From the UHGV virus genome UHGV-0278352: a stretch of 41,010 nucleotides of DNA; one strand, given 5' to 3'. The notes under the pieces were generated by a model that ran no database searches, had not been told where the DNA came from, and saw only the letters and a list, made by a program, of their open reading frames with translations. Below, piece after piece: positions 1 through 41,010 of the stretch. Numbering within the stretch: position 1 is the stretch's first letter; every line of letters begins with the position of its first letter. A program made the translations under genes and the position numbers. The stretch comes from a virus.

Positions 1-41
1 AGGCTGATATGCTGGCTGAGGATTGGGTGTTTGCTGAGTAA
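1..41 (+). CDS. 3' end of an upstream gene (C-terminal fragment, ...ADMLAEDWVFAE*)
   Basis: Open frame from the window edge to TAA at 39-41; too short to classify. Confidence 0.25.
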   Translation, partial: ADMLAEDWVFAE

Positions 42-84
42 TATTCTTGCTATTAAAAAAAATAAAAGAAAGGGGGAAAGCCCC

Positions 85-495
85 ATGAATAGAAATACAA
101 TCGTTTTAAAAGATGTTACAGAAATAAACGTTGTTAATGATAACGGCATTCATGCCATGCAGGTTATTGTTGATAATCTGACGGAGCTTGGGACCGTATG
201 GGACAAGCTCACACCCACTAATCTGTCAACGGTGACCATCAAAGATTCTGAGGGAGTAGTGGTAGGAAACTATAACAATATGGTCCTATGCAGCCCGGCT
301 TTCCGGTCGGTTGATAAAACCGAAGATGGAAAAATCAGCGCTACGTTCGGAATCCGTGAAAAGACAGAGATAGAGATGTTAAAGGAACAGGTTGCAGCCA
401 TGACTGAGACTTTAAGTGTGCATGATGGAGCGATTGGCGATATGGGCGCAGTTATTAGCGCCGTAGCAGAGGCCCAGGAAGGAGCGATAACATAA
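85..495 (+). CDS. hypothetical phage late protein (136 aa from ATG 85)
   Basis: ORF track 31..495; internal ATG at 85 preceded by AAGGGGGAAAG SD-like sequence; sits upstream of the lysis cassette; no recognisable motif. Confidence 0.5.
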   Translation: MNRNTIVLKDVTEINVVNDNGIHAMQVIVDNLTELGTVWDKLTPTNLSTVTIKDSEGVVVGNYNNMVLCSPAFRSVDKTEDGKISATFGIREKTEIEMLKEQVAAMTETLSVHDGAIGDMGAVISAVAEAQEGAIT

Positions 496-559
496 TGGGA
501 CGATACTATGGATTGAAAATCAGGAGCAAAGAAATGAAGCTGGAAGAGGTACCGAGGCT

Positions 560-955
560 TTGGAAAACAATGACAGAAAAGTGGTTGGAACAGAATCCAG
601 AATAACGATGGAGGATGGAATGGGAGAACAGATTGTTAAATACTGGGTCCAGGAGGTGCTTGCGCTGATGTCAGCTGCACTTGGCTGGCTGGCGAGAAAA
701 GTACATAAGTGGAAACTGGAGCAGGATTTAGTCAAGCAGGGAGTTCTTGCAATCCTTCATGATCGTTTGTATCAGGCTTGCCAGTTCTATTTGCAAAGAG
801 GATACTGCACAATAGACGACCGCGACAACATGGAATATATGTTCCGCCCTTATAAAGCGTTAGGCGGGAATGGAACTGGAGAAGATTTGTATAACCGTTG
901 CCTGGCCCTTCCATATGGGCCGGAGAAAGCGAGGAATGATGGTGAAAAAGATTGA
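560..955 (+). CDS. hypothetical protein directly upstream of the holin (one amphipathic or hydrophobic helix)
   Basis: ORF track; start uncertain (ATG 560, 608 or 620); its 3' end overlaps the holin start. Confidence 0.45.
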   Translation: MENNDRKVVGTESRITMEDGMGEQIVKYWVQEVLALMSAALGWLARKVHKWKLEQDLVKQGVLAILHDRLYQACQFYLQRGYCTIDDRDNMEYMFRPYKALGGNGTGEDLYNRCLALPYGPEKARNDGEKD

Positions 956-1178
956 TTGGGCAAGAAAGCTGACAAGTAGAAAGTTCTGGGCTGCTGTTGT
1001 TGGATTCGTTACACCGGTTATGGTAGCCTGCGGAGCAACGGATAATCAGGCTACACAGGTGGCAGGAATCATCATGGCGGGAGCAACATTGATTGCTTAC
1101 ATAATTGGTGAGGGTATGACAGATGCAGCAGCCGTAGGAAAGGAACCAGAGGCAGAGGAGCGGGTGGCAACCAAATAG
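936..1178 (+). CDS. holin (two predicted TM helices, charged C-terminal tail)
   Basis: ORF 870..1178 with internal ATGs at 936 and 939 after a GGAG/GAGG. Hydrophobic stretches AAVVGFVTPVMVACGA and VAGIIMAGATLIAYIIG, KIDW..SRKFW N-terminal motif typical of Firmicutes phage holins; immediately upstream of the endolysin. Confidence 0.65.
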   Translation: MMVKKIDWARKLTSRKFWAAVVGFVTPVMVACGATDNQATQVAGIIMAGATLIAYIIGEGMTDAAAVGKEPEAEERVATK

Positions 1179-1220
1179 CCGGAGGTGATCCGAAATCTAA
1201 TATGTAACAAGTCAACAGGA

Positions 1221-1245
1221 GGGGAGGCAGAGGGCTTCCCCTTTT
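1221..1245 (+). terminator. GC hairpin plus T-run between holin and endolysin (possible attenuator or terminator)
   Basis: GGGGAGGC-agag-GGCTTCCCC followed by TTTT at 1242-1245. Confidence 0.3.
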
Positions 1246-1265
1246 ATGCATAAGGAGGAAAGATT

Positions 1266-2240
1266 ATGATTGATAATGCGTACGCAAGAGGTCAGAAACT
1301 GTTATGTGGCGATTATAGCCAGTATACACCCACGGGGAAGTCTTATTTCACAAGAAAAGGCCGATGGTTCTCTGTACCAAGAAGGGGCGATATTGTCTAT
1401 TTCTATTATACTTCCCTGGGCCGTGTCGGGCATGTGGCTGCTGCTGTGGTAGTCGAAACAGATTATCAGAACCGGACATTTGAGTTTGTCACGGTTGAGG
1501 GAAACACATCTTCGGGAAATGCTGGGGACCGTAATGGAGGCTGTGTTGGTCGGCATACATATAAAGCATCTTTTGATGCAGTAGGAGGAACCAAAAAAAT
1601 CAGTGGTTTTGGTCGCCCCATGTACAGTATGGATACCTGCACAGTGGATGAATTTATTAACGTCCTGGAGGGAGAACTGGGATACATCGAAAAGGAAAGC
1701 AATAAAAACCTGGATAGTAAAACCGGTAATCCAGGAGATAAAAATTATACAAAGTATGGAAAGTGGTATGGTTATACCCCTGCATACTGGTGCCAGCAGT
1801 TTATATCATGGTGCGCCTACGAAGCCTGCCGACAGCACATGGAGAAAACACAGACCGGGTGGGAGAAACAGGCAGATGGAAGCTGGAAGTATTTACGGTA
1901 TGGCGCATACATCAAAGATGAATGGGAACTAATCAACACCGCAGCTGGAGCCCAGTGGTTTGTATTTGATGGTTCCGGGACAATGATAACGGGATGGTTC
2001 GGGTCAGATGAGCAGGGATGGTACTACATGAACCCGGATGATGGGGCAATGCTGGCGGCACAATGGTTTGAAGTCAAGGGCAAACATTATTATGCAACAA
2101 AGACCGGGGAAACAGCAAAGAATGTATATGTGAAATCAACGGCTTCAGGAGTATATTGTTGGGTGAATGGTGCGGGAGAATGGGAGAAAAAGTGGGATAC
2201 AACCATGCCGGACTTGCAAACATATGGCCTGGCAGAATAG
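1266..2240 (+). CDS. endolysin: N-terminal Cys/His peptidase-amidase domain (Amidase_5/CHAP-like) plus C-terminal choline-binding-type cell-wall-binding repeats
   Basis: N-terminus LLCGDYS ... RRGDIVYFYY..GRVGHVAAAV resembles the Cys...GDI..G.HxG pattern of the Pal/Amidase_5 and CHAP families. C-terminus carries three GW/Y-rich repeats (GSWKYLRYGAYIK, GWFGSDEQGWYYMNPDDGAMLAAQWFEVKGKHYY) typical of Cw_binding_1 repeats; adjacent to the holin. Confidence 0.8.
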   Translation: MIDNAYARGQKLLCGDYSQYTPTGKSYFTRKGRWFSVPRRGDIVYFYYTSLGRVGHVAAAVVVETDYQNRTFEFVTVEGNTSSGNAGDRNGGCVGRHTYKASFDAVGGTKKISGFGRPMYSMDTCTVDEFINVLEGELGYIEKESNKNLDSKTGNPGDKNYTKYGKWYGYTPAYWCQQFISWCAYEACRQHMEKTQTGWEKQADGSWKYLRYGAYIKDEWELINTAAGAQWFVFDGSGTMITGWFGSDEQGWYYMNPDDGAMLAAQWFEVKGKHYYATKTGETAKNVYVKSTASGVYCWVNGAGEWEKKWDTTMPDLQTYGLAE

Positions 2241-2249
2241 GAGGAAGAT

Positions 2250-2621
2250 ATGACAGTAGGGGAGTTAATAGAAACCATCATCCGGTTAAGAGGACAACAA
2301 TATGGAGAGGACATCATGATGGGATGGCTCAATGAGATAGAGGGACAGGTAATTGATGAGATAGTGAACCGGGCAGAAGGATACGATGTGGAATTTAAAC
2401 CTTTGTCTTACGATTCGGATGCGGAAAAGAGACTGACCATCCCAGAGCGATTCCAGGATGTCTATATCAATTATATGCTTTCAAAGATTGATTATCATAA
2501 CCAGGAAACAGAACGGTATAACAATGATGTGATCATGTATAACAGCGCATATGATGCGTATGCGGCATGGTTTAGGCGCGAGAACCGGCCAAAGCGTGGC
2601 GCGTCATTCTCAGGGTTTTAG
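2250..2621 (+). CDS. hypothetical protein (123 aa)
   Basis: ORF track, RBS GGAGGAAG upstream, tightly packed in the late operon. Confidence 0.5.
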   Translation: MTVGELIETIIRLRGQQYGEDIMMGWLNEIEGQVIDEIVNRAEGYDVEFKPLSYDSDAEKRLTIPERFQDVYINYMLSKIDYHNQETERYNNDVIMYNSAYDAYAAWFRRENRPKRGASFSGF

Positions 2622-2630
2622 GAGGCTGCC

Positions 2631-4196
2631 ATGGGACGACTACCAATCCTTACTATGGCTCCGAAAGAAACCAGCCGCCAGATAGGGAACTTCTTGGGGC
2701 TGAACACAGGAGCTGTAATCAACGAAAACGAATTTGCAGATATGAAAAATATGACATCCGATGATTTCCCAGCCATTTCTACGCGGAAGCCCAGAGGGAA
2801 GATTATCAAGAACCTGACAACGCCTCACGGCCTGTTTTATAAAAACGGATTAGTCTACGTGGACGGTACTGAGCTGTATTACAAGGATAAAAAGATTGCA
2901 GATGTGACAGACACGGATAAACAGATAGTAGGATTGGGAGCCTACCTGGTTATTTTCCCGGATAAGATAATGTATAACACCTCATCAGAGGAACTGACCA
3001 GACTGGAAACGCAATGGTCACAAACATCCTCAGCCACATTTGCACAGACTACAAAGGGGTCAACCATGGTCAAAATCAGTTGTACAGGAATAGGAGTCTC
3101 CTTCCATCAATTTGATGGGGTAGAGATAACGGGATGCACAAATGATGCCTTTAACAAAACTACAGTGATACAGGAAATCGCCAACGATTACCTTGTAATT
3201 ATTGGTGATTTATCTGAATCATTCAGTCAGGAAAACGGACTTACTATCAGCCGAAAGGTTCCTGATATGGATTATATCTGCGAGAATGGAAACCGGCTCT
3301 GGGGATGCTCCAGCGAAAACCATGAAATATACGCAAGTAAGCTGGGCGATCCGGCCAACTGGAATGCGTTTGAAGGGATAAGCACAGATGCATATGCGGC
3401 TACCGTAGGAAGTGACGGGGACTTCACTGGCTGTCTGTCCCATCTGGGATATGTCCTGTTTTTCAAAGAGGATGCTATACATACTGTTATGGGTGATAAG
3501 CCGAGTAACTATCAGATTACAACCGTCTGCCCGGCCAGAGGGATTGCAAAAGGCTGTGAAGGTACAGCTTGTGTGGTGGATGAAACATTAATATATGCGG
3601 CCCGTAGCTGCATATGCAGCTATGACGGTGCCAACCCATCCAGCATATCGGATGCCATAGGAGACTACAGAGTAACCCAGGGAGTGGCTGGGCAGTACGA
3701 TGGCAAATATTATGCCTCTCTTGAACGGAATGGAGAATGGGCCATGTATGTGTTCGACCTGGAAAAAAACTTGTGGCACAAGGAGGACGGCTTACATGTA
3801 CGGTTTATGTCATACGGAGAAGGAGAACTATACTATATCGACATAGACGGAAATCTTTCAACTGTAGCCGGGAATCGGGAAGAGAAAATAAAGTGGATCC
3901 TTGAAAGCGGGGATATGTTGGACGGAAGTATTGAGTTTAAGTATCTGAAGCGCCTTCTCTTCAATATGAAATTGGAACCAGGGACAGAGGTGGATATCCT
4001 TCTTCAATATGATGATCAGAAGGAATGGGAGAAGGTATACACATATACGGCTGCCTCATATCGTACCTATGCGCTCAATGTGATACCGCACCGGTGCCAG
4101 AAATACCGGTACCGCCTGGAGGGAAGAGGGGCGGCCACATTGATTGCGATAGGCAAATATGTAGGTTATGGGAGTGAACGGTATGGCAGTATTTAA
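2631..4196 (+). CDS. putative tail/baseplate structural protein (521 aa, beta-rich)
   Basis: ORF track; position directly upstream of the fibre genes; no recognisable catalytic motif. Confidence 0.5.
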   Translation: MGRLPILTMAPKETSRQIGNFLGLNTGAVINENEFADMKNMTSDDFPAISTRKPRGKIIKNLTTPHGLFYKNGLVYVDGTELYYKDKKIADVTDTDKQIVGLGAYLVIFPDKIMYNTSSEELTRLETQWSQTSSATFAQTTKGSTMVKISCTGIGVSFHQFDGVEITGCTNDAFNKTTVIQEIANDYLVIIGDLSESFSQENGLTISRKVPDMDYICENGNRLWGCSSENHEIYASKLGDPANWNAFEGISTDAYAATVGSDGDFTGCLSHLGYVLFFKEDAIHTVMGDKPSNYQITTVCPARGIAKGCEGTACVVDETLIYAARSCICSYDGANPSSISDAIGDYRVTQGVAGQYDGKYYASLERNGEWAMYVFDLEKNLWHKEDGLHVRFMSYGEGELYYIDIDGNLSTVAGNREEKIKWILESGDMLDGSIEFKYLKRLLFNMKLEPGTEVDILLQYDDQKEWEKVYTYTAASYRTYALNVIPHRCQKYRYRLEGRGAATLIAIGKYVGYGSERYGSI

Positions 4197-5160
4197 ACCC
4201 CTGGTATTGGACCGGAATGAAACAGATATGAATAAGGTCATGAACAAATTGTACCGATTTAGTAGGGAGTTGAAATACACATTGTCCAATCTGAGCCTGG
4301 AGGACAACATGGATAATTCGGTTCTTATGTTGATGGATAGGCGGGATGAAAAGGTACGTGAAATTAATTTCAACGCGGGTGGACTAAATATCGACCTTAA
4401 AGATTATGAAACCGGAATGCATACAAGCCTGGAGCAGACTAGCGAAAAGATATCAGTACTTGTTCAGCAGGGCGGTGTGGTGGATACAATGCTTACCAGG
4501 ATGGAACTGTATGGAGAGTACATCAGATTAAAAACGGGACAGGTTATCATTGATGCCGGAAACATGACTTTAAATGTGTGCGGAGATACAAAATTCTGGG
4601 GAACAATTACAGGAGGTTCCATTAATATTGCTAACCACTTTGTCGTAGATAAGATCGGTAACTGCTATATTGATGGGGTCCTGACTGTAGCAACCCTCAA
4701 TCCTCCGAATGGGGTATATGCTGCTGAACTGGATGTTTATAACGATAATGATGTAATCAACACAGTGACCGGAAACATAACGTGTGGGGAGGCATATATA
4801 GCAGAGCAGTTAACTTGCCGGAAAGCAAGGCCGCAGTCAGATGCGAGATTGAAACAAGATATACGAGAAATTATGGAAGATGAAGTGAAAGAAGCACTTA
4901 AGGCCATAATCCCACAAAGATACATATTTGCAGATAGTAAGAAGGTAAGAATAGGATGCATTGCACAGGATATATACCGAAGGCAGGATATGGCAGGAAT
5001 ATCCTTACCAATGGTAGGAAGGCATGCCGGATATTTAGACCTGCCATATAGCAGCTATCATGCTGTTTATGCAAAACTTATACAGCAGAACCAAAAAAGA
5101 ATAAATAACCTAAAAAACGAAATTATAAGACTGAAAGGAGGAAGCCGTGTCAAGCTTTAA
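4168..5160 (+). CDS. tail fibre protein with C-terminal intramolecular chaperone (peptidase S74-like) domain
   Basis: C-terminus ...RPQSDARLKQDIREI...RIGCIAQDIYRR...LPYSSYHAVYAKLIQQNQKRINNLKNEIIRLKG matches the autoproteolytic chaperone domain of endosialidase-type fibres (S-D-x-R-L-K motif and terminal coiled coil). Paralogous along its full length to 5147..6088. Confidence 0.7.
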   Translation: MGVNGMAVFKPLVLDRNETDMNKVMNKLYRFSRELKYTLSNLSLEDNMDNSVLMLMDRRDEKVREINFNAGGLNIDLKDYETGMHTSLEQTSEKISVLVQQGGVVDTMLTRMELYGEYIRLKTGQVIIDAGNMTLNVCGDTKFWGTITGGSINIANHFVVDKIGNCYIDGVLTVATLNPPNGVYAAELDVYNDNDVINTVTGNITCGEAYIAEQLTCRKARPQSDARLKQDIREIMEDEVKEALKAIIPQRYIFADSKKVRIGCIAQDIYRRQDMAGISLPMVGRHAGYLDLPYSSYHAVYAKLIQQNQKRINNLKNEIIRLKGGSRVKL

Positions 5161-6088
5161 CGTGCCAGCCATTGGGGGAAGAAACCCGGATATTAAGAAG
5201 GTATATAGCTACATACAGATGTTGAACAAACAGCTTCAATATAGTCTCAACAACATCACACCGGAAGATAATTTCACGCAAGAATCTTTTCTGAAATATC
5301 AGGAAACAGATACCTATATTGCACAGATGGAAGTAACCATGGACGGCTTCCTATCCCAGTTCAAAGACCTCCAGAACGAACTGGAAACGAGCATACAGGT
5401 ACTAAATGGAGAAATTAGTTTAAAGGTAGCGGCTGATGACTTGTGTTCAGAGATATCAGCAACGACTAAAACAATGACCTTTCGCACAGGAAACCTGATT
5501 ATAGAAAGTGAGAATTTTAAGCTGTATAAAAATGGAAATGCGGAGTTTTCTGGAGCAATAACTGGTGGTTCTATTAATATCAATAATAATTTCATCGTGA
5601 CCAGCAGTGGTCAGGTGACAGCCAAATCCATAACATATTCAGGAACAGTGAAGTCAAACGGCCTATTGTATAGCAATTATATGCGAATTGCCGGGGATGC
5701 CAATGTGGAAGGGACCCTATCATGCCGAAATATGAATGTAACATATGATGTGTCCTGCGAAACTCTTTTTGAACGGTCTGACCGTAGACTAAAAGAGCAG
5801 ATAGAACCAATCCCTGATGAAATCGCTTTAGCAATTGTCCTTGGGTACAGGCCGGTAACTTTTAAGTATAGAAAATCTGGTGAAATGTCTATGGGACTGA
5901 TTGCACAGGATGTAGATGAACTACAGAAAAAGTTAGGGACCAATTTGCCACTGGTTGACCACAATGGAGAATATCTTTCAATACCATACAGTACCAATAG
6001 TGTGTTATTTGCGGGAGCCATACGCAGCCAGCAAAGAGAATTAGATGAACTGGAACGAGAGGTAAACCAATTGAAGGAGGTAGCATAA
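5147..6088 (+). CDS. tail fibre protein paralog with C-terminal S74-like chaperone domain
   Basis: SDRRLKEQIEPI...MGLIAQDVDELQ...IPYSTNSVLFAGAIRSQQRELDELEREVNQLKE; shares ITGGSINI.N.F(V/I)V motif and N-terminal similarity with 4168..5160. Confidence 0.7.
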   Translation: MSSFNVPAIGGRNPDIKKVYSYIQMLNKQLQYSLNNITPEDNFTQESFLKYQETDTYIAQMEVTMDGFLSQFKDLQNELETSIQVLNGEISLKVAADDLCSEISATTKTMTFRTGNLIIESENFKLYKNGNAEFSGAITGGSININNNFIVTSSGQVTAKSITYSGTVKSNGLLYSNYMRIAGDANVEGTLSCRNMNVTYDVSCETLFERSDRRLKEQIEPIPDEIALAIVLGYRPVTFKYRKSGEMSMGLIAQDVDELQKKLGTNLPLVDHNGEYLSIPYSTNSVLFAGAIRSQQRELDELEREVNQLKEVA

Positions 6089-6264
6089 TGAAGTTAGTGT
6101 TTGACGAAGATAAAATTAACATAGTACTTATGATGGTAAATCAGTTGCGGGTAGAAGGAGTACAACAGGCTGGATTGCTGGTGAACATCAATAATCTGCT
6201 TACAAACGGGGAGAAGGTGGAAGAAAATAAGACAGAAAATAAAGATAAGAAGGAGGAGAAGTAA
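6088..6264 (+). CDS. small hypothetical protein (58 aa, acidic and K-rich C-terminus)
   Basis: ATG 6088 overlaps the previous stop (TAATG) with a strong GAAGGAGG RBS; ends at TAA 6262-6264 one base before the next ATG; below the ORF-track length cutoff. Confidence 0.5.
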   Translation: MKLVFDEDKINIVLMMVNQLRVEGVQQAGLLVNINNLLTNGEKVEENKTENKDKKEEK

Positions 6265-7500
6265 ATGGCAGTAGCAAGTATTGTGGATTATTTAAAAAGT
6301 AAAGGACAGGACAGCTCCTATAACAATCGGAAAAACCTCGCAAACCAGTATGGAATAACTGGTTATACGGGAACCGCATCCCAGAATACAAACCTCCTTA
6401 AAGCAATGCAAGGGGGAGGTCAAAGCAGTCAGCCCCAACAGAATCAGGCAAATGGTAGCAATGCTGTGATAACACCGGTTACAAGTTCTTCCCCAGGCCA
6501 TCCCGCAACGGACTATCTGACCGGATATCAATACAATAAATATAGACCATCCGATAGAGTAAACAACTATGCGGATAAACTGGAAGATTTAGAAAATAAC
6601 AAGCCAGGAGACTTTGTAAGCAAATATGACGGACAGATAGACAGCATTGTTAATAGCATTCTGAACCGGGAACAGTTTGATCCAAACAGCGTGTATGATA
6701 CAGACCTGTACAAGAATTATCGGGAACAGTACATGCAGCAGGGCAATAAGGCCATGCGTGACACTATCGGTAATATATCAGGCATGACAGGCGGATATGG
6801 ATCTACATATGCCACGGCTGCCGGTCAGCAGGCGTATGATGGCTATTTGAGTCAGCTTGGGGATAAGACTATGGACATCTATGATAGAGTATATCAGCAG
6901 TATCTTAACGAAGGCCAGGAATTGTACAACCAGCTTGGCATGGTGAATAATCAGGACAATATTGATTATAGCAGATATCGGGACACAGTAGGAGATTATT
7001 ATAGCGACCTCAACTATTACGCGGGCCGTTACGATAGCTCATACGCGCAGGATTTCGGAGAATACCAGTACGGCCAGGATGCCCAGCGCTGGGCAGAGGA
7101 ATATGCATACCAGAAAACGCAGGATGCATTGGCGCAGTCTAATTGGCAGACACAGTTTGATTACCAGAAACAGCAGGATGCACTGGATTATGCTTTAAAA
7201 CAGCAGCAGCTGGCGGCGTCCAGAAGCAGAGGCGGGTCCGGTGGAGGGAGTAAAAAGACATCGAACACAAAGAGCCAGACACAGACAGTACAAAAGCAGG
7301 CCACTTTAGGAGGAAGATCTTATTTTATTTATGATACCAGACAGAAGCTGGAGAAGAATGCAAGCAATGCAGATGTAATGCAGGAATTATATGATAGAGG
7401 GGTATCAGATGATGAAGTAAAGAAAATAATGAAGGCCGCGGGCGGGGACTATGAAGAAGGACTTCGTGAAGCAATGGAATATGCAAATCAGAGGAGATAA
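6265..7500 (+). CDS. Q/N/Y/D-rich low-complexity protein (411 aa) with an N-terminal LysM-like segment (tentative)
   Basis: ORF track; long stretches such as YDSSYAQDFGEYQYGQDAQRWAEEYAYQKTQDALAQSNWQTQFDYQKQQ; stop lies 2 nt before the giant ORF start. Confidence 0.55.
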   Translation: MAVASIVDYLKSKGQDSSYNNRKNLANQYGITGYTGTASQNTNLLKAMQGGGQSSQPQQNQANGSNAVITPVTSSSPGHPATDYLTGYQYNKYRPSDRVNNYADKLEDLENNKPGDFVSKYDGQIDSIVNSILNREQFDPNSVYDTDLYKNYREQYMQQGNKAMRDTIGNISGMTGGYGSTYATAAGQQAYDGYLSQLGDKTMDIYDRVYQQYLNEGQELYNQLGMVNNQDNIDYSRYRDTVGDYYSDLNYYAGRYDSSYAQDFGEYQYGQDAQRWAEEYAYQKTQDALAQSNWQTQFDYQKQQDALDYALKQQQLAASRSRGGSGGGSKKTSNTKSQTQTVQKQATLGGRSYFIYDTRQKLEKNASNADVMQELYDRGVSDDEVKKIMKAAGGDYEEGLREAMEYANQRR

Positions 7501-7502
7501 TC

Positions 7503-10500
7503 ATGGCTGTCAAGAAAAATTATGATAAGTATAATATGTTTGCTTCATCTTCCAATACAGAGGAAGATGAAAAAGAAGATAATGTAAGTGTAGCTGCCCG
7601 GATTTTTGAAAGAAGAAGGCAGGCTTTAAAGCAGGATGGTGCCACATCTACAGAATCAGGGATGTCGCCGGCAGAGATATTCAAGAAAAGGAAAGAATAT
7701 TTGAAAACTGCAACACAAAGAACACCGGAGCAGACGGATATCCTTAGAGCAGACCGTGAGGAAGCGCGCAAATTATCACAGAAATTATCGGTCAGCCCGA
7801 ATAAAAAGCTGTACGCAACGCCAGACCAGCAGCCCCAAAATGCAGGCAGTCCATTTGCGCCTATACGCCAGACACCGGAACAAAAAAGCCAGGTTGAGGA
7901 ATATGCAAGGCGGTTGGCCGAGAAAACGAAGCAGGAAAAACAGGCAAAACAAAAGCGTGAACAGGAGCAGCAAGAAACGAAGAGAATTTTGGATAAGACA
8001 GGGTTCCAAGATGGGTACCAGTTCAAGCGATATGTTGATCTACCAAATGAACCTGATTTTGCAGAGACAATTGATAAGGCAAAAAACAATGATCCATCAT
8101 GGATGGAACGAATTCAATTCTGGAAAAATGAGGCCAATCCTGTTGAGGATGCATTTCGAGAAATCGAAAGCATGCAAAAAGGGCCGATATGGAATAGACA
8201 GCCTGCTAATAAAGAGGATATCCTTTCACGGACGGAAGGAATGGAAACCGAACATGCATCGTCTTTGCGTAAATACTCTATGCTAACCGATAACGAAAGG
8301 TATACATATGACTATGTATTTGAAAAGGCCGGGAGAGATGCAGCAAATAAATATCTCGCAACTTTACAAGATAAGATTAACCAGAGGAGTGCGTTGGATA
8401 GATATGAAAGAGCTGATAAATCTGTACCGAATGCATTGAAGATACCATATAACATCGGAAAGTCCGCTGAAATAGGAGCAGAGAGCGCCATAAGGGGAAT
8501 GGAATATCTACCGGACGCAATTCGAGGAAAACAGAAGGATTATAGTAATACAGAATCGGAATACTACCAAAGCTTATTAAATGGAAATGCGGGTGGGGCA
8601 GAGAGGTTTGCTTATAATACAGCATCAGTAATTGGAAATATGGCCCCTTCTATTGCGGCCGGAATGGTTTCGGGAGGGGCTGGTGCGACTGCTGGAGCAT
8701 CTGGAAAGATTGGAGCAATGGTTGCTAATGCCGCATCAAAAGGAACAGTAGGAATAGGAATACTATCGGCACAGACTGCGGGACAAACATACAGGCAGGA
8801 TATTATGGAGGGCAGGCCGGTTGAGGGTGCACAGATAAATGCTGCACTTACTGCTGCTGATGAATATGTAACAAACTGGCTGCTGGGAGGTATTGCAGCA
8901 TATGGCGGCGGAGCCGTGGGAAAAGCATTAAAGAACAGCAAGGTGGGTCAGGCTGCAAAGCAGGGCATATCAAATGCTTTGGCAAAGAATCCGGCAGTCC
9001 GTAGGGCGGTCCTTGGAGTTGCCAATTATGGAGGCGCTATGTTCTCAGAAGGAACCCAGGAAGCCGTTCAGGACCTGACAGAATCCATTCGGAAAAGTGC
9101 AATATACGGAGATAAACTTGACCTTGTTGGAGACCTCACAGATCCGCAAACCTGGGAGGATTTTGCATTAGGTGCAGTTACAGCAGGTATTTTGAATGCA
9201 CCAGGGACAATAGCAAACAACGTGGCAATCAATCAGTATGGAAAGAATCTGAATCCAGATTACCGCGATTACTCACAGATGGATATATCACCAGAGAACT
9301 ATACTTCACAGGACGATTACCGGGAAGCAGTAAATCTGAAAAAGCTGGCAGAAGAATATGCCGAAAGACAAAGACGGGGGGAATTTATTAAGAACCGTGA
9401 GAAGGCCGAGTATGATATGCGATTCCAGGAATTTCAGAATAATGTATCAGACCATAACAACGCCAAAAGTGATGATACAAACGCACAGAATGAACCACAT
9501 AGGCAAGAAGCGGTAAGAGACGAAGAATCCCAGGAGCAGACATATGAAGCTGAATATGGGCCGTATAATGAGCCGGTTGTAATGCCGGTTGAGGGAGAGA
9601 CTACGGGGAAAGATAGTTATATCCCAGAGACAAATAAAATAAACGTGGCAGAGGCTTATAGAACTCCATATGGAGAGAATGGAGGCAAGGCCCTGGAAGA
9701 AAACTACGATGGAAGTGTGGATATATCAACATATAACAGGGCCTTCGGACGTGTTTATGATGCGGGGAGATATGACGTTGATTTGTCTGTAGCGGAACAA
9801 TCAGCAATTGTATCTGTATTGACACCAGAGCAGGTAACAGCGGCATATAAAGCAGGAGCGCAAGATAGAAACAAAGAAATGCAGATTGACATTAAAACGG
9901 GCCTTCCGACAAACATGATTCAGGGAGAGACCAAAACGGGGGGGTTAGGGGCCGTCACGGAAAATGCTTCGGAGGCCCAGAGGACCGTTGCGGAACACGT
10001 CGGAAAAATGACTGGACTAAAAATAAACCTGGTAGATGATGTGGGAGAGGGAAATGCTACGGCTTCATACAAACATGGAGAAATCACATTGTCAGTCAAT
10101 GCTTCAGACTTTAATGGTGCATTATCACACGAACTTACCCATTTCATTAAGGATTATGCAAACGATGCCTATAATGTCTATACAAAGTATGCCGTACAGG
10201 CATTGATGGAATCCGATTCGGTGTCGTTGGAGGACCTGGTGGAGCAATATGAGACAGCATATAGTAAGGCAGGACAGGAAGCGAGTCGGGAAGAAATCAT
10301 GGACGATATTGTTGCGGATGCCACGCAAAAGTTTTTAAATGATTCTCAATTTGCAGAATCCATTGTTAAAAAAGATAGAACATTAGCCCAGAAAATAGTT
10401 GATTTCTTTACAGATGTTATAGACGCTTTAAAAAGCCTTATGAAAACAGGAAGCACCAGAAAAGCAGCAAAGGCACTGGAAGAAAAGGTAACATATTTTG

Positions 10501-13500
10501 AAGGATGCCGCGATATCTGGATGAATGCGGCTGGAGAGGCCAGTGAACGGTATAAATCAGGAGCAGAGCTTGTTGAAAATAGTCAGGCAGAAACAATGAC
10601 GAAGAGACAAGCACCAGGGGTAAGTGAGAAAACAGAACAGGGTATAAGATATCAGCTAGAGGATATTGACGATACCACAACCCAAAGGCGGATTGACGCA
10701 CTACTATATGAAAACCAGGCTTTGAAAGAAGCCAATGAGCTGCTGGAAAAACAGTTTAAAATAAGTCCAAAGAGTGCTGTAAGACAGCAGGATGTTAAAA
10801 AGGTGTCCCGCAATCTGCTAAAAGAATATAATAGCACATATAAACAGGAGACGTTAGAAAAGAATCTGGATAGGCTATATGGATATATAAGGGGGGCCGA
10901 ACATGTTGACAGTGCGGAATTGACAGAGGCGGCTACAAGTATAGCCAGAAGCGTGCTGAAACAGTCAAAACAGGTTGATACAGAACTCACACAGCAGTAT
11001 AAGGACCTGCGTAACCAGATCCGGAATACGAAAATTAATATTACTAACCAGGATAAAGCAGACTTAGCGTCAGCAGGAGGCTACAATGAATTTAGGAGAA
11101 GAAACTTCGGGCGTATGAAGCTGGGAAATGATGGCATATCCATTGACAGCTTTTACCAGGAGCTTTCAGCGCAGCACCCGGAACTGTTTTCTGAGGATGT
11201 AACGCATCCGGCAGACCAGCTTATGGCAATTGCTGATGTTCTCGACCAGACAGACGCACAGGTATCTAATCCATATCACGCCAATATGGATGAAATGGCA
11301 TATATGGTAGGGCAGGATATATTGCAGTCCTACTTTGATGTACGTCAGGCACAGCCTACTTTTGCGGACCGTAAAGCGGCAGAGGTACAGCGAGTGCAAC
11401 GGGAATACACTCGAAAGATGGCAGATTATAAAAAATCCCTTAAGCAGCAGTATATTAGTAAGCTGGAACAGGTTAGGAAGGAGAATGGTCAGAAAATACA
11501 GGAGCTATCGAAAGCCTATCGGAATCTGACTGCGGCACAGCAGAGGGAACAGGCGGAATTTTATAGAGAGAAGATGGATTCCCTCAGAAATGAAAAGAAT
11601 CAGGCACTGGCGGCTATGCAGCAAAGAAGTCGAGAACAGACAAAAATGATACGGGAAAGCCAGAGGGCCAGAGAAGCAAAGAAATCCATCATGAAGGAAA
11701 CGAAGGCCATGCAGAGCTGGCTGCTGAAACCAACTGATTCAAAGCATGTGCCAGAGGTTTTGAGGACTACTGTAGCAAGGTTCCTGGAAAATATTGATTT
11801 TTCATCCAATGAATTAAATAATGACGGTATTCCGACACAAAGAAGTCAGGCGTGGGATGATGCTCAAAAGGCATTTAGAAAGATAATTGAGAATGAGGGC
11901 GTGTGTGAAGATGGAGAAACCTTTATAGATATCGATCCGGATTTAGCCGTCAGGATGGAAGAACTGGTCAATAAAACGAAAGGAATAGATAAACTGGATA
12001 ACCTGGATGCATATACCCTGGAAGAACTGAAAAAGGTTGTTGTATCCATGAAAAAGGCAATTACAGAAGCAAATAGCCTTAAAAGCAATAGAAAATCAGG
12101 TCAACTGAGTATTCTTGCCGAAGGAGTGTTCCGTGATTTGGGAGATAGGAGGAACCGACAGGAATATGCAATGCTTGTAGGAGGAGCGGATAAGCTGCTC
12201 AATTATGATATGCTGGACCCGCAGACTATGTTTGGACAGATGGGGGATAATGTTAAATCAACATATGATTCCCTGAGAGATGGATTAAACAGAAAGACAG
12301 TGAAATTAAAAATTGCTCAGAACTACATTGAGGACCTTCTGAAAGAAAACAATGTATCCTTTAAAGATTTAAGAGAGTGGACAGGAAAAGATGCAAAACC
12401 GAAACGGTTTAAAACATCTTCTGGAACAATTGAACTCACGGTCTCAGAAGTAATGTCGCTGTATGAACTAAATAAACGTAATCAGGCGCGGGGACATATG
12501 TATGATAGAAATGGCGGTATTAAACATGCGCCAAGAGTCAGTAAACTACATTTTGAAAATGGAAAGCTTATCCCATCCAGAATTGATAAAAATTATTCTC
12601 CACTTAAGGTAAGCGAGGCCGATGTAGAGCTTATTGTCAATACACTTACTCCTGAACAAAAAGCACTGGCAGATGGTATGCAGCGTTTCATGGGAAATGA
12701 ATGTGCTGAGTGGGGGAATGAGGTAACCATGGAGATGTATGGCTATCAGAAATTCACTGCTGGTAACTACTTTCCTATTGTGACTGATAATAACTATATT
12801 CAGACAAAACAGGGGGATATGACAAAAAAGAAGAGTACCATTAAAAATATGGGAATCACAAAAAACACAATTAAGAATGCGAATAATCCAATTATAATCG
12901 AAGATATTTTTGATGTGTACACCAGACAGGTAGACCATATGAGTACCTATAATGCATATGTAATTCCTTTGTCGGATTTGAATAAGGTATTTAATTATAA
13001 GGATACGCGAAATGAGGCAAGCGGATCCAGCATAAAGCAGGAGATCGAGCGCACGTATGGGAAAGCGGGAAATGCTTACATTGATAAATTGCTTGATGAT
13101 ATAAATGGGAGTATTTATACTGAAAAAAGCATAGGGGACAAACTGCTTTCAAATATGAAAGCGGCGTCCGTCGCTGGAAATCTACGTGTTGCCATTCAGC
13201 AGCCAACAGCGTATGTCAGGGCCTCAATGGAAATATCACCGAAGTATCTGTCACGGGGAGCAATGACAATGACAAGAAAAGGACAGTGGGACCTTATATG
13301 CCAGTATGCGCCGATTGCGCAATGGAAAGACTGGGGATTCTATCGAATGGATACCAGCAGACAAATGAAGGATGTCATGTTTAACACGGATACCATGAAG
13401 CAGAGGTTTGTAAACAAGACAATGATATTAGCTGAAAAGGGGGATGAGTTAGCATGGAACAGGTTATGGAGGGCATGTGAGTTTGAGTGTCTGGATAAAC

Positions 13501-14954
13501 ACTCTGAACTAAAAGAAGGTACACAAGAATTCTATACAGAAGTAGGAAAAAGATTCAGCGAGATTGTTGACAAAACACAGGTGGTTGATTCCGTGCTTCA
13601 TCGAACCCAGATTATGAGAAGCAACCATGCGCTTGATAGACTGGCAACTAACTTCATGGCAGAACCATTGAAATCTTATAATATGCTCTATCGTGCAGCT
13701 GTAGATATCAAATTGAACAAGAAGGGGGCTAAAAGCCGTGCTGTACGCGCTGGAGCTGTGTTTATCTTAAACGGTGTATGCACGGCGGCGGCGGCCGCGG
13801 TTGTGGATGCCTTAAGGGATGATGATAGGGATAAAGATTACTGGGATAAGTATAGGGAGAGTCTGAAAGATAATATGTTAGACTCAATCAATATTATCAA
13901 TAATATTCCATGGGGAAAGGATGTGGTTTCGGCTGTAGTGCAAGGATACTCACCGACCAGGGCTGACTTATCTGGATTCCAAGATATCTATTATGCATTT
14001 AGCAGAATAGATAAATTAAAGGAAGGAGACAGCAAATATACCCCTCAGTCAGTGGCAATATACAGTGCAAGGATGGCAAGTAAACTTTTGGGCCTACCTG
14101 TTAATAGCATGGTACGAGATGCAGAGGCCATAGTTGACACTGCCATAAATGAATCGGGTAACGAATCAGCAGATTATAAATGGTTAAAACAGAAATATGC
14201 CATTGGTAGTAAAGAAAACCTGGGGCTATATGTTGGTATGATGATTGAAGCTTACCGCAACGATGATAATGAATTCCAGAAACAGATTAAAGAAGATTTA
14301 AATGCAGCAGGTATTGATAATGATAGCATATCTCAAAAAATCAAGACATTAATCAAGGGTGAACTTATATCAGACAAATCAGTGGACCCCAGAGTTGACG
14401 AAGCCGCAAAGGCGAAAATAAGTATGGACTTGAAATCATACGAAGCCGCCATAAATGAGCTGATGGAAGATGGATATGCAGGTAAACTGATAGGCTCTGC
14501 AATCACAGCGAGAATAAATCAGTTGAGTGGGGATGATGAGATAGACTGGGAGGCAGAGGCGGAGGTGGAACCGGATGAACTATATGGAGAGATACTGACA
14601 GGAAAGGCGGCGGAAGAGGATGATTGGAACCCATATACCTCCGGGGACATCATAACAGCGATAGAAATGATAGACAGGACCCCTCAATCGTTAGAGACAT
14701 TTAATCATATTGCATCAGCTATGGTTGACTACAAAGTGAAAGCTGGAAAGAAGGCAGAGGACGCTGCATCGACAATGAAGTCATCCATAACAAGAAAATA
14801 CAAAGCAGAATGGATTGAGGCATATCGGACCGGTAATAGAGCAGGATATGAAGAAATTCAAAGAAAATTAAACTATCTTAAGGTGAACGGAAAAACATTA
14901 TATAGCGGAAAAGAATACTCTTCCTGGAGGGAGGAAGCAAGAAAAAAGCAGTAA
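7503..14954 (+). CDS. giant 2483-aa phage protein with an HExxH (zincin-like) motif, a Gly/Ala-rich tape-measure-like segment and extended coiled coils; function unknown (candidate virion or ejected polyvalent protein, or atypical tape measure)
   Basis: Single uninterrupted ORF; SHELTHF at nt 10125-10145 (about aa 876); Gly/Ala-rich hydrophobic block around aa 395-560 (nt about 8690-9180); last gene of the late operon, followed by a strong terminator. Confidence 0.85.
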   Translation: MAVKKNYDKYNMFASSSNTEEDEKEDNVSVAARIFERRRQALKQDGATSTESGMSPAEIFKKRKEYLKTATQRTPEQTDILRADREEARKLSQKLSVSPNKKLYATPDQQPQNAGSPFAPIRQTPEQKSQVEEYARRLAEKTKQEKQAKQKREQEQQETKRILDKTGFQDGYQFKRYVDLPNEPDFAETIDKAKNNDPSWMERIQFWKNEANPVEDAFREIESMQKGPIWNRQPANKEDILSRTEGMETEHASSLRKYSMLTDNERYTYDYVFEKAGRDAANKYLATLQDKINQRSALDRYERADKSVPNALKIPYNIGKSAEIGAESAIRGMEYLPDAIRGKQKDYSNTESEYYQSLLNGNAGGAERFAYNTASVIGNMAPSIAAGMVSGGAGATAGASGKIGAMVANAASKGTVGIGILSAQTAGQTYRQDIMEGRPVEGAQINAALTAADEYVTNWLLGGIAAYGGGAVGKALKNSKVGQAAKQGISNALAKNPAVRRAVLGVANYGGAMFSEGTQEAVQDLTESIRKSAIYGDKLDLVGDLTDPQTWEDFALGAVTAGILNAPGTIANNVAINQYGKNLNPDYRDYSQMDISPENYTSQDDYREAVNLKKLAEEYAERQRRGEFIKNREKAEYDMRFQEFQNNVSDHNNAKSDDTNAQNEPHRQEAVRDEESQEQTYEAEYGPYNEPVVMPVEGETTGKDSYIPETNKINVAEAYRTPYGENGGKALEENYDGSVDISTYNRAFGRVYDAGRYDVDLSVAEQSAIVSVLTPEQVTAAYKAGAQDRNKEMQIDIKTGLPTNMIQGETKTGGLGAVTENASEAQRTVAEHVGKMTGLKINLVDDVGEGNATASYKHGEITLSVNASDFNGALSHELTHFIKDYANDAYNVYTKYAVQALMESDSVSLEDLVEQYETAYSKAGQEASREEIMDDIVADATQKFLNDSQFAESIVKKDRTLAQKIVDFFTDVIDALKSLMKTGSTRKAAKALEEKVTYFEGCRDIWMNAAGEASERYKSGAELVENSQAETMTKRQAPGVSEKTEQGIRYQLEDIDDTTTQRRIDALLYENQALKEANELLEKQFKISPKSAVRQQDVKKVSRNLLKEYNSTYKQETLEKNLDRLYGYIRGAEHVDSAELTEAATSIARSVLKQSKQVDTELTQQYKDLRNQIRNTKINITNQDKADLASAGGYNEFRRRNFGRMKLGNDGISIDSFYQELSAQHPELFSEDVTHPADQLMAIADVLDQTDAQVSNPYHANMDEMAYMVGQDILQSYFDVRQAQPTFADRKAAEVQRVQREYTRKMADYKKSLKQQYISKLEQVRKENGQKIQELSKAYRNLTAAQQREQAEFYREKMDSLRNEKNQALAAMQQRSREQTKMIRESQRAREAKKSIMKETKAMQSWLLKPTDSKHVPEVLRTTVARFLENIDFSSNELNNDGIPTQRSQAWDDAQKAFRKIIENEGVCEDGETFIDIDPDLAVRMEELVNKTKGIDKLDNLDAYTLEELKKVVVSMKKAITEANSLKSNRKSGQLSILAEGVFRDLGDRRNRQEYAMLVGGADKLLNYDMLDPQTMFGQMGDNVKSTYDSLRDGLNRKTVKLKIAQNYIEDLLKENNVSFKDLREWTGKDAKPKRFKTSSGTIELTVSEVMSLYELNKRNQARGHMYDRNGGIKHAPRVSKLHFENGKLIPSRIDKNYSPLKVSEADVELIVNTLTPEQKALADGMQRFMGNECAEWGNEVTMEMYGYQKFTAGNYFPIVTDNNYIQTKQGDMTKKKSTIKNMGITKNTIKNANNPIIIEDIFDVYTRQVDHMSTYNAYVIPLSDLNKVFNYKDTRNEASGSSIKQEIERTYGKAGNAYIDKLLDDINGSIYTEKSIGDKLLSNMKAASVAGNLRVAIQQPTAYVRASMEISPKYLSRGAMTMTRKGQWDLICQYAPIAQWKDWGFYRMDTSRQMKDVMFNTDTMKQRFVNKTMILAEKGDELAWNRLWRACEFECLDKHSELKEGTQEFYTEVGKRFSEIVDKTQVVDSVLHRTQIMRSNHALDRLATNFMAEPLKSYNMLYRAAVDIKLNKKGAKSRAVRAGAVFILNGVCTAAAAAVVDALRDDDRDKDYWDKYRESLKDNMLDSINIINNIPWGKDVVSAVVQGYSPTRADLSGFQDIYYAFSRIDKLKEGDSKYTPQSVAIYSARMASKLLGLPVNSMVRDAEAIVDTAINESGNESADYKWLKQKYAIGSKENLGLYVGMMIEAYRNDDNEFQKQIKEDLNAAGIDNDSISQKIKTLIKGELISDKSVDPRVDEAAKAKISMDLKSYEAAINELMEDGYAGKLIGSAITARINQLSGDDEIDWEAEAEVEPDELYGEILTGKAAEEDDWNPYTSGDIITAIEMIDRTPQSLETFNHIASAMVDYKVKAGKKAEDAASTMKSSITRKYKAEWIEAYRTGNRAGYEEIQRKLNYLKVNGKTLYSGKEYSSWREEARKKQ

Positions 14955-14960
14955 GATTAT

Positions 14961-14990
14961 GGCAGTGGAAACACTGCCATTTTTTGTAAT
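14961..14990 (+). terminator. rho-independent terminator of the late operon
   Basis: GGCAGTG-gaaaca-CACTGCC hairpin followed by TTTTTTGT. Confidence 0.8.
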
Positions 14991-15059
14991 TATTTCCATA
15001 ATTTACCACGTAAAATAAAACCTAATAGTCGTAAAATAGTTACATAAGGAGGTGAGAAG

Positions 15060-15236
15060 ATGGGAAAGGATGAACCACCAGAAGAACAGCGGGAAACTCT
15101 AAATGATGATGATTTACAGAGAGAATGGGATTGGGTAAAGAAGAGAGGCAGGTATATTGATAATCAGATACCGAAAGCACCTGAAAATGAATTTGAAAAA
15201 ATATGGGAGAGGGTGAGAAAAGAACGCGAAAAGTAG
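15060..15236 (+). CDS. small charged hypothetical protein (58 aa)
   Basis: Strong RBS AAGGAGGTGA, ATG 15060, TAG 15234-15236; below the ORF-track cutoff; the overlapping minus-strand ORF 15040..15249 looks like antisense noise. Confidence 0.45.
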   Translation: MGKDEPPEEQRETLNDDDLQREWDWVKKRGRYIDNQIPKAPENEFEKIWERVRKEREK

Positions 15237-15318
15237 GGTGAATAACCACAGGTTGGAATAACTTACCACTAAATGTTAAAGTATCCTTACGGTATAATAA
15301 TGGTGAGGAGGCGGTGGT

Positions 15319-15675
15319 ATGGAAAATGCAAAAGAATCAAAAGACATAGCGGAGTTACTTATACACCTGGGTATTAATAGGACATATGTAGGATATCATT
15401 ATATTGTTTATGGAATATCCCGTGCATCGGTGGATCCTAATTTGGTAACCTACATATCAAAGGGACTATATGTGGAGATAGCATCACATTTTCACACATC
15501 GACGGAATGCGTAGAACGAAATATAAGAACAGCAATTCATACGATATGGTCATATGGTGATAGGAAACTACTGAACGCAGTGTTTGGTTCAACGCTAAAG
15601 GAGAGGCCCTGTAATGGGGAATTTATAAGGGCCTTGTTGTGTTATGTCGAAAACAAGGACATGGTTGGAAAGTAA
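15319..15675 (+). CDS. standalone Spo0A C-terminal DNA-binding domain protein (Spo0A_C-like, no receiver domain)
   Basis: Aligns by eye with the B. subtilis Spo0A effector domain: [24 protein letters not shown] vs [55 protein letters not shown] vs [43 protein letters not shown] vs KPTNSEFIAMVA. RBS GGTGAGGAGG. Confidence 0.8.
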   Translation: [118 protein letters not shown]

Positions 15676-15678
15676 TAA

Positions 15679-15705
15679 AGGCAGACTGTTGAGCCTGCCT
15701 TTTTC
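15679..15705 (+). terminator. rho-independent terminator after the Spo0A_C-like gene
   Basis: AGGCAG-actgttgagc-CTGCCT followed by TTTTT. Confidence 0.7.
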
Positions 15706-15834
15706 AGTGTTTTCCCCTTTACTTGCTATCTGCAATGTAGTATGATAATTAACAATTGTACCCATATTAGTAACAAGGGAGGTTTGTTAATTTGAAGGAT
15801 AGTATTAACATACTTACTACCAGAATAACAAAGG

Positions 15835-17220
15835 CTAGAAATTCCAGTAAACACGTATGTTTTCGCCTTCTACCACTACTTTTTCTATAAGCATTCCGGC
15901 TATGTCGCATTGAGTAGCGTAGTCAACATTACGTATACAGGTTGACATTTTGATTATTTCTTCTGATTTTAAAGTATTCTGTGCAGATAAGAGAACTTTG
16001 ACCTTTTCTCGTTGCTGGTTAAGTTCTCTTATTTTATCGTCTATTTGTTCTCTGGATACAGAACCGAGGCTATATAAGTCAATAAGCCGTTCCTGGCGCG
16101 AATCAATCTGTTTCAACTCCTGAAGCAGAGAGGCTGTATCATTTTTGCCATTACCAGTAGAATAATCTTTGTATTTTAATGATTCAATTTGAGTAATGAC
16201 TTTATCTTCTAATGCTTCTTGACGATATATTTTGGATTGGCACCTATTTGGCATATCTATTTTACGGCCCTGACAGGAATAATATCCGTATTCTTTTTTT
16301 ATGCCACCTATTTTTGTTTGCGAGTTACGACGATAATAAGGGAGCCCGCAGGTACCACAAACTGTTAATCCAGATAACATATACTTTGTGTAAGTGGTAT
16401 GTTCTCCAAAAGTGGATAGATAAGTATTTAATCGGTTGTTGGCCTTTTCGAAAAGCTCATTGTCAATCAGAGGCATATGATTTCCTGGGAAATATTCATC
16501 TTTATATTTGACCATGCCTATGTAAACTTTATTTTGTATGGTATAAGTGATACCGGTACTATCTGACCAATTGCCATATTTATTTGAGTATTTTTGAGAG
16601 AGATAACGGGCCATATTTTTAACATTGTACGGCATGTTGGGGATACCGTTTGCAGCAATAGTGAATAGTTCCCGTATCTGCATGGCCTCATAGTCGTTGA
16701 CCTCTAAGTTACCCTCTTTATAATCATAACCTATCGGGGGTCTGCTGGTTCCTTTCCAGTATCCTTTTCTGGCTCGTCCTTTCATTCCCATTGTCATTCG
16801 TTCTTTGATGTTTTCGCGTTCTAGTTGGGCGAATGTAGCAAGTAACCCTACAGCAGCTCGACCGAAGGGCGTACTGGTATCGAAGCTTTCACTCATTGAT
16901 ACAAAATCAACATCATTTTTCAGAAAAACATCTTCTATCAGATACATAGTATCTTTTTGTGAACGTGAGATACGATCAAGTTTGTATACCAAAACGCTGT
17001 CATAGGCTTTTATCTCTGATATGAGCTTTTGAAGCCCAGGGCGCTCCAGATTGGAGCCGGAGAAACCAGGGTCTATGTATAGTTCTGATACCACCCATCC
17101 CATTGCCTTGCAGTATTGCACCAGTCGTTCCTTTTGTTCATCAATGGAATACCCCTCCTGTGCCTGCTCATACGTTGAAACACGTATGTAAATAGCTACT
17201 CGTTTAACATCTTTACGCAT
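15835..17220 (-). CDS. large serine recombinase (integrase)
   Basis: N-terminal resolvase domain RVAIYIRVSTYEQ (catalytic Ser), recombinase domain, zinc ribbon CGTCGLPYY...YYSCQGR and C-terminal coiled coil; 461 aa. Confidence 0.9.
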   Translation of the reverse strand: MRKDVKRVAIYIRVSTYEQAQEGYSIDEQKERLVQYCKAMGWVVSELYIDPGFSGSNLERPGLQKLISEIKAYDSVLVYKLDRISRSQKDTMYLIEDVFLKNDVDFVSMSESFDTSTPFGRAAVGLLATFAQLERENIKERMTMGMKGRARKGYWKGTSRPPIGYDYKEGNLEVNDYEAMQIRELFTIAANGIPNMPYNVKNMARYLSQKYSNKYGNWSDSTGITYTIQNKVYIGMVKYKDEYFPGNHMPLIDNELFEKANNRLNTYLSTFGEHTTYTKYMLSGLTVCGTCGLPYYRRNSQTKIGGIKKEYGYYSCQGRKIDMPNRCQSKIYRQEALEDKVITQIESLKYKDYSTGNGKNDTASLLQELKQIDSRQERLIDLYSLGSVSREQIDDKIRELNQQREKVKVLLSAQNTLKSEEIIKMSTCIRNVDYATQCDIAGMLIEKVVVEGENIRVYWNF

Positions 17221-17389
17221 ATTATCATTCCTCTCTTAAAGTATTTTTGAGTATAAAAAGAACACCCATTGCAGAATGTGGTGCCGAATGATATAATATG
17301 CGTAGGTTTGGGAGACCTGATATTATTTCGGGCATGTCCTGCAATAGTATCCATAAGACCGTTCCTGTTGGCGCAGGGGCGGTTTTATT

Positions 17390-18220
17390 TTATAAAATAT
17401 AATTTGAGAGTACTGCCCATAGTGCAGCAAGAATTGCAATTATCATGATAAACATTTCTTTATTATCAAATTTATGGGGCTGCATGCTTTTTTGAGAATC
17501 CTTGTCGGTTGGCTCTGTCGGAATTGGTGATTTCTTATCCGATGATGCCGTTTCATCATATATTTGATGCATTCTATTTTCTGTTTTTCTGGTACCGGCA
17601 TTTGTATACTTAGCTATAATTTCAATCGAAGTATTGAAATATTTAAATAATGTATTAGTAACAGATATAAATATATTTGAATAAAATGACATTTCAAAAA
17701 TGTCAATTAGAATTATGGGATCAATATCTTCGAATTTTGCGCGTAAATGGTTTTTAATAAAATAAAGAGAAAAATCACCAAACGCAACACAACAGCGCAT
17801 TAAACCATCTTGAATATGATTATCTTTGTAACGTGGGTAATCCTTGGTCAAATAATACCCACAAGGCTCATAATCACCAAAATAAATTTTTTCATAATCT
17901 GCTATTCTATTCTTGATGAAAGTAGTAACATCAGAGGAAGATATATTATAGGTTTTTTCTAAAGTTTCTGAGAACAAGGTCGCTTTTAGATAGACAACAT
18001 TGGCCATAGGTTGTATTTGTTCGGGGGTATAACAACGTGTTACCATTCCAACTACAGTAGAGATAAAAACTAATAATGAACAATATTCAAGCCCTATGCA
18101 CGATTTTTCATAGTAAGAATCATGCTCAGAATTATTATAATTTTCGTCTATTATATTATCAATATTATGTATGGTTAATTTAAGATTTTCTAATAACTGA
18201 GAGTTTAATTCATTCTCCAT
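17390..18220 (-). CDS. AT-rich accessory protein with a C-terminal transmembrane anchor (276 aa); candidate exclusion or defence function
   Basis: ORF track; N/I/K/Y-rich composition unlike the surrounding genes; C-terminus MFIMIIAILAALWAVLSNYIL; lies between immA and the recombinase in the same orientation (operon-like). Confidence 0.6.
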   Translation of the reverse strand: MENELNSQLLENLKLTIHNIDNIIDENYNNSEHDSYYEKSCIGLEYCSLLVFISTVVGMVTRCYTPEQIQPMANVVYLKATLFSETLEKTYNISSSDVTTFIKNRIADYEKIYFGDYEPCGYYLTKDYPRYKDNHIQDGLMRCCVAFGDFSLYFIKNHLRAKFEDIDPIILIDIFEMSFYSNIFISVTNTLFKYFNTSIEIIAKYTNAGTRKTENRMHQIYDETASSDKKSPIPTEPTDKDSQKSMQPHKFDNKEMFIMIIAILAALWAVLSNYIL

Positions 18221-18274
18221 TGTAATCCCCCGTATTTTGATATTATATATTTTTATCCGTTTTGTATTTTTACG

Positions 18275-18949
18275 CTAAAAACAAAGTTCATCAGACATTT
18301 CCCATTTAATTACCTTTTTTTTATAATATTCAGTTATATAGTCTTGAAATGTATAAACAAGTCTTTTTTCCATTACACTTTCAGGTCTAAGAGCGGATAA
18401 TCTATATTCTAAACTTCTAAAATACTCAGATTTTTTTAAAGCGATTTCGTAAGGTATTTTACAGATGGAATATATTTTATTGGCGGTAAGGGCATCCAGG
18501 TGCTCCAGAATGATATCTGGGCAGGCCAGGAAGAGAGATAAATCACGCGCCTCAGCTTCAAGCACGCCTTTTGATGCCCCAAATCCATTATTTCCTATTA
18601 AGTCAATTACATGGCCCAACTCAATATGTGAAAGTTCATGCATCAAAGCCCATCGTTGCTCCTCCTTGCTACAATATGTATTAATACCTATGATATAGTG
18701 AGTGCGGTATTTAAATTCACTCCTGGGAGTGACAAAAGCATTTCCTAAAGTACGAACAATAATTTTGGGAGATTCCCCTGGCGGCGGAATCTCATAATAT
18801 GGTTTTACTGTATAGTCTCTTCGGCCTAATATAGCGATTGGATCTAATGGAAGTCCACATATTGCTTCTCGCATATAAAAACTATAGGCAAGAGCCTTAA
18901 GGTGTTCATTTCTAGTCATTTGAATCTGGAGTCTCCTTAAGCGAGTCAA
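18275..18949 (-). CDS. immA: ImmA/IrrE-family (M78) zinc metalloprotease anti-repressor
   Basis: HExxH motif MHELSHIELGH; overlaps the upstream repressor gene by 38 nt as in immR-immA operons. Confidence 0.85.
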   Translation of the reverse strand: MTRLRRLQIQMTRNEHLKALAYSFYMREAICGLPLDPIAILGRRDYTVKPYYEIPPPGESPKIIVRTLGNAFVTPRSEFKYRTHYIIGINTYCSKEEQRWALMHELSHIELGHVIDLIGNNGFGASKGVLEAEARDLSLFLACPDIILEHLDALTANKIYSICKIPYEIALKKSEYFRSLEYRLSALRPESVMEKRLVYTFQDYITEYYKKKVIKWEMSDELCF

Positions 18950-19889
18950 CTATTTTTTGTACTAATTTGCGGGTTTCGTCATCATCATTCAATCCATTCT
19001 CAGCTACCATTTGATAGGTTTCTTGATAACGACGTATGTGATCCTTTCGTTCGGTCAAATATTTTATTTCATCTTCAGTATGTTCCATTAAGTTACGCAG
19101 TACTTTTCCCTTGCATTCAAGGGATTTATCAAACATGATAGGAGGAAAGTCAGGATTGCGGGAAATAAGTTTATTTTTTCCAAGTTCTTTTATATAGCAT
19201 ACTCCATTCAAAGTAAATACACCAATTTCTCCCAATTCTATTTTATTTGTTTCTTTTACAAGAAGTATATCAGTTCTCCAAAAGAGAGGGGCCATGGAAT
19301 CATCATCCATCGTAATCAAATAGTCGCCTTCTTTGTTTTCGTCATTATCCGGTATTTCTGTGTTGTCTATTTTTATATCGTCCCACATTACTTTTCCTGT
19401 AGCAGGAGAAGGATATGTTTGATAAAAACATACTGCTCGGCATGGTTCCATGGGAATGCAATCCATGGATGCAAGTTTTTCTAATTCAGCAATATACTGA
19501 GCTTGCTGAGACATTAGTTTCTCATTATGGGTCAAGGCTTTTACTCTATCTTCTTCCCAATTAAGTAGTTCATCAACATGTTGACGTCCATAATCATCGA
19601 GGTTACGGTACTTTTCGATCATGTTGATTTCAGACATGTCAAGTTGGAGACTACCATCTTCATTATACCCATCGTAGCCAAAAGCTGTAAGGACATCGTT
19701 AATTCCGTATGCCTTGCACATAACAAGTAAAGCATCGGGAGAAGGGCTACTGTTTCCAGATTCCCAACTATAAATAGTTTTTTCGGATGCTTTAAAACCT
19801 TTCTGTGTCAATATTTCTGATATCTGCTTTACTGTTATTCCGGAAGCGCTTCTATATTTTTTTAGTGTTTCCCCTATATTGTATGGCAT
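18912..19889 (-). CDS. immR: phage repressor: N-terminal XRE-family HTH plus C-terminal S24 (LexA/CI-like) peptidase-like domain
   Basis: HTH TVKQISEILTQKGFKASEKTIYSWESG. C-terminus MDDDSMAPLF...GEIGVFTLNGVCYIKELG with Ser and Lys in the LexA-like positions; divergent from the cro-like gene. Confidence 0.8.
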   Translation of the reverse strand: MPYNIGETLKKYRSASGITVKQISEILTQKGFKASEKTIYSWESGNSSPSPDALLVMCKAYGINDVLTAFGYDGYNEDGSLQLDMSEINMIEKYRNLDDYGRQHVDELLNWEEDRVKALTHNEKLMSQQAQYIAELEKLASMDCIPMEPCRAVCFYQTYPSPATGKVMWDDIKIDNTEIPDNDENKEGDYLITMDDDSMAPLFWRTDILLVKETNKIELGEIGVFTLNGVCYIKELGKNKLISRNPDFPPIMFDKSLECKGKVLRNLMEHTEDEIKYLTERKDHIRRYQETYQMVAENGLNDDDETRKLVQKIVDSLKETPDSND

Positions 19890-19939
19890 TGTAATAACCT
19901 CCTGTATACATAATATAGTCTAAAAAATTTAGCATGTCA

Positions 19940-20036
19940 ATAAAAAAATCTAACAATCTAAGAAAAAATATTGACATTCTAAGAAAAGTAGAATATCATA
20001 TAATTAATCTTAGAATCTAAGAAAGGAGGGGGATAG
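19940..20036. promoter_or_regulatory. divergent promoter/operator region between the repressor and cro-like genes
   Basis: Three direct TCTAAGAAA repeats (19957, 19978, 20016) plus an inverted partial copy ATCTTAGAAT (20007-20016); TTGACA at 19971-19976; AT-rich -10-like TATAAT at 19999-20004. Confidence 0.6.
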
Positions 20037-20273
20037 ATGAGAAGCGTAACAGACAATATATCTGAGTATGTCAGAAATACGGGGGTCAATATTTCAAAAA
20101 TGGCTAGAGATACGGGAATACCATATATGTCTTTGTATGATAGCCTGATGAATGAAAGGAGAGGAAGGGTGCTTAGAGATTGGGAAATGCTAAGAATATG
20201 CAAGTTTTTAGGCGTTAATCCAATGAATTTTGCTAGAGATATACTTGAAAACAACGAAAAGAAAGGAGCCTAA
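20037..20273 (+). CDS. Cro/XRE-like HTH regulator
   Basis: HTH VNISKMARDTGIPYMSLYDSL; RBS AAGGAGGGGG; divergent from the repressor. Confidence 0.75.
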   Translation: MRSVTDNISEYVRNTGVNISKMARDTGIPYMSLYDSLMNERRGRVLRDWEMLRICKFLGVNPMNFARDILENNEKKGA

Positions 20274-20279
20274 GAGAAC

Positions 20280-20447
20280 ATGAAAAAGGTGGACAAATCC
20301 AATCTAAAGGTAATCAATGTCATGAAGGATGGAAGGGAGCTGGAGACCCTGGAAGGTATAGAGGCGCCGGAAATCATCTACGATATTGTATTACGGGATT
20401 ATAAGGCGAGGGGAATTAAGCTGATTCCGGTGGATACATACGCTTAA
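20280..20447 (+). CDS. small hypothetical protein (55 aa)
   Basis: ATG 20280 after AAGGAG, TAA 20445-20447; below the ORF-track cutoff. Confidence 0.4.
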   Translation: MKKVDKSNLKVINVMKDGRELETLEGIEAPEIIYDIVLRDYKARGIKLIPVDTYA

Positions 20448-20474
20448 ACAATGAAACTTGGAAAGGAGAACAGA

Positions 20475-20639
20475 ATGAAAGTATCTATCAAAGGGTCGCC
20501 AAAGGAAATAGCTGCCCTCGCGTTAGTTCTGCGAGAGCAGTCGATGGAACAGATAAAATTAAAACGAGATGTAAAAGACTTACAAAAATATCTGTTAAGC
20601 GAAAGAAAAGAGATGCTGGATAACAAGGGAATTATTTGA
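20475..20639 (+). CDS. small hypothetical protein (54 aa from MKVSIKG)
   Basis: ORF track 20451..20639; preferred start ATG 20475 after GGAAAGGAG. Confidence 0.45.
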   Translation: MKVSIKGSPKEIAALALVLREQSMEQIKLKRDVKDLQKYLLSERKEMLDNKGII

Positions 20640-20913
20640 GCTTTGGTCCCCCCGCTTTTTTGTACAGATATCTTACCTTTTTTAGCGCAGATTCGGCCAT
20701 TTCAATTTCGCCGGTTAAACGGACACTTGAATCAGGTTTAACCATTTTGCTCAGTTCTTCGCTATACCAAGATAGAGCAGTGTCCATTGCAGCAAGCTCC
20801 ATTAATGTGAATGTATCAGGCGCACTCGCTAAGTGTTCATATAGTTGTTTGTAATTGCTCAAAAAATCACTCCTTCGTATGTACTCGGCCCTGGCGGGGG
20901 CCTGTAAGTACAT
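20632..20913 (-). CDS. reverse-oriented small helical protein (about 94 aa; start uncertain)
   Basis: C-terminal 90 aa of minus ORF 20632..21129 look protein-like (YKQLYEHLASAPDTFTLMELAAMDTALSWYSEELSKMVK...), whereas the overlapping plus ORF 20636..20854 is Ser-rich noise. N-terminal 70 aa of the long minus ORF are antisense to gene 20944..21273 and were discarded; no clear SD at Met 20913. Confidence 0.4.
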   Translation of the reverse strand: MYLQAPARAEYIRRSDFLSNYKQLYEHLASAPDTFTLMELAAMDTALSWYSEELSKMVKPDSSVRLTGEIEMAESALKKVRYLYKKAGGPKLK

Positions 20914-20943
20914 TATAGGACGGGAGGGGAGAAAAAACAAGGA

Positions 20944-21273
20944 ATGAGAGGTAATGGAATCATGGAAATAAAGCGAGTCACAAAGAAAAAGGCCGAAGAG
21001 CTGGCAATGCAGCTTCTGGGCACCAGGAAGGTAACGAAGAAAGATGAATATGGATATTACTTCCAGTCCGGTCAGATAAAAATAAGGATAACACCATGGT
21101 ACACGAAAGGGAGTAAGAAAAGTTTCCAAACGTTTTTTCTGGCCGGGAAATGGTATGAAGGAGAAACACTGGAGGTATTTATATGGATTGGAGACTTTTA
21201 TAACCGGGAGATGTTCTTCACAGTAGACACCATGGAGGAAATCTATTATGAGTATAAAGCTGATAAGAGCTAA
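20944..21273 (+). CDS. hypothetical protein (109 aa)
   Basis: ORF track; GGGAGGGGAG upstream; alternative start at MEIKRV (20962). Confidence 0.55.
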   Translation: MRGNGIMEIKRVTKKKAEELAMQLLGTRKVTKKDEYGYYFQSGQIKIRITPWYTKGSKKSFQTFFLAGKWYEGETLEVFIWIGDFYNREMFFTVDTMEEIYYEYKADKS

Positions 21274-21430
21274 AAGAGAACGTGTGACGGGAGAAGATTA
21301 TTGGAGATATGAGTGCAGGAAGGCCAGGAAAGAAAGAGAATTTTATAAATGTTGGTCTGCGGTCTATCTGCTTCTGCTTGGGTTTTTAACAATGGTAATC
21401 ATGTATTTGGTGATGTACGGAGGAAAATAG
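21248..21430 (+). CDS. small membrane protein (60 aa, C-terminal TM helix)
   Basis: ORF track; hydrophobic C-terminus VYLLLLGFLTMVIMYLVMY. Confidence 0.4.
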   Translation: MSIKLIRAKRERVTGEDYWRYECRKARKEREFYKCWSAVYLLLLGFLTMVIMYLVMYGGK

Positions 21431-21436
21431 GAAACA

Positions 21437-21606
21437 TGGCAAGAAAGTTTAGAAAGTGCGAATACTGCCAGGGGAATCTGGACCCATTTGAAAAGTGTAA
21501 TTGTCGAGAGATGAATGGAAGAAATTACACATCAATTGAGGGGGCTGGATATAAACCGGTGTCAATTAGGCCAATCAGTTACTACAATAAAAAACCGGCT
21601 GAATAA
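21437..21606 (+). CDS. small Cys-rich zinc-ribbon protein (56 aa)
   Basis: ORF 21349..21606 with ATG 21437 after GGAGGAAAA; CEYCQ...CNC motif. Confidence 0.45.
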
Positions 21607-21701
21607 ATCAGCCGGGGTGGACAGGGGAGGACCCTGCCCAGCCTGTGCAAATTAAGTATATCTGATATGGCCAAAGAAATCAAGGAGATTTGGAGGCACA
21701 T

Positions 21702-22268
21702 ATGGGAATTGAGACAAAAAATCCGATAAAAAAAGACGAATTGGAAACGTTCAGGAAGTCATTAAAGATAGGAGACCAGTTAATATATTATGAATCCGTG
21801 CCACGAAACGATGGCGTGGGGGGCTCCAGGATGGTCAAGAGGCGTATGCAAGTGACCGGTGTATATAAACATCTAATCACCTTGCAACTCGGAAGGCTAC
21901 AGCGGAGCATGACTATACAGGAGGCTCTGCTATACAATGTAAAGCGGCGTAAGAAACAGGAGGATGTAGTACAGAGTCAGGAAGAAATGTTGGAAGAACG
22001 CAGGAAAAAGATAATGCATATGGTATATCGTGGTATGAGCAATGATGAGATAGCAGAAAAGACCGGATATAGCCGAAAGACAGTAGCAGGTGTGATACGA
22101 AATGCAAAGCAAAAAAGCAGAAAAATAAACGAGAAGCACATGCGGATTATGAAACTAAAAGCATCCGGGCATGGAGTGAATGAGATAGCACGTATGATAG
22201 GATGCAGCAGTTCGACTGTAACAAGAGTAATAAAAAAGCATGAGGCAAAAAATGAGTGTACTGCGTGA
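21702..22268 (+). CDS. DNA-binding protein with two tandem HTH motifs (sigma-70 region 4 / HTH_23-like); putative transcription regulator
   Basis: MSNDEIAEKTGYSRKTVAGVIRNAKQK and GVNEIARMIGCSSSTVTRVIKKHEA; ATG 21702 five nt after GGAGG (the ORF-track start 21690 is a TTG). Confidence 0.6.
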   Translation: MGIETKNPIKKDELETFRKSLKIGDQLIYYESVPRNDGVGGSRMVKRRMQVTGVYKHLITLQLGRLQRSMTIQEALLYNVKRRKKQEDVVQSQEEMLEERRKKIMHMVYRGMSNDEIAEKTGYSRKTVAGVIRNAKQKSRKINEKHMRIMKLKASGHGVNEIARMIGCSSSTVTRVIKKHEAKNECTA

Positions 22269-22545
22269 ATTGGCAGAAGGTTTTGGTATGAGTGAAAGTG
22301 AAATGTGTATCAAATCCGGTTACTCTCCTTTAGACGTAAAACGAATTCTGGAGGCGGATACTACCATATATCCAGGAGAATTTCAGAAACTAATGAGAGA
22401 TTTTAGGGTTATGTCGCTGAAAAAGCGTGATTATGATATGAATTCGGCAAAGATTACGCATCAATGGAGGTTGAAGCTTCTGGAGGAAATAGCAGAAAAA
22501 CGTGGTATAGACATAAGACCATGTGAGGACCCACATGTATTTTGA
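22252..22545 (+). CDS. small putative DNA-binding protein, paralog A of a pair flanking parAB
   Basis: MSVLRELAEGFGMSESEMCIKSGYSPLDVKRILEA... resembles 24602..24925 (MKLKELAHTFNMSVSDLCKMIGYTQQGLNRILRS...). Confidence 0.55.
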   Translation: MSVLRELAEGFGMSESEMCIKSGYSPLDVKRILEADTTIYPGEFQKLMRDFRVMSLKKRDYDMNSAKITHQWRLKLLEEIAEKRGIDIRPCEDPHVF

Positions 22546-22557
22546 TGGAGGCAAATC

Positions 22558-23328
22558 ATGAGAATCATTAGCATTATTAATTTAAAGGGTGGAGTTGGAA
22601 AAACCATGACAGCCCTTGAAATGGGATACATATTGCACCATAGATACGGACAGAGCGTATTGCTGGTGGACAATGATAAGCAGGGGAATCTGAGCCAAGC
22701 CATGGGAAGATATCATGCAGAGGACCATATGTGCGGCACGGCCCAGCTTCTGGCAGGGCGGGATGTGAATAAAATCATGAGATTTACGGATGAGTCGGGC
22801 CTGGGGGTGGTGAGTGCCAATATGTCCCTTCTGACATCCACATACCGGTTATTGAGTAAATCCGGGGAGAAAGTGGAGCGGTTTGAAACCTTGCGTAATG
22901 CCAGGGCAGAGGATGGGGAAACGTACGATTATGTTATTATAGATAATCCTCCAGATATGGGGATTAATGTAATAAATGCACTAATGGTCACCAATGACGT
23001 AATAGTGCCGGTAAAACTGGACCAGTGGGCGCTGGACGGGTTGGAAATCATCAAGGACCAAATATCAGAATGCAGGGAGCGAAACCCGGGAATAAGTCTA
23101 CTGGGAATCCTGGTCACTATGTACCGTAATAACGATACAAATGTAGCCGGAGTTGAATGGTTGCAGGACCAGGGATATAAAATGTTTGAGGAAAAAATAC
23201 GGTACAGCGAAAAAGTATCTGAAAGCATAATGATGGGGAAGCCACTGGAGGAATACAGCCCCAGAAGTGCGGCTGCTGCCAGTTACCGCAGATTTGTGGA
23301 AGAATACAGGAGAATGGCCGGTGAGTAA
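22558..23328 (+). CDS. parA: ParA/Soj-family partition ATPase
   Basis: Deviant Walker A NLKGGVGKTM; 256 aa; followed by ParB. Confidence 0.85.
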   Translation: MRIISIINLKGGVGKTMTALEMGYILHHRYGQSVLLVDNDKQGNLSQAMGRYHAEDHMCGTAQLLAGRDVNKIMRFTDESGLGVVSANMSLLTSTYRLLSKSGEKVERFETLRNARAEDGETYDYVIIDNPPDMGINVINALMVTNDVIVPVKLDQWALDGLEIIKDQISECRERNPGISLLGILVTMYRNNDTNVAGVEWLQDQGYKMFEEKIRYSEKVSESIMMGKPLEEYSPRSAAAASYRRFVEEYRRMAGE

Positions 23329-23349
23329 AATCAAATTCAGGAGGACATT

Positions 23350-24372
23350 ATGTCGTGGTCATTTAAGGAATTATTAAATACGGTTGAAACACCAGGTTCA
23401 GATTTCGCAGAAATCTATTTAAGCCCTTATGAAGTAGAGCCTTCAGAAAGTAATTTTTATAGTCAGGAAAACATTGAGGAGCTGGCAGATTCCATGCTTA
23501 CGGTAGGACAACAGCAGCCGACTGTACTTGGACAGGTAGATGGCGTGTACAAAATTATAAGCGGCCATAGAAGGAATCTCGCCAATATACATAATATAGA
23601 ATGCGGGGCGCTTCCCAGGGACTACAAGGCGAGATACTTCTATAAAGAAATGACATCAGCCTTATTTGAACTATCTCTTATCATCGGAAATGCCTTTAAC
23701 CGCAAACTTACCCCATATGAAGAAACAGAGCAAGCTGCTCGTTTGAAAGCGGCCCTTATACGGGCCAGAGAAGAAGATGGAATAATTATAAAGGGAAAAA
23801 TGCGGGATATTGTTGCGGATATCCTTAAGACCAGCAAGACCCAAGTGGCAAGGATGGATAAAATAAACAATGGCCTGGTGCCAGAGGCAAAGGAACAGTT
23901 TAAGGCAGGAACAATAGGAAAAACTGCTGCATATGAGACTGCAAAACTTCCGGCAGAGGAACAGAAGGAAATTGCCGCTGCTGCGGCAGAGGGGAAGGAA
24001 GTCCGCCACAAAGAAATTACAGAACGTGTCAGAGAGAAGCAGGAAATCAGGGCGGCACAGAAGGCCGCAGAACGTGCTGAAAAGGCCGCAAAGCGGGCGG
24101 AACATGCGCAAATTGCAGCTGCACAAGCTGGGGTGCAAGCGGAGAAAGCGGCGGAAAATGCAGAAATGACCGCTACAGGATTTACAGATACAGCCATGAA
24201 CCAGCCGGAGCAGTCAGAAGCGGAAAAACAGGAATGGTCAACCAGGGAGTGGGCCATATACACATTACAGGAAATCATGATGCAGGCAAGTCTTGTAACT
24301 GACGACGATTTGATAGTTTTACAAGATATTTTAGTGAAAGTAACTGAGCGGAGCCATAAGAGGACAAAATGA
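23350..24372 (+). CDS. parB: ParB-family partition protein (ParB/Srx N-domain, Ala-rich coiled C-terminus)
   Basis: KIISGHRRNLA (GHRR motif); HTH region; C-terminal AAAAEGKEVRHKEITERVREKQEIRAAQKAAERAEKAAKRAEHAQ. Confidence 0.8.
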   Translation: MSWSFKELLNTVETPGSDFAEIYLSPYEVEPSESNFYSQENIEELADSMLTVGQQQPTVLGQVDGVYKIISGHRRNLANIHNIECGALPRDYKARYFYKEMTSALFELSLIIGNAFNRKLTPYEETEQAARLKAALIRAREEDGIIIKGKMRDIVADILKTSKTQVARMDKINNGLVPEAKEQFKAGTIGKTAAYETAKLPAEEQKEIAAAAAEGKEVRHKEITERVREKQEIRAAQKAAERAEKAAKRAEHAQIAAAQAGVQAEKAAENAEMTATGFTDTAMNQPEQSEAEKQEWSTREWAIYTLQEIMMQASLVTDDDLIVLQDILVKVTERSHKRTK

Positions 24373-24373
24373 A

Positions 24374-24562
24374 GTGAAAAGAAATAGTATTGATTCAGTT
24401 TTTGACCGCATCGGTGTGGTAAGCGAAATAAAAGCGGATGGAAACATTGTATTCAGAGGCGGTAATTTAACACCGACAGATATTGATACACTATCGCATA
24501 TTCGTATCAATAATATTACAGGCCAGATATTTAATGATAGAAGCACGTATTTAGTTGATTAA
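24374..24562 (+). CDS. small hypothetical protein (62 aa, GTG start)
   Basis: ORF track; starts 1 nt after the parB stop. Confidence 0.4.
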   Translation: MKRNSIDSVFDRIGVVSEIKADGNIVFRGGNLTPTDIDTLSHIRINNITGQIFNDRSTYLVD

Positions 24563-24601
24563 TAATTTCGGCAAACGCGAGATTATAGAAAGGATTAATC
24601 C

Positions 24602-24925
24602 ATGAAATTGAAAGAGCTGGCACACACATTTAATATGAGCGTATCGGACTTGTGTAAGATGATTGGATATACACAGCAGGGCCTTAACCGCATATTAAGG
24701 AGCGAACGAGTTGTTTACCCTGAACGCTTCCGGGATGCTCTTTATAAACTGTTGATGATATCAAACGAGATAGAGCAAAAAGAGGTCGATGCAGCTCGGG
24801 AGAAGTCACAGAAACGATTTCAGATGTTGGATAAATTGGCAGAGAGTAAGGGTGTGCAGTGGAAACCAAATCAGGAACCATTTGACGATTCGCCAGAAGG
24901 AATTTTAAAGAGAGCACGTATTTAG
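24602..24925 (+). CDS. small putative DNA-binding protein, paralog B (see 22252..22545)
   Basis: Sequence similarity to paralog A along the whole length. Confidence 0.55.
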   Translation: MKLKELAHTFNMSVSDLCKMIGYTQQGLNRILRSERVVYPERFRDALYKLLMISNEIEQKEVDAAREKSQKRFQMLDKLAESKGVQWKPNQEPFDDSPEGILKRARI

Positions 24926-24931
24926 TGAATT

Positions 24932-24971
24932 AATGTACATTGACAATTGAATATTGATGATTGGAAAAATA
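24932..24971. promoter_or_regulatory. copy A of a conserved 40-nt promoter/operator element (AATGTACATTGAcAATTgAATATTGATgAtTGGAAAAATA)
   Basis: 36 of 40 nt identical to 28022..28061; contains the perfect 10-bp palindrome AATGTACATT and a TTGACA -35-like box; precedes gene 25013..25525. Confidence 0.55.
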
Positions 24972-25012
24972 TTAGATATAATAATATCATTACTATCAAA
25001 AGTGGAGGGGAT

Positions 25013-25525
25013 ATGAGCAGGGATATATTTTTTCTGATAATTGGTGCGGCAATATCGTTTGTTCCAAATATGATATTAGAATTTTTAAAATGTAGTTTTG
25101 ATGCATACAGGGCAAGGAAAGAAAGGCGGAGTAGATTAATTGATATCGTATATATGGATAAACTAAATGCATATAAAGACCTGTTTTGCATGTTCTACCA
25201 AATCAACGAAATTTTGTTTGAATTATCATTTGATATTGAGAACAAAATTGATATCCAATCTTTTGATTTGAGTAAGCAATATAAAGAACTAGAACAATAT
25301 TTTACAAAAAATAAAATCTATTTCAACAAGAAGAGCATTAAAAAATTTTCAATTACAATTGTAAATATAGGAAGTTTGGATTACATACTCCCCATTCATA
25401 ATGATGGAAATGGTATTTGTGAAAATGAACTTATGCAGTGGTCAAGAAGGCTGTTACCTGAAATAAATGATTGTATAAGTTGTATTCGAAAAGATATGGG
25501 GTTAGAAGAGTTGGATAGGGTTTGA
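25013..25525 (+). CDS. AT-rich protein with N-terminal transmembrane helix (171 aa); candidate exclusion, abortive-infection or moron function
   Basis: ORF 24947..25525 with ATG 25013 after GTGGAGGGG; FFLIIGAAISFVPNMILEFL TM segment; N/I/K-rich composition unlike its neighbours. Confidence 0.55.
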   Translation: MSRDIFFLIIGAAISFVPNMILEFLKCSFDAYRARKERRSRLIDIVYMDKLNAYKDLFCMFYQINEILFELSFDIENKIDIQSFDLSKQYKELEQYFTKNKIYFNKKSIKKFSITIVNIGSLDYILPIHNDGNGICENELMQWSRRLLPEINDCISCIRKDMGLEELDRV

Positions 25526-25532
25526 AAAATAG

Positions 25533-25564
25533 CCAATCATCAATATTTGATGGTTGGTTTTTTA
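25533..25564 (+). terminator. rho-independent terminator
   Basis: CCAATCATCA-atatt-TGATGGTTGG followed by TTTTTTA. Confidence 0.6.
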
Positions 25565-25595
25565 TTACCCAAAACAGCTTATTTAGGAGAACAAA

Positions 25596-25787
25596 ATGAA
25601 GTTGTTGATTATATGGCTGAAAAGAAATGGTAATTGTCGATACTGGACAAATTCAAAGAGAATAGAACAGGCTGCAATGTCACTTGTATGCCTTCGCGGT
25701 GCGATTGAACGAATGGCGGCAGAAGATGGGATTTCTTTTGATGAAGCATGGAAAAAATATTTTAAAACAATTAATGGCGAACGTTAG
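25596..25787 (+). CDS. small hypothetical protein (63 aa)
   Basis: ORF track; GGAGAAC upstream. Confidence 0.45.
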   Translation: MKLLIIWLKRNGNCRYWTNSKRIEQAAMSLVCLRGAIERMAAEDGISFDEAWKKYFKTINGER

Positions 25788-25912
25788 ATTACAACACAGC
25801 AGCGCATACCGGTACCTGATTCGCAGGACCGTGACTGCGTAAAGATAGCTGGCATGGCTCTGGTGTATGCACAACCAGTAAGACCAGCAGCGGATGTGCC
25901 TATGGAGAGATA

Positions 25913-26017
25913 ATGGAGGACCATACGGCCAGGGGTTCCGGTCTGGCGCACATCCACTATATCGTTATTTTGAAAACCAAGGAAGGAGGCCGGGCTATCC
26001 GGAGGAAAGGAGCATAG
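25913..26017 (+). CDS. possible small leader ORF (34 aa) translationally coupled to the lar-like gene
   Basis: ATG 25913 after GGAGAG; TAG 26015-26017 abuts the ATG at 26018; same frame is open from ATG 25853. Confidence 0.3.
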   Translation: MEDHTARGSGLAHIHYIVILKTKEGGRAIRRKGA

Positions 26018-26200
26018 ATGGAACAATTAAAACCTTGTCCATTTTGTGGAAATGAATTCCCGACATTGACGAAATGCTATGGGAACATATACATAGTAGC
26101 TTGCCCACAATGCCAAACATATTTTGGTTGTGACTGCACAGCGGGGCATGATAGAAGTAAAGAAGAAACAATAGCACGGTGGAATAGTCGTGTAAATTAG
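26018..26200 (+). CDS. lar: Lar-family restriction alleviation protein (zinc ribbon)
   Basis: MEQLKPCPFCG N-terminus typical of Lar_restr_allev, second Cys pair CPQC; 60 aa. Confidence 0.65.
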   Translation: MEQLKPCPFCGNEFPTLTKCYGNIYIVACPQCQTYFGCDCTAGHDRSKEETIARWNSRVN

Positions 26201-26224
26201 CATTTTCCACAGGAGGATGGCAAT

Positions 26225-26737
26225 ATGAAAGCAATAACAATTTGGCAGCCGTGGGCGTCACTTATCGCCTGCGGTGTGAAAAAGTATGAAACGCGGAGTT
26301 GGGCAACGAAGTATAGGGGGCCTATTGCGATACATTCAGCGCTGAAACCATTTGTAAACTGTTGGTCCTGGTCCACATCTGCAAGAGCCAGGGAAGTCAT
26401 CTTGCGGAGAATGGGGCTGACAGAAAATTTTGAACCTGAGAAATATTTTCCAGCAGGATGTATTCTCGCTACGGCAGAACTGGTAAATGTATGGCGTATA
26501 ACACATTACCCCGGAACGAACGTTGAAGTGGCGCGGAACATTCCTATTGGGGCTGAAAGTCTGACAAACGATAAACATGCGCCGGGTTTTGGAGATTTCA
26601 TTGTGCCTACGAATGATGAAATAGCCATTGGAGACTGGACGCCAGGGCGCTATGCGTGGGAACTGGATAATATAAAACTGTTTTCTCTACCAATTCCGGC
26701 AAGGGGGCGGCAGGGACTATGGAATTGGGAAAATTAG
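26225..26737 (+). CDS. ASCH domain protein
   Basis: MKAITIWQPWASLIACGVKKYETRSW N-terminus matches the ASCH/PUA-like hallmark. Confidence 0.8.
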   Translation: MKAITIWQPWASLIACGVKKYETRSWATKYRGPIAIHSALKPFVNCWSWSTSARAREVILRRMGLTENFEPEKYFPAGCILATAELVNVWRITHYPGTNVEVARNIPIGAESLTNDKHAPGFGDFIVPTNDEIAIGDWTPGRYAWELDNIKLFSLPIPARGRQGLWNWEN

Positions 26738-26762
26738 CATTTGATAGAGAAGGAGGTACAAG

Positions 26763-27227
26763 ATGGCATATGCTGAAAAAACTACGGTATCCGTGGCACG
26801 GACGAAGGCAAATATAGAAGAGCTTGTTCAAACACACGGAGCAGAACAGTTTGTGAGCGGATACAAAGCTAATATGGCGGTTATCGGATTTACAATGTCC
26901 GGGCGGCAGATTCGATTTCTGCTTCCTCTCCCAGACAAGTCAGCGAAAGAATTTTGGTATACTCCGGGCCGAGGGCAACGCCGGGCGGATGATGCGGCGC
27001 ATACTGCATGGGAGCAAGCCTGCCGAAGCCGTTGGAGGGCACTGTATTTAATTGTCAAGGCTAAGCTGGAGGCGGTGGAGGCTGGTATCAGCACGGTGGA
27101 GCGGGAGTTTTTGTACGATATTGTATTGCCAGATGGACGGACGGCTGGAGAATGGATTGCACCGCAGATTGAGATGTCATACCAGACGGGGCAGATGCCA
27201 GCAATGCTGCCGATGTTGGAAAATTAG
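26763..27227 (+). CDS. hypothetical protein (154 aa)
   Basis: ORF track, AGAAGGAGG RBS; GC-richer than its neighbours. Confidence 0.55.
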   Translation: MAYAEKTTVSVARTKANIEELVQTHGAEQFVSGYKANMAVIGFTMSGRQIRFLLPLPDKSAKEFWYTPGRGQRRADDAAHTAWEQACRSRWRALYLIVKAKLEAVEAGISTVEREFLYDIVLPDGRTAGEWIAPQIEMSYQTGQMPAMLPMLEN

Positions 27228-27242
27228 GATTGAGGTGACGAA

Positions 27243-27455
27243 ATGAGAAAATTAAGACTGATTAAAGTGGTCGTGCCGGAGATTGTTGCATATTCCATCC
27301 AGGGTTCAAAACCCATGAAACCGGAATATGAGTGTTCCTGCGGAATGGGCGTGGCAGAGGAATATAAATGTTGCCCATACTGCGGAGCGGAGCTGGCGTG
27401 GGAGCGGGTCAGGAGGCCATCGAAGGAATTTAGAAAACTGTTAGACAAGCTTTAA
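27243..27455 (+). CDS. small zinc-ribbon protein (70 aa)
   Basis: CSCG...CCPYCG motifs. Confidence 0.5.
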   Translation: MRKLRLIKVVVPEIVAYSIQGSKPMKPEYECSCGMGVAEEYKCCPYCGAELAWERVRRPSKEFRKLLDKL

Positions 27456-27655
27456 AATTTAAGGGAACAAAAAAAGAGCCTTACGGCTCTGCCCGACGTT
27501 TTCACTAGCGGGTGTGGAATTTCAACCACACAAGGGTCTACTGGCGGCTTTGCGTTCCCTGTTATTTGATTCAATTATAACAGCTTTAAAGCAACTATTC
27601 AATAGCAATACTGACATTATTTAGCATTTTCGGGAGAACCGGAGAAAGGGAAAAT

Positions 27656-28003
27656 ATGAAAAGATTATTTATAAGCCAGCCGATGGTTGATAGAACTGAC
27701 GAGGAAATTATTAGTGAAAGAAAAGTGGCAATCGCTGAAGCTAAGAAATTGCTGAATGAGGACATTGAGGTGATAGACTCTTTTACCAATGTACAAATGA
27801 ATCCACTTGGTTATTTAGGATACTCCATAACATGCTTATCAAAGGCTGATGTTGCCTACTTTGCCAAGGGATGGCAAGATTACAGAGGTTGCAGGATAGA
27901 GCATATTTGCGCGGTTGATTATGGAATAAAGGTAATATTTTCTGAGTTCGACCCACATAAAACGACCATCGGAAAACGACTTGATGCAGGATTATTTGAC
28001 TGA
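27656..28003 (+). CDS. nucleoside 2-deoxyribosyltransferase-like (DUF4406-like) protein, tentative
   Basis: N-terminal MKRLFISQPM motif resembles the MKIYIAGPM signature of that fold; 115 aa. Confidence 0.45.
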   Translation: MKRLFISQPMVDRTDEEIISERKVAIAEAKKLLNEDIEVIDSFTNVQMNPLGYLGYSITCLSKADVAYFAKGWQDYRGCRIEHICAVDYGIKVIFSEFDPHKTTIGKRLDAGLFD

Positions 28004-28021
28004 GAATAAGGATTTTACAGA

Positions 28022-28061
28022 AAATGTACATTGAAAATTTAATATTGATTAGTGGAAAAAT
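28022..28061. promoter_or_regulatory. copy B of the conserved 40-nt promoter/operator element
   Basis: See 24932..24971; followed by TTGACA (28065-28070) and TACAAT; precedes gene 28142. Confidence 0.55.
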
Positions 28062-28141
28062 AGTGTTGACATTGGGTGCACCCTATGATACAATAAAGAC
28101 AGTTAGAAAACATACTATAATGTAGAAGAGGGGTAAACAAT

Positions 28142-28432
28142 ATGACAACAATTAAAGGATTTGCAAATTACGGAGTTTTGGCACATGAGAAGCAGATAAT
28201 CTTCACTATTTCTGAGAAACACCCACATGCAACCGTAAGTGAAGAAATCGAAATCACATTACCTGAAAAGTGGGAAGTATCCGAAAATGAATTTGGTGAA
28301 TTGTTAATAGACACACCAGAAGGAAATACCTATATAGCAAATGATATCATATCAAGTTGGGGAGACGATCCGGTATTAAGTTGGTTTGATGGAGAGAATC
28401 ACAGGATTACACTGGAATGGAAAACTTTATGA
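28142..28432 (+). CDS. hypothetical protein (96 aa); the frame stays open past its TGA stop to 28609
   Basis: ORF track; downstream in-frame 58 codons encode a helical-looking peptide with no start codon of their own (see findings). Confidence 0.55.
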   Translation: MTTIKGFANYGVLAHEKQIIFTISEKHPHATVSEEIEITLPEKWEVSENEFGELLIDTPEGNTYIANDIISSWGDDPVLSWFDGENHRITLEWKTL

Positions 28433-28591
28433 AGAGGAACGCCGCAAGAAAGATGGCAAAAGAAAGCTGGGCTAATTAGCAAGTCATATAAGCTTAACAA
28501 AACACTTGTAGAAGATTTTGCAAAAGCTTGTGAAGCGGCAGGAACAACGCAAGCAAAACAATTATCAAAAATGATGAAAGAATTTATTGAA

Positions 28592-28623
28592 GCCACTAAT
28601 CAGTATTAGATTAGTGGCTTTTA
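28592..28623 (+). terminator. rho-independent terminator
   Basis: Perfect 10-bp stem GCCACTAATC-agtatta-GATTAGTGGC followed by TTTTAAAAT. Confidence 0.7.
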
Positions 28624-28653
28624 AAATGCGTAAATTTAGTAGGAGGAATATAG

Positions 28654-29049
28654 ATGGGAAACACACCATGGAGTAACGAAACAGAAAGAGCAGAGTGGTA
28701 TATGCGAGAGTATGAAAGACTACGAAAAAGACAGGAGGAGTTGCCAACAGGAGGACAGTTGATAGTGAAAGGAGCTGTTTTAATCGAACATGAGGAAGAA
28801 ACCGAGGATACACCTGTTAAATACATAAAGAAAAACAAAGATGATATTGAACAGGCTGTTAAGTGTCTGGATGAATTTACACATAACTGGTGCATGAATT
28901 GCAAAGAAACAGATAGACAAGGTGATTTGGTATTCAGATGTAATGATGGATGCCCATTTATCGCGGATAATCACGTATGTTTAGTAAAACAATTCAAGAA
29001 TATGCATAAGCCAGATTGCAGGGAATTTGGATGTATGGGAGATTTGTAA
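28654..29049 (+). CDS. Cys-rich hypothetical protein (131 aa)
   Basis: ORF track; RBS AGGAGGAATA; several Cys (NWCMNC, CNDGC, CREFGC). Confidence 0.55.
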   Translation: MGNTPWSNETERAEWYMREYERLRKRQEELPTGGQLIVKGAVLIEHEEETEDTPVKYIKKNKDDIEQAVKCLDEFTHNWCMNCKETDRQGDLVFRCNDGCPFIADNHVCLVKQFKNMHKPDCREFGCMGDL

Positions 29050-29060
29050 TTGAAACATAG

Positions 29061-29117
29061 GGCTGAAAGGAAAGTTGTTGATACAACTGTATGCGGTTCG
29101 ATTCCGTGTCAGCTCAT
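29061..29117 (+). other. tRNA-like fragment (acceptor stem, anticodon arm with GAT, T-arm GGTTCGATTCC, discriminator A; no D-arm) - candidate attP core for the tyrosine integrase
   Basis: GGGCTGA pairs with TCAGCTC; AGTTG-ttGATac-CAACT anticodon-like arm; TGCGG-TTCGATT-CCGTG T-arm; 57 nt, too short for a functional tRNA. Confidence 0.4.
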
Positions 29118-29200
29118 TAATAATTATAGAAGGAAAGGGGATGGATACCAATGGGATTACATGACAAGAGCGTGAAGGCAAAACAGGGAGGAAATAAAGC

Positions 29201-29280
29201 GGGCGGTACACCAACCGACCAAAGTTATCTGTACCGCCCTTACGCTTAAGGACAGTATACCATATTCTGATTCCTTAAGC
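29201..29280. promoter_or_regulatory. two consecutive perfect inverted repeats immediately upstream of the tyrosine integrase (candidate recombinase arm or regulator binding sites)
   Basis: GGGCGGTACA-19 nt-TGTACCGCCC (29201-29239) and GCTTAAGGA-19 nt-TCCTTAAGC (29244-29280). Confidence 0.5.
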
Positions 29281-29300
29281 AATACGAAGGAGGAAGGGTT

Positions 29301-30346
29301 ATGAGTAATACAGATAATCAGAGTGTAAAAGCGGAAATTATTAATAACGTAATTGTGGCAATGACGTACTATCTGAGCAGTGACGTGCTGGAAATGCTGG
29401 AAAGAGTGCTAACAAAGAATCTGGTTGACGTAGTGATTGAGAGGATTAATACGCTGCCAATGGAAATGAAAGACAGCATAGACAATCAGAACGGATACAT
29501 ATTGCAACTCTTCTTATATAAAAAGAAGAAATTGGCAGAGGGGACAAAGTATGGTTATGTAAGTGCAATTAAGCGCTTGGTCACTTTGGTATATAAACCA
29601 TTGACCGAAATGGAAGAACCGGACATTTATTATTACCTTGACTGGTACGAACACAAGAACGTTTCGCAAACAGGACATAAGAACCAGCCAAAGACCATAA
29701 ACAATGAGCGACGGTTTCTTTCCGCATTTTTTACCTGGATGCGTAAAGAAAAGCTGATTAGTGCAAATCCAGTTGAAGCAATTGAACCGCAGAAGGTTAC
29801 CAAAAAGCCGATTGACTATTCACACCCGAAGAGATGGCGCGATTGAAAGATGGATGTGAAAGCCTGAGGGAGCGGGCCATACTGGAGGTATTGCGTAGTA
29901 CCGGAGCCAGAGTAGGCGAGGTGGTTGCAATCACAATTGACCTGGTTAATTGGGAGACAGGAGACGTAATGATTTTGGGCGAAAAGGGCAACCGATACCG
30001 CACACTGTATCTGGACCCGGACGCTATCTATCATTATAGGAAATATCTGAATAGCAGGACAGATCATAACCCAGCCATATTTGTAAGCTCTAAGGAGCCG
30101 CATCAGGCATTATCTACATGCGCCGTACGAGGTATTCTTAAAGATGTTGCTAAACGGGCTGGTGTGACAAGCAGGGTGTATCCGCATAAAATGCGGAAAA
30201 CTCTGGGAATGGAACTGAAGAACAAAGGTGTTGACATAGGAACAATACAGGAGATTATGGGACATGCAGATTCGAGAGTGACTTCTTTATATTATGCGCA
30301 GTCGACCCCAGACACGCTGAGGGTGGTAAGAAACAAGGCGGCATAA
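29301..30346 (+). pseudogene. int: tyrosine recombinase/integrase interrupted by a 1-nt frameshift (or sequencing error) near 29819
   Basis: ORFs 29301..29846 (SAM-like N-domain) and 29834..30346 (catalytic domain with R in RSTGARVGE, H-x-x-R in YPHKMRKT, H..Y in HADSRVTSLYY). The continuous protein is ...KKPIDY/FTPEEMARLKDG... if one T is restored in the TT run at 29819-29820. Confidence 0.75.
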
Positions 30347-30400
30347 TTTACATATATTTACAGTGTTTACACATAGAAACCAGCGGGGGAGAGGCCCCGC

Positions 30401-30459
30401 GATTAGACTTGATAACCTTATTAAGATTAGGCCCTTCCCTCTGGATTAGGAGGGAAGGG
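30401..30459 (+). promoter_or_regulatory. candidate rolling-circle double-strand origin: CTTGATA nick-site motif (30408-30414) plus a perfect 10-bp hairpin (30432-30459) directly upstream of rep
   Basis: gaCTTGATAacctTATTAAg resembles the phiX174/pC194 nick region (CTTG/ATA); CCCTTCCCTC-tggattag-GAGGGAAGGG hairpin. Confidence 0.45.
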
Positions 30460-30484
30460 TTATAAACAGGAGTGTAATAATTAT

Positions 30485-31285
30485 ATGGCACATGTTGAGA
30501 GTGTATGCTATGCAGGACGTACAAAAAAAATACGGAATTACTATACAGCTAAGTACAATGATGGAAAGCGCCCAAAGAAGAGGGAGGAGAGAGGGGATAA
30601 AAAGAATCCAACCAGTGAGCAACAGAAAAAGATTAACAGGAAAATGACACTAAGGAATCTGACAATGACATTAGATGCGAATTTCAGCAGCAGGGATTTG
30701 TATATTACATATAATTTCGAGAAAGAGAAAAGGCCGGGAGATGCGAAAAAGTTTAAGGCCATAGTTAGACAACTACTGAAACAGTTAAGAAAAATGTACC
30801 GGAAGGAAGGAATTCCATTGCGCTATATTTGGGTAGGGGAACGCGGGGAACGTGGTGCGGAGCATATTCATATGGTGCAGTCTGGAGGCTTTACGCTGGA
30901 GGAACTGGCAAAAATATGGCCGTATGGATGGGTTACCGGGAGACCCATGGATGAGAGCGGAAGCTACCATAAGCTTGCAGCATATTTTATAAAATACAGC
31001 GAAAAAACGATGAAAACAGAAGGCCGGTTGCAGGGGAAGAGATACAATCCATCACAGAATTTGATACGTCCAGTGCCGGATAAAGATAAAATCAAGAAAA
31101 AGAATTTTGATCCGGGAGCAATACCAATACCGGATGGATATTATTTGGATAAGGATACAGTGGAGTTTGGGGTACAGGATAACGGGTACAAATTTTTGGA
31201 ATATACCCTTGTTCTTCTGCCGGGTTATCATATGGCTGCCCATGACAAGGCTGCTAAGCGACAACGAAAGAAAAAGCGGACATAA
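30485..31285 (+). CDS. rep: HUH-endonuclease rolling-circle replication initiator (Rep_1/pC194-like motifs)
   Basis: HUH motif AEHIHMVQS; Tyr motif AAYFIKYSEK resembling the pC194-family YxxKY active-site region; basic N- and C-termini. Confidence 0.65.
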   Translation: MAHVESVCYAGRTKKIRNYYTAKYNDGKRPKKREERGDKKNPTSEQQKKINRKMTLRNLTMTLDANFSSRDLYITYNFEKEKRPGDAKKFKAIVRQLLKQLRKMYRKEGIPLRYIWVGERGERGAEHIHMVQSGGFTLEELAKIWPYGWVTGRPMDESGSYHKLAAYFIKYSEKTMKTEGRLQGKRYNPSQNLIRPVPDKDKIKKKNFDPGAIPIPDGYYLDKDTVEFGVQDNGYKFLEYTLVLLPGYHMAAHDKAAKRQRKKKRT

Positions 31286-31329
31286 AGCACCGCTTTAATA
31301 AGCATGCGTAGAAATGAGAGGTGAAGGTA

Positions 31330-31584
31330 ATGCCTAACATAAGGCGTGTTGACTGTCCGTACTATGAGACCAGAAGCACATCGGACAAAAAAATGGCAAC
31401 AATAACATGCAAAAATATCGAGAATAATCTGGGATTTGATGTCAGAAATCAGATTCTATTTGCTACGCATGCGGAAAAGGAAAACTATTCTGAGCTATTT
31501 TGTTCAGATATGTTTGATACATGCCCTTACTATAAAGCCATATATGGATATAAGGGGACGAAAGGAGACTGTAATGAAAAATAA
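31330..31584 (+). CDS. Cys4 zinc-binding small protein (CPYY...C...C...CPYY); possible late-gene regulator
   Basis: ORF 31321..31584 with ATG 31330; sits just upstream of the packaging module. Confidence 0.45.
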   Translation: MPNIRRVDCPYYETRSTSDKKMATITCKNIENNLGFDVRNQILFATHAEKENYSELFCSDMFDTCPYYKAIYGYKGTKGDCNEK

Positions 31585-31858
31585 GAAAATGAGTTTAACA
31601 AAGAGGATTGAGCTGGCACAAAGAAGGGAGATGGATGCCAAAAGACGAATGATGGATAAAGACAGAGAAATGCGCAGGTCAAATGCAATCGCAGACGGTT
31701 CCATGGTTTGGGTGACGGCCTTGGCGACCAAAATAGGTCCTGTAGTGCATCTGTCAAAAGAAGAGTTTACCGAAGGAAAAAAATTGAAATATGTTGTCAG
31801 AAGGAATGAGGACGGATCTATGGATATGTGTCTGGAAGGTCATGAGGATGAAGTGTAG
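31574..31858 (+). CDS. small basic hypothetical protein (94 aa)
   Basis: ORF 31436..31858 with ATG 31574 after GGAGACTGTA. Confidence 0.45.
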   Translation: MKNKKMSLTKRIELAQRREMDAKRRMMDKDREMRRSNAIADGSMVWVTALATKIGPVVHLSKEEFTEGKKLKYVVRRNEDGSMDMCLEGHEDEV

Positions 31859-31972
31859 TGTCCAACTTGGACACCGTTAATACGTGCACATGTGCGCGTG
31901 CGCGCGCGATAGATTGTAGGGAGGCACCTTAATAGGTGCCTTTAAAATACCATAAAACCGGACAAAACCGGA
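31858..31972. promoter_or_regulatory. structured non-coding region upstream of terS: palindrome, alternating Pu/Py GC tract, hairpin, direct repeats (candidate cos/pac or late regulatory region)
   Basis: GTGTCCAAcTTGGACAC (31858-31874); ACGTGCACATGTGCGCGTGCGCGCGCG (31882-31908); AGGCACCT-taat-AGGTGCCT (31922-31941); AAAACCGGA x2 (31954-31972). Confidence 0.5.
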
Positions 31973-32043
31973 AGTGATTCTGGGGTGGGAGAAATTTAAT
32001 TGACATACTGTTAGAATCAATACAAGCAAGAAAGGAGGGAAGT

Positions 32044-32577
32044 ATGGCAAGGCAAAAATGGAAGGAATGGACAGAGGACAAGGATAACCTTGCCATATTA
32101 GCAGCATGGGCAAGGGCTGGATTAACAGACGAAGAGATTGCAGAGCAGATAGGTATACGCAGGTCAACCTTGTCAGAGTGGAAGAAGAAGTATGAGGAAG
32201 TAGGGAAAGCTTTATCTACTGGAAAAGAATATGCAAACAGGCTTGTTGAGGACAGTCTGTTTAAAATGACACAAGGATACGAAGTAACGGTAAAGAAAGC
32301 CTTTAAACTCAGGAGGACAGAATACGATGGACAAGGGAGAAAGACCTGTGAGAAAGAGGAATTAGAGTACGCAGAGGAAACAGAACATGTAGAACCAGAC
32401 ATTAAAGCTATCATGTTCTGGCTAAGAAACAGGATGCCAGATGATTGGAAAGACAAGATTACACCAAAAGATGAAGGCGGAGCGGGAACCGGAGTTATCG
32501 TATTGACTCAAACCCAGGTAAAGGAACTAAAGGACGATGTAAGAAGAGATGAAGAAGGAATTCAAAGTAGAACCTAA
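32044..32577 (+). CDS. terS: terminase small subunit
   Basis: HTH TDEEIAEQIGIRRSTLSEWKKK; position immediately upstream of terL; 177 aa. Confidence 0.75.
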   Translation: MARQKWKEWTEDKDNLAILAAWARAGLTDEEIAEQIGIRRSTLSEWKKKYEEVGKALSTGKEYANRLVEDSLFKMTQGYEVTVKKAFKLRRTEYDGQGRKTCEKEELEYAEETEHVEPDIKAIMFWLRNRMPDDWKDKITPKDEGGAGTGVIVLTQTQVKELKDDVRRDEEGIQSRT

Positions 32578-34012
32578 AATCATATGGAATCCGCAGCCAA
32601 GGCAACAACTCATGATGTCCAGGCCGGAATTTGAGGCGCTTTATGGTGGAGCGGCGGGCGGTGGAAAATCTGACTATTTGGTGGCAGAGGCACTAAGGCA
32701 AGTTCATGTGCCATATTATAGGGCTATCATATTTAGAAAGACTTATCCAGAATTAGAGGACTTAATCAGCAGGAGCCATGAATTGTATGGATGTGCCTTC
32801 CCTAAAGCAAAATATAACGAAAGTAAGCATGCCTGGAAGTTTCCAAGTGGAGCAATGATATATTTTGGTTCAATGCAACACACGAAGGATAAGCTCAAAT
32901 ACCAGGGCCGACATTTTGATTTTGTAGGTTTCGATGAATTAACACATTTCGCAAAGGAAGAGTATGAATACCTTTTTTCAAGAACGAGGTCGTCAGGGCC
33001 AGGACTGAGGACGTATATCAGGTCAACCGCAAATCCAGGGGGTCCAGGACATCCGTGGGTAAAGGCAAGATTCGTAAGCATAGCTAAACCGGAAACCACA
33101 ATCATAACAAGCGTGAATATAAAGACTCCTGACGGGAAAGAAATCAAAATGACAAGGGATCGCATCTTCGTTCCCAGTAGTGTTTTTGACAACCCGGAAT
33201 TATTAAAGAACAACCCAGATTATGTTGCATCATTGGCAATGATGCCAAAGGCAGAGAGGGATGCCTTGCTTTATGGAGATTGGGATTCCTTTAGCGGGCA
33301 GGTCTTTACTGAGTGGAAGAATGATCCAGATAATTATGAAACACAGGATTGGACACACGTCATAGCACCATTCCGCATTCCTGATGGCTGGAAGATTGGA
33401 AGGAGTTATGATTTTGGTTATGCCAAGCCATTCTCTGTCGGATGGTATGCCACGGATTATAATGGATGCGTATATCGCATTCGGGAGCTTTATGGGTGTG
33501 TAGATGGAGAAGCGAATAAAGGTATCGAAATAGACCCAGCAGAGCAGGCCAGGAGAATAAGAGAAATAGAGGAGTCAGATGAAAACTTGAAAGGCCGAAA
33601 AATAGCTGGGGTTGCTGACCCGTCAATATTTGATGTTAGCCGTGGAGATTCTATTGCAGACATAATGGCGCGTGAGGGTGTCTATTGGAGCCCTGGGGAT
33701 AACCATAGAATCGCAGGGAAAATGCAGTATCATTACCGTTTAGCGTTCAATGTAGAGGGAAAACCAATGTTCTATGTGTTTGACACATGCAAGGACTTTA
33801 TACGTACAATACCACCATTAGTTTACGATGAAAAGAATGTAGAGGATATAGATACCACCCAGGAGGACCACATTTATGATGAGTGCAGATATTTCCTGAT
33901 GCAGTATCAGATTGCAAGAAGAGAGAACATGAAGAAACAGATTCCTTTGGATGATCCATTGAATTTGCATAGACCGGAACGGGAGAGAGCATATAGATAC
34001 ATACGGATATAG
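32549..34012 (+). CDS. terL: terminase large subunit
   Basis: Walker A ALYGGAAGGGKSDY, ATPase then nuclease region; 487 aa. Confidence 0.85.
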   Translation: MKKEFKVEPKIIWNPQPRQQLMMSRPEFEALYGGAAGGGKSDYLVAEALRQVHVPYYRAIIFRKTYPELEDLISRSHELYGCAFPKAKYNESKHAWKFPSGAMIYFGSMQHTKDKLKYQGRHFDFVGFDELTHFAKEEYEYLFSRTRSSGPGLRTYIRSTANPGGPGHPWVKARFVSIAKPETTIITSVNIKTPDGKEIKMTRDRIFVPSSVFDNPELLKNNPDYVASLAMMPKAERDALLYGDWDSFSGQVFTEWKNDPDNYETQDWTHVIAPFRIPDGWKIGRSYDFGYAKPFSVGWYATDYNGCVYRIRELYGCVDGEANKGIEIDPAEQARRIREIEESDENLKGRKIAGVADPSIFDVSRGDSIADIMAREGVYWSPGDNHRIAGKMQYHYRLAFNVEGKPMFYVFDTCKDFIRTIPPLVYDEKNVEDIDTTQEDHIYDECRYFLMQYQIARRENMKKQIPLDDPLNLHRPERERAYRYIRI

Positions 34013-34029
34013 GTAGAGGGGAGATTGAA

Positions 34030-35925
34030 ATGGAATACGATAGGTTGGAAGGACAGGAAGGAAATGAACTGCCAATAGGAGATAAAGAAATAGCAGAGGC
34101 GTTTGAACGTCTGAGAAAATATAAGGATGGAAAATCATCTTTGGAAAAGCGGGTTGTGAATGCAGAGGAGTGGTGGAAAAATAACCATTGGGAGCGTTTC
34201 GCCAGTGATACCAGCAATGAGAATGACCCGAAACCAACAAGCGCATGGTTGTTTAACAGTATCATAAACAAACATGCTGATTTTCAAGATAATTTTCCCA
34301 GCCCGGCAATTCTTCCGAGAGAAAAGTCAGATGAGGAAACGGCTAAGATATTGTCGGAAGTTGTACCGGTGATACTGGAACAGAATCATTATGATAAGAC
34401 ATACAGCGAGTGCTCATGGGATAAGCCAAAGACGGGAACGGGCATATATGGGGTATTTTGGAATCCTGAGAAAGAAAACGGTTTGGGTGATATTGATATC
34501 AAATGTCAGGACATCATGAATATTTTTTGGGAACCGGGTATAGCTGACATACAGAAATCAAAAGAAGTATTTACAACGGAACTTGTGGACGCTGAGGAGC
34601 TAGAACAGTTGTATCCACAGACAGCCGGGAAAGCATCAAAGGTAGGTGAAGTAATCAAATCAGAATACATATATGAGGACAATATTGATACTTCTGATAA
34701 GGTGCAGGTAATTGATTGGTATTACAAAATAAAAAGACGGCTGGATAATGGAGGAATCAAGACGATTCTGCATTACTGCAAATTCATTCCAGGAACGGTC
34801 CTTTATGCCTCGGAGAATGATGATAAACTGGCTGAAACAGGATGGTATGAACATGGGAAATACCCATTTGTATTTGATGTAATGTTTCCCGATAAAGGAA
34901 CACCTGCTGGATTCGGATATCTTGATGTCATGATTAATCCGCAAGAGTATATAGATAAAATCGACCAGGTAATCCTAAAGGCTGCCGCATTAAACAGACC
35001 AAGGTTCTTTGCTTCCGATGGAGCGGGAATCAATGAGGATGAGCTGACCGATTTAAAGCGGGATATAGTACATGTTTCAGGAACCGTTGAGGATTCAAAA
35101 ATAAAGCCAATCACGCCGCCGCAATTATCAAATTATGTAATTGAGGCAAGGAATGCGAAAATAGAAGAATTAAAAGAGACATCAGGAAACCGGGATTTCT
35201 CGCAGGGTTCTACCTCATCTGGAGTCACTGCCGCGTCAGCAATCGCAGCTCTTCAGGAAGCCGGTTCGAAGTTGAGCAGGGATATGATTAAAAGCTCATA
35301 CACGGCTCATGCGGAAGTAATCACGATGACAATAGAACTTATAAGGCAGTTTTACGACTTGCCCAGATGCTTTAGGATTACGGAACCAAACGGCGCTTAC
35401 AACTATGTGCAGATTGATAATAGTGCACTGATGCAGCAGCCGATAAGCGGGATGGGTGAAGAGGTGTTTAACCGAAAGCCGGTATTTGACGTGAAGGTAT
35501 CCGCCCAGAAAGCAAGCCCATATAGCCGTATAGCAAATAATGAACTGGCAAAGGAGCTGTTTGGTATGGGGCTGTTCAATCCTCAGCTCGCAGACCAGGC
35601 CCTTGCAGTTGTTTCCATGATGGATTTTGACCGAAGAGACGAAGTAATGCAGAAAATCACTGAAAACGGGACAATGTATCAAAAACTACAGCAGATGTAC
35701 CAACTTATTCTGCAACTTGCTGAAATGGTATCAGATTTTTCGGGCAGACAGGACCTGCTCATGGCGGTTCAGAATATCATGGGGACCGGCCCAGCAATGA
35801 CAGCAGTAGACGTAAACCCAAAGAAAAAGATTACGACAAACAGTTTAGGTGAAATGATAAATAACGATGGAAGTATGGCTGGACAGGCAAGGGCCAGGAC
35901 AGCAACGTCAACGGAGGTCAGATAA
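34030..35925 (+). CDS. portal protein
   Basis: 631-aa protein immediately downstream of terL; size and position typical; no motif verified. Confidence 0.65.
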   Translation: MEYDRLEGQEGNELPIGDKEIAEAFERLRKYKDGKSSLEKRVVNAEEWWKNNHWERFASDTSNENDPKPTSAWLFNSIINKHADFQDNFPSPAILPREKSDEETAKILSEVVPVILEQNHYDKTYSECSWDKPKTGTGIYGVFWNPEKENGLGDIDIKCQDIMNIFWEPGIADIQKSKEVFTTELVDAEELEQLYPQTAGKASKVGEVIKSEYIYEDNIDTSDKVQVIDWYYKIKRRLDNGGIKTILHYCKFIPGTVLYASENDDKLAETGWYEHGKYPFVFDVMFPDKGTPAGFGYLDVMINPQEYIDKIDQVILKAAALNRPRFFASDGAGINEDELTDLKRDIVHVSGTVEDSKIKPITPPQLSNYVIEARNAKIEELKETSGNRDFSQGSTSSGVTAASAIAALQEAGSKLSRDMIKSSYTAHAEVITMTIELIRQFYDLPRCFRITEPNGAYNYVQIDNSALMQQPISGMGEEVFNRKPVFDVKVSAQKASPYSRIANNELAKELFGMGLFNPQLADQALAVVSMMDFDRRDEVMQKITENGTMYQKLQQMYQLILQLAEMVSDFSGRQDLLMAVQNIMGTGPAMTAVDVNPKKKITTNSLGEMINNDGSMAGQARARTATSTEVR

Positions 35926-36269
35926 TGACAGAGGTTAAAATTACAAATGTGCCAGGCTATTGCCGTGTGCAGATAAAAGGACATGCAGGATATGGATTTA
36001 ATCATCATTTACCAGTAGGAAATGATATTGTATGCGCAGCAATATCCATGTTGGGGCAGACAGTTGCGCAGAGAATCCTACAAATGTCAGAGGAGAAAAA
36101 GTTAGGAATTAAGGAGTTGACGGTGAAGGAGGCTCTCATAGATATCAGAGTGGTTCCGAAGGCGGAATACAGAAATGAGCTGGACGTTACAATAAAAACG
36201 ATTGTAACAGGGTTCGAATTGCTTGCAAAAGCTCATCCTTCATACATAAATCTGGGGTGGGAGATTTAA
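35925..36269 (+). CDS. prp: Prp-like cysteine protease (phage prohead/propeptide protease related to the ribosomal L27 processing protease)
   Basis: GHAGYG...GNDIVCAAISMLGQTV matches the Prp/YsxB His and Cys catalytic motifs (GHA....G.DIVCAAVS.L.QT). Confidence 0.8.
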   Translation: MTEVKITNVPGYCRVQIKGHAGYGFNHHLPVGNDIVCAAISMLGQTVAQRILQMSEEKKLGIKELTVKEALIDIRVVPKAEYRNELDVTIKTIVTGFELLAKAHPSYINLGWEI

Positions 36270-36298
36270 TATTGCATCTATGATAGCATAAGGTATAG

Positions 36299-36365
36299 GC
36301 ACTCGGGAGAGACCGTGAATAGACACTCGGGAAAGACCGTGTTAGGACACTCGGGAGAGACCGTG
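36299..36365. repeat. three tandem 19-bp direct repeats (period 24 bp) upstream of the scaffold gene
   Basis: (G/A)CACTCGGGA(G/A)AGACCGTG at 36299, 36323 and 36347. Confidence 0.6.
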
Positions 36366-36380
36366 AGAAAGGAAAATGAA

Positions 36381-37286
36381 ATGAAACATGTTGAATTAAA
36401 CCTGACTCTTTTCGAAGGAGAAGGTGTAGGAGCAGATGGGGGAAGCGCGGTAGCAAGTGCGGAAGCTGATGTCATGAAGGCAGAGGCAAAAACAGAGGAA
36501 GGTGTTAATGGTATGGAATCTGTCGGGGAGGACTTGAAGAACCCGGCAGAAAAGGAAAAAACACCAGAAGAACGTCTGGAAGAATATAACCGTTTCAAAG
36601 CAGATTACAAGGATTTGTATGGTAAGGACGTGCAAAACGCGATTGGACGCAGGTATAAGGAAAACGAGCAGCTTAGACAGCAGATAGATGCGTATGGTCC
36701 ATTACTTAATACACTGTCTGCAAAATACGGATTAGAGAATCCAGATGTACAGATGCTTATGGAAGCGATTGACAAGGACAATTCCTTCTGGGAAGATGCT
36801 GCAATCAAAGAAGGGATGTCGGTTGAACAGTACAAAAAAATGAAGCAGTATGAAGCGGAACACAAGCAGATTATTGATGCAGCCAGGAAGGCGGAACAGG
36901 TTAGGCAGAAAGAGCAGACGTGGGAACGATGGAACCAGGAGGCAGAAGTGTGCGCCCAGAAGTTCCCACAGTTCAATATGGATGCAGAACTTAACAATTC
37001 GAATTTCATACGCCTGCTTGGGGCTGGTTTGGATGTTGAGAGCGCCTATAAAGCGGCGCATTTCGATGAACTGACCCAAGGTATCGCGAAACAGACGGAA
37101 CAGGAGACACGCAAGAAAGTGGCTGATAATATCCGCGCAGGAGCGGGAAGGCCATTGGAAAACGGGATAGGTGCCGGTGGCGCAAATAAAACGAAAACAA
37201 GCGCTTGGGATTTATCGAAGGATGAGTTTAGACAGTATCTGGAGAGATGTAAAAGCGGGGAACAGATTCAGACATTTGGAGCATAA
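36381..37286 (+). CDS. scaffolding protein (acidic, coiled-coil) with Prp-cleavable N-terminal motif
   Basis: ORF 36315..37286 with ATG 36381 (MKHVELNLTLFEG...); E/K-rich helical sequence; lies between prp and the capsid gene. Confidence 0.65.
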   Translation: MKHVELNLTLFEGEGVGADGGSAVASAEADVMKAEAKTEEGVNGMESVGEDLKNPAEKEKTPEERLEEYNRFKADYKDLYGKDVQNAIGRRYKENEQLRQQIDAYGPLLNTLSAKYGLENPDVQMLMEAIDKDNSFWEDAAIKEGMSVEQYKKMKQYEAEHKQIIDAARKAEQVRQKEQTWERWNQEAEVCAQKFPQFNMDAELNNSNFIRLLGAGLDVESAYKAAHFDELTQGIAKQTEQETRKKVADNIRAGAGRPLENGIGAGGANKTKTSAWDLSKDEFRQYLERCKSGEQIQTFGA

Positions 37287-37298
37287 GAAAGGAGAACT

Positions 37299-38285
37299 AT
37301 GAAAAAAATTTTATTGAACTTAAGGTTGTTTGAGGGTGCACCAGCCAATACAACCACAGCGGGCGGAATGTCTGTTGAGATGAAAACATTTTATGATCGG
37401 ACATTGATTGAGAATGCAGAGCCAGAGCTGATACATGACCAGTGGGCGCAGACCAGGGATATACCAAAGAATGGAGGAAAAACCATTGAATTCAGAAAAT
37501 ATGACCAGCTTCCAAAAGCCCTGACCCCGTTGACAGAGGGTGTAACACCAGAAGGGCAGGAAATGAGGGTTACAAAGATTGAGGCCACAGTAAAGCAGTA
37601 TGGCGGCTTCGTGGCTTTATCAGACCTACTCATTCTGACGGCACTTGATAACAACATTGTGGAAGCGAGTGAGCTAATAGGTTCCCAGGCAGGAAGAACG
37701 CTGGATACAATTTCCCGTGAGGTGATGAATGCCGGTACAAATGTACAATACGCAGAGGGACAGGTATCTTCCAGAAGCGCCATAACCAAAGATATGAAGT
37801 TGACGGTAAGGGCTGTAAAAATGGCCGTTCGTTTTCTTAAAAAGCAGAATGCAAAGAGAATCGGAGGATATTACTATGGAATCATTAATCAGGATTGTTC
37901 CTTTGATCTGACCGATGATGATAGATTCATCGAGGCCGTAAAATATAAGAACCCGGAAAGGATATACAATGGTGAAATTGGTCAGATTGAGGGGGTAAGG
38001 TTTGTGGAAACCACTGAGGCAAAAATTTTCCAAGGAGCCGGGGCCGAAGGGATTGATGTATATTCCACCCTTATTATTGCAGAAAACGCATACGCGACCA
38101 CTAAAATTAAAGGCGGGGGCCTGGAAACGATTATAAAGCAGCTTGGTTCCGCTGGTACAGCAGATCCATTGGACCAGCGCGCCACAGTAGGATGGAAAGC
38201 ACTTAAGGTTACGGAGATACTGTCACAGCAGTACATGGTACGTATTGAGACTGCATCCACATTTAATGATAACGTAGCAAATTAG
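37299..38285 (+). CDS. major capsid protein with N-terminal LLNLRLFEG propeptide motif
   Basis: 328 aa; follows the scaffold gene; N-terminal motif shared with the scaffold. Confidence 0.8.
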   Translation: MKKILLNLRLFEGAPANTTTAGGMSVEMKTFYDRTLIENAEPELIHDQWAQTRDIPKNGGKTIEFRKYDQLPKALTPLTEGVTPEGQEMRVTKIEATVKQYGGFVALSDLLILTALDNNIVEASELIGSQAGRTLDTISREVMNAGTNVQYAEGQVSSRSAITKDMKLTVRAVKMAVRFLKKQNAKRIGGYYYGIINQDCSFDLTDDDRFIEAVKYKNPERIYNGEIGQIEGVRFVETTEAKIFQGAGAEGIDVYSTLIIAENAYATTKIKGGGLETIIKQLGSAGTADPLDQRATVGWKALKVTEILSQQYMVRIETASTFNDNVAN

Positions 38286-38295
38286 GAGGTATTAA

Positions 38296-38649
38296 ATGGC
38301 AACAAAGAAGGTAACGCCAGAAGATATAACTGGACAGGATAAAACAGAGGTAGAGGCACAGGAGGGGGCTGCTGTTCTGGAAAAGGTAGAAGGGCCGGAT
38401 AACAAGGAAGAGACGGAAAACATAACACCGGGAAAAGAGGAACTTGTAAGATTCAGAATATCCAAAGGACGAACCGAAATTGAAAAACAGGATGTCTTTG
38501 TGGGCGTTAATGGTAAATCATATCTGTTAAAACGTGGTGTAGAAATGGAAATGCCGCGGTCAGTCTTGGAAGTGCTTATGAATGCAGAAAATCAGAACGA
38601 TTTTGCGTTTGATTATATGGAAAAAGTAAAATTCCAGGAAATCAAGTAG
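38296..38649 (+). CDS. hypothetical head-associated protein (117 aa)
   Basis: ORF track; RBS AGGAGG; position after the capsid gene. Confidence 0.5.
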   Translation: MATKKVTPEDITGQDKTEVEAQEGAAVLEKVEGPDNKEETENITPGKEELVRFRISKGRTEIEKQDVFVGVNGKSYLLKRGVEMEMPRSVLEVLMNAENQNDFAFDYMEKVKFQEIK

Positions 38650-38665
38650 AAAGGGAGCAGGCAGC

Positions 38666-40207
38666 ATGATAACAGTCAGAGGAAGAACGCTTATCATACC
38701 AGAATCTGAAAAACAGATAGGGACCACCTACGACAATAATTCAGAGGTGCGTCATATTCGCATAAGCCGTGTGACATCGGGAGGTATTGACATAGCTAAT
38801 CTAAACTTCCGGTTGGATCTAGAATATGCCGACAAAGTACTGGATACATGCCTGCTCGATGTAGAAGTCGGGGAAGAGTACATACTCTTGACTTGGACCA
38901 TTCCAGATACATGCATTGCTCAGATGGGAACTGTATGGATAGCGGTTAGAGCTTATGATGAAAATGGCACTGTAAAGTGGGCGACCAACAGAGGATTTGT
39001 CTATGTAGGACACACGATATTTGACGGTGATAGATACACAGGAAAACTGACAGAATTTGAACAGCTGGAGGAACGAATTACTCAAAAGGCAGAAACACTG
39101 GATGTTGACGAAAGTGAAAGGCAGGAAGCAGAAAAACAGCGTAAAGCCAATGAAGAAAGAAGAGTAAACAATGAAGCTGAATGGCAGAGGCAGGCAGAGA
39201 CAGCCATAACCGAAGCTAATACGACTCTGGAAAAGGCAACGGAAAAAGCAGATACAGCAAAGCGGGAGGCAGAGACAGCAACCACCAAAGCGAAGGAGGC
39301 AAGCGATAGCGCAGATGCAGCTGGGCTTAGTAAAGATAAAGCGGAGATGGCCGCAAACACTGCCGTAACCAAAGCGCAAGAGGTGCAGACAAACGTTGAT
39401 GCGGCTGTGGAGCTTAAGGAGCTGTCCCTTCAGGCGGCAATTACGGCAACTGACAAGGCGGCAGAGTCAAATGCAAGCGCAGAGAGAGCAGAAAGTAGTA
39501 CAACGCTCATATTGCAGGCAGAGGCCACTGTTACAAAAACCGCAGAACAAGTAAAGGCCGATGCAAAGACGGCGGCTGACAGTAGGGACATAGCCGTAAG
39601 CGAGGCAACGAAAGCCACGGAAAAGGCCAGCCAAGCAGATGCCAATGCCAAAGAAGTACAAAGGATTGTAGAAGGGCTGGGGGGATTTGATGGTACAGCA
39701 GAGCATGTGTTAGCCATTGATACCCAGGGAATCGCTGGAGATGCTGGAGAAACGAGTAACATACAAGCATTACTTAATGTATTGGCTCAAAAAGTTGCGT
39801 TGGAATTGGTGAGCAATTCAGCCCTTGCCACTATGCTAAGTGGGTACATTGCAAAGTCTTGCATTAAAAATACGGGACTGGTAACAGAGGAGGGATTTGT
39901 TGCAGATGCCAGACAGCTTAATCCAGAAATAGCGGATACCCTGGCCGCCAGGGTGAAGAAGAATGCAGAGGATATTGTTACTGCAAATAGCAATTTAGCA
40001 GCGGCCAATGCAAAGGTGACTTTAAACGGCGTCAAAAACATTAATGGTTTTACAGCCGTGTATTCTGACCGAACTGACCGGGCATTCCAGTTACAATATG
40101 GCTCCGGTGAGATTGCGTCAATTGCATTTAACAACACCGGTATCTGGTATGATTTTTATGACGGGGCAACATGGAAACGGATATGGAAATTTGATAAGCC
40201 ATCATAA
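38666..40207 (+). CDS. fibre/receptor-binding-type protein: BppU-like N-domain, Ala-rich coiled coil, C-terminal globular domain
   Basis: N-terminal about 130 aa beta-rich (VRHIRISRVTSGGIDIANLNFRLDLEY...), long central AEKQRKANEERR.../TKAKEASDSADAAGL coiled coil. Confidence 0.6.
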   Translation: MITVRGRTLIIPESEKQIGTTYDNNSEVRHIRISRVTSGGIDIANLNFRLDLEYADKVLDTCLLDVEVGEEYILLTWTIPDTCIAQMGTVWIAVRAYDENGTVKWATNRGFVYVGHTIFDGDRYTGKLTEFEQLEERITQKAETLDVDESERQEAEKQRKANEERRVNNEAEWQRQAETAITEANTTLEKATEKADTAKREAETATTKAKEASDSADAAGLSKDKAEMAANTAVTKAQEVQTNVDAAVELKELSLQAAITATDKAAESNASAERAESSTTLILQAEATVTKTAEQVKADAKTAADSRDIAVSEATKATEKASQADANAKEVQRIVEGLGGFDGTAEHVLAIDTQGIAGDAGETSNIQALLNVLAQKVALELVSNSALATMLSGYIAKSCIKNTGLVTEEGFVADARQLNPEIADTLAARVKKNAEDIVTANSNLAAANAKVTLNGVKNINGFTAVYSDRTDRAFQLQYGSGEIASIAFNNTGIWYDFYDGATWKRIWKFDKPS

Positions 40208-40210
40208 TAA

Positions 40211-40669
40211 TCATTTTGTGCTGAAGGCATATAGGTTCGTAAGGTTTGGAACTTGATTGTTATAACCAATAAATCGTACGGTATCACCTTTACGTACAGC
40301 AAACCATATAGGCATTGACGAATTGACTGTGACATCATTATTGACCCAAAAAATATTTATCCCATTTATAAGTACATTACAACCCTGAGCTGAGCTGTTA
40401 AAACCAATGGAGCCACAAACTATACAATCCTCTGTAGCTGTCCAACTGGTACCGTTAGCAAACCCATCTTTAATTTTTTTGCTGGTATCTATGTATGGTA
40501 AATTGCTATTTTCGCTAATAAGGAGCTGTCCTTGAAACAGCAGAAAGAGAGGATTTATGAAATTTTTAGAAGCCTTAAATAATATGAAAAAGGGAATTCC
40601 AATGAAGCTTCCGTCCTGGGGTGGATTTTGGTGTTGGGACACGAATGAGGAAACCATCGTCATGTACAC
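40211..40669 (-). CDS. questionable minus-strand ORF (152 aa, GTG start, N-terminal hydrophobic segment); conflicts with the DUF2829 gene start
   Basis: ORF track only; overlaps the 5' 113 nt of the plus-strand DUF2829 gene; no SD; may be spurious or a reverse-oriented membrane/exclusion gene. Confidence 0.25.
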   Translation of the reverse strand: MYMTMVSSFVSQHQNPPQDGSFIGIPFFILFKASKNFINPLFLLFQGQLLISENSNLPYIDTSKKIKDGFANGTSWTATEDCIVCGSIGFNSSAQGCNVLINGINIFWVNNDVTVNSSMPIWFAVRKGDTVRFIGYNNQVPNLTNLYAFSTK

Positions 40670-41010
40670 AAAGGATAATCAGCGGCTTGATATACGCGAA
40701 ACACAAAGGGTGGAATATACACTGAGGAATGTGATGTCGGATGAATGGGAAGTCGCCAATGGGGAAAATACACCCATCTTGGGCGGAACTGCCGCCTTTG
40801 GTTTTGGCGATGCTGTTAAATACATGAAACGCGGATTAAAAGTTAAAAGACAGGGATGGAACGGGAAAAATCAGCATATCGAACTGGCAGCTGATATCAG
40901 CTATAAAAATGCAGATGGCGAGATTGTAAACTGCTTGCATGATGCCATTGGAAACAAAGCCATTGCGTTTGTTGGCACGAGCGGCGTACAGATGGGATGG
41001 CTGGCAAGCC
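40557..41010 (+). CDS. tandem-repeat DUF2829 protein (Tad2-like candidate anti-Thoeris sponge), 3'-truncated by the window end
   Basis: MKFLEALNNMKKGIPMKLPSW and FGFGDAVKYMKRGLKVKRQGWNGK each match the DUF2829 N-terminal signature (F.EAL..(L/M)K.G.K(V/M).R..W); RBS AGAGAGG; no stop before 41010. Confidence 0.65.
   Translation, partial: MKFLEALNNMKKGIPMKLPSWGGFWCWDTNEETIVMYTKDNQRLDIRETQRVEYTLRNVMSDEWEVANGENTPILGGTAAFGFGDAVKYMKRGLKVKRQGWNGKNQHIELAADISYKNADGEIVNCLHDAIGNKAIAFVGTSGVQMGWLAS

Follow-up and report, generated by a model that had tools for sequence, protein, structure and literature searches.

The giant protein encoded by the last late gene of a temperate Enterocloster phage is, as judged from gene context and by analogy with other phages, rather likely to be an internal virion protein, i.e. 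an ejection or pilot protein, of a podovirus-type phage. The stretch of DNA analysed, referred to as the window, comprises 41,010 bp with a podovirus-type gene set; when its two ends are joined, a 164-aa Tad2-like ORF emerges whose counterpart in a related contig is identical, and the genome is therefore closed. Two regions connect the giant protein to gp50 of phage N4: its HExxH domain, which sequence comparison identifies as homologous to gp50 subdomain C1, and a part of its Gly/Ala-rich block, which is probably homologous to the lipid-binding N-terminal domain of gp50.

Gene context of the giant ORF

The giant ORF with its parts and flanking signals and the 123-aa, 521-aa and 411-aa genes described below are located on the + strand. 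In agreement with a preliminary description of the sequence, the gene is a single uninterrupted ORF of 7.45 kb, extending from an ATG start codon at 7503 to 14954 and encoding 2483 aa plus the stop codon. A strong Shine-Dalgarno sequence, GAGGAG (7491-7496), is found 6 nt 5' of the ATG. As the stop codon of the upstream gene is located at 7498-7500, the two genes are separated by only 2 nt, and the position of GAGGAG within the end of the upstream gene suggests translational coupling of the giant ORF to that gene. Directly 3' of the stop codon a terminator-like hairpin with a T-run (14959-14980) closes the late operon.

The giant ORF lies, as stated earlier, downstream of lysis and tail fibre genes, i.e. 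an endolysin-like gene (1266-2240) and two fibre genes (4168-6088), and shares the genome with terS, terL, portal and MCP genes, which represent a portal-terminase packaging system. Beyond it, only a Spo0A_C gene and the integrase gene remain. In an integrated copy no late gene comes after the giant gene, and only a small ORF and the Spo0A_C gene separate it from the prophage end adjoining smpB. Genes for a tail tube, sheath, chaperone or distal tail protein, as well as other genes of tape measure protein (TMP) size, are absent from the window.

Moreover, the giant gene is the final member of a block with conserved gene order, in which genes for proteins of 123/162 aa, 521/608 aa and 411/494 aa precede it. 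In the window, the 123-aa and 521-aa genes are located at 2250-4196, and the 521-aa protein belongs to phrog_511, annotated as 'internal virion protein'. The 411-aa gene (6265-7500), which had been proposed as a partner, can indeed be regarded as such on the basis of synteny, since this neighbour is conserved even in clades that are only ~30% identical, with 32-51% identity to the products of the genes upstream of distant members. The N-terminal ~45 aa of the 411-aa protein are common to phage endolysin and peptidase families (DUF3597); no homology to N4 gp51 or to the 421-aa protein of phage phi24B was detected by BLAST.

Domain organisation of the giant protein

The N-terminal region (aa 1-255; 7503-8267) is charged and rich in E, K and Q, as the preliminary description had it, with E/K/Q/R/D accounting for 40-50% of the residues across aa 1-250. 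It is followed by an N-terminal domain (aa 256-600; 8268-9302), for which the AlphaFold confidence is low and which harbours the previously noted Gly/Ala-rich hydrophobic block. The G+A content is 34-40% in aa 351-500, the wider conserved block spans aa ~370-590, and hydropathy analysis of this block found no classical transmembrane helix. The N-terminal domain is swappable, as the homologue from E. bolteae P0005 is only 15-36% identical in aa 201-600, but 96-100% identical from aa ~600 on. A possible Prp protease site at the very N-terminus, 'YNMFASSS', was rejected, because the Prp-type sites of this phage (in capsid and scaffold proteins) read LNL[RT]LFEG and because the N-terminus of the giant protein is not conserved in homologues.

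The HExxH (zincin-like metallopeptidase-type) domain (aa 715-1022; 9645-10568) is modelled with a pLDDT of ~80 and exhibits strands, then the HExxH helix and then further helices. Its HELTH motif (aa 876-880; 10128-10142) sits in helix 541-556 of the AlphaFold model and is the sole HExxH of the protein, the chance expectation from composition being ~0.013. The longer motif LSHELTHF, listed earlier with a start coordinate 3 nt off, is present at 10122-10145. H876, E877, H880, Y890 and D939 do not vary across 35 homologues, the most distant of which are 25% identical, and HExxH is retained in 230 of 248 family domains. The motif is thus conserved and probably catalytic. On a helix downstream of HExxH, within D-I-V-A-D (aa 935-939; 10305-10319), the column D/E935 is nearly invariant in addition to D939, and these positions are candidates for the third metal ligand. 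The zincin core fold, i.e. a β-sheet with flanking helices, was not recognised in the domain by comparison with solved zincins and curated models. Likewise, the isolated domain gave no match to ImmA/IrrE (Peptidase_M78) at E <= 5, nor did any other Pfam peptidase model match, so that the earlier designation as ImmA-like peptidase is not sustained.

A flexible linker (aa 1023-1067; 10569-10703), where the terminal residues of both models have a pLDDT <50, connects the HExxH domain to the C-terminal module and contains the motif RYQL (aa 1049-1052; 10647-10658), which reads [RK][FY][SQ]L in the family and is followed by acidic residues. The mostly α-helical C-terminal module (aa 1068-2340; 10704-14522; AlphaFold pLDDT 77, pTM 0.64) makes up half of the protein. 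This ~1300-aa module matches phrog_22978; Foldseek yielded no PDB match, and sequence searches yielded no match in Pfam, PDB or NCBIfam. It contains a long charged helical hairpin of ~120 aa (aa 1289-1408; 11367-11726; model helices 245-296 and 300-364), and a shorter helical hairpin is found at aa ~603-659 of the protein. The very long coiled coils announced in the preliminary description are thus confined to these two hairpins, the remainder being globular and mostly α-helical. The only strongly hydrophobic helix precedes an R-D-D-D sequence (aa 2076-2108; 13728-13826), in which R2105 and D2106 are invariant and D2107 and D2108 nearly so. The C-terminal tail (aa 2341-2483; 14523-14951) is conserved within the Lachnospiraceae clade only.

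Relation to N4 gp50

In hhalign comparisons the HExxH domain aligned to N4 gp50 subdomain C1 with 94.1% probability (P 1.3e-7, score 59). Controls comprised shuffled, reversed and motif-deleted alignments: shuffled templates scored 10.9 +/- 1.4, and a P value of 2.4e-4 was still obtained with the motif columns removed. In the reciprocal HMMER search with the N4 C1 HMM, 66 of the 263 family members outscored the best decoy.

The second region of similarity is the block 'SEGTQEAVQ...GAVTAGILNAPG' (aa 506-585; 9018-9257), which aligns to aa 378-456 of the N4 gp50 N-terminal domain over 78 columns (hhalign 92.8%, P 4e-7, score 62.6; column-shuffled control 10.9 +/- 1.6, reversed template 23.8). 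Upstream of it, 'YRQDIMEGRPVEGAQ' (aa 430-444) is colinear with N4 'YQQHIKDGMSPEQAR'. HMMER support for this region is marginal, with three sequences scoring above the best decoy. [quoted passage not shown]

That the C-terminal module corresponds to N4 subdomain C2 was considered because the two agree in position, size and helical character, and because of the phrog_22978 profile coordinates (2285-3278 of 3513). This identity was rejected, as hhalign gave 0.9% and a score of 29.6 (shuffled 22.2 +/- 4.3), HMMER scores were also at control level, and the N4 protein belongs to a different PHROG.

N4 gp50 (3500 aa, Schitoviridae) and the giant protein have in common that they are the largest and last-encoded products of a podovirus ejection-gene block (a predicted one in the window) and that the HExxH domain is followed by a ~1100-1300-aa, mostly helical module without known structural relative. 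In contrast, a T7-like single-subunit RNA polymerase domain is restricted to N4, phrog_2206 matching N4 but not the window protein. Furthermore, the variable cargo is located before the HExxH domain in N4 gp50, but after it in the window family, and the window phage, unlike N4, is temperate and has a Gram-positive host.

Homologues and the cassette slot

Full-length homologues with 98-75% identity are found in Enterocloster prophages, and the family comprises 5053 clusters at 50% identity, nearly all of which come from animal-gut Clostridia, the giant gene accounting for about 18% of each phage genome. Megablast and tblastn searches against 50,697 phage records retrieved only two short unannotated faecal fragments, and neither the whole protein nor seven segments nor a 35-sequence profile gave a significant match to Pfam, NCBIfam or PDB sequences.

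Two regions, aa ~60-1030 and aa ~1045-2340, are common to the homologues, which differ in what is inserted between them, the linker thus being the cassette slot of the family. Inserts range from 0 to 1274 aa with a family median of 205 aa, whereas the junction of the window protein is only 10 aa, for which reason we regard it as an empty chassis. The inserts contain PBECR3 together with ART-PolyVal, PBECR5, MuF_C or LPD3, i.e. toxin-type domains acting in the cytoplasm, which make sense only if they are delivered into a cell. The polyvalent architecture suggested in the preliminary description thus applies at the level of the family, whereas the window protein itself carries no effector cassette. 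The C-terminal domain of one homologue is Peptidase_M23, which is characteristic of cell-wall hydrolases carried by virions.

The motif [RK][FY][SQ]L is present at each cassette boundary. Relative to the N-terminal part its enrichment is ~12-fold, and relative to the C-terminal part ~80-fold; neither N4 gp50 nor the giant protein of phi24B contains it. It may be a cleavage site; alternatively, it might serve for docking or mark a joint formed by recombination.

Discussion

For the giant protein of the window we infer packaging, ejection, membrane insertion, peptidase activity and a cleavage site, with packaging resting on gene context and on the analogy with N4 gp50 and phi24B gp47. As the final product of the late operon, the giant protein would be made along with the conserved 123-aa, 521-aa and 411-aa proteins, and a few copies would be packed into the capsid. 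Upon infection these copies would leave through the short tail, either before the DNA or together with it. The Gly/Ala-rich N-terminal domain may then insert into or bind the cytoplasmic membrane, just like the N-terminal domain of N4 gp50, and the remainder of the chain would enter the cytoplasm. There, the HExxH domain would act as a metallopeptidase, its most likely job being processing of the chain at the [RK][FY][SQ]L junction, and in relatives such processing would free the inserted cassettes, i.e. ADP-ribosyltransferase, PBECR RNases and LPD3. As the window protein is a chassis with an empty slot, it would therefore contribute to genome delivery or establishment and exert no specific anti-defence activity.

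Similar giant proteins are known from other systems. The Stx phage phi24B and the window phage are both temperate podoviruses with the giant gene in last position and a ~420-aa gene (421 aa in phi24B) in front of it, and phi24B gp47 (vb_24B_48, 2807 aa) is a polyvalent protein that was detected by virion proteomics and for which a role in ejection was proposed (bioRxiv 10.64898/2026.04.10.717836). The window HExxH profile matches the two HExxH regions of gp47 weakly (26 bits, iE 7e-6 and 2e-4 in a two-sequence database), and no other similarity between gp47 and the window protein was detectable. In contrast to the window family, gp47 contains LPD1, LPD5 and LPD38 and its host is Gram-negative. 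In phage T7, gp14-gp15-gp16 resemble the block of the window in that internal virion proteins are encoded in series with the largest last, as are N4 gp52-50, and the role proposed for the window protein, passage through the envelope to the inner membrane, is also that of the T7 ejectosome. T7 gp16 has no sequence or fold similarity to the window protein and contains a lytic transglycosylase domain instead of an HExxH domain.

Closer relatives have already been flagged in the literature, as Clostridium clostridioforme LM41 harbours two ~41-kb predicted podoviruses, phi1 and phi4, each with an 8-kb 3'-terminal, LPD3-like ORF (PMC11318856). Both prophages were detected as released particles in the culture supernatant, where most particles were podovirus-like in TEM and were mostly ascribed to phi1 by the authors (PMC11318856). 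The LM41 host is a sister species, and by their description the 8-kb ORFs fit homologues such as that of P0025 (2677 aa, LPD3-like insert), whereas the window ORF is 7.45 kb long and lacks the LPD3 cassette.

The phage-type polyvalent proteins described by Iyer et al. 2017 (P1 DarB, DdrB and MuF-toxin fusions among others) have a zincin-like peptidase as hub, and the window family resembles them in being large and late-operon-encoded, with a zincin-like hub and members that carry the hallmark domains. The window protein differs from these proteins in that it has the HExxH domain only and no Pfam polyvalent model matches; also, the LPD domains described there are not known to include its N- and C-terminal chassis modules. 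In keeping with the effector roles discussed there for such peptidases, the giant protein might mainly be an injected anti-defence effector, with the HExxH peptidase degrading host restriction or defence proteins. The conflict-type domains in the family (ART-PolyVal, PBECR RNases and LPD3) and the Tad2-like, anti-Thoeris gene of the same phage are in line with this idea. We nevertheless consider it unlikely, given the empty slot and the lack of a match to known peptidase families; moreover, almost every member retains the HExxH domain together with the modules on either side of it, regardless of which cassette is present, a pattern more in keeping with a chassis or with processing than with a weapon aimed at a specific host.

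A location outside the capsid, as a tail-associated structural protein such as a needle, an extension or a cell-wall-penetrating device, is improbable. It would agree with the adjoining fibre genes, with the C-terminal Peptidase_M23 in one relative and with the endolysin-type N-terminal module of the 411-aa partner, but the protein is mostly α-helical without a β-helix or fibre-like region in the AlphaFold model, relatives carry cytoplasm-acting toxin domains in mid-chain, and the two regions of similarity to N4 connect it to an ejected protein. There is similarly little to commend a moron that acts, unpackaged, in the lysogen or the producing cell, e.g. in superinfection exclusion or as a toxin. 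Although the position at the prophage end by the attachment site is typical of morons and the neighbouring Spo0A_C gene looks accessory, the giant gene has no promoter of its own, and its Shine-Dalgarno sequence lies inside the late gene only 2 nt upstream; its linkage to one and the same set of virion-type genes is constant, and holin and amidase genes of the same module lie downstream of it in a distant clade. Finally, the doubts about a canonical tape measure role expressed in the preliminary description were well founded, and a TMP of a long-tailed phage is extremely improbable, since, despite the size of the protein and its Gly/Ala-rich hydrophobic block, there are neither tail tube, sheath, chaperone or distal tail genes nor a TMP match in Pfam or PHROG, related prophages were released as particles in a supernatant where podovirus-like particles predominated in TEM (PMC11318856), and the block, once thought reminiscent of tape measures, is better explained as counterpart of the lipid-binding domain of N4 gp50, to which it aligns instead.

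Giant injected proteins carry DNA and first-strike enzymes across the cell envelope for several short-tailed phages. To our knowledge, studies of such proteins are limited to N4 gp50 and, to some extent, phi24B gp47, both from phages of Gram-negative hosts, and we know of no characterised member of the family described here. Being devoid of cargo, the window protein reveals which parts constitute the invariant delivery machinery, and the slot together with the junction motif predicts where toxins are loaded in relatives and, possibly, where they are cut for release. Owing to the link to N4 gp50, the findings made with N4, i.e. lipid binding and beads-on-a-string ejection, become directly testable in Gram-positive gut phages.

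We tentatively speculate that the family may represent a modular injection chassis of thousands of gut Clostridia prophage lineages, related to the N4 gp50 scaffold and equipped with one cargo slot with motif-marked boundaries. If so, the chassis would consist of a membrane-inserting N-terminal domain, a self-processing HExxH peptidase and a new ~1300-aa helical module, [RK][FY][SQ]L would be the peptidase site marking every cassette boundary, and the N4 virion RNA polymerase would represent just one of the cargo-loaded forms of a podovirus ejection protein of ancient origin.

Architecture of the giant protein family

The giant ORF extends on the + strand from an ATG at 7503 to 14954 and codes for 2483 aa, exactly as located in the preliminary description. 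Its start follows the stop of the upstream gene after 2 nt, a GAGGAG being located 6 nt 5' of the ATG within the end of that gene, and a hairpin with a T-run (14959-14980) is found directly 3' of its stop. The reported composition was also confirmed, i.e. 40-50% of aa 1-~250 are charged or Q and G+A amounts to 34-40% in aa 351-500. Of the proposed "very long coiled coils" two helical hairpins are left in the AlphaFold models (aa ~603-659 and ~1289-1408), the rest being a largely globular helical protein.

A word-indexed search yielded 418 homologues of the giant protein, and when aa 1045-2240 served as query in an exhaustive search, 5053 clusters (50% identity) passed E <= 1e-3, 3172 of them with E <= 1e-30. 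Among the best 150 of the 5053 clusters lengths are mostly 2200-3600 aa, and among species-representative genomes the matches are nearly all Clostridia (Lachnospiraceae, Oscillospiraceae, Ruminococcaceae, Christensenellales, Butyrivibrio). In pairwise comparison the conserved sequence falls into two parts (aa ~60-1030 and ~1045-2340), with extra sequence between them in most homologues. This insert ranges from ~0 to 1274 aa in 241 members (median 205) and comprises 10 aa in the window protein as well as in the homologues closest to it. The inserts contain PBECR3 and ART-PolyVal (homologue P0063), PBECR5 (P0087, P0116, P0119), MuF_C (P0116, P0120) or LPD3 (P0003; 32.4 bits, cut-off 27), and one family member carries Peptidase_M23 at its C-terminal end. 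PBECR, ART-PolyVal, MuF_C and LPD3 are described as signature domains of polyvalent proteins by Iyer et al. 2017. The window protein matches none of the polyvalent-protein domains found in its homologues and, as judged from sequence, is the chassis of the family with an empty slot. The suggested polyvalent-type injected protein was right in outline, although the effector modules are absent from the window copy and the anti-defence role suggested for it is conjectural.

The N-terminal domain is exchangeable as well. Homologue P0005 shares 96-100% identity with the window protein from aa ~600 on, but only 15-36% in aa 201-600 (window 8100..9300 corresponds to aa ~200-600), where it resembles the variant of homologue P0110 (33% identity). 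This pattern points to a recent swap for another variant.

Two modules with similarity to N4 gp50

HELTH (aa 876-880, nt 10128-10142) is the sole HExxH in the giant protein, the chance expectation being ~0.013. Across 35 sequences with identities as low as 25%, H876, E877, H880, Y890, and D939 do not vary and D/E935 hardly does; of 248 family domains, 230 retain HExxH. AlphaFold modelled aa 330-1045 poorly as a whole (pLDDT 58), but pLDDT rises to ~80 over aa ~715-950, where the HExxH helix comes after four short strands and one helix and is followed by further helices. This predicted arrangement agrees with the zincin core as described by Iyer et al. 2017, who also grouped C1, the HExxH subdomain of N4 gp50, with the zincin-like peptidases of polyvalent proteins. 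The ImmA-like identity initially proposed is not supported.

The C-terminal domain of gp50, the virion RNA polymerase of coliphage N4, consists of C1 and C2 (PMC13434306). When alignments of 14 schitovirus polymerases were built and compared with the family by hhalign, the family HExxH domain matched N4 C1 with a probability of 94.1% (P 1.3e-7, score 59.0; column-shuffled templates 10.9 +/- 1.4, maximum 13.5; reversed template 25.5). Even with the HExxH columns deleted the match persisted (P 2.4e-4), and in the reciprocal search with an N4 C1 HMM, 66 of 263 members outscored the best reversed decoy (up to 25.9 bits), with the hit at the correct position.

Further upstream, aa 506-585 (block 'SEGTQEAVQ...GAVTAGILNAPG') could be aligned with aa 378-456 of N4 gp50 (92.8%, P 4e-7, score 62.6; shuffled templates 10.9 +/- 1.6, reversed template 23.8). 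When the alignment threshold was lowered, the alignment continued colinearly, 'YRQDIMEGRPVEGAQ' being paired with 'YQQHIKDGMSPEQAR' of N4. As HMMER support is marginal, with 3 members above the best decoy, we regard homology of this block to the N-terminal domain of gp50 as probable rather than established. In N4 this domain inserts into nanodiscs and has been proposed to be the inner-membrane anchor of gp50, membrane-spanning helices being predicted just upstream (aa 224-278; PMC13434306); the most Gly/Ala-rich stretch of the window protein (aa ~377-425) occupies the equivalent position.

The C-terminal module (C-module) is confidently modelled (aa 1045-2240; pLDDT 77, pTM 0.64) as a predominantly helical structure with a single small beta region. 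It contains numerous invariant polar residues and one conserved hydrophobic helix (aa ~2076-2104), which leads into R-D-D-D; of these four, R2105 and D2106 are invariant. Neither a Foldseek search of the PDB with the model nor sequence searches of Pfam, NCBIfam and PDB gave a match, the sole named relative being phrog_22978, function unknown. N4 C2, ~110 kDa in size, is also mostly helical and without structural homologue (PMC13434306); direct comparison revealed no detectable relation to the C-module.

A motif at the cassette boundaries

Every cassette boundary of the family carries [DG]-[IVT]-[RK]-[FY]-[SQ]-L-[KE]-[DE]-x-[DE]. The density of this junction motif per 1000 aa is 3.17 in the insert region, 0.26 in the N-terminal and 0.04 in the C-terminal part, with 0.17 expected from composition, i.e. 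[RK][FY][SQ]L is enriched in inserts ~12-fold over the N-terminal and ~80-fold over the C-terminal flanking module, and longer inserts contain more copies. The window protein has a single copy, RYQL (aa 1049-1052, window 10647..10658), in a linker disordered in both models; in N4 and phi24B, a temperate Stx podovirus, the motif is absent. It immediately precedes PBECR5, ART, and the C-module. As these modules have unrelated folds, we infer that it may be a processing site, cut by a peptidase, or a recombination joint, either being more likely than an element of each fold.

Genomic context

Joining the end of the window to its start restores an intact 164-aa Tad2-like ORF, which a related contig carries in identical form, so the window is a closed 41,010-bp genome. 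This ORF (40557..41010, continuing at 1..41) has a Thoeris anti-defence Tad2-like domain (PF11195, E 6e-12) and recurs beside the giant-gene block in distant relatives (loci L004, L031); a 152-aa ORF on the reverse strand (40211..40669) overlaps its start, 40211-40556 separating the 513-aa gene from the Tad2-like gene. The genome encodes terS, terL, portal, Prp protease, scaffold-like protein and major capsid protein, moreover an endolysin-like protein that has choline-binding repeats, two fibres carrying S74 chaperone domains, a Spo0A_C protein and a serine integrase. Genes for tube, sheath or chaperone are missing, as is a second TMP-sized gene, the second-largest ORF being the portal (631 aa); as doubted earlier, the giant protein is not a tape measure.

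The genes upstream of the giant gene are conserved with it even in ~30%-identical clades, supporting by synteny the suggestion that the 411-aa gene (6265..7500) is a partner. The window block (123 aa, 521 aa, fibres, 411 aa; the 521-aa protein is phrog_511, 'internal virion protein') corresponds to 162, 608, 96, and 494 aa in a distant clade, with pairwise identities of 23-33%. The 411-aa protein has an N-terminal ~45-aa module common to phage endolysin families. The gene for the largest protein comes last, as it does in T7 (gp14, 15, 16) and N4 (gp52, 51, 50), although the increase in size along the block is only approximate in the window owing to the 411-aa gene.

The Prp cysteine protease gene (35925..36269; PF04327, E 2.5e-14) is located between the portal and scaffold-like genes, the neighboring scaffold-like and major capsid protein genes occupying 36315..37286 and 37299..38285. 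As the N-terminus of the major capsid protein, MKKILLNLRLFEG, and MKHVELNLTLFEG in the scaffold-like protein both resemble the L27/Prp cleavage motif, the phage Prp probably processes head proteins. The endolysin-like gene (1266..2240; 324 aa, choline-binding or glucan-binding repeats at aa ~170-306) lies mid-late-operon, 5' of the ejection/fibre block and not at the operon end; a distant clade instead has holin and amidase genes 3' of the giant gene. The giant ORF is separated from the attachment site/integrase by a gene for the C-terminal (DNA-binding) domain of Spo0A alone (15319..15675; PF08769, E 1.5e-29), by which the phage may interfere with the control of sporulation in its host.

A 303-kb contig holds an 86%-identical copy, whose giant protein, P0005, is assigned to E. 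bolteae by NCBI. In this copy the late genes end with the giant gene, and only a small ORF and the Spo0A_C gene follow before the prophage ends next to smpB. The label 'OmpH family outer membrane protein' of P0005 in one public record is probably spurious, due to charged helical regions. The C. clostridioforme LM41 prophages phi1 and phi4 (~41 kb, predicted podoviruses) were detected in the culture supernatant as released particles, where particles seen by TEM were mostly podovirus-like, and each has an "unusually large (8 kb)" 3'-end ORF with weak LPD3 similarity (PMC11318856).

Proposed function

phi24B provides an experimental precedent in a temperate podovirus. Its 421-aa gene is followed by a 2807-aa last gene, whose product has two HExxH regions weakly matched by the family HExxH profile, is abundant in virions according to proteomics, is invisible in the cryo-EM reconstruction and has been proposed to be an ejection protein (bioRxiv 10.64898/2026.04.10.717836). 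We propose that the giant protein is packaged in the virion and then ejected, that its N-terminal domain engages the cytoplasmic membrane and that the predicted HExxH peptidase cuts at the junction motif. The C-module might function in, e.g., capsid targeting, channel formation or DNA handling, and the slot of relatives would deliver toxins or modifying enzymes. Taken together, proteins of this kind were known before, and publications already mention related ORFs; what is new is the chassis-and-slot anatomy, together with the junction motif, the family size and the relationship of two modules to N4 gp50, probable for the N-terminal one.

What the first reader, a model, noticed from the sequence alone, without database searches (positions are those of the whole stretch)
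29050..31285. Integrase-dso-rep module with tRNA-like att fragment; together with parAB and a serine recombinase this suggests a phage-plasmid or nested mobilizable element
Within 2.3 kb there is a 57-nt tRNA-like fragment (acceptor stem, anticodon arm, T-arm GGTTCGATTCC, no D-arm), two perfect inverted repeats with 19-nt spacers, a frameshifted tyrosine integrase, a CTTGATA nick motif (30408-30414) next to a perfect 10-bp hairpin, and a HUH Rep. Int plus RCR-Rep is the signature composition of integrative mobilizable elements and RCR plasmids. The same window also carries a ParA/ParB partition pair (22558..24372) and a separate large serine recombinase with an ImmR/ImmA module. Both recombinase genes are internal to the phage gene set, with late genes on one side and early genes on the other. 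The window looks like an unintegrated or episomal genome, or contains an element nested inside the phage.
Basis: partly seen in the sequence, partly recalled or inferred. Interest (0 to 1): 0.6.

Follow-up and report, generated by a model that had tools for sequence, protein, structure and literature searches.

The report
Phage replication origin plus broken recombinase
The block is this temperate gut phage's own rolling-circle-type replication origin and initiator, next to a conserved accessory recombinase gene that a one-base deletion has broken here; it is not a separate mobile element or a tRNA attachment site.

Summary
Most of the interpretation does not hold.

- **Rep and origin.** Rep (30485-31285) is an HUH initiator (Pfam PF23343). 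Its origin is a GC hairpin, ACTTGATAA and a second hairpin. The same origin motif precedes Rep homologues in cultured Clostridia and Butyrivibrio phages. Rep is the only recognisable replication gene in the window.
- **Recombinase.** It is Xer-like and split by a 1-nt deletion. The broken allele is real and occurs in hundreds of assemblies.
- **Conservation.** The int-rep-terS order is kept in 35 of 37 close TerL relatives.
- **Integration.** The phage integrates through its serine recombinase between host rnr and smpB. The crossover lies near 15,800-15,812, about 13 kb away. The window is the excised circular form.
- **tRNA-like element.** Its acceptor and T arms are kept with G·U pairs and compensatory changes. 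It sits inside integrated prophages, matches no host tRNA and has no second copy.
- **Inverted repeats.** They belong to a conserved leader. The minus strand carries TTGnnn-17-TATA(A/C)T in 59 of 59 variants, then a terminator hairpin. I read this as a roughly 58-nt antisense RNA against the recombinase leader.
- **Verdict.** An ordinary phage replication module with an undescribed regulatory leader.

The parts
29060..29116 (+). tRNA-like RNA element with only the top half of a tRNA: 7-bp acceptor stem, T arm, short central hairpin, no D arm. It is a probable phage-borne tRNA derivative, not an att site.
   Evidence: Sequence read. 99.2% of acceptor and T-arm cells pair across 12 variants, with G.U pairs on the + strand and 3 pairs changed on both sides; slid controls pair 30-40%. 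Not called by ARAGORN or Rfam. A real tRNA-Ile occupies the same slot in L041-L044. No host match.
29151..29249 (+). Small upstream ORF of 32 aa (MGLHDKSVKAKQGGNKAGGTPTDQSYLYRPYA). It has a conserved SD-ATG, runs through hairpin 1 and stops in the 5' arm of hairpin 2. Its role as a leader peptide is inferred.
   Evidence: An ORF in the equivalent position occurs in four recombinase lineages but is absent in the L049-L061 group. The conserved ribosome-binding-site and ATG block is visible.
29190..29247 (-). Predicted small antisense RNA of about 58 nt.
   Evidence: 8 of 10 stem pairs change on both sides in 36 variants. Mismatches are A.C on the + strand, i.e. G.U on the - strand: 24 against 0. 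Minus-strand RNA folds into a long hairpin with a UUGG(UC) apical loop and a U tail in 10 lineages, z -1.5 to -4.2.
29254..29282 (-). Minus-strand sigma-70-type promoter for the antisense RNA: -35 TTGCTT (29282-29277), 17-nt spacer, -10 TGG-TATACT (29259-29254).
   Evidence: TTGnnn-17-TATA(A/C)T, always with a 17-nt spacer, is found in 59 of 59 distinct leaders. The invariant alignment columns are exactly these boxes.
29244..29280 (+). It lies between the uORF stop and the recombinase Shine-Dalgarno and encloses the antisense -10 box.
   Evidence: Wobble pairs are on the + strand only: 7 T.G against 0 A.C. The arms co-vary and the loop length varies from 10 to 19 nt between lineages.
29301..30346 (+). 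Xer-like tyrosine recombinase gene, split by a 1-nt deletion (TT instead of TTT at 29819-29820) into 181-aa and 170-aa ORFs.
   Evidence: The nearest solved relatives are XerC-like 4a8e, XerA and XerD. The catalytic residues are invariant in intact homologues. The exact frameshifted N-fragment is indexed in 351 blocks of public assemblies.
30383..30459 (+). Replication origin (dso): GC hairpin 30383-30400, nick motif ACTTGATAA 30407-30415 (predicted nick G30411/A30412), AT box TTATTAAG 30418-30425, and hairpin 30432-30459.
   Evidence: The same hairpin + ACTYGATAA + N3-4 + (T)ATTAAC precedes Rep in Arawn, phiCs5676-1, L045, L041 and L191. A variant motif, CCTTGTAATGGGTATTAAC, goes with the second Rep subtype. 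The pC194 origin contains CTTGATAATAAGG (PMC7072734).
30485..31285 (+). HUH rolling-circle-type replication initiator (Rep).
   Evidence: PF23343, 57.2 bits (cut-off 27.8), and phrog_3584, E 2.8e-52. Invariant H127-x-H129 and Y167, with Y171 in YFIKY. Homologues are annotated as replication initiators in cultured phages.
31321..31584 (+). Conserved 87-aa Cys-rich ORF between Rep and terS; function unknown.
   Evidence: Present in nearly all TerL relatives, including some without int or rep. No family hit.
15800..17220 (-). Large serine recombinase (15835-17220) and its attP crossover region (about 15800-15812). This is the system that actually integrates the phage.
   Evidence: phrog_95, E 6.7e-119. 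The identical protein lies at prophage-chromosome junctions beside rnr-secG-pmi-eno in contigs up to 610 kb, and in the circular arrangement in L167. Colinearity with the window breaks at about 15803. The other junction is Spo0A_C next to smpB.
22558..24372 (+). ParA-like ATPase and ParB-like protein. They are carried inside the integrated prophage.
   Evidence: Both are present in the integrated copies L164-L169.

Best explanation
The 2.3-kb block is the end of the early region of an integrative temperate phage of Lachnospiraceae-type hosts.

(a) Replication module. After excision or infection, the HUH Rep recognises the origin just upstream of its own gene. It is predicted to nick the + strand at ACTTG/ATAA, between the GC hairpin and the second hairpin, and to prime rolling-circle-type replication with host enzymes. 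The terminase genes about 0.8 kb downstream of rep would package the products. The family assignment, the motifs and the origin-Rep co-variation are shown. Nicking and the replication mode are inferred.

(b) Accessory recombinase. The Xer-like tyrosine recombinase is a conserved accessory gene, not the lysogeny integrase. It always sits near the early/late boundary upstream of the terminase genes, even in unrelated phage backbones. My best guess at its function, with low confidence, is resolution or cyclisation of circular or multimeric phage DNA. In this phage it is inactivated by a 1-nt deletion and is evidently dispensable.

(c) Leader. The gene is preceded by a conserved regulatory leader. 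A minus-strand promoter drives a short antisense RNA whose terminator hairpin is the first '19-nt-spacer' inverted repeat. The second repeat is a sense-strand hairpin between a small uORF and the recombinase ribosome-binding site. Antisense pairing with the leader is proposed to hold recombinase translation down (inferred).

(d) tRNA-like element. It is a phage-borne tRNA derivative keeping only the acceptor and T arms. It probably serves as an RNA processing or stability signal for the leader transcript (inferred).

(e) Integration is carried out about 13 kb away by the serine recombinase, between host rnr and smpB.
For: - Rep family and motifs.
- Origin motif conserved with Rep, independently of int, and switching together with the Rep subtype. 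pC194 origin sequence.
- No other replication gene recognised in the window.
- Rep homologues are the annotated initiators of the cultured phages Arawn, phiCs5676-1, PhiS63 and phiSM101.
- Synteny in 35 of 37 close TerL relatives.
- Recombinase internal to integrated prophages that have another integrase.
- Serine-recombinase junctions, attP break and second junction.
- The frameshift allele is real and widespread, also on different Rep/TerL backgrounds.
- The recombinase lies upstream of the terminase genes in unrelated backbones.
- Leader: 135 of 135 profile hits lie directly upstream of a recombinase start in 2.46 Mb. Minus-strand promoter in 59 of 59 leaders. Covariation and strand-specific wobble. 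Minus-strand folds.
- tRNA-like pairing. Real tRNA genes in the same slot.
Against: - No experiment shows nicking, ssDNA intermediates or the antisense transcript.
- No recombination site for the tyrosine recombinase was found, so its function is a guess.
- The uORF is missing in some lineages.
- The strand-asymmetry argument rests on few independent substitutions.
- The tRNA-like covariation rests on 12 related sequences.
- ParA/ParB-like genes, and distant Rep relatives on phiSM101-like 38-kb C. perfringens 'plasmids', leave room for an episomal phase.
Confidence: 0.7

Rival explanations
1. One reading: a nested integrative mobilizable or AICE-like element (int + RCR Rep). It would use the tRNA-like piece as attP, integrate in a host tRNA gene, and ride inside the phage.
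For: Int next to an HUH Rep is the composition of pSAM2-type AICEs and some IMEs (general knowledge). A tRNA-like sequence lies 185 nt upstream of int. The host tRNA-Glu(CTC) near attB shares the T loop and a similar acceptor, 19 of 25 nt in the 3' part by my own count.
Against: - No host tRNA match.
- No second repeat copy or flanking direct repeats.
- The block is internal and contiguous in integrated prophages.
- It is syntenic in 35 of 37 close relatives.
- Rep is the only replication initiator of the phage.
- The tRNA-like element includes the 5' acceptor strand, which an att remnant would not need, and it is restricted to one recombinase lineage.
- Int is frameshifted in the widespread form.
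Confidence: 0.03
2. Phage-plasmid model: besides integrating, the phage persists as a low-copy plasmid. It would use Rep and its origin for replication, ParA/ParB for partition, and the Xer-like recombinase for multimer resolution.
For: ParA-like and ParB-like genes. Rep relatives at 25% identity are on non-mobilizable 38-kb C. perfringens plasmid records. phiSM101 is described as an episomal prophage (PMC3442830). The window and L167 show the circular junction.
Against: The same phage is found integrated at one chromosomal site in many long contigs. A complete serine-integrase, repressor and ImmA lysogeny module is present. The supposed resolvase is broken in the prevalent allele. A circular junction is equally expected from induced or packaged phage DNA. 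The ParB_N match is below Pfam's cut-off.
Confidence: 0.15
3. The two inverted repeats are double-stranded DNA sites, either recombinase core sites or a repressor operator, rather than RNA structures. The apparent 'covariation' would be co-evolution of symmetric half-sites.
For: Inverted repeats next to a recombinase gene are typical of XerS/difSL, XerH/difH and Cre/loxP (general knowledge). Symmetric half-sites also give paired changes. The second repeat brackets the antisense promoter, as an operator would.
Against: Spacers of 16-19 nt (repeat 1) and 10-19 nt (repeat 2) vary between lineages. This is hard to reconcile with a dimer on duplex DNA and is far from the 6-8 (to 11) bp spacers of known core sites. 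Wobble pairs are strand-specific. On the minus strand the loop of repeat 1 forms a further G.U-containing helix and is followed by a U tract in all lineages.
Confidence: 0.1
4. The frameshift is a sequencing or assembly error, or a programmed ribosomal frameshift, and the recombinase is functional in this phage.
For: The lesion is a single base in a short T run. All catalytic residues are intact downstream. A near-identical intact allele exists, differing by 4 mismatches and 1 gap in 2.24 kb.
Against: The exact 181-aa frameshift product is indexed in 351 blocks from different studies and assemblers, and on divergent Rep/TerL backgrounds. The only productive slip window, 29816-29843, contains no X XXY YYZ heptamer (read). 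TT against TTT is too short for efficient slippage.
Confidence: 0.05

Closest known systems
HUH Rep initiators with a CTTGATA-type origin: pC194/pUB110-family RCR plasmids, phiX174 gpA, and among tailed temperate phages P2 gpA
   Same: HUH motif and a Y-x-x-K-Y-type tyrosine motif. The origin lies immediately upstream of rep and contains CTTGATAA, as in the pC194 origin TTCTTTCTTATCTTGATAATAAGG. A single initiator relies on host replication enzymes.
   Different: The sequence family is PF23343/phrog_3584. No PDB or NCBIfam sequence match was found. The replicon is a 41-kb tailed-phage genome with terminase packaging. The nick motif lies between two hairpins rather than in a hairpin loop. Nicking is untested.
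Replication modules of Butyrivibrio phage Arawn/Idris, Clostridium phage phiCs5676-1, and C. perfringens PhiS63/phiSM101
   Same: Rep homologues of 25-37% identity sit in the early region. The same hairpin + ACTTGATAA + ATTAAC motif precedes rep in Arawn and phiCs5676-1. phiCs5676-1 also has the second, internal Xer-like recombinase with the same leader.
   Different: In those phages rep is not adjacent to the recombinase, or there is no recombinase. PhiS63 shows no clear CTYGATA motif.
Actinomycete integrative conjugative elements (pSAM2 type) and integrative mobilizable elements: int + RCR Rep + tRNA attB
   Same: A tyrosine recombinase gene lies next to an HUH Rep gene, with a tRNA-like sequence nearby.
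   Different: There are no element boundaries, no host tRNA match and no transfer genes. The recombinase is not at an element edge. The block is a syntenic part of a phage genome.
Single-recombinase Xer systems (XerS/difSL, XerH/difH, archaeal XerA/dif) and P1 Cre/loxP
   Same: The best sequence relatives are XerC-like, XerA and XerD. The catalytic residues are conserved. It is an accessory recombinase in a temperate phage that has other means of lysogeny, as Cre is in P1.
   Different: Scores are below every NCBIfam Xer equivalog cut-off. No dif/lox-like site (11-13-bp arms, 6-11-bp spacer) was found beside the gene. The function is untested.
Cis-antisense control of recombinase or initiator genes: IS10 RNA-OUT/RNA-IN, and plasmid R1 CopA/CopT with the tap leader peptide
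   Same: A short, stable stem-loop RNA with a U tail and a YUNR-like apical loop is transcribed from a promoter inside the leader, opposite to the regulated gene. A small leader ORF lies upstream of the regulated gene.
   Different: Nothing has been shown experimentally. The regulated gene is a phage tyrosine recombinase. There is no match in Rfam.

Membership tests
HUH rolling-circle replication initiators (Pfam PF23343 REP_ORF2-G2P; PHROG 3584) | Profile-HMM match above the curated threshold | tested here: met
   PF23343 at 57.2 bits against a cut-off of 27.8, E 2.1e-15. phrog_3584 at E 2.8e-52 over residues 1-243.
HUH rolling-circle replication initiators (Pfam PF23343 REP_ORF2-G2P; PHROG 3584) | HUH metal-binding motif and catalytic tyrosine motif | tested here: met
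   H127-I-H129 and Y167 are invariant in 7 homologues down to 26% identity. The window protein has YFIKY with two Tyr.
HUH rolling-circle replication initiators (Pfam PF23343 REP_ORF2-G2P; PHROG 3584) | Cognate double-strand origin with a conserved nick sequence next to the gene | tested here: met
   The GC hairpin + ACTYGATAA + N3-4 + (T)ATTAAC is conserved 35-75 nt upstream of rep in distant phages. It changes to CCTTGTAATGGGTATTAAC with the second Rep subtype.
HUH rolling-circle replication initiators (Pfam PF23343 REP_ORF2-G2P; PHROG 3584) | Site-specific nicking with a covalent 5'-phosphotyrosine link; ssDNA intermediates | not testable with these tools
   Needs biochemistry or 2-D gels.
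Integrative mobilizable element / AICE (int + RCR Rep, tRNA att) | Recombinase and att at the element boundary; element flanked by direct repeats | tested here: not met
   No second copy of the tRNA-like 3' half at up to 3 mismatches. No flanking direct repeats. The block is internal in integrated prophages.
Integrative mobilizable element / AICE (int + RCR Rep, tRNA att) | attP identical to the 3' part of a host tRNA gene | tested here: not met
   0 exact matches for the 22-nt 3' end in 185,579 species genomes. A degenerate pattern gave 69 hits, none in Lachnospiraceae.
Integrative mobilizable element / AICE (int + RCR Rep, tRNA att) | Presence/absence as a discrete unit relative to otherwise similar hosts | tested here: not met
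   35 of 37 TerL relatives of at least 70% identity keep int-rep in place. The two exceptions (L191, L195) differ throughout the upstream region. Int and Rep occur separately elsewhere.
Phage-plasmid | Partition and plasmid-type replication genes in a phage genome | tested here: met
   ParA-like: phrog_164 at E 9e-53, AAA_31 at 121.8 bits. ParB-like: phrog_4715 at E 1.5e-39, but ParB_N at 24.1 bits is below the 26.3 cut-off. Rep is present.
Phage-plasmid | Maintained extrachromosomally instead of integrating | tested here: not met
   The same phage is integrated between rnr and smpB in contigs up to 610 kb. An additional episomal phase cannot be excluded.
Xer-type tyrosine recombinases | Catalytic R-K-H-R-H-Y set and two-domain architecture | tested here: met
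   PF13495 + PF00589. R204, K229, H296, R299, H322 and Y332 are invariant in 16 homologues. In the window itself the gene is split by a frameshift.
Xer-type tyrosine recombinases | Score above the curated XerA/XerC/XerD/XerS equivalog cut-offs | tested here: not met
   XerA_Arch 163.7 against 220; XerD 126.2 against 329.6; XerC 111.4 against 335; XerS 60 against 267.
Xer-type tyrosine recombinases | A dif-like core site (inverted 11-13-bp arms, 6-11-bp spacer) | tested here: inconclusive
   None was found next to the gene. The 13/11/13 palindrome inside the gene is not kept at synonymous positions in relatives. The site could lie elsewhere.
tRNA genes | Recognition by tRNA models (cloverleaf with D and anticodon arms) | tested here: not met
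   ARAGORN gave 0 genes in the window and in the relatives carrying the element. Rfam gave no tRNA hit at E up to 10.
tRNA genes | Acceptor stem and T arm maintained by base pairing | tested here: met
   99.2% of cells are paired across 12 variants. GU intermediates and 3 pairs with changes on both sides were seen. Slid controls pair 30-40%.
Cis-encoded antisense RNA regulators | Conserved promoter on the opposite strand, with a stable stem-loop and U-tail terminator | tested here: met
   TTGnnn-17-TATA(A/C)T in 59 of 59 leaders. Hairpin covariation. Minus-strand folds with a U tail, z -1.5 to -4.2.
Cis-encoded antisense RNA regulators | The transcript exists and represses the target | not testable with these tools
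   Needs RNA-seq or Northern blot and reporter fusions.

The most novel reading that the evidence does not exclude
The Xer-like recombinase, its antisense-RNA/uORF leader and (in one lineage) a D-armless tRNA-like RNA may together form an undescribed, widely distributed phage module. There are at least 204 IMG/VR contigs and 438 protein clusters. The module is always placed just upstream of the terminase genes in several unrelated phage backbones. It would carry out a site-specific DNA transaction tied to replication or packaging, such as cyclisation or multimer resolution at a still unidentified site. It is tightly throttled by antisense RNA and can be lost without harming the phage.
Probability: 0.3. 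Interest if true: 0.55.

Novelty: new member of a known kind. Interest (0 to 1): 0.35.

Why it matters
The result corrects an attractive but wrong reading. An integrase next to a rolling-circle Rep and a tRNA-like sequence is not always a nested mobile element. Here it is the phage's own replication module plus an accessory recombinase.

It also gives three practical outputs for a common group of human-gut Lachnospiraceae prophages:
- a sequence definition of the origin (hairpin, ACTYGATAA, ATTAAC);
- the true integration site (rnr/smpB, via a serine recombinase);
- a conserved antisense-regulated leader that marks a recombinase family of unknown role, found in hundreds of gut phage contigs.

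That leader and the tRNA-like RNA are cheap to test by RNA-seq. They could explain how these phages keep a second recombinase silent.

Tried and rejected
1. tRNA or att reading. ARAGORN and Rfam were negative. Exact and degenerate searches of 185,579 genomes found no host tRNA. There is no second copy in the window.
2. Flanking direct repeats around the block: only short chance-level pairs.
3. A 13/11/13 palindrome inside the recombinase gene (29715-29751) as a possible core site. It follows from the conserved peptide RFLSAFFTWMRKEK and decays at synonymous sites in relatives.
4. Second copies of the leader repeats that could support inversion or excision: none.
5. Programmed frameshifting or sequencing error for the split recombinase. 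There is no slippery heptamer in the productive window, and the allele recurs in hundreds of assemblies.
6. Sequence search of Rep against PDB and NCBIfam: nothing.
7. DNA-level search of the block against GenBank phages: no match.
8. Folding energy of the whole 256-nt plus-strand leader: not significant, z -1.5. The signal comes from comparative analysis instead.
9. A link between the tRNA-like element and tmRNA or SmpB, suggested by integration next to smpB. No tmRNA gene was found near the site. The neighbouring tRNA-Glu is only loosely similar.
10. Literature searches for this recombinase/Rep arrangement found nothing relevant.


Full report
**1. What the window is.**
The window is a temperate tailed-phage genome.
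- Late genes: TerS 32044, TerL 32549, a P22-like portal 34030 and the major head protein 37299. They continue across the window ends into tail-fibre and internal-virion genes and a 2483-aa protein, up to 15675.
- Lysogeny module, on the minus strand: serine recombinase 15835-17220, M78 peptidase, and an HTH + S24 repressor.
- Early genes, 20-31.9 kb, include ParA-like and ParB-like genes.
- The finding's block is the last part of the early region, directly before terS.

**2. Checking the observation.**
All features exist as described.
- The 57-nt tRNA-like element is at 29060-29116.
- The two perfect inverted repeats with 19-nt spacers, and the 10-bp hairpin at 30432-30459, are reported. A further GC hairpin lies at 30383-30400.
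- CTTGATA is at 30408.
- The recombinase is split into 29301-29846 (SAM-like N domain) and 29834-30346 (catalytic domain).
- Inserting one T into the TT run at 29819-29820 gives a 348-aa protein. This protein is 100% identical to an intact gene in IMG/VR locus L004. L004 differs from the window by only 4 mismatches and this one gap over 2.24 kb.
- Rep matches PF23343 above threshold and phrog_3584.

**3. Rep and its origin.**
- Seven homologues down to 26% identity keep H127-x-H129 and Y167. The window protein reads YFIKY.
- Rep relatives are the annotated replication initiators of Butyrivibrio phages Arawn and Idris, Clostridium phage phiCs5676-1, and C. perfringens PhiS63 and phiSM101. There they lie in early regions without an adjacent recombinase.
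- In Arawn, phiCs5676-1, L045, L041 and L191, the 35-75 nt before rep contain a GC hairpin followed by ACT(T/C)GATAA, 3-4 nt, then (T)ATTAAC. This is the arrangement at 30383-30425 in the window.
- Lineages carrying a second, divergent HUH Rep (PHVHILM ... LATYV) have a matching variant, CCTTGTAATGGGTATTAAC. Origin and initiator therefore co-vary.
- The pC194 origin used experimentally contains CTTGATAATAAGG (PMC7072734). From memory, phiX174 gpA cuts CAACTTG/ATATTAATAAC. On that basis I predict nicking between G30411 and A30412.
- No helicase, primase, polymerase or other initiator was recognised in the window. Rep is therefore the phage's own initiator.

**4. Is the block a separate element? 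No.**
- The order int-rep-orf31321-(orf31574)-terS-terL is kept in all eight closest IMG/VR loci.
- It is also kept in 35 of 37 TerL relatives of at least 70% identity with enough upstream sequence.
- The tRNA-like 3' half has no second copy, and nothing brackets the block.
- The recombinase family (438 protein clusters; 204 IMG/VR stretches) also occurs without Rep beside it. In phiCs5676-1, rep lies 5 kb away. In a Lacrimispora prophage with DnaB and methylases, no Rep was found within the 10-kb flanks. In two unrelated backbones it lies 0.1-1 kb upstream of different terminase types.

**5. How the phage integrates.**
- The exact serine recombinase protein of the window is found in long bacterial contigs (up to 610 kb) at a junction. 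Phage repressor, ImmA, ParA and ParB genes are on one side. RNase R (rnr), secG, a mannose-6-phosphate isomerase and enolase are on the other.
- The window is colinear with these contigs up to about 15803-15812, then diverges. Contig L167 continues as the window does.
- The other prophage end, a Spo0A_C-domain gene at 15319-15675, abuts smpB.
- The phage therefore inserts between rnr and smpB by serine recombination. The window shows the excised or circular attP form.
- The int-rep block lies about 13 kb from attP.
- In an Enterocloster citroniae genome, a related prophage has a different 447-aa tyrosine integrase at its edge. The Xer-like gene, the tRNA-like element and Rep sit about 10 kb inside it.

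**6. The frameshift.**
- The 181-aa product, with its frameshift tail, is indexed in 351 blocks of public assemblies from many studies and assemblers. For comparison, the serine recombinase is in 357 blocks and the Spo0A_C protein in 342.
- It also occurs in phage variants whose Rep, TerS and TerL differ.
- It is therefore a genuine, persistent allele. The recombinase is dispensable for this phage.
- There is no slippery heptamer in the only window (29816-29843) where a -1 shift would be productive.

**7. The inverted repeats: a conserved leader.**
- A profile of the 115 nt before the recombinase start finds 135 hits in 2.46 Mb of collected loci. All lie directly upstream of a recombinase homologue on the same strand.
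- Hairpin 1 (29201-29239) has 8 of 10 pairs changed on both sides among 36 variants.
- Its mismatches are A.C on the plus strand, which is G.U on the minus strand: 24 against 0. Hairpin 2 shows the opposite pattern, 7 T.G against 0 A.C.
- On the minus strand, all 59 distinct leaders carry TTGnnn, exactly 17 nt, then TATA(A/C)T. In the window the -35 box is at 29282-29277 and the -10 box at 29259-29254. Hairpin 1 and a T-rich tract follow.
- The invariant alignment columns are these promoter boxes.
- Folded as minus-strand RNA, ten lineages give a long hairpin whose '19-nt loop' closes into a further G.U-containing helix. The apical loop is UUGG(UC), a YUNR-type loop, and a U tail follows. The z-scores range from -1.5 to -4.2.
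- I conclude that a small antisense RNA of about 58 nt (about 29247 to 29190) is encoded opposite the recombinase leader.
- A small uORF with a conserved SD-ATG runs through the target region and stops in hairpin 2 in four lineages, but not in all.
- The proposed logic is antisense pairing that blocks uORF or recombinase translation. It is inferred by analogy with IS10 RNA-OUT and R1 CopA/tap.
- Loop lengths vary between lineages: 16-19 nt for hairpin 1 and 10-19 nt for hairpin 2. This argues against duplex-DNA recombinase sites.

**8. The tRNA-like element.**
- Twelve variants, a 57-nt form and 63-66-nt forms, keep the acceptor stem and T arm. 99.2% of cells pair, with G.U intermediates on the plus strand and three pairs changed on both sides. 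Slid controls pair 30-40%.
- The lower half is variable and non-canonical. No tRNA model accepts it.
- It occurs only in the recombinase lineage of at least 88% identity.
- In L041-L044 a genuine tRNA-Ile(TAT) sits in the same slot. Other relatives have tRNA-Ser or tRNA-Met next to the gene.
- I read it as a phage tRNA derivative reduced to the 'top half'. It may still serve as an RNase P or CCA-enzyme substrate that defines the 5' end of the leader transcript. That role is speculative.
- It is not an att site.

**9. What the recombinase does.**
- This remains unknown. It is Xer-like: closest to 4a8e, XerA and XerD, but below all Xer equivalog cut-offs.
- It has invariant catalytic residues.
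- No dif/lox-like site was found.
- Its constant position just before the packaging genes, in phages that have a separate lysogeny integrase, suggests a role in processing circular or multimeric phage DNA. Its loss here shows that any such role is not essential.

**10. Phage-plasmid question.**
- ParA/ParB-like genes are present.
- Distant Rep relatives sit on phiSM101-like 38-kb C. perfringens plasmid records. phiSM101 is described as an episomal prophage (PMC3442830).
- Against this, the phage is repeatedly found integrated. An extra episomal phase is possible but unsupported.

**11. Verdict.**
The Rep and origin reading is right. The reading of the window as an unintegrated genome is right in the sense of an excised circle. 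The att fragment, nested element and IME readings are refuted. The module is an ordinary member of a known kind of phage replication module. The conserved antisense-regulated leader of an uncharacterised recombinase family is the part worth following up.

Noticed in passing
window 15319-15675 (+): A 118-aa protein consisting only of a Spo0A C-terminal DNA-binding domain (PF08769, E 1.5e-29). It is the last phage gene before attP and lies next to host smpB in the integrated state. It may be a phage tool to interfere with host sporulation control.
   Followed up: partly
window about 15800-15812; loci L164-L169 and L259-L262: The prophage inserts between host rnr (RNase R; secG, pmi and eno lie beyond it) and smpB. 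Both junctions were recovered from metagenome and genome contigs. tRNA-Glu(CTC) genes lie about 1.2 kb beyond smpB.
   Followed up: yes
window 31321-31584 (+): An 87-aa Cys-rich protein (CPYY...C..C...CPYYK) is conserved between rep and terS in almost all TerL relatives, including lineages without int or rep. It matches no family. It could be a packaging or late-gene factor.
   Followed up: partly
window 29186-29300; 135 related loci: A leader is conserved upstream of a whole family of phage Xer-like recombinases. It has a minus-strand promoter with invariant 17-nt spacing and a terminator hairpin, i.e. a predicted small antisense RNA. There is no Rfam match.
   Followed up: yes
L021 5225-6097; L027 5163-6086: In some lineages the Rep slot holds a second, divergent HUH Rep subtype (PHVHILM ... 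LATYV). It comes with its own origin variant, CCTTGTAATGGGTATTAAC. This is modular exchange of initiator and origin at a fixed genome position.
   Followed up: partly
L005/L016, L057/L207, L202: Other contigs also carry recombinase genes broken into two tblastn pieces at different positions. This suggests repeated independent inactivation of the gene, or assembly errors. It was not examined.
   Followed up: no
window 7503-14954 (+): A 2483-aa virion-associated giant protein (phrog_22978, E 1e-239 over residues 1320-2336), of unknown function, in a P22-like-portal phage.
   Followed up: no
window 4168-5160 and 5147-6088 (+): Two adjacent tail-fibre-like genes hit overlapping sets of tail-fibre families through their C-terminal parts (phrog_1980, 5668, 5481, 6921). 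They may be alternative receptor-binding proteins.
   Followed up: no
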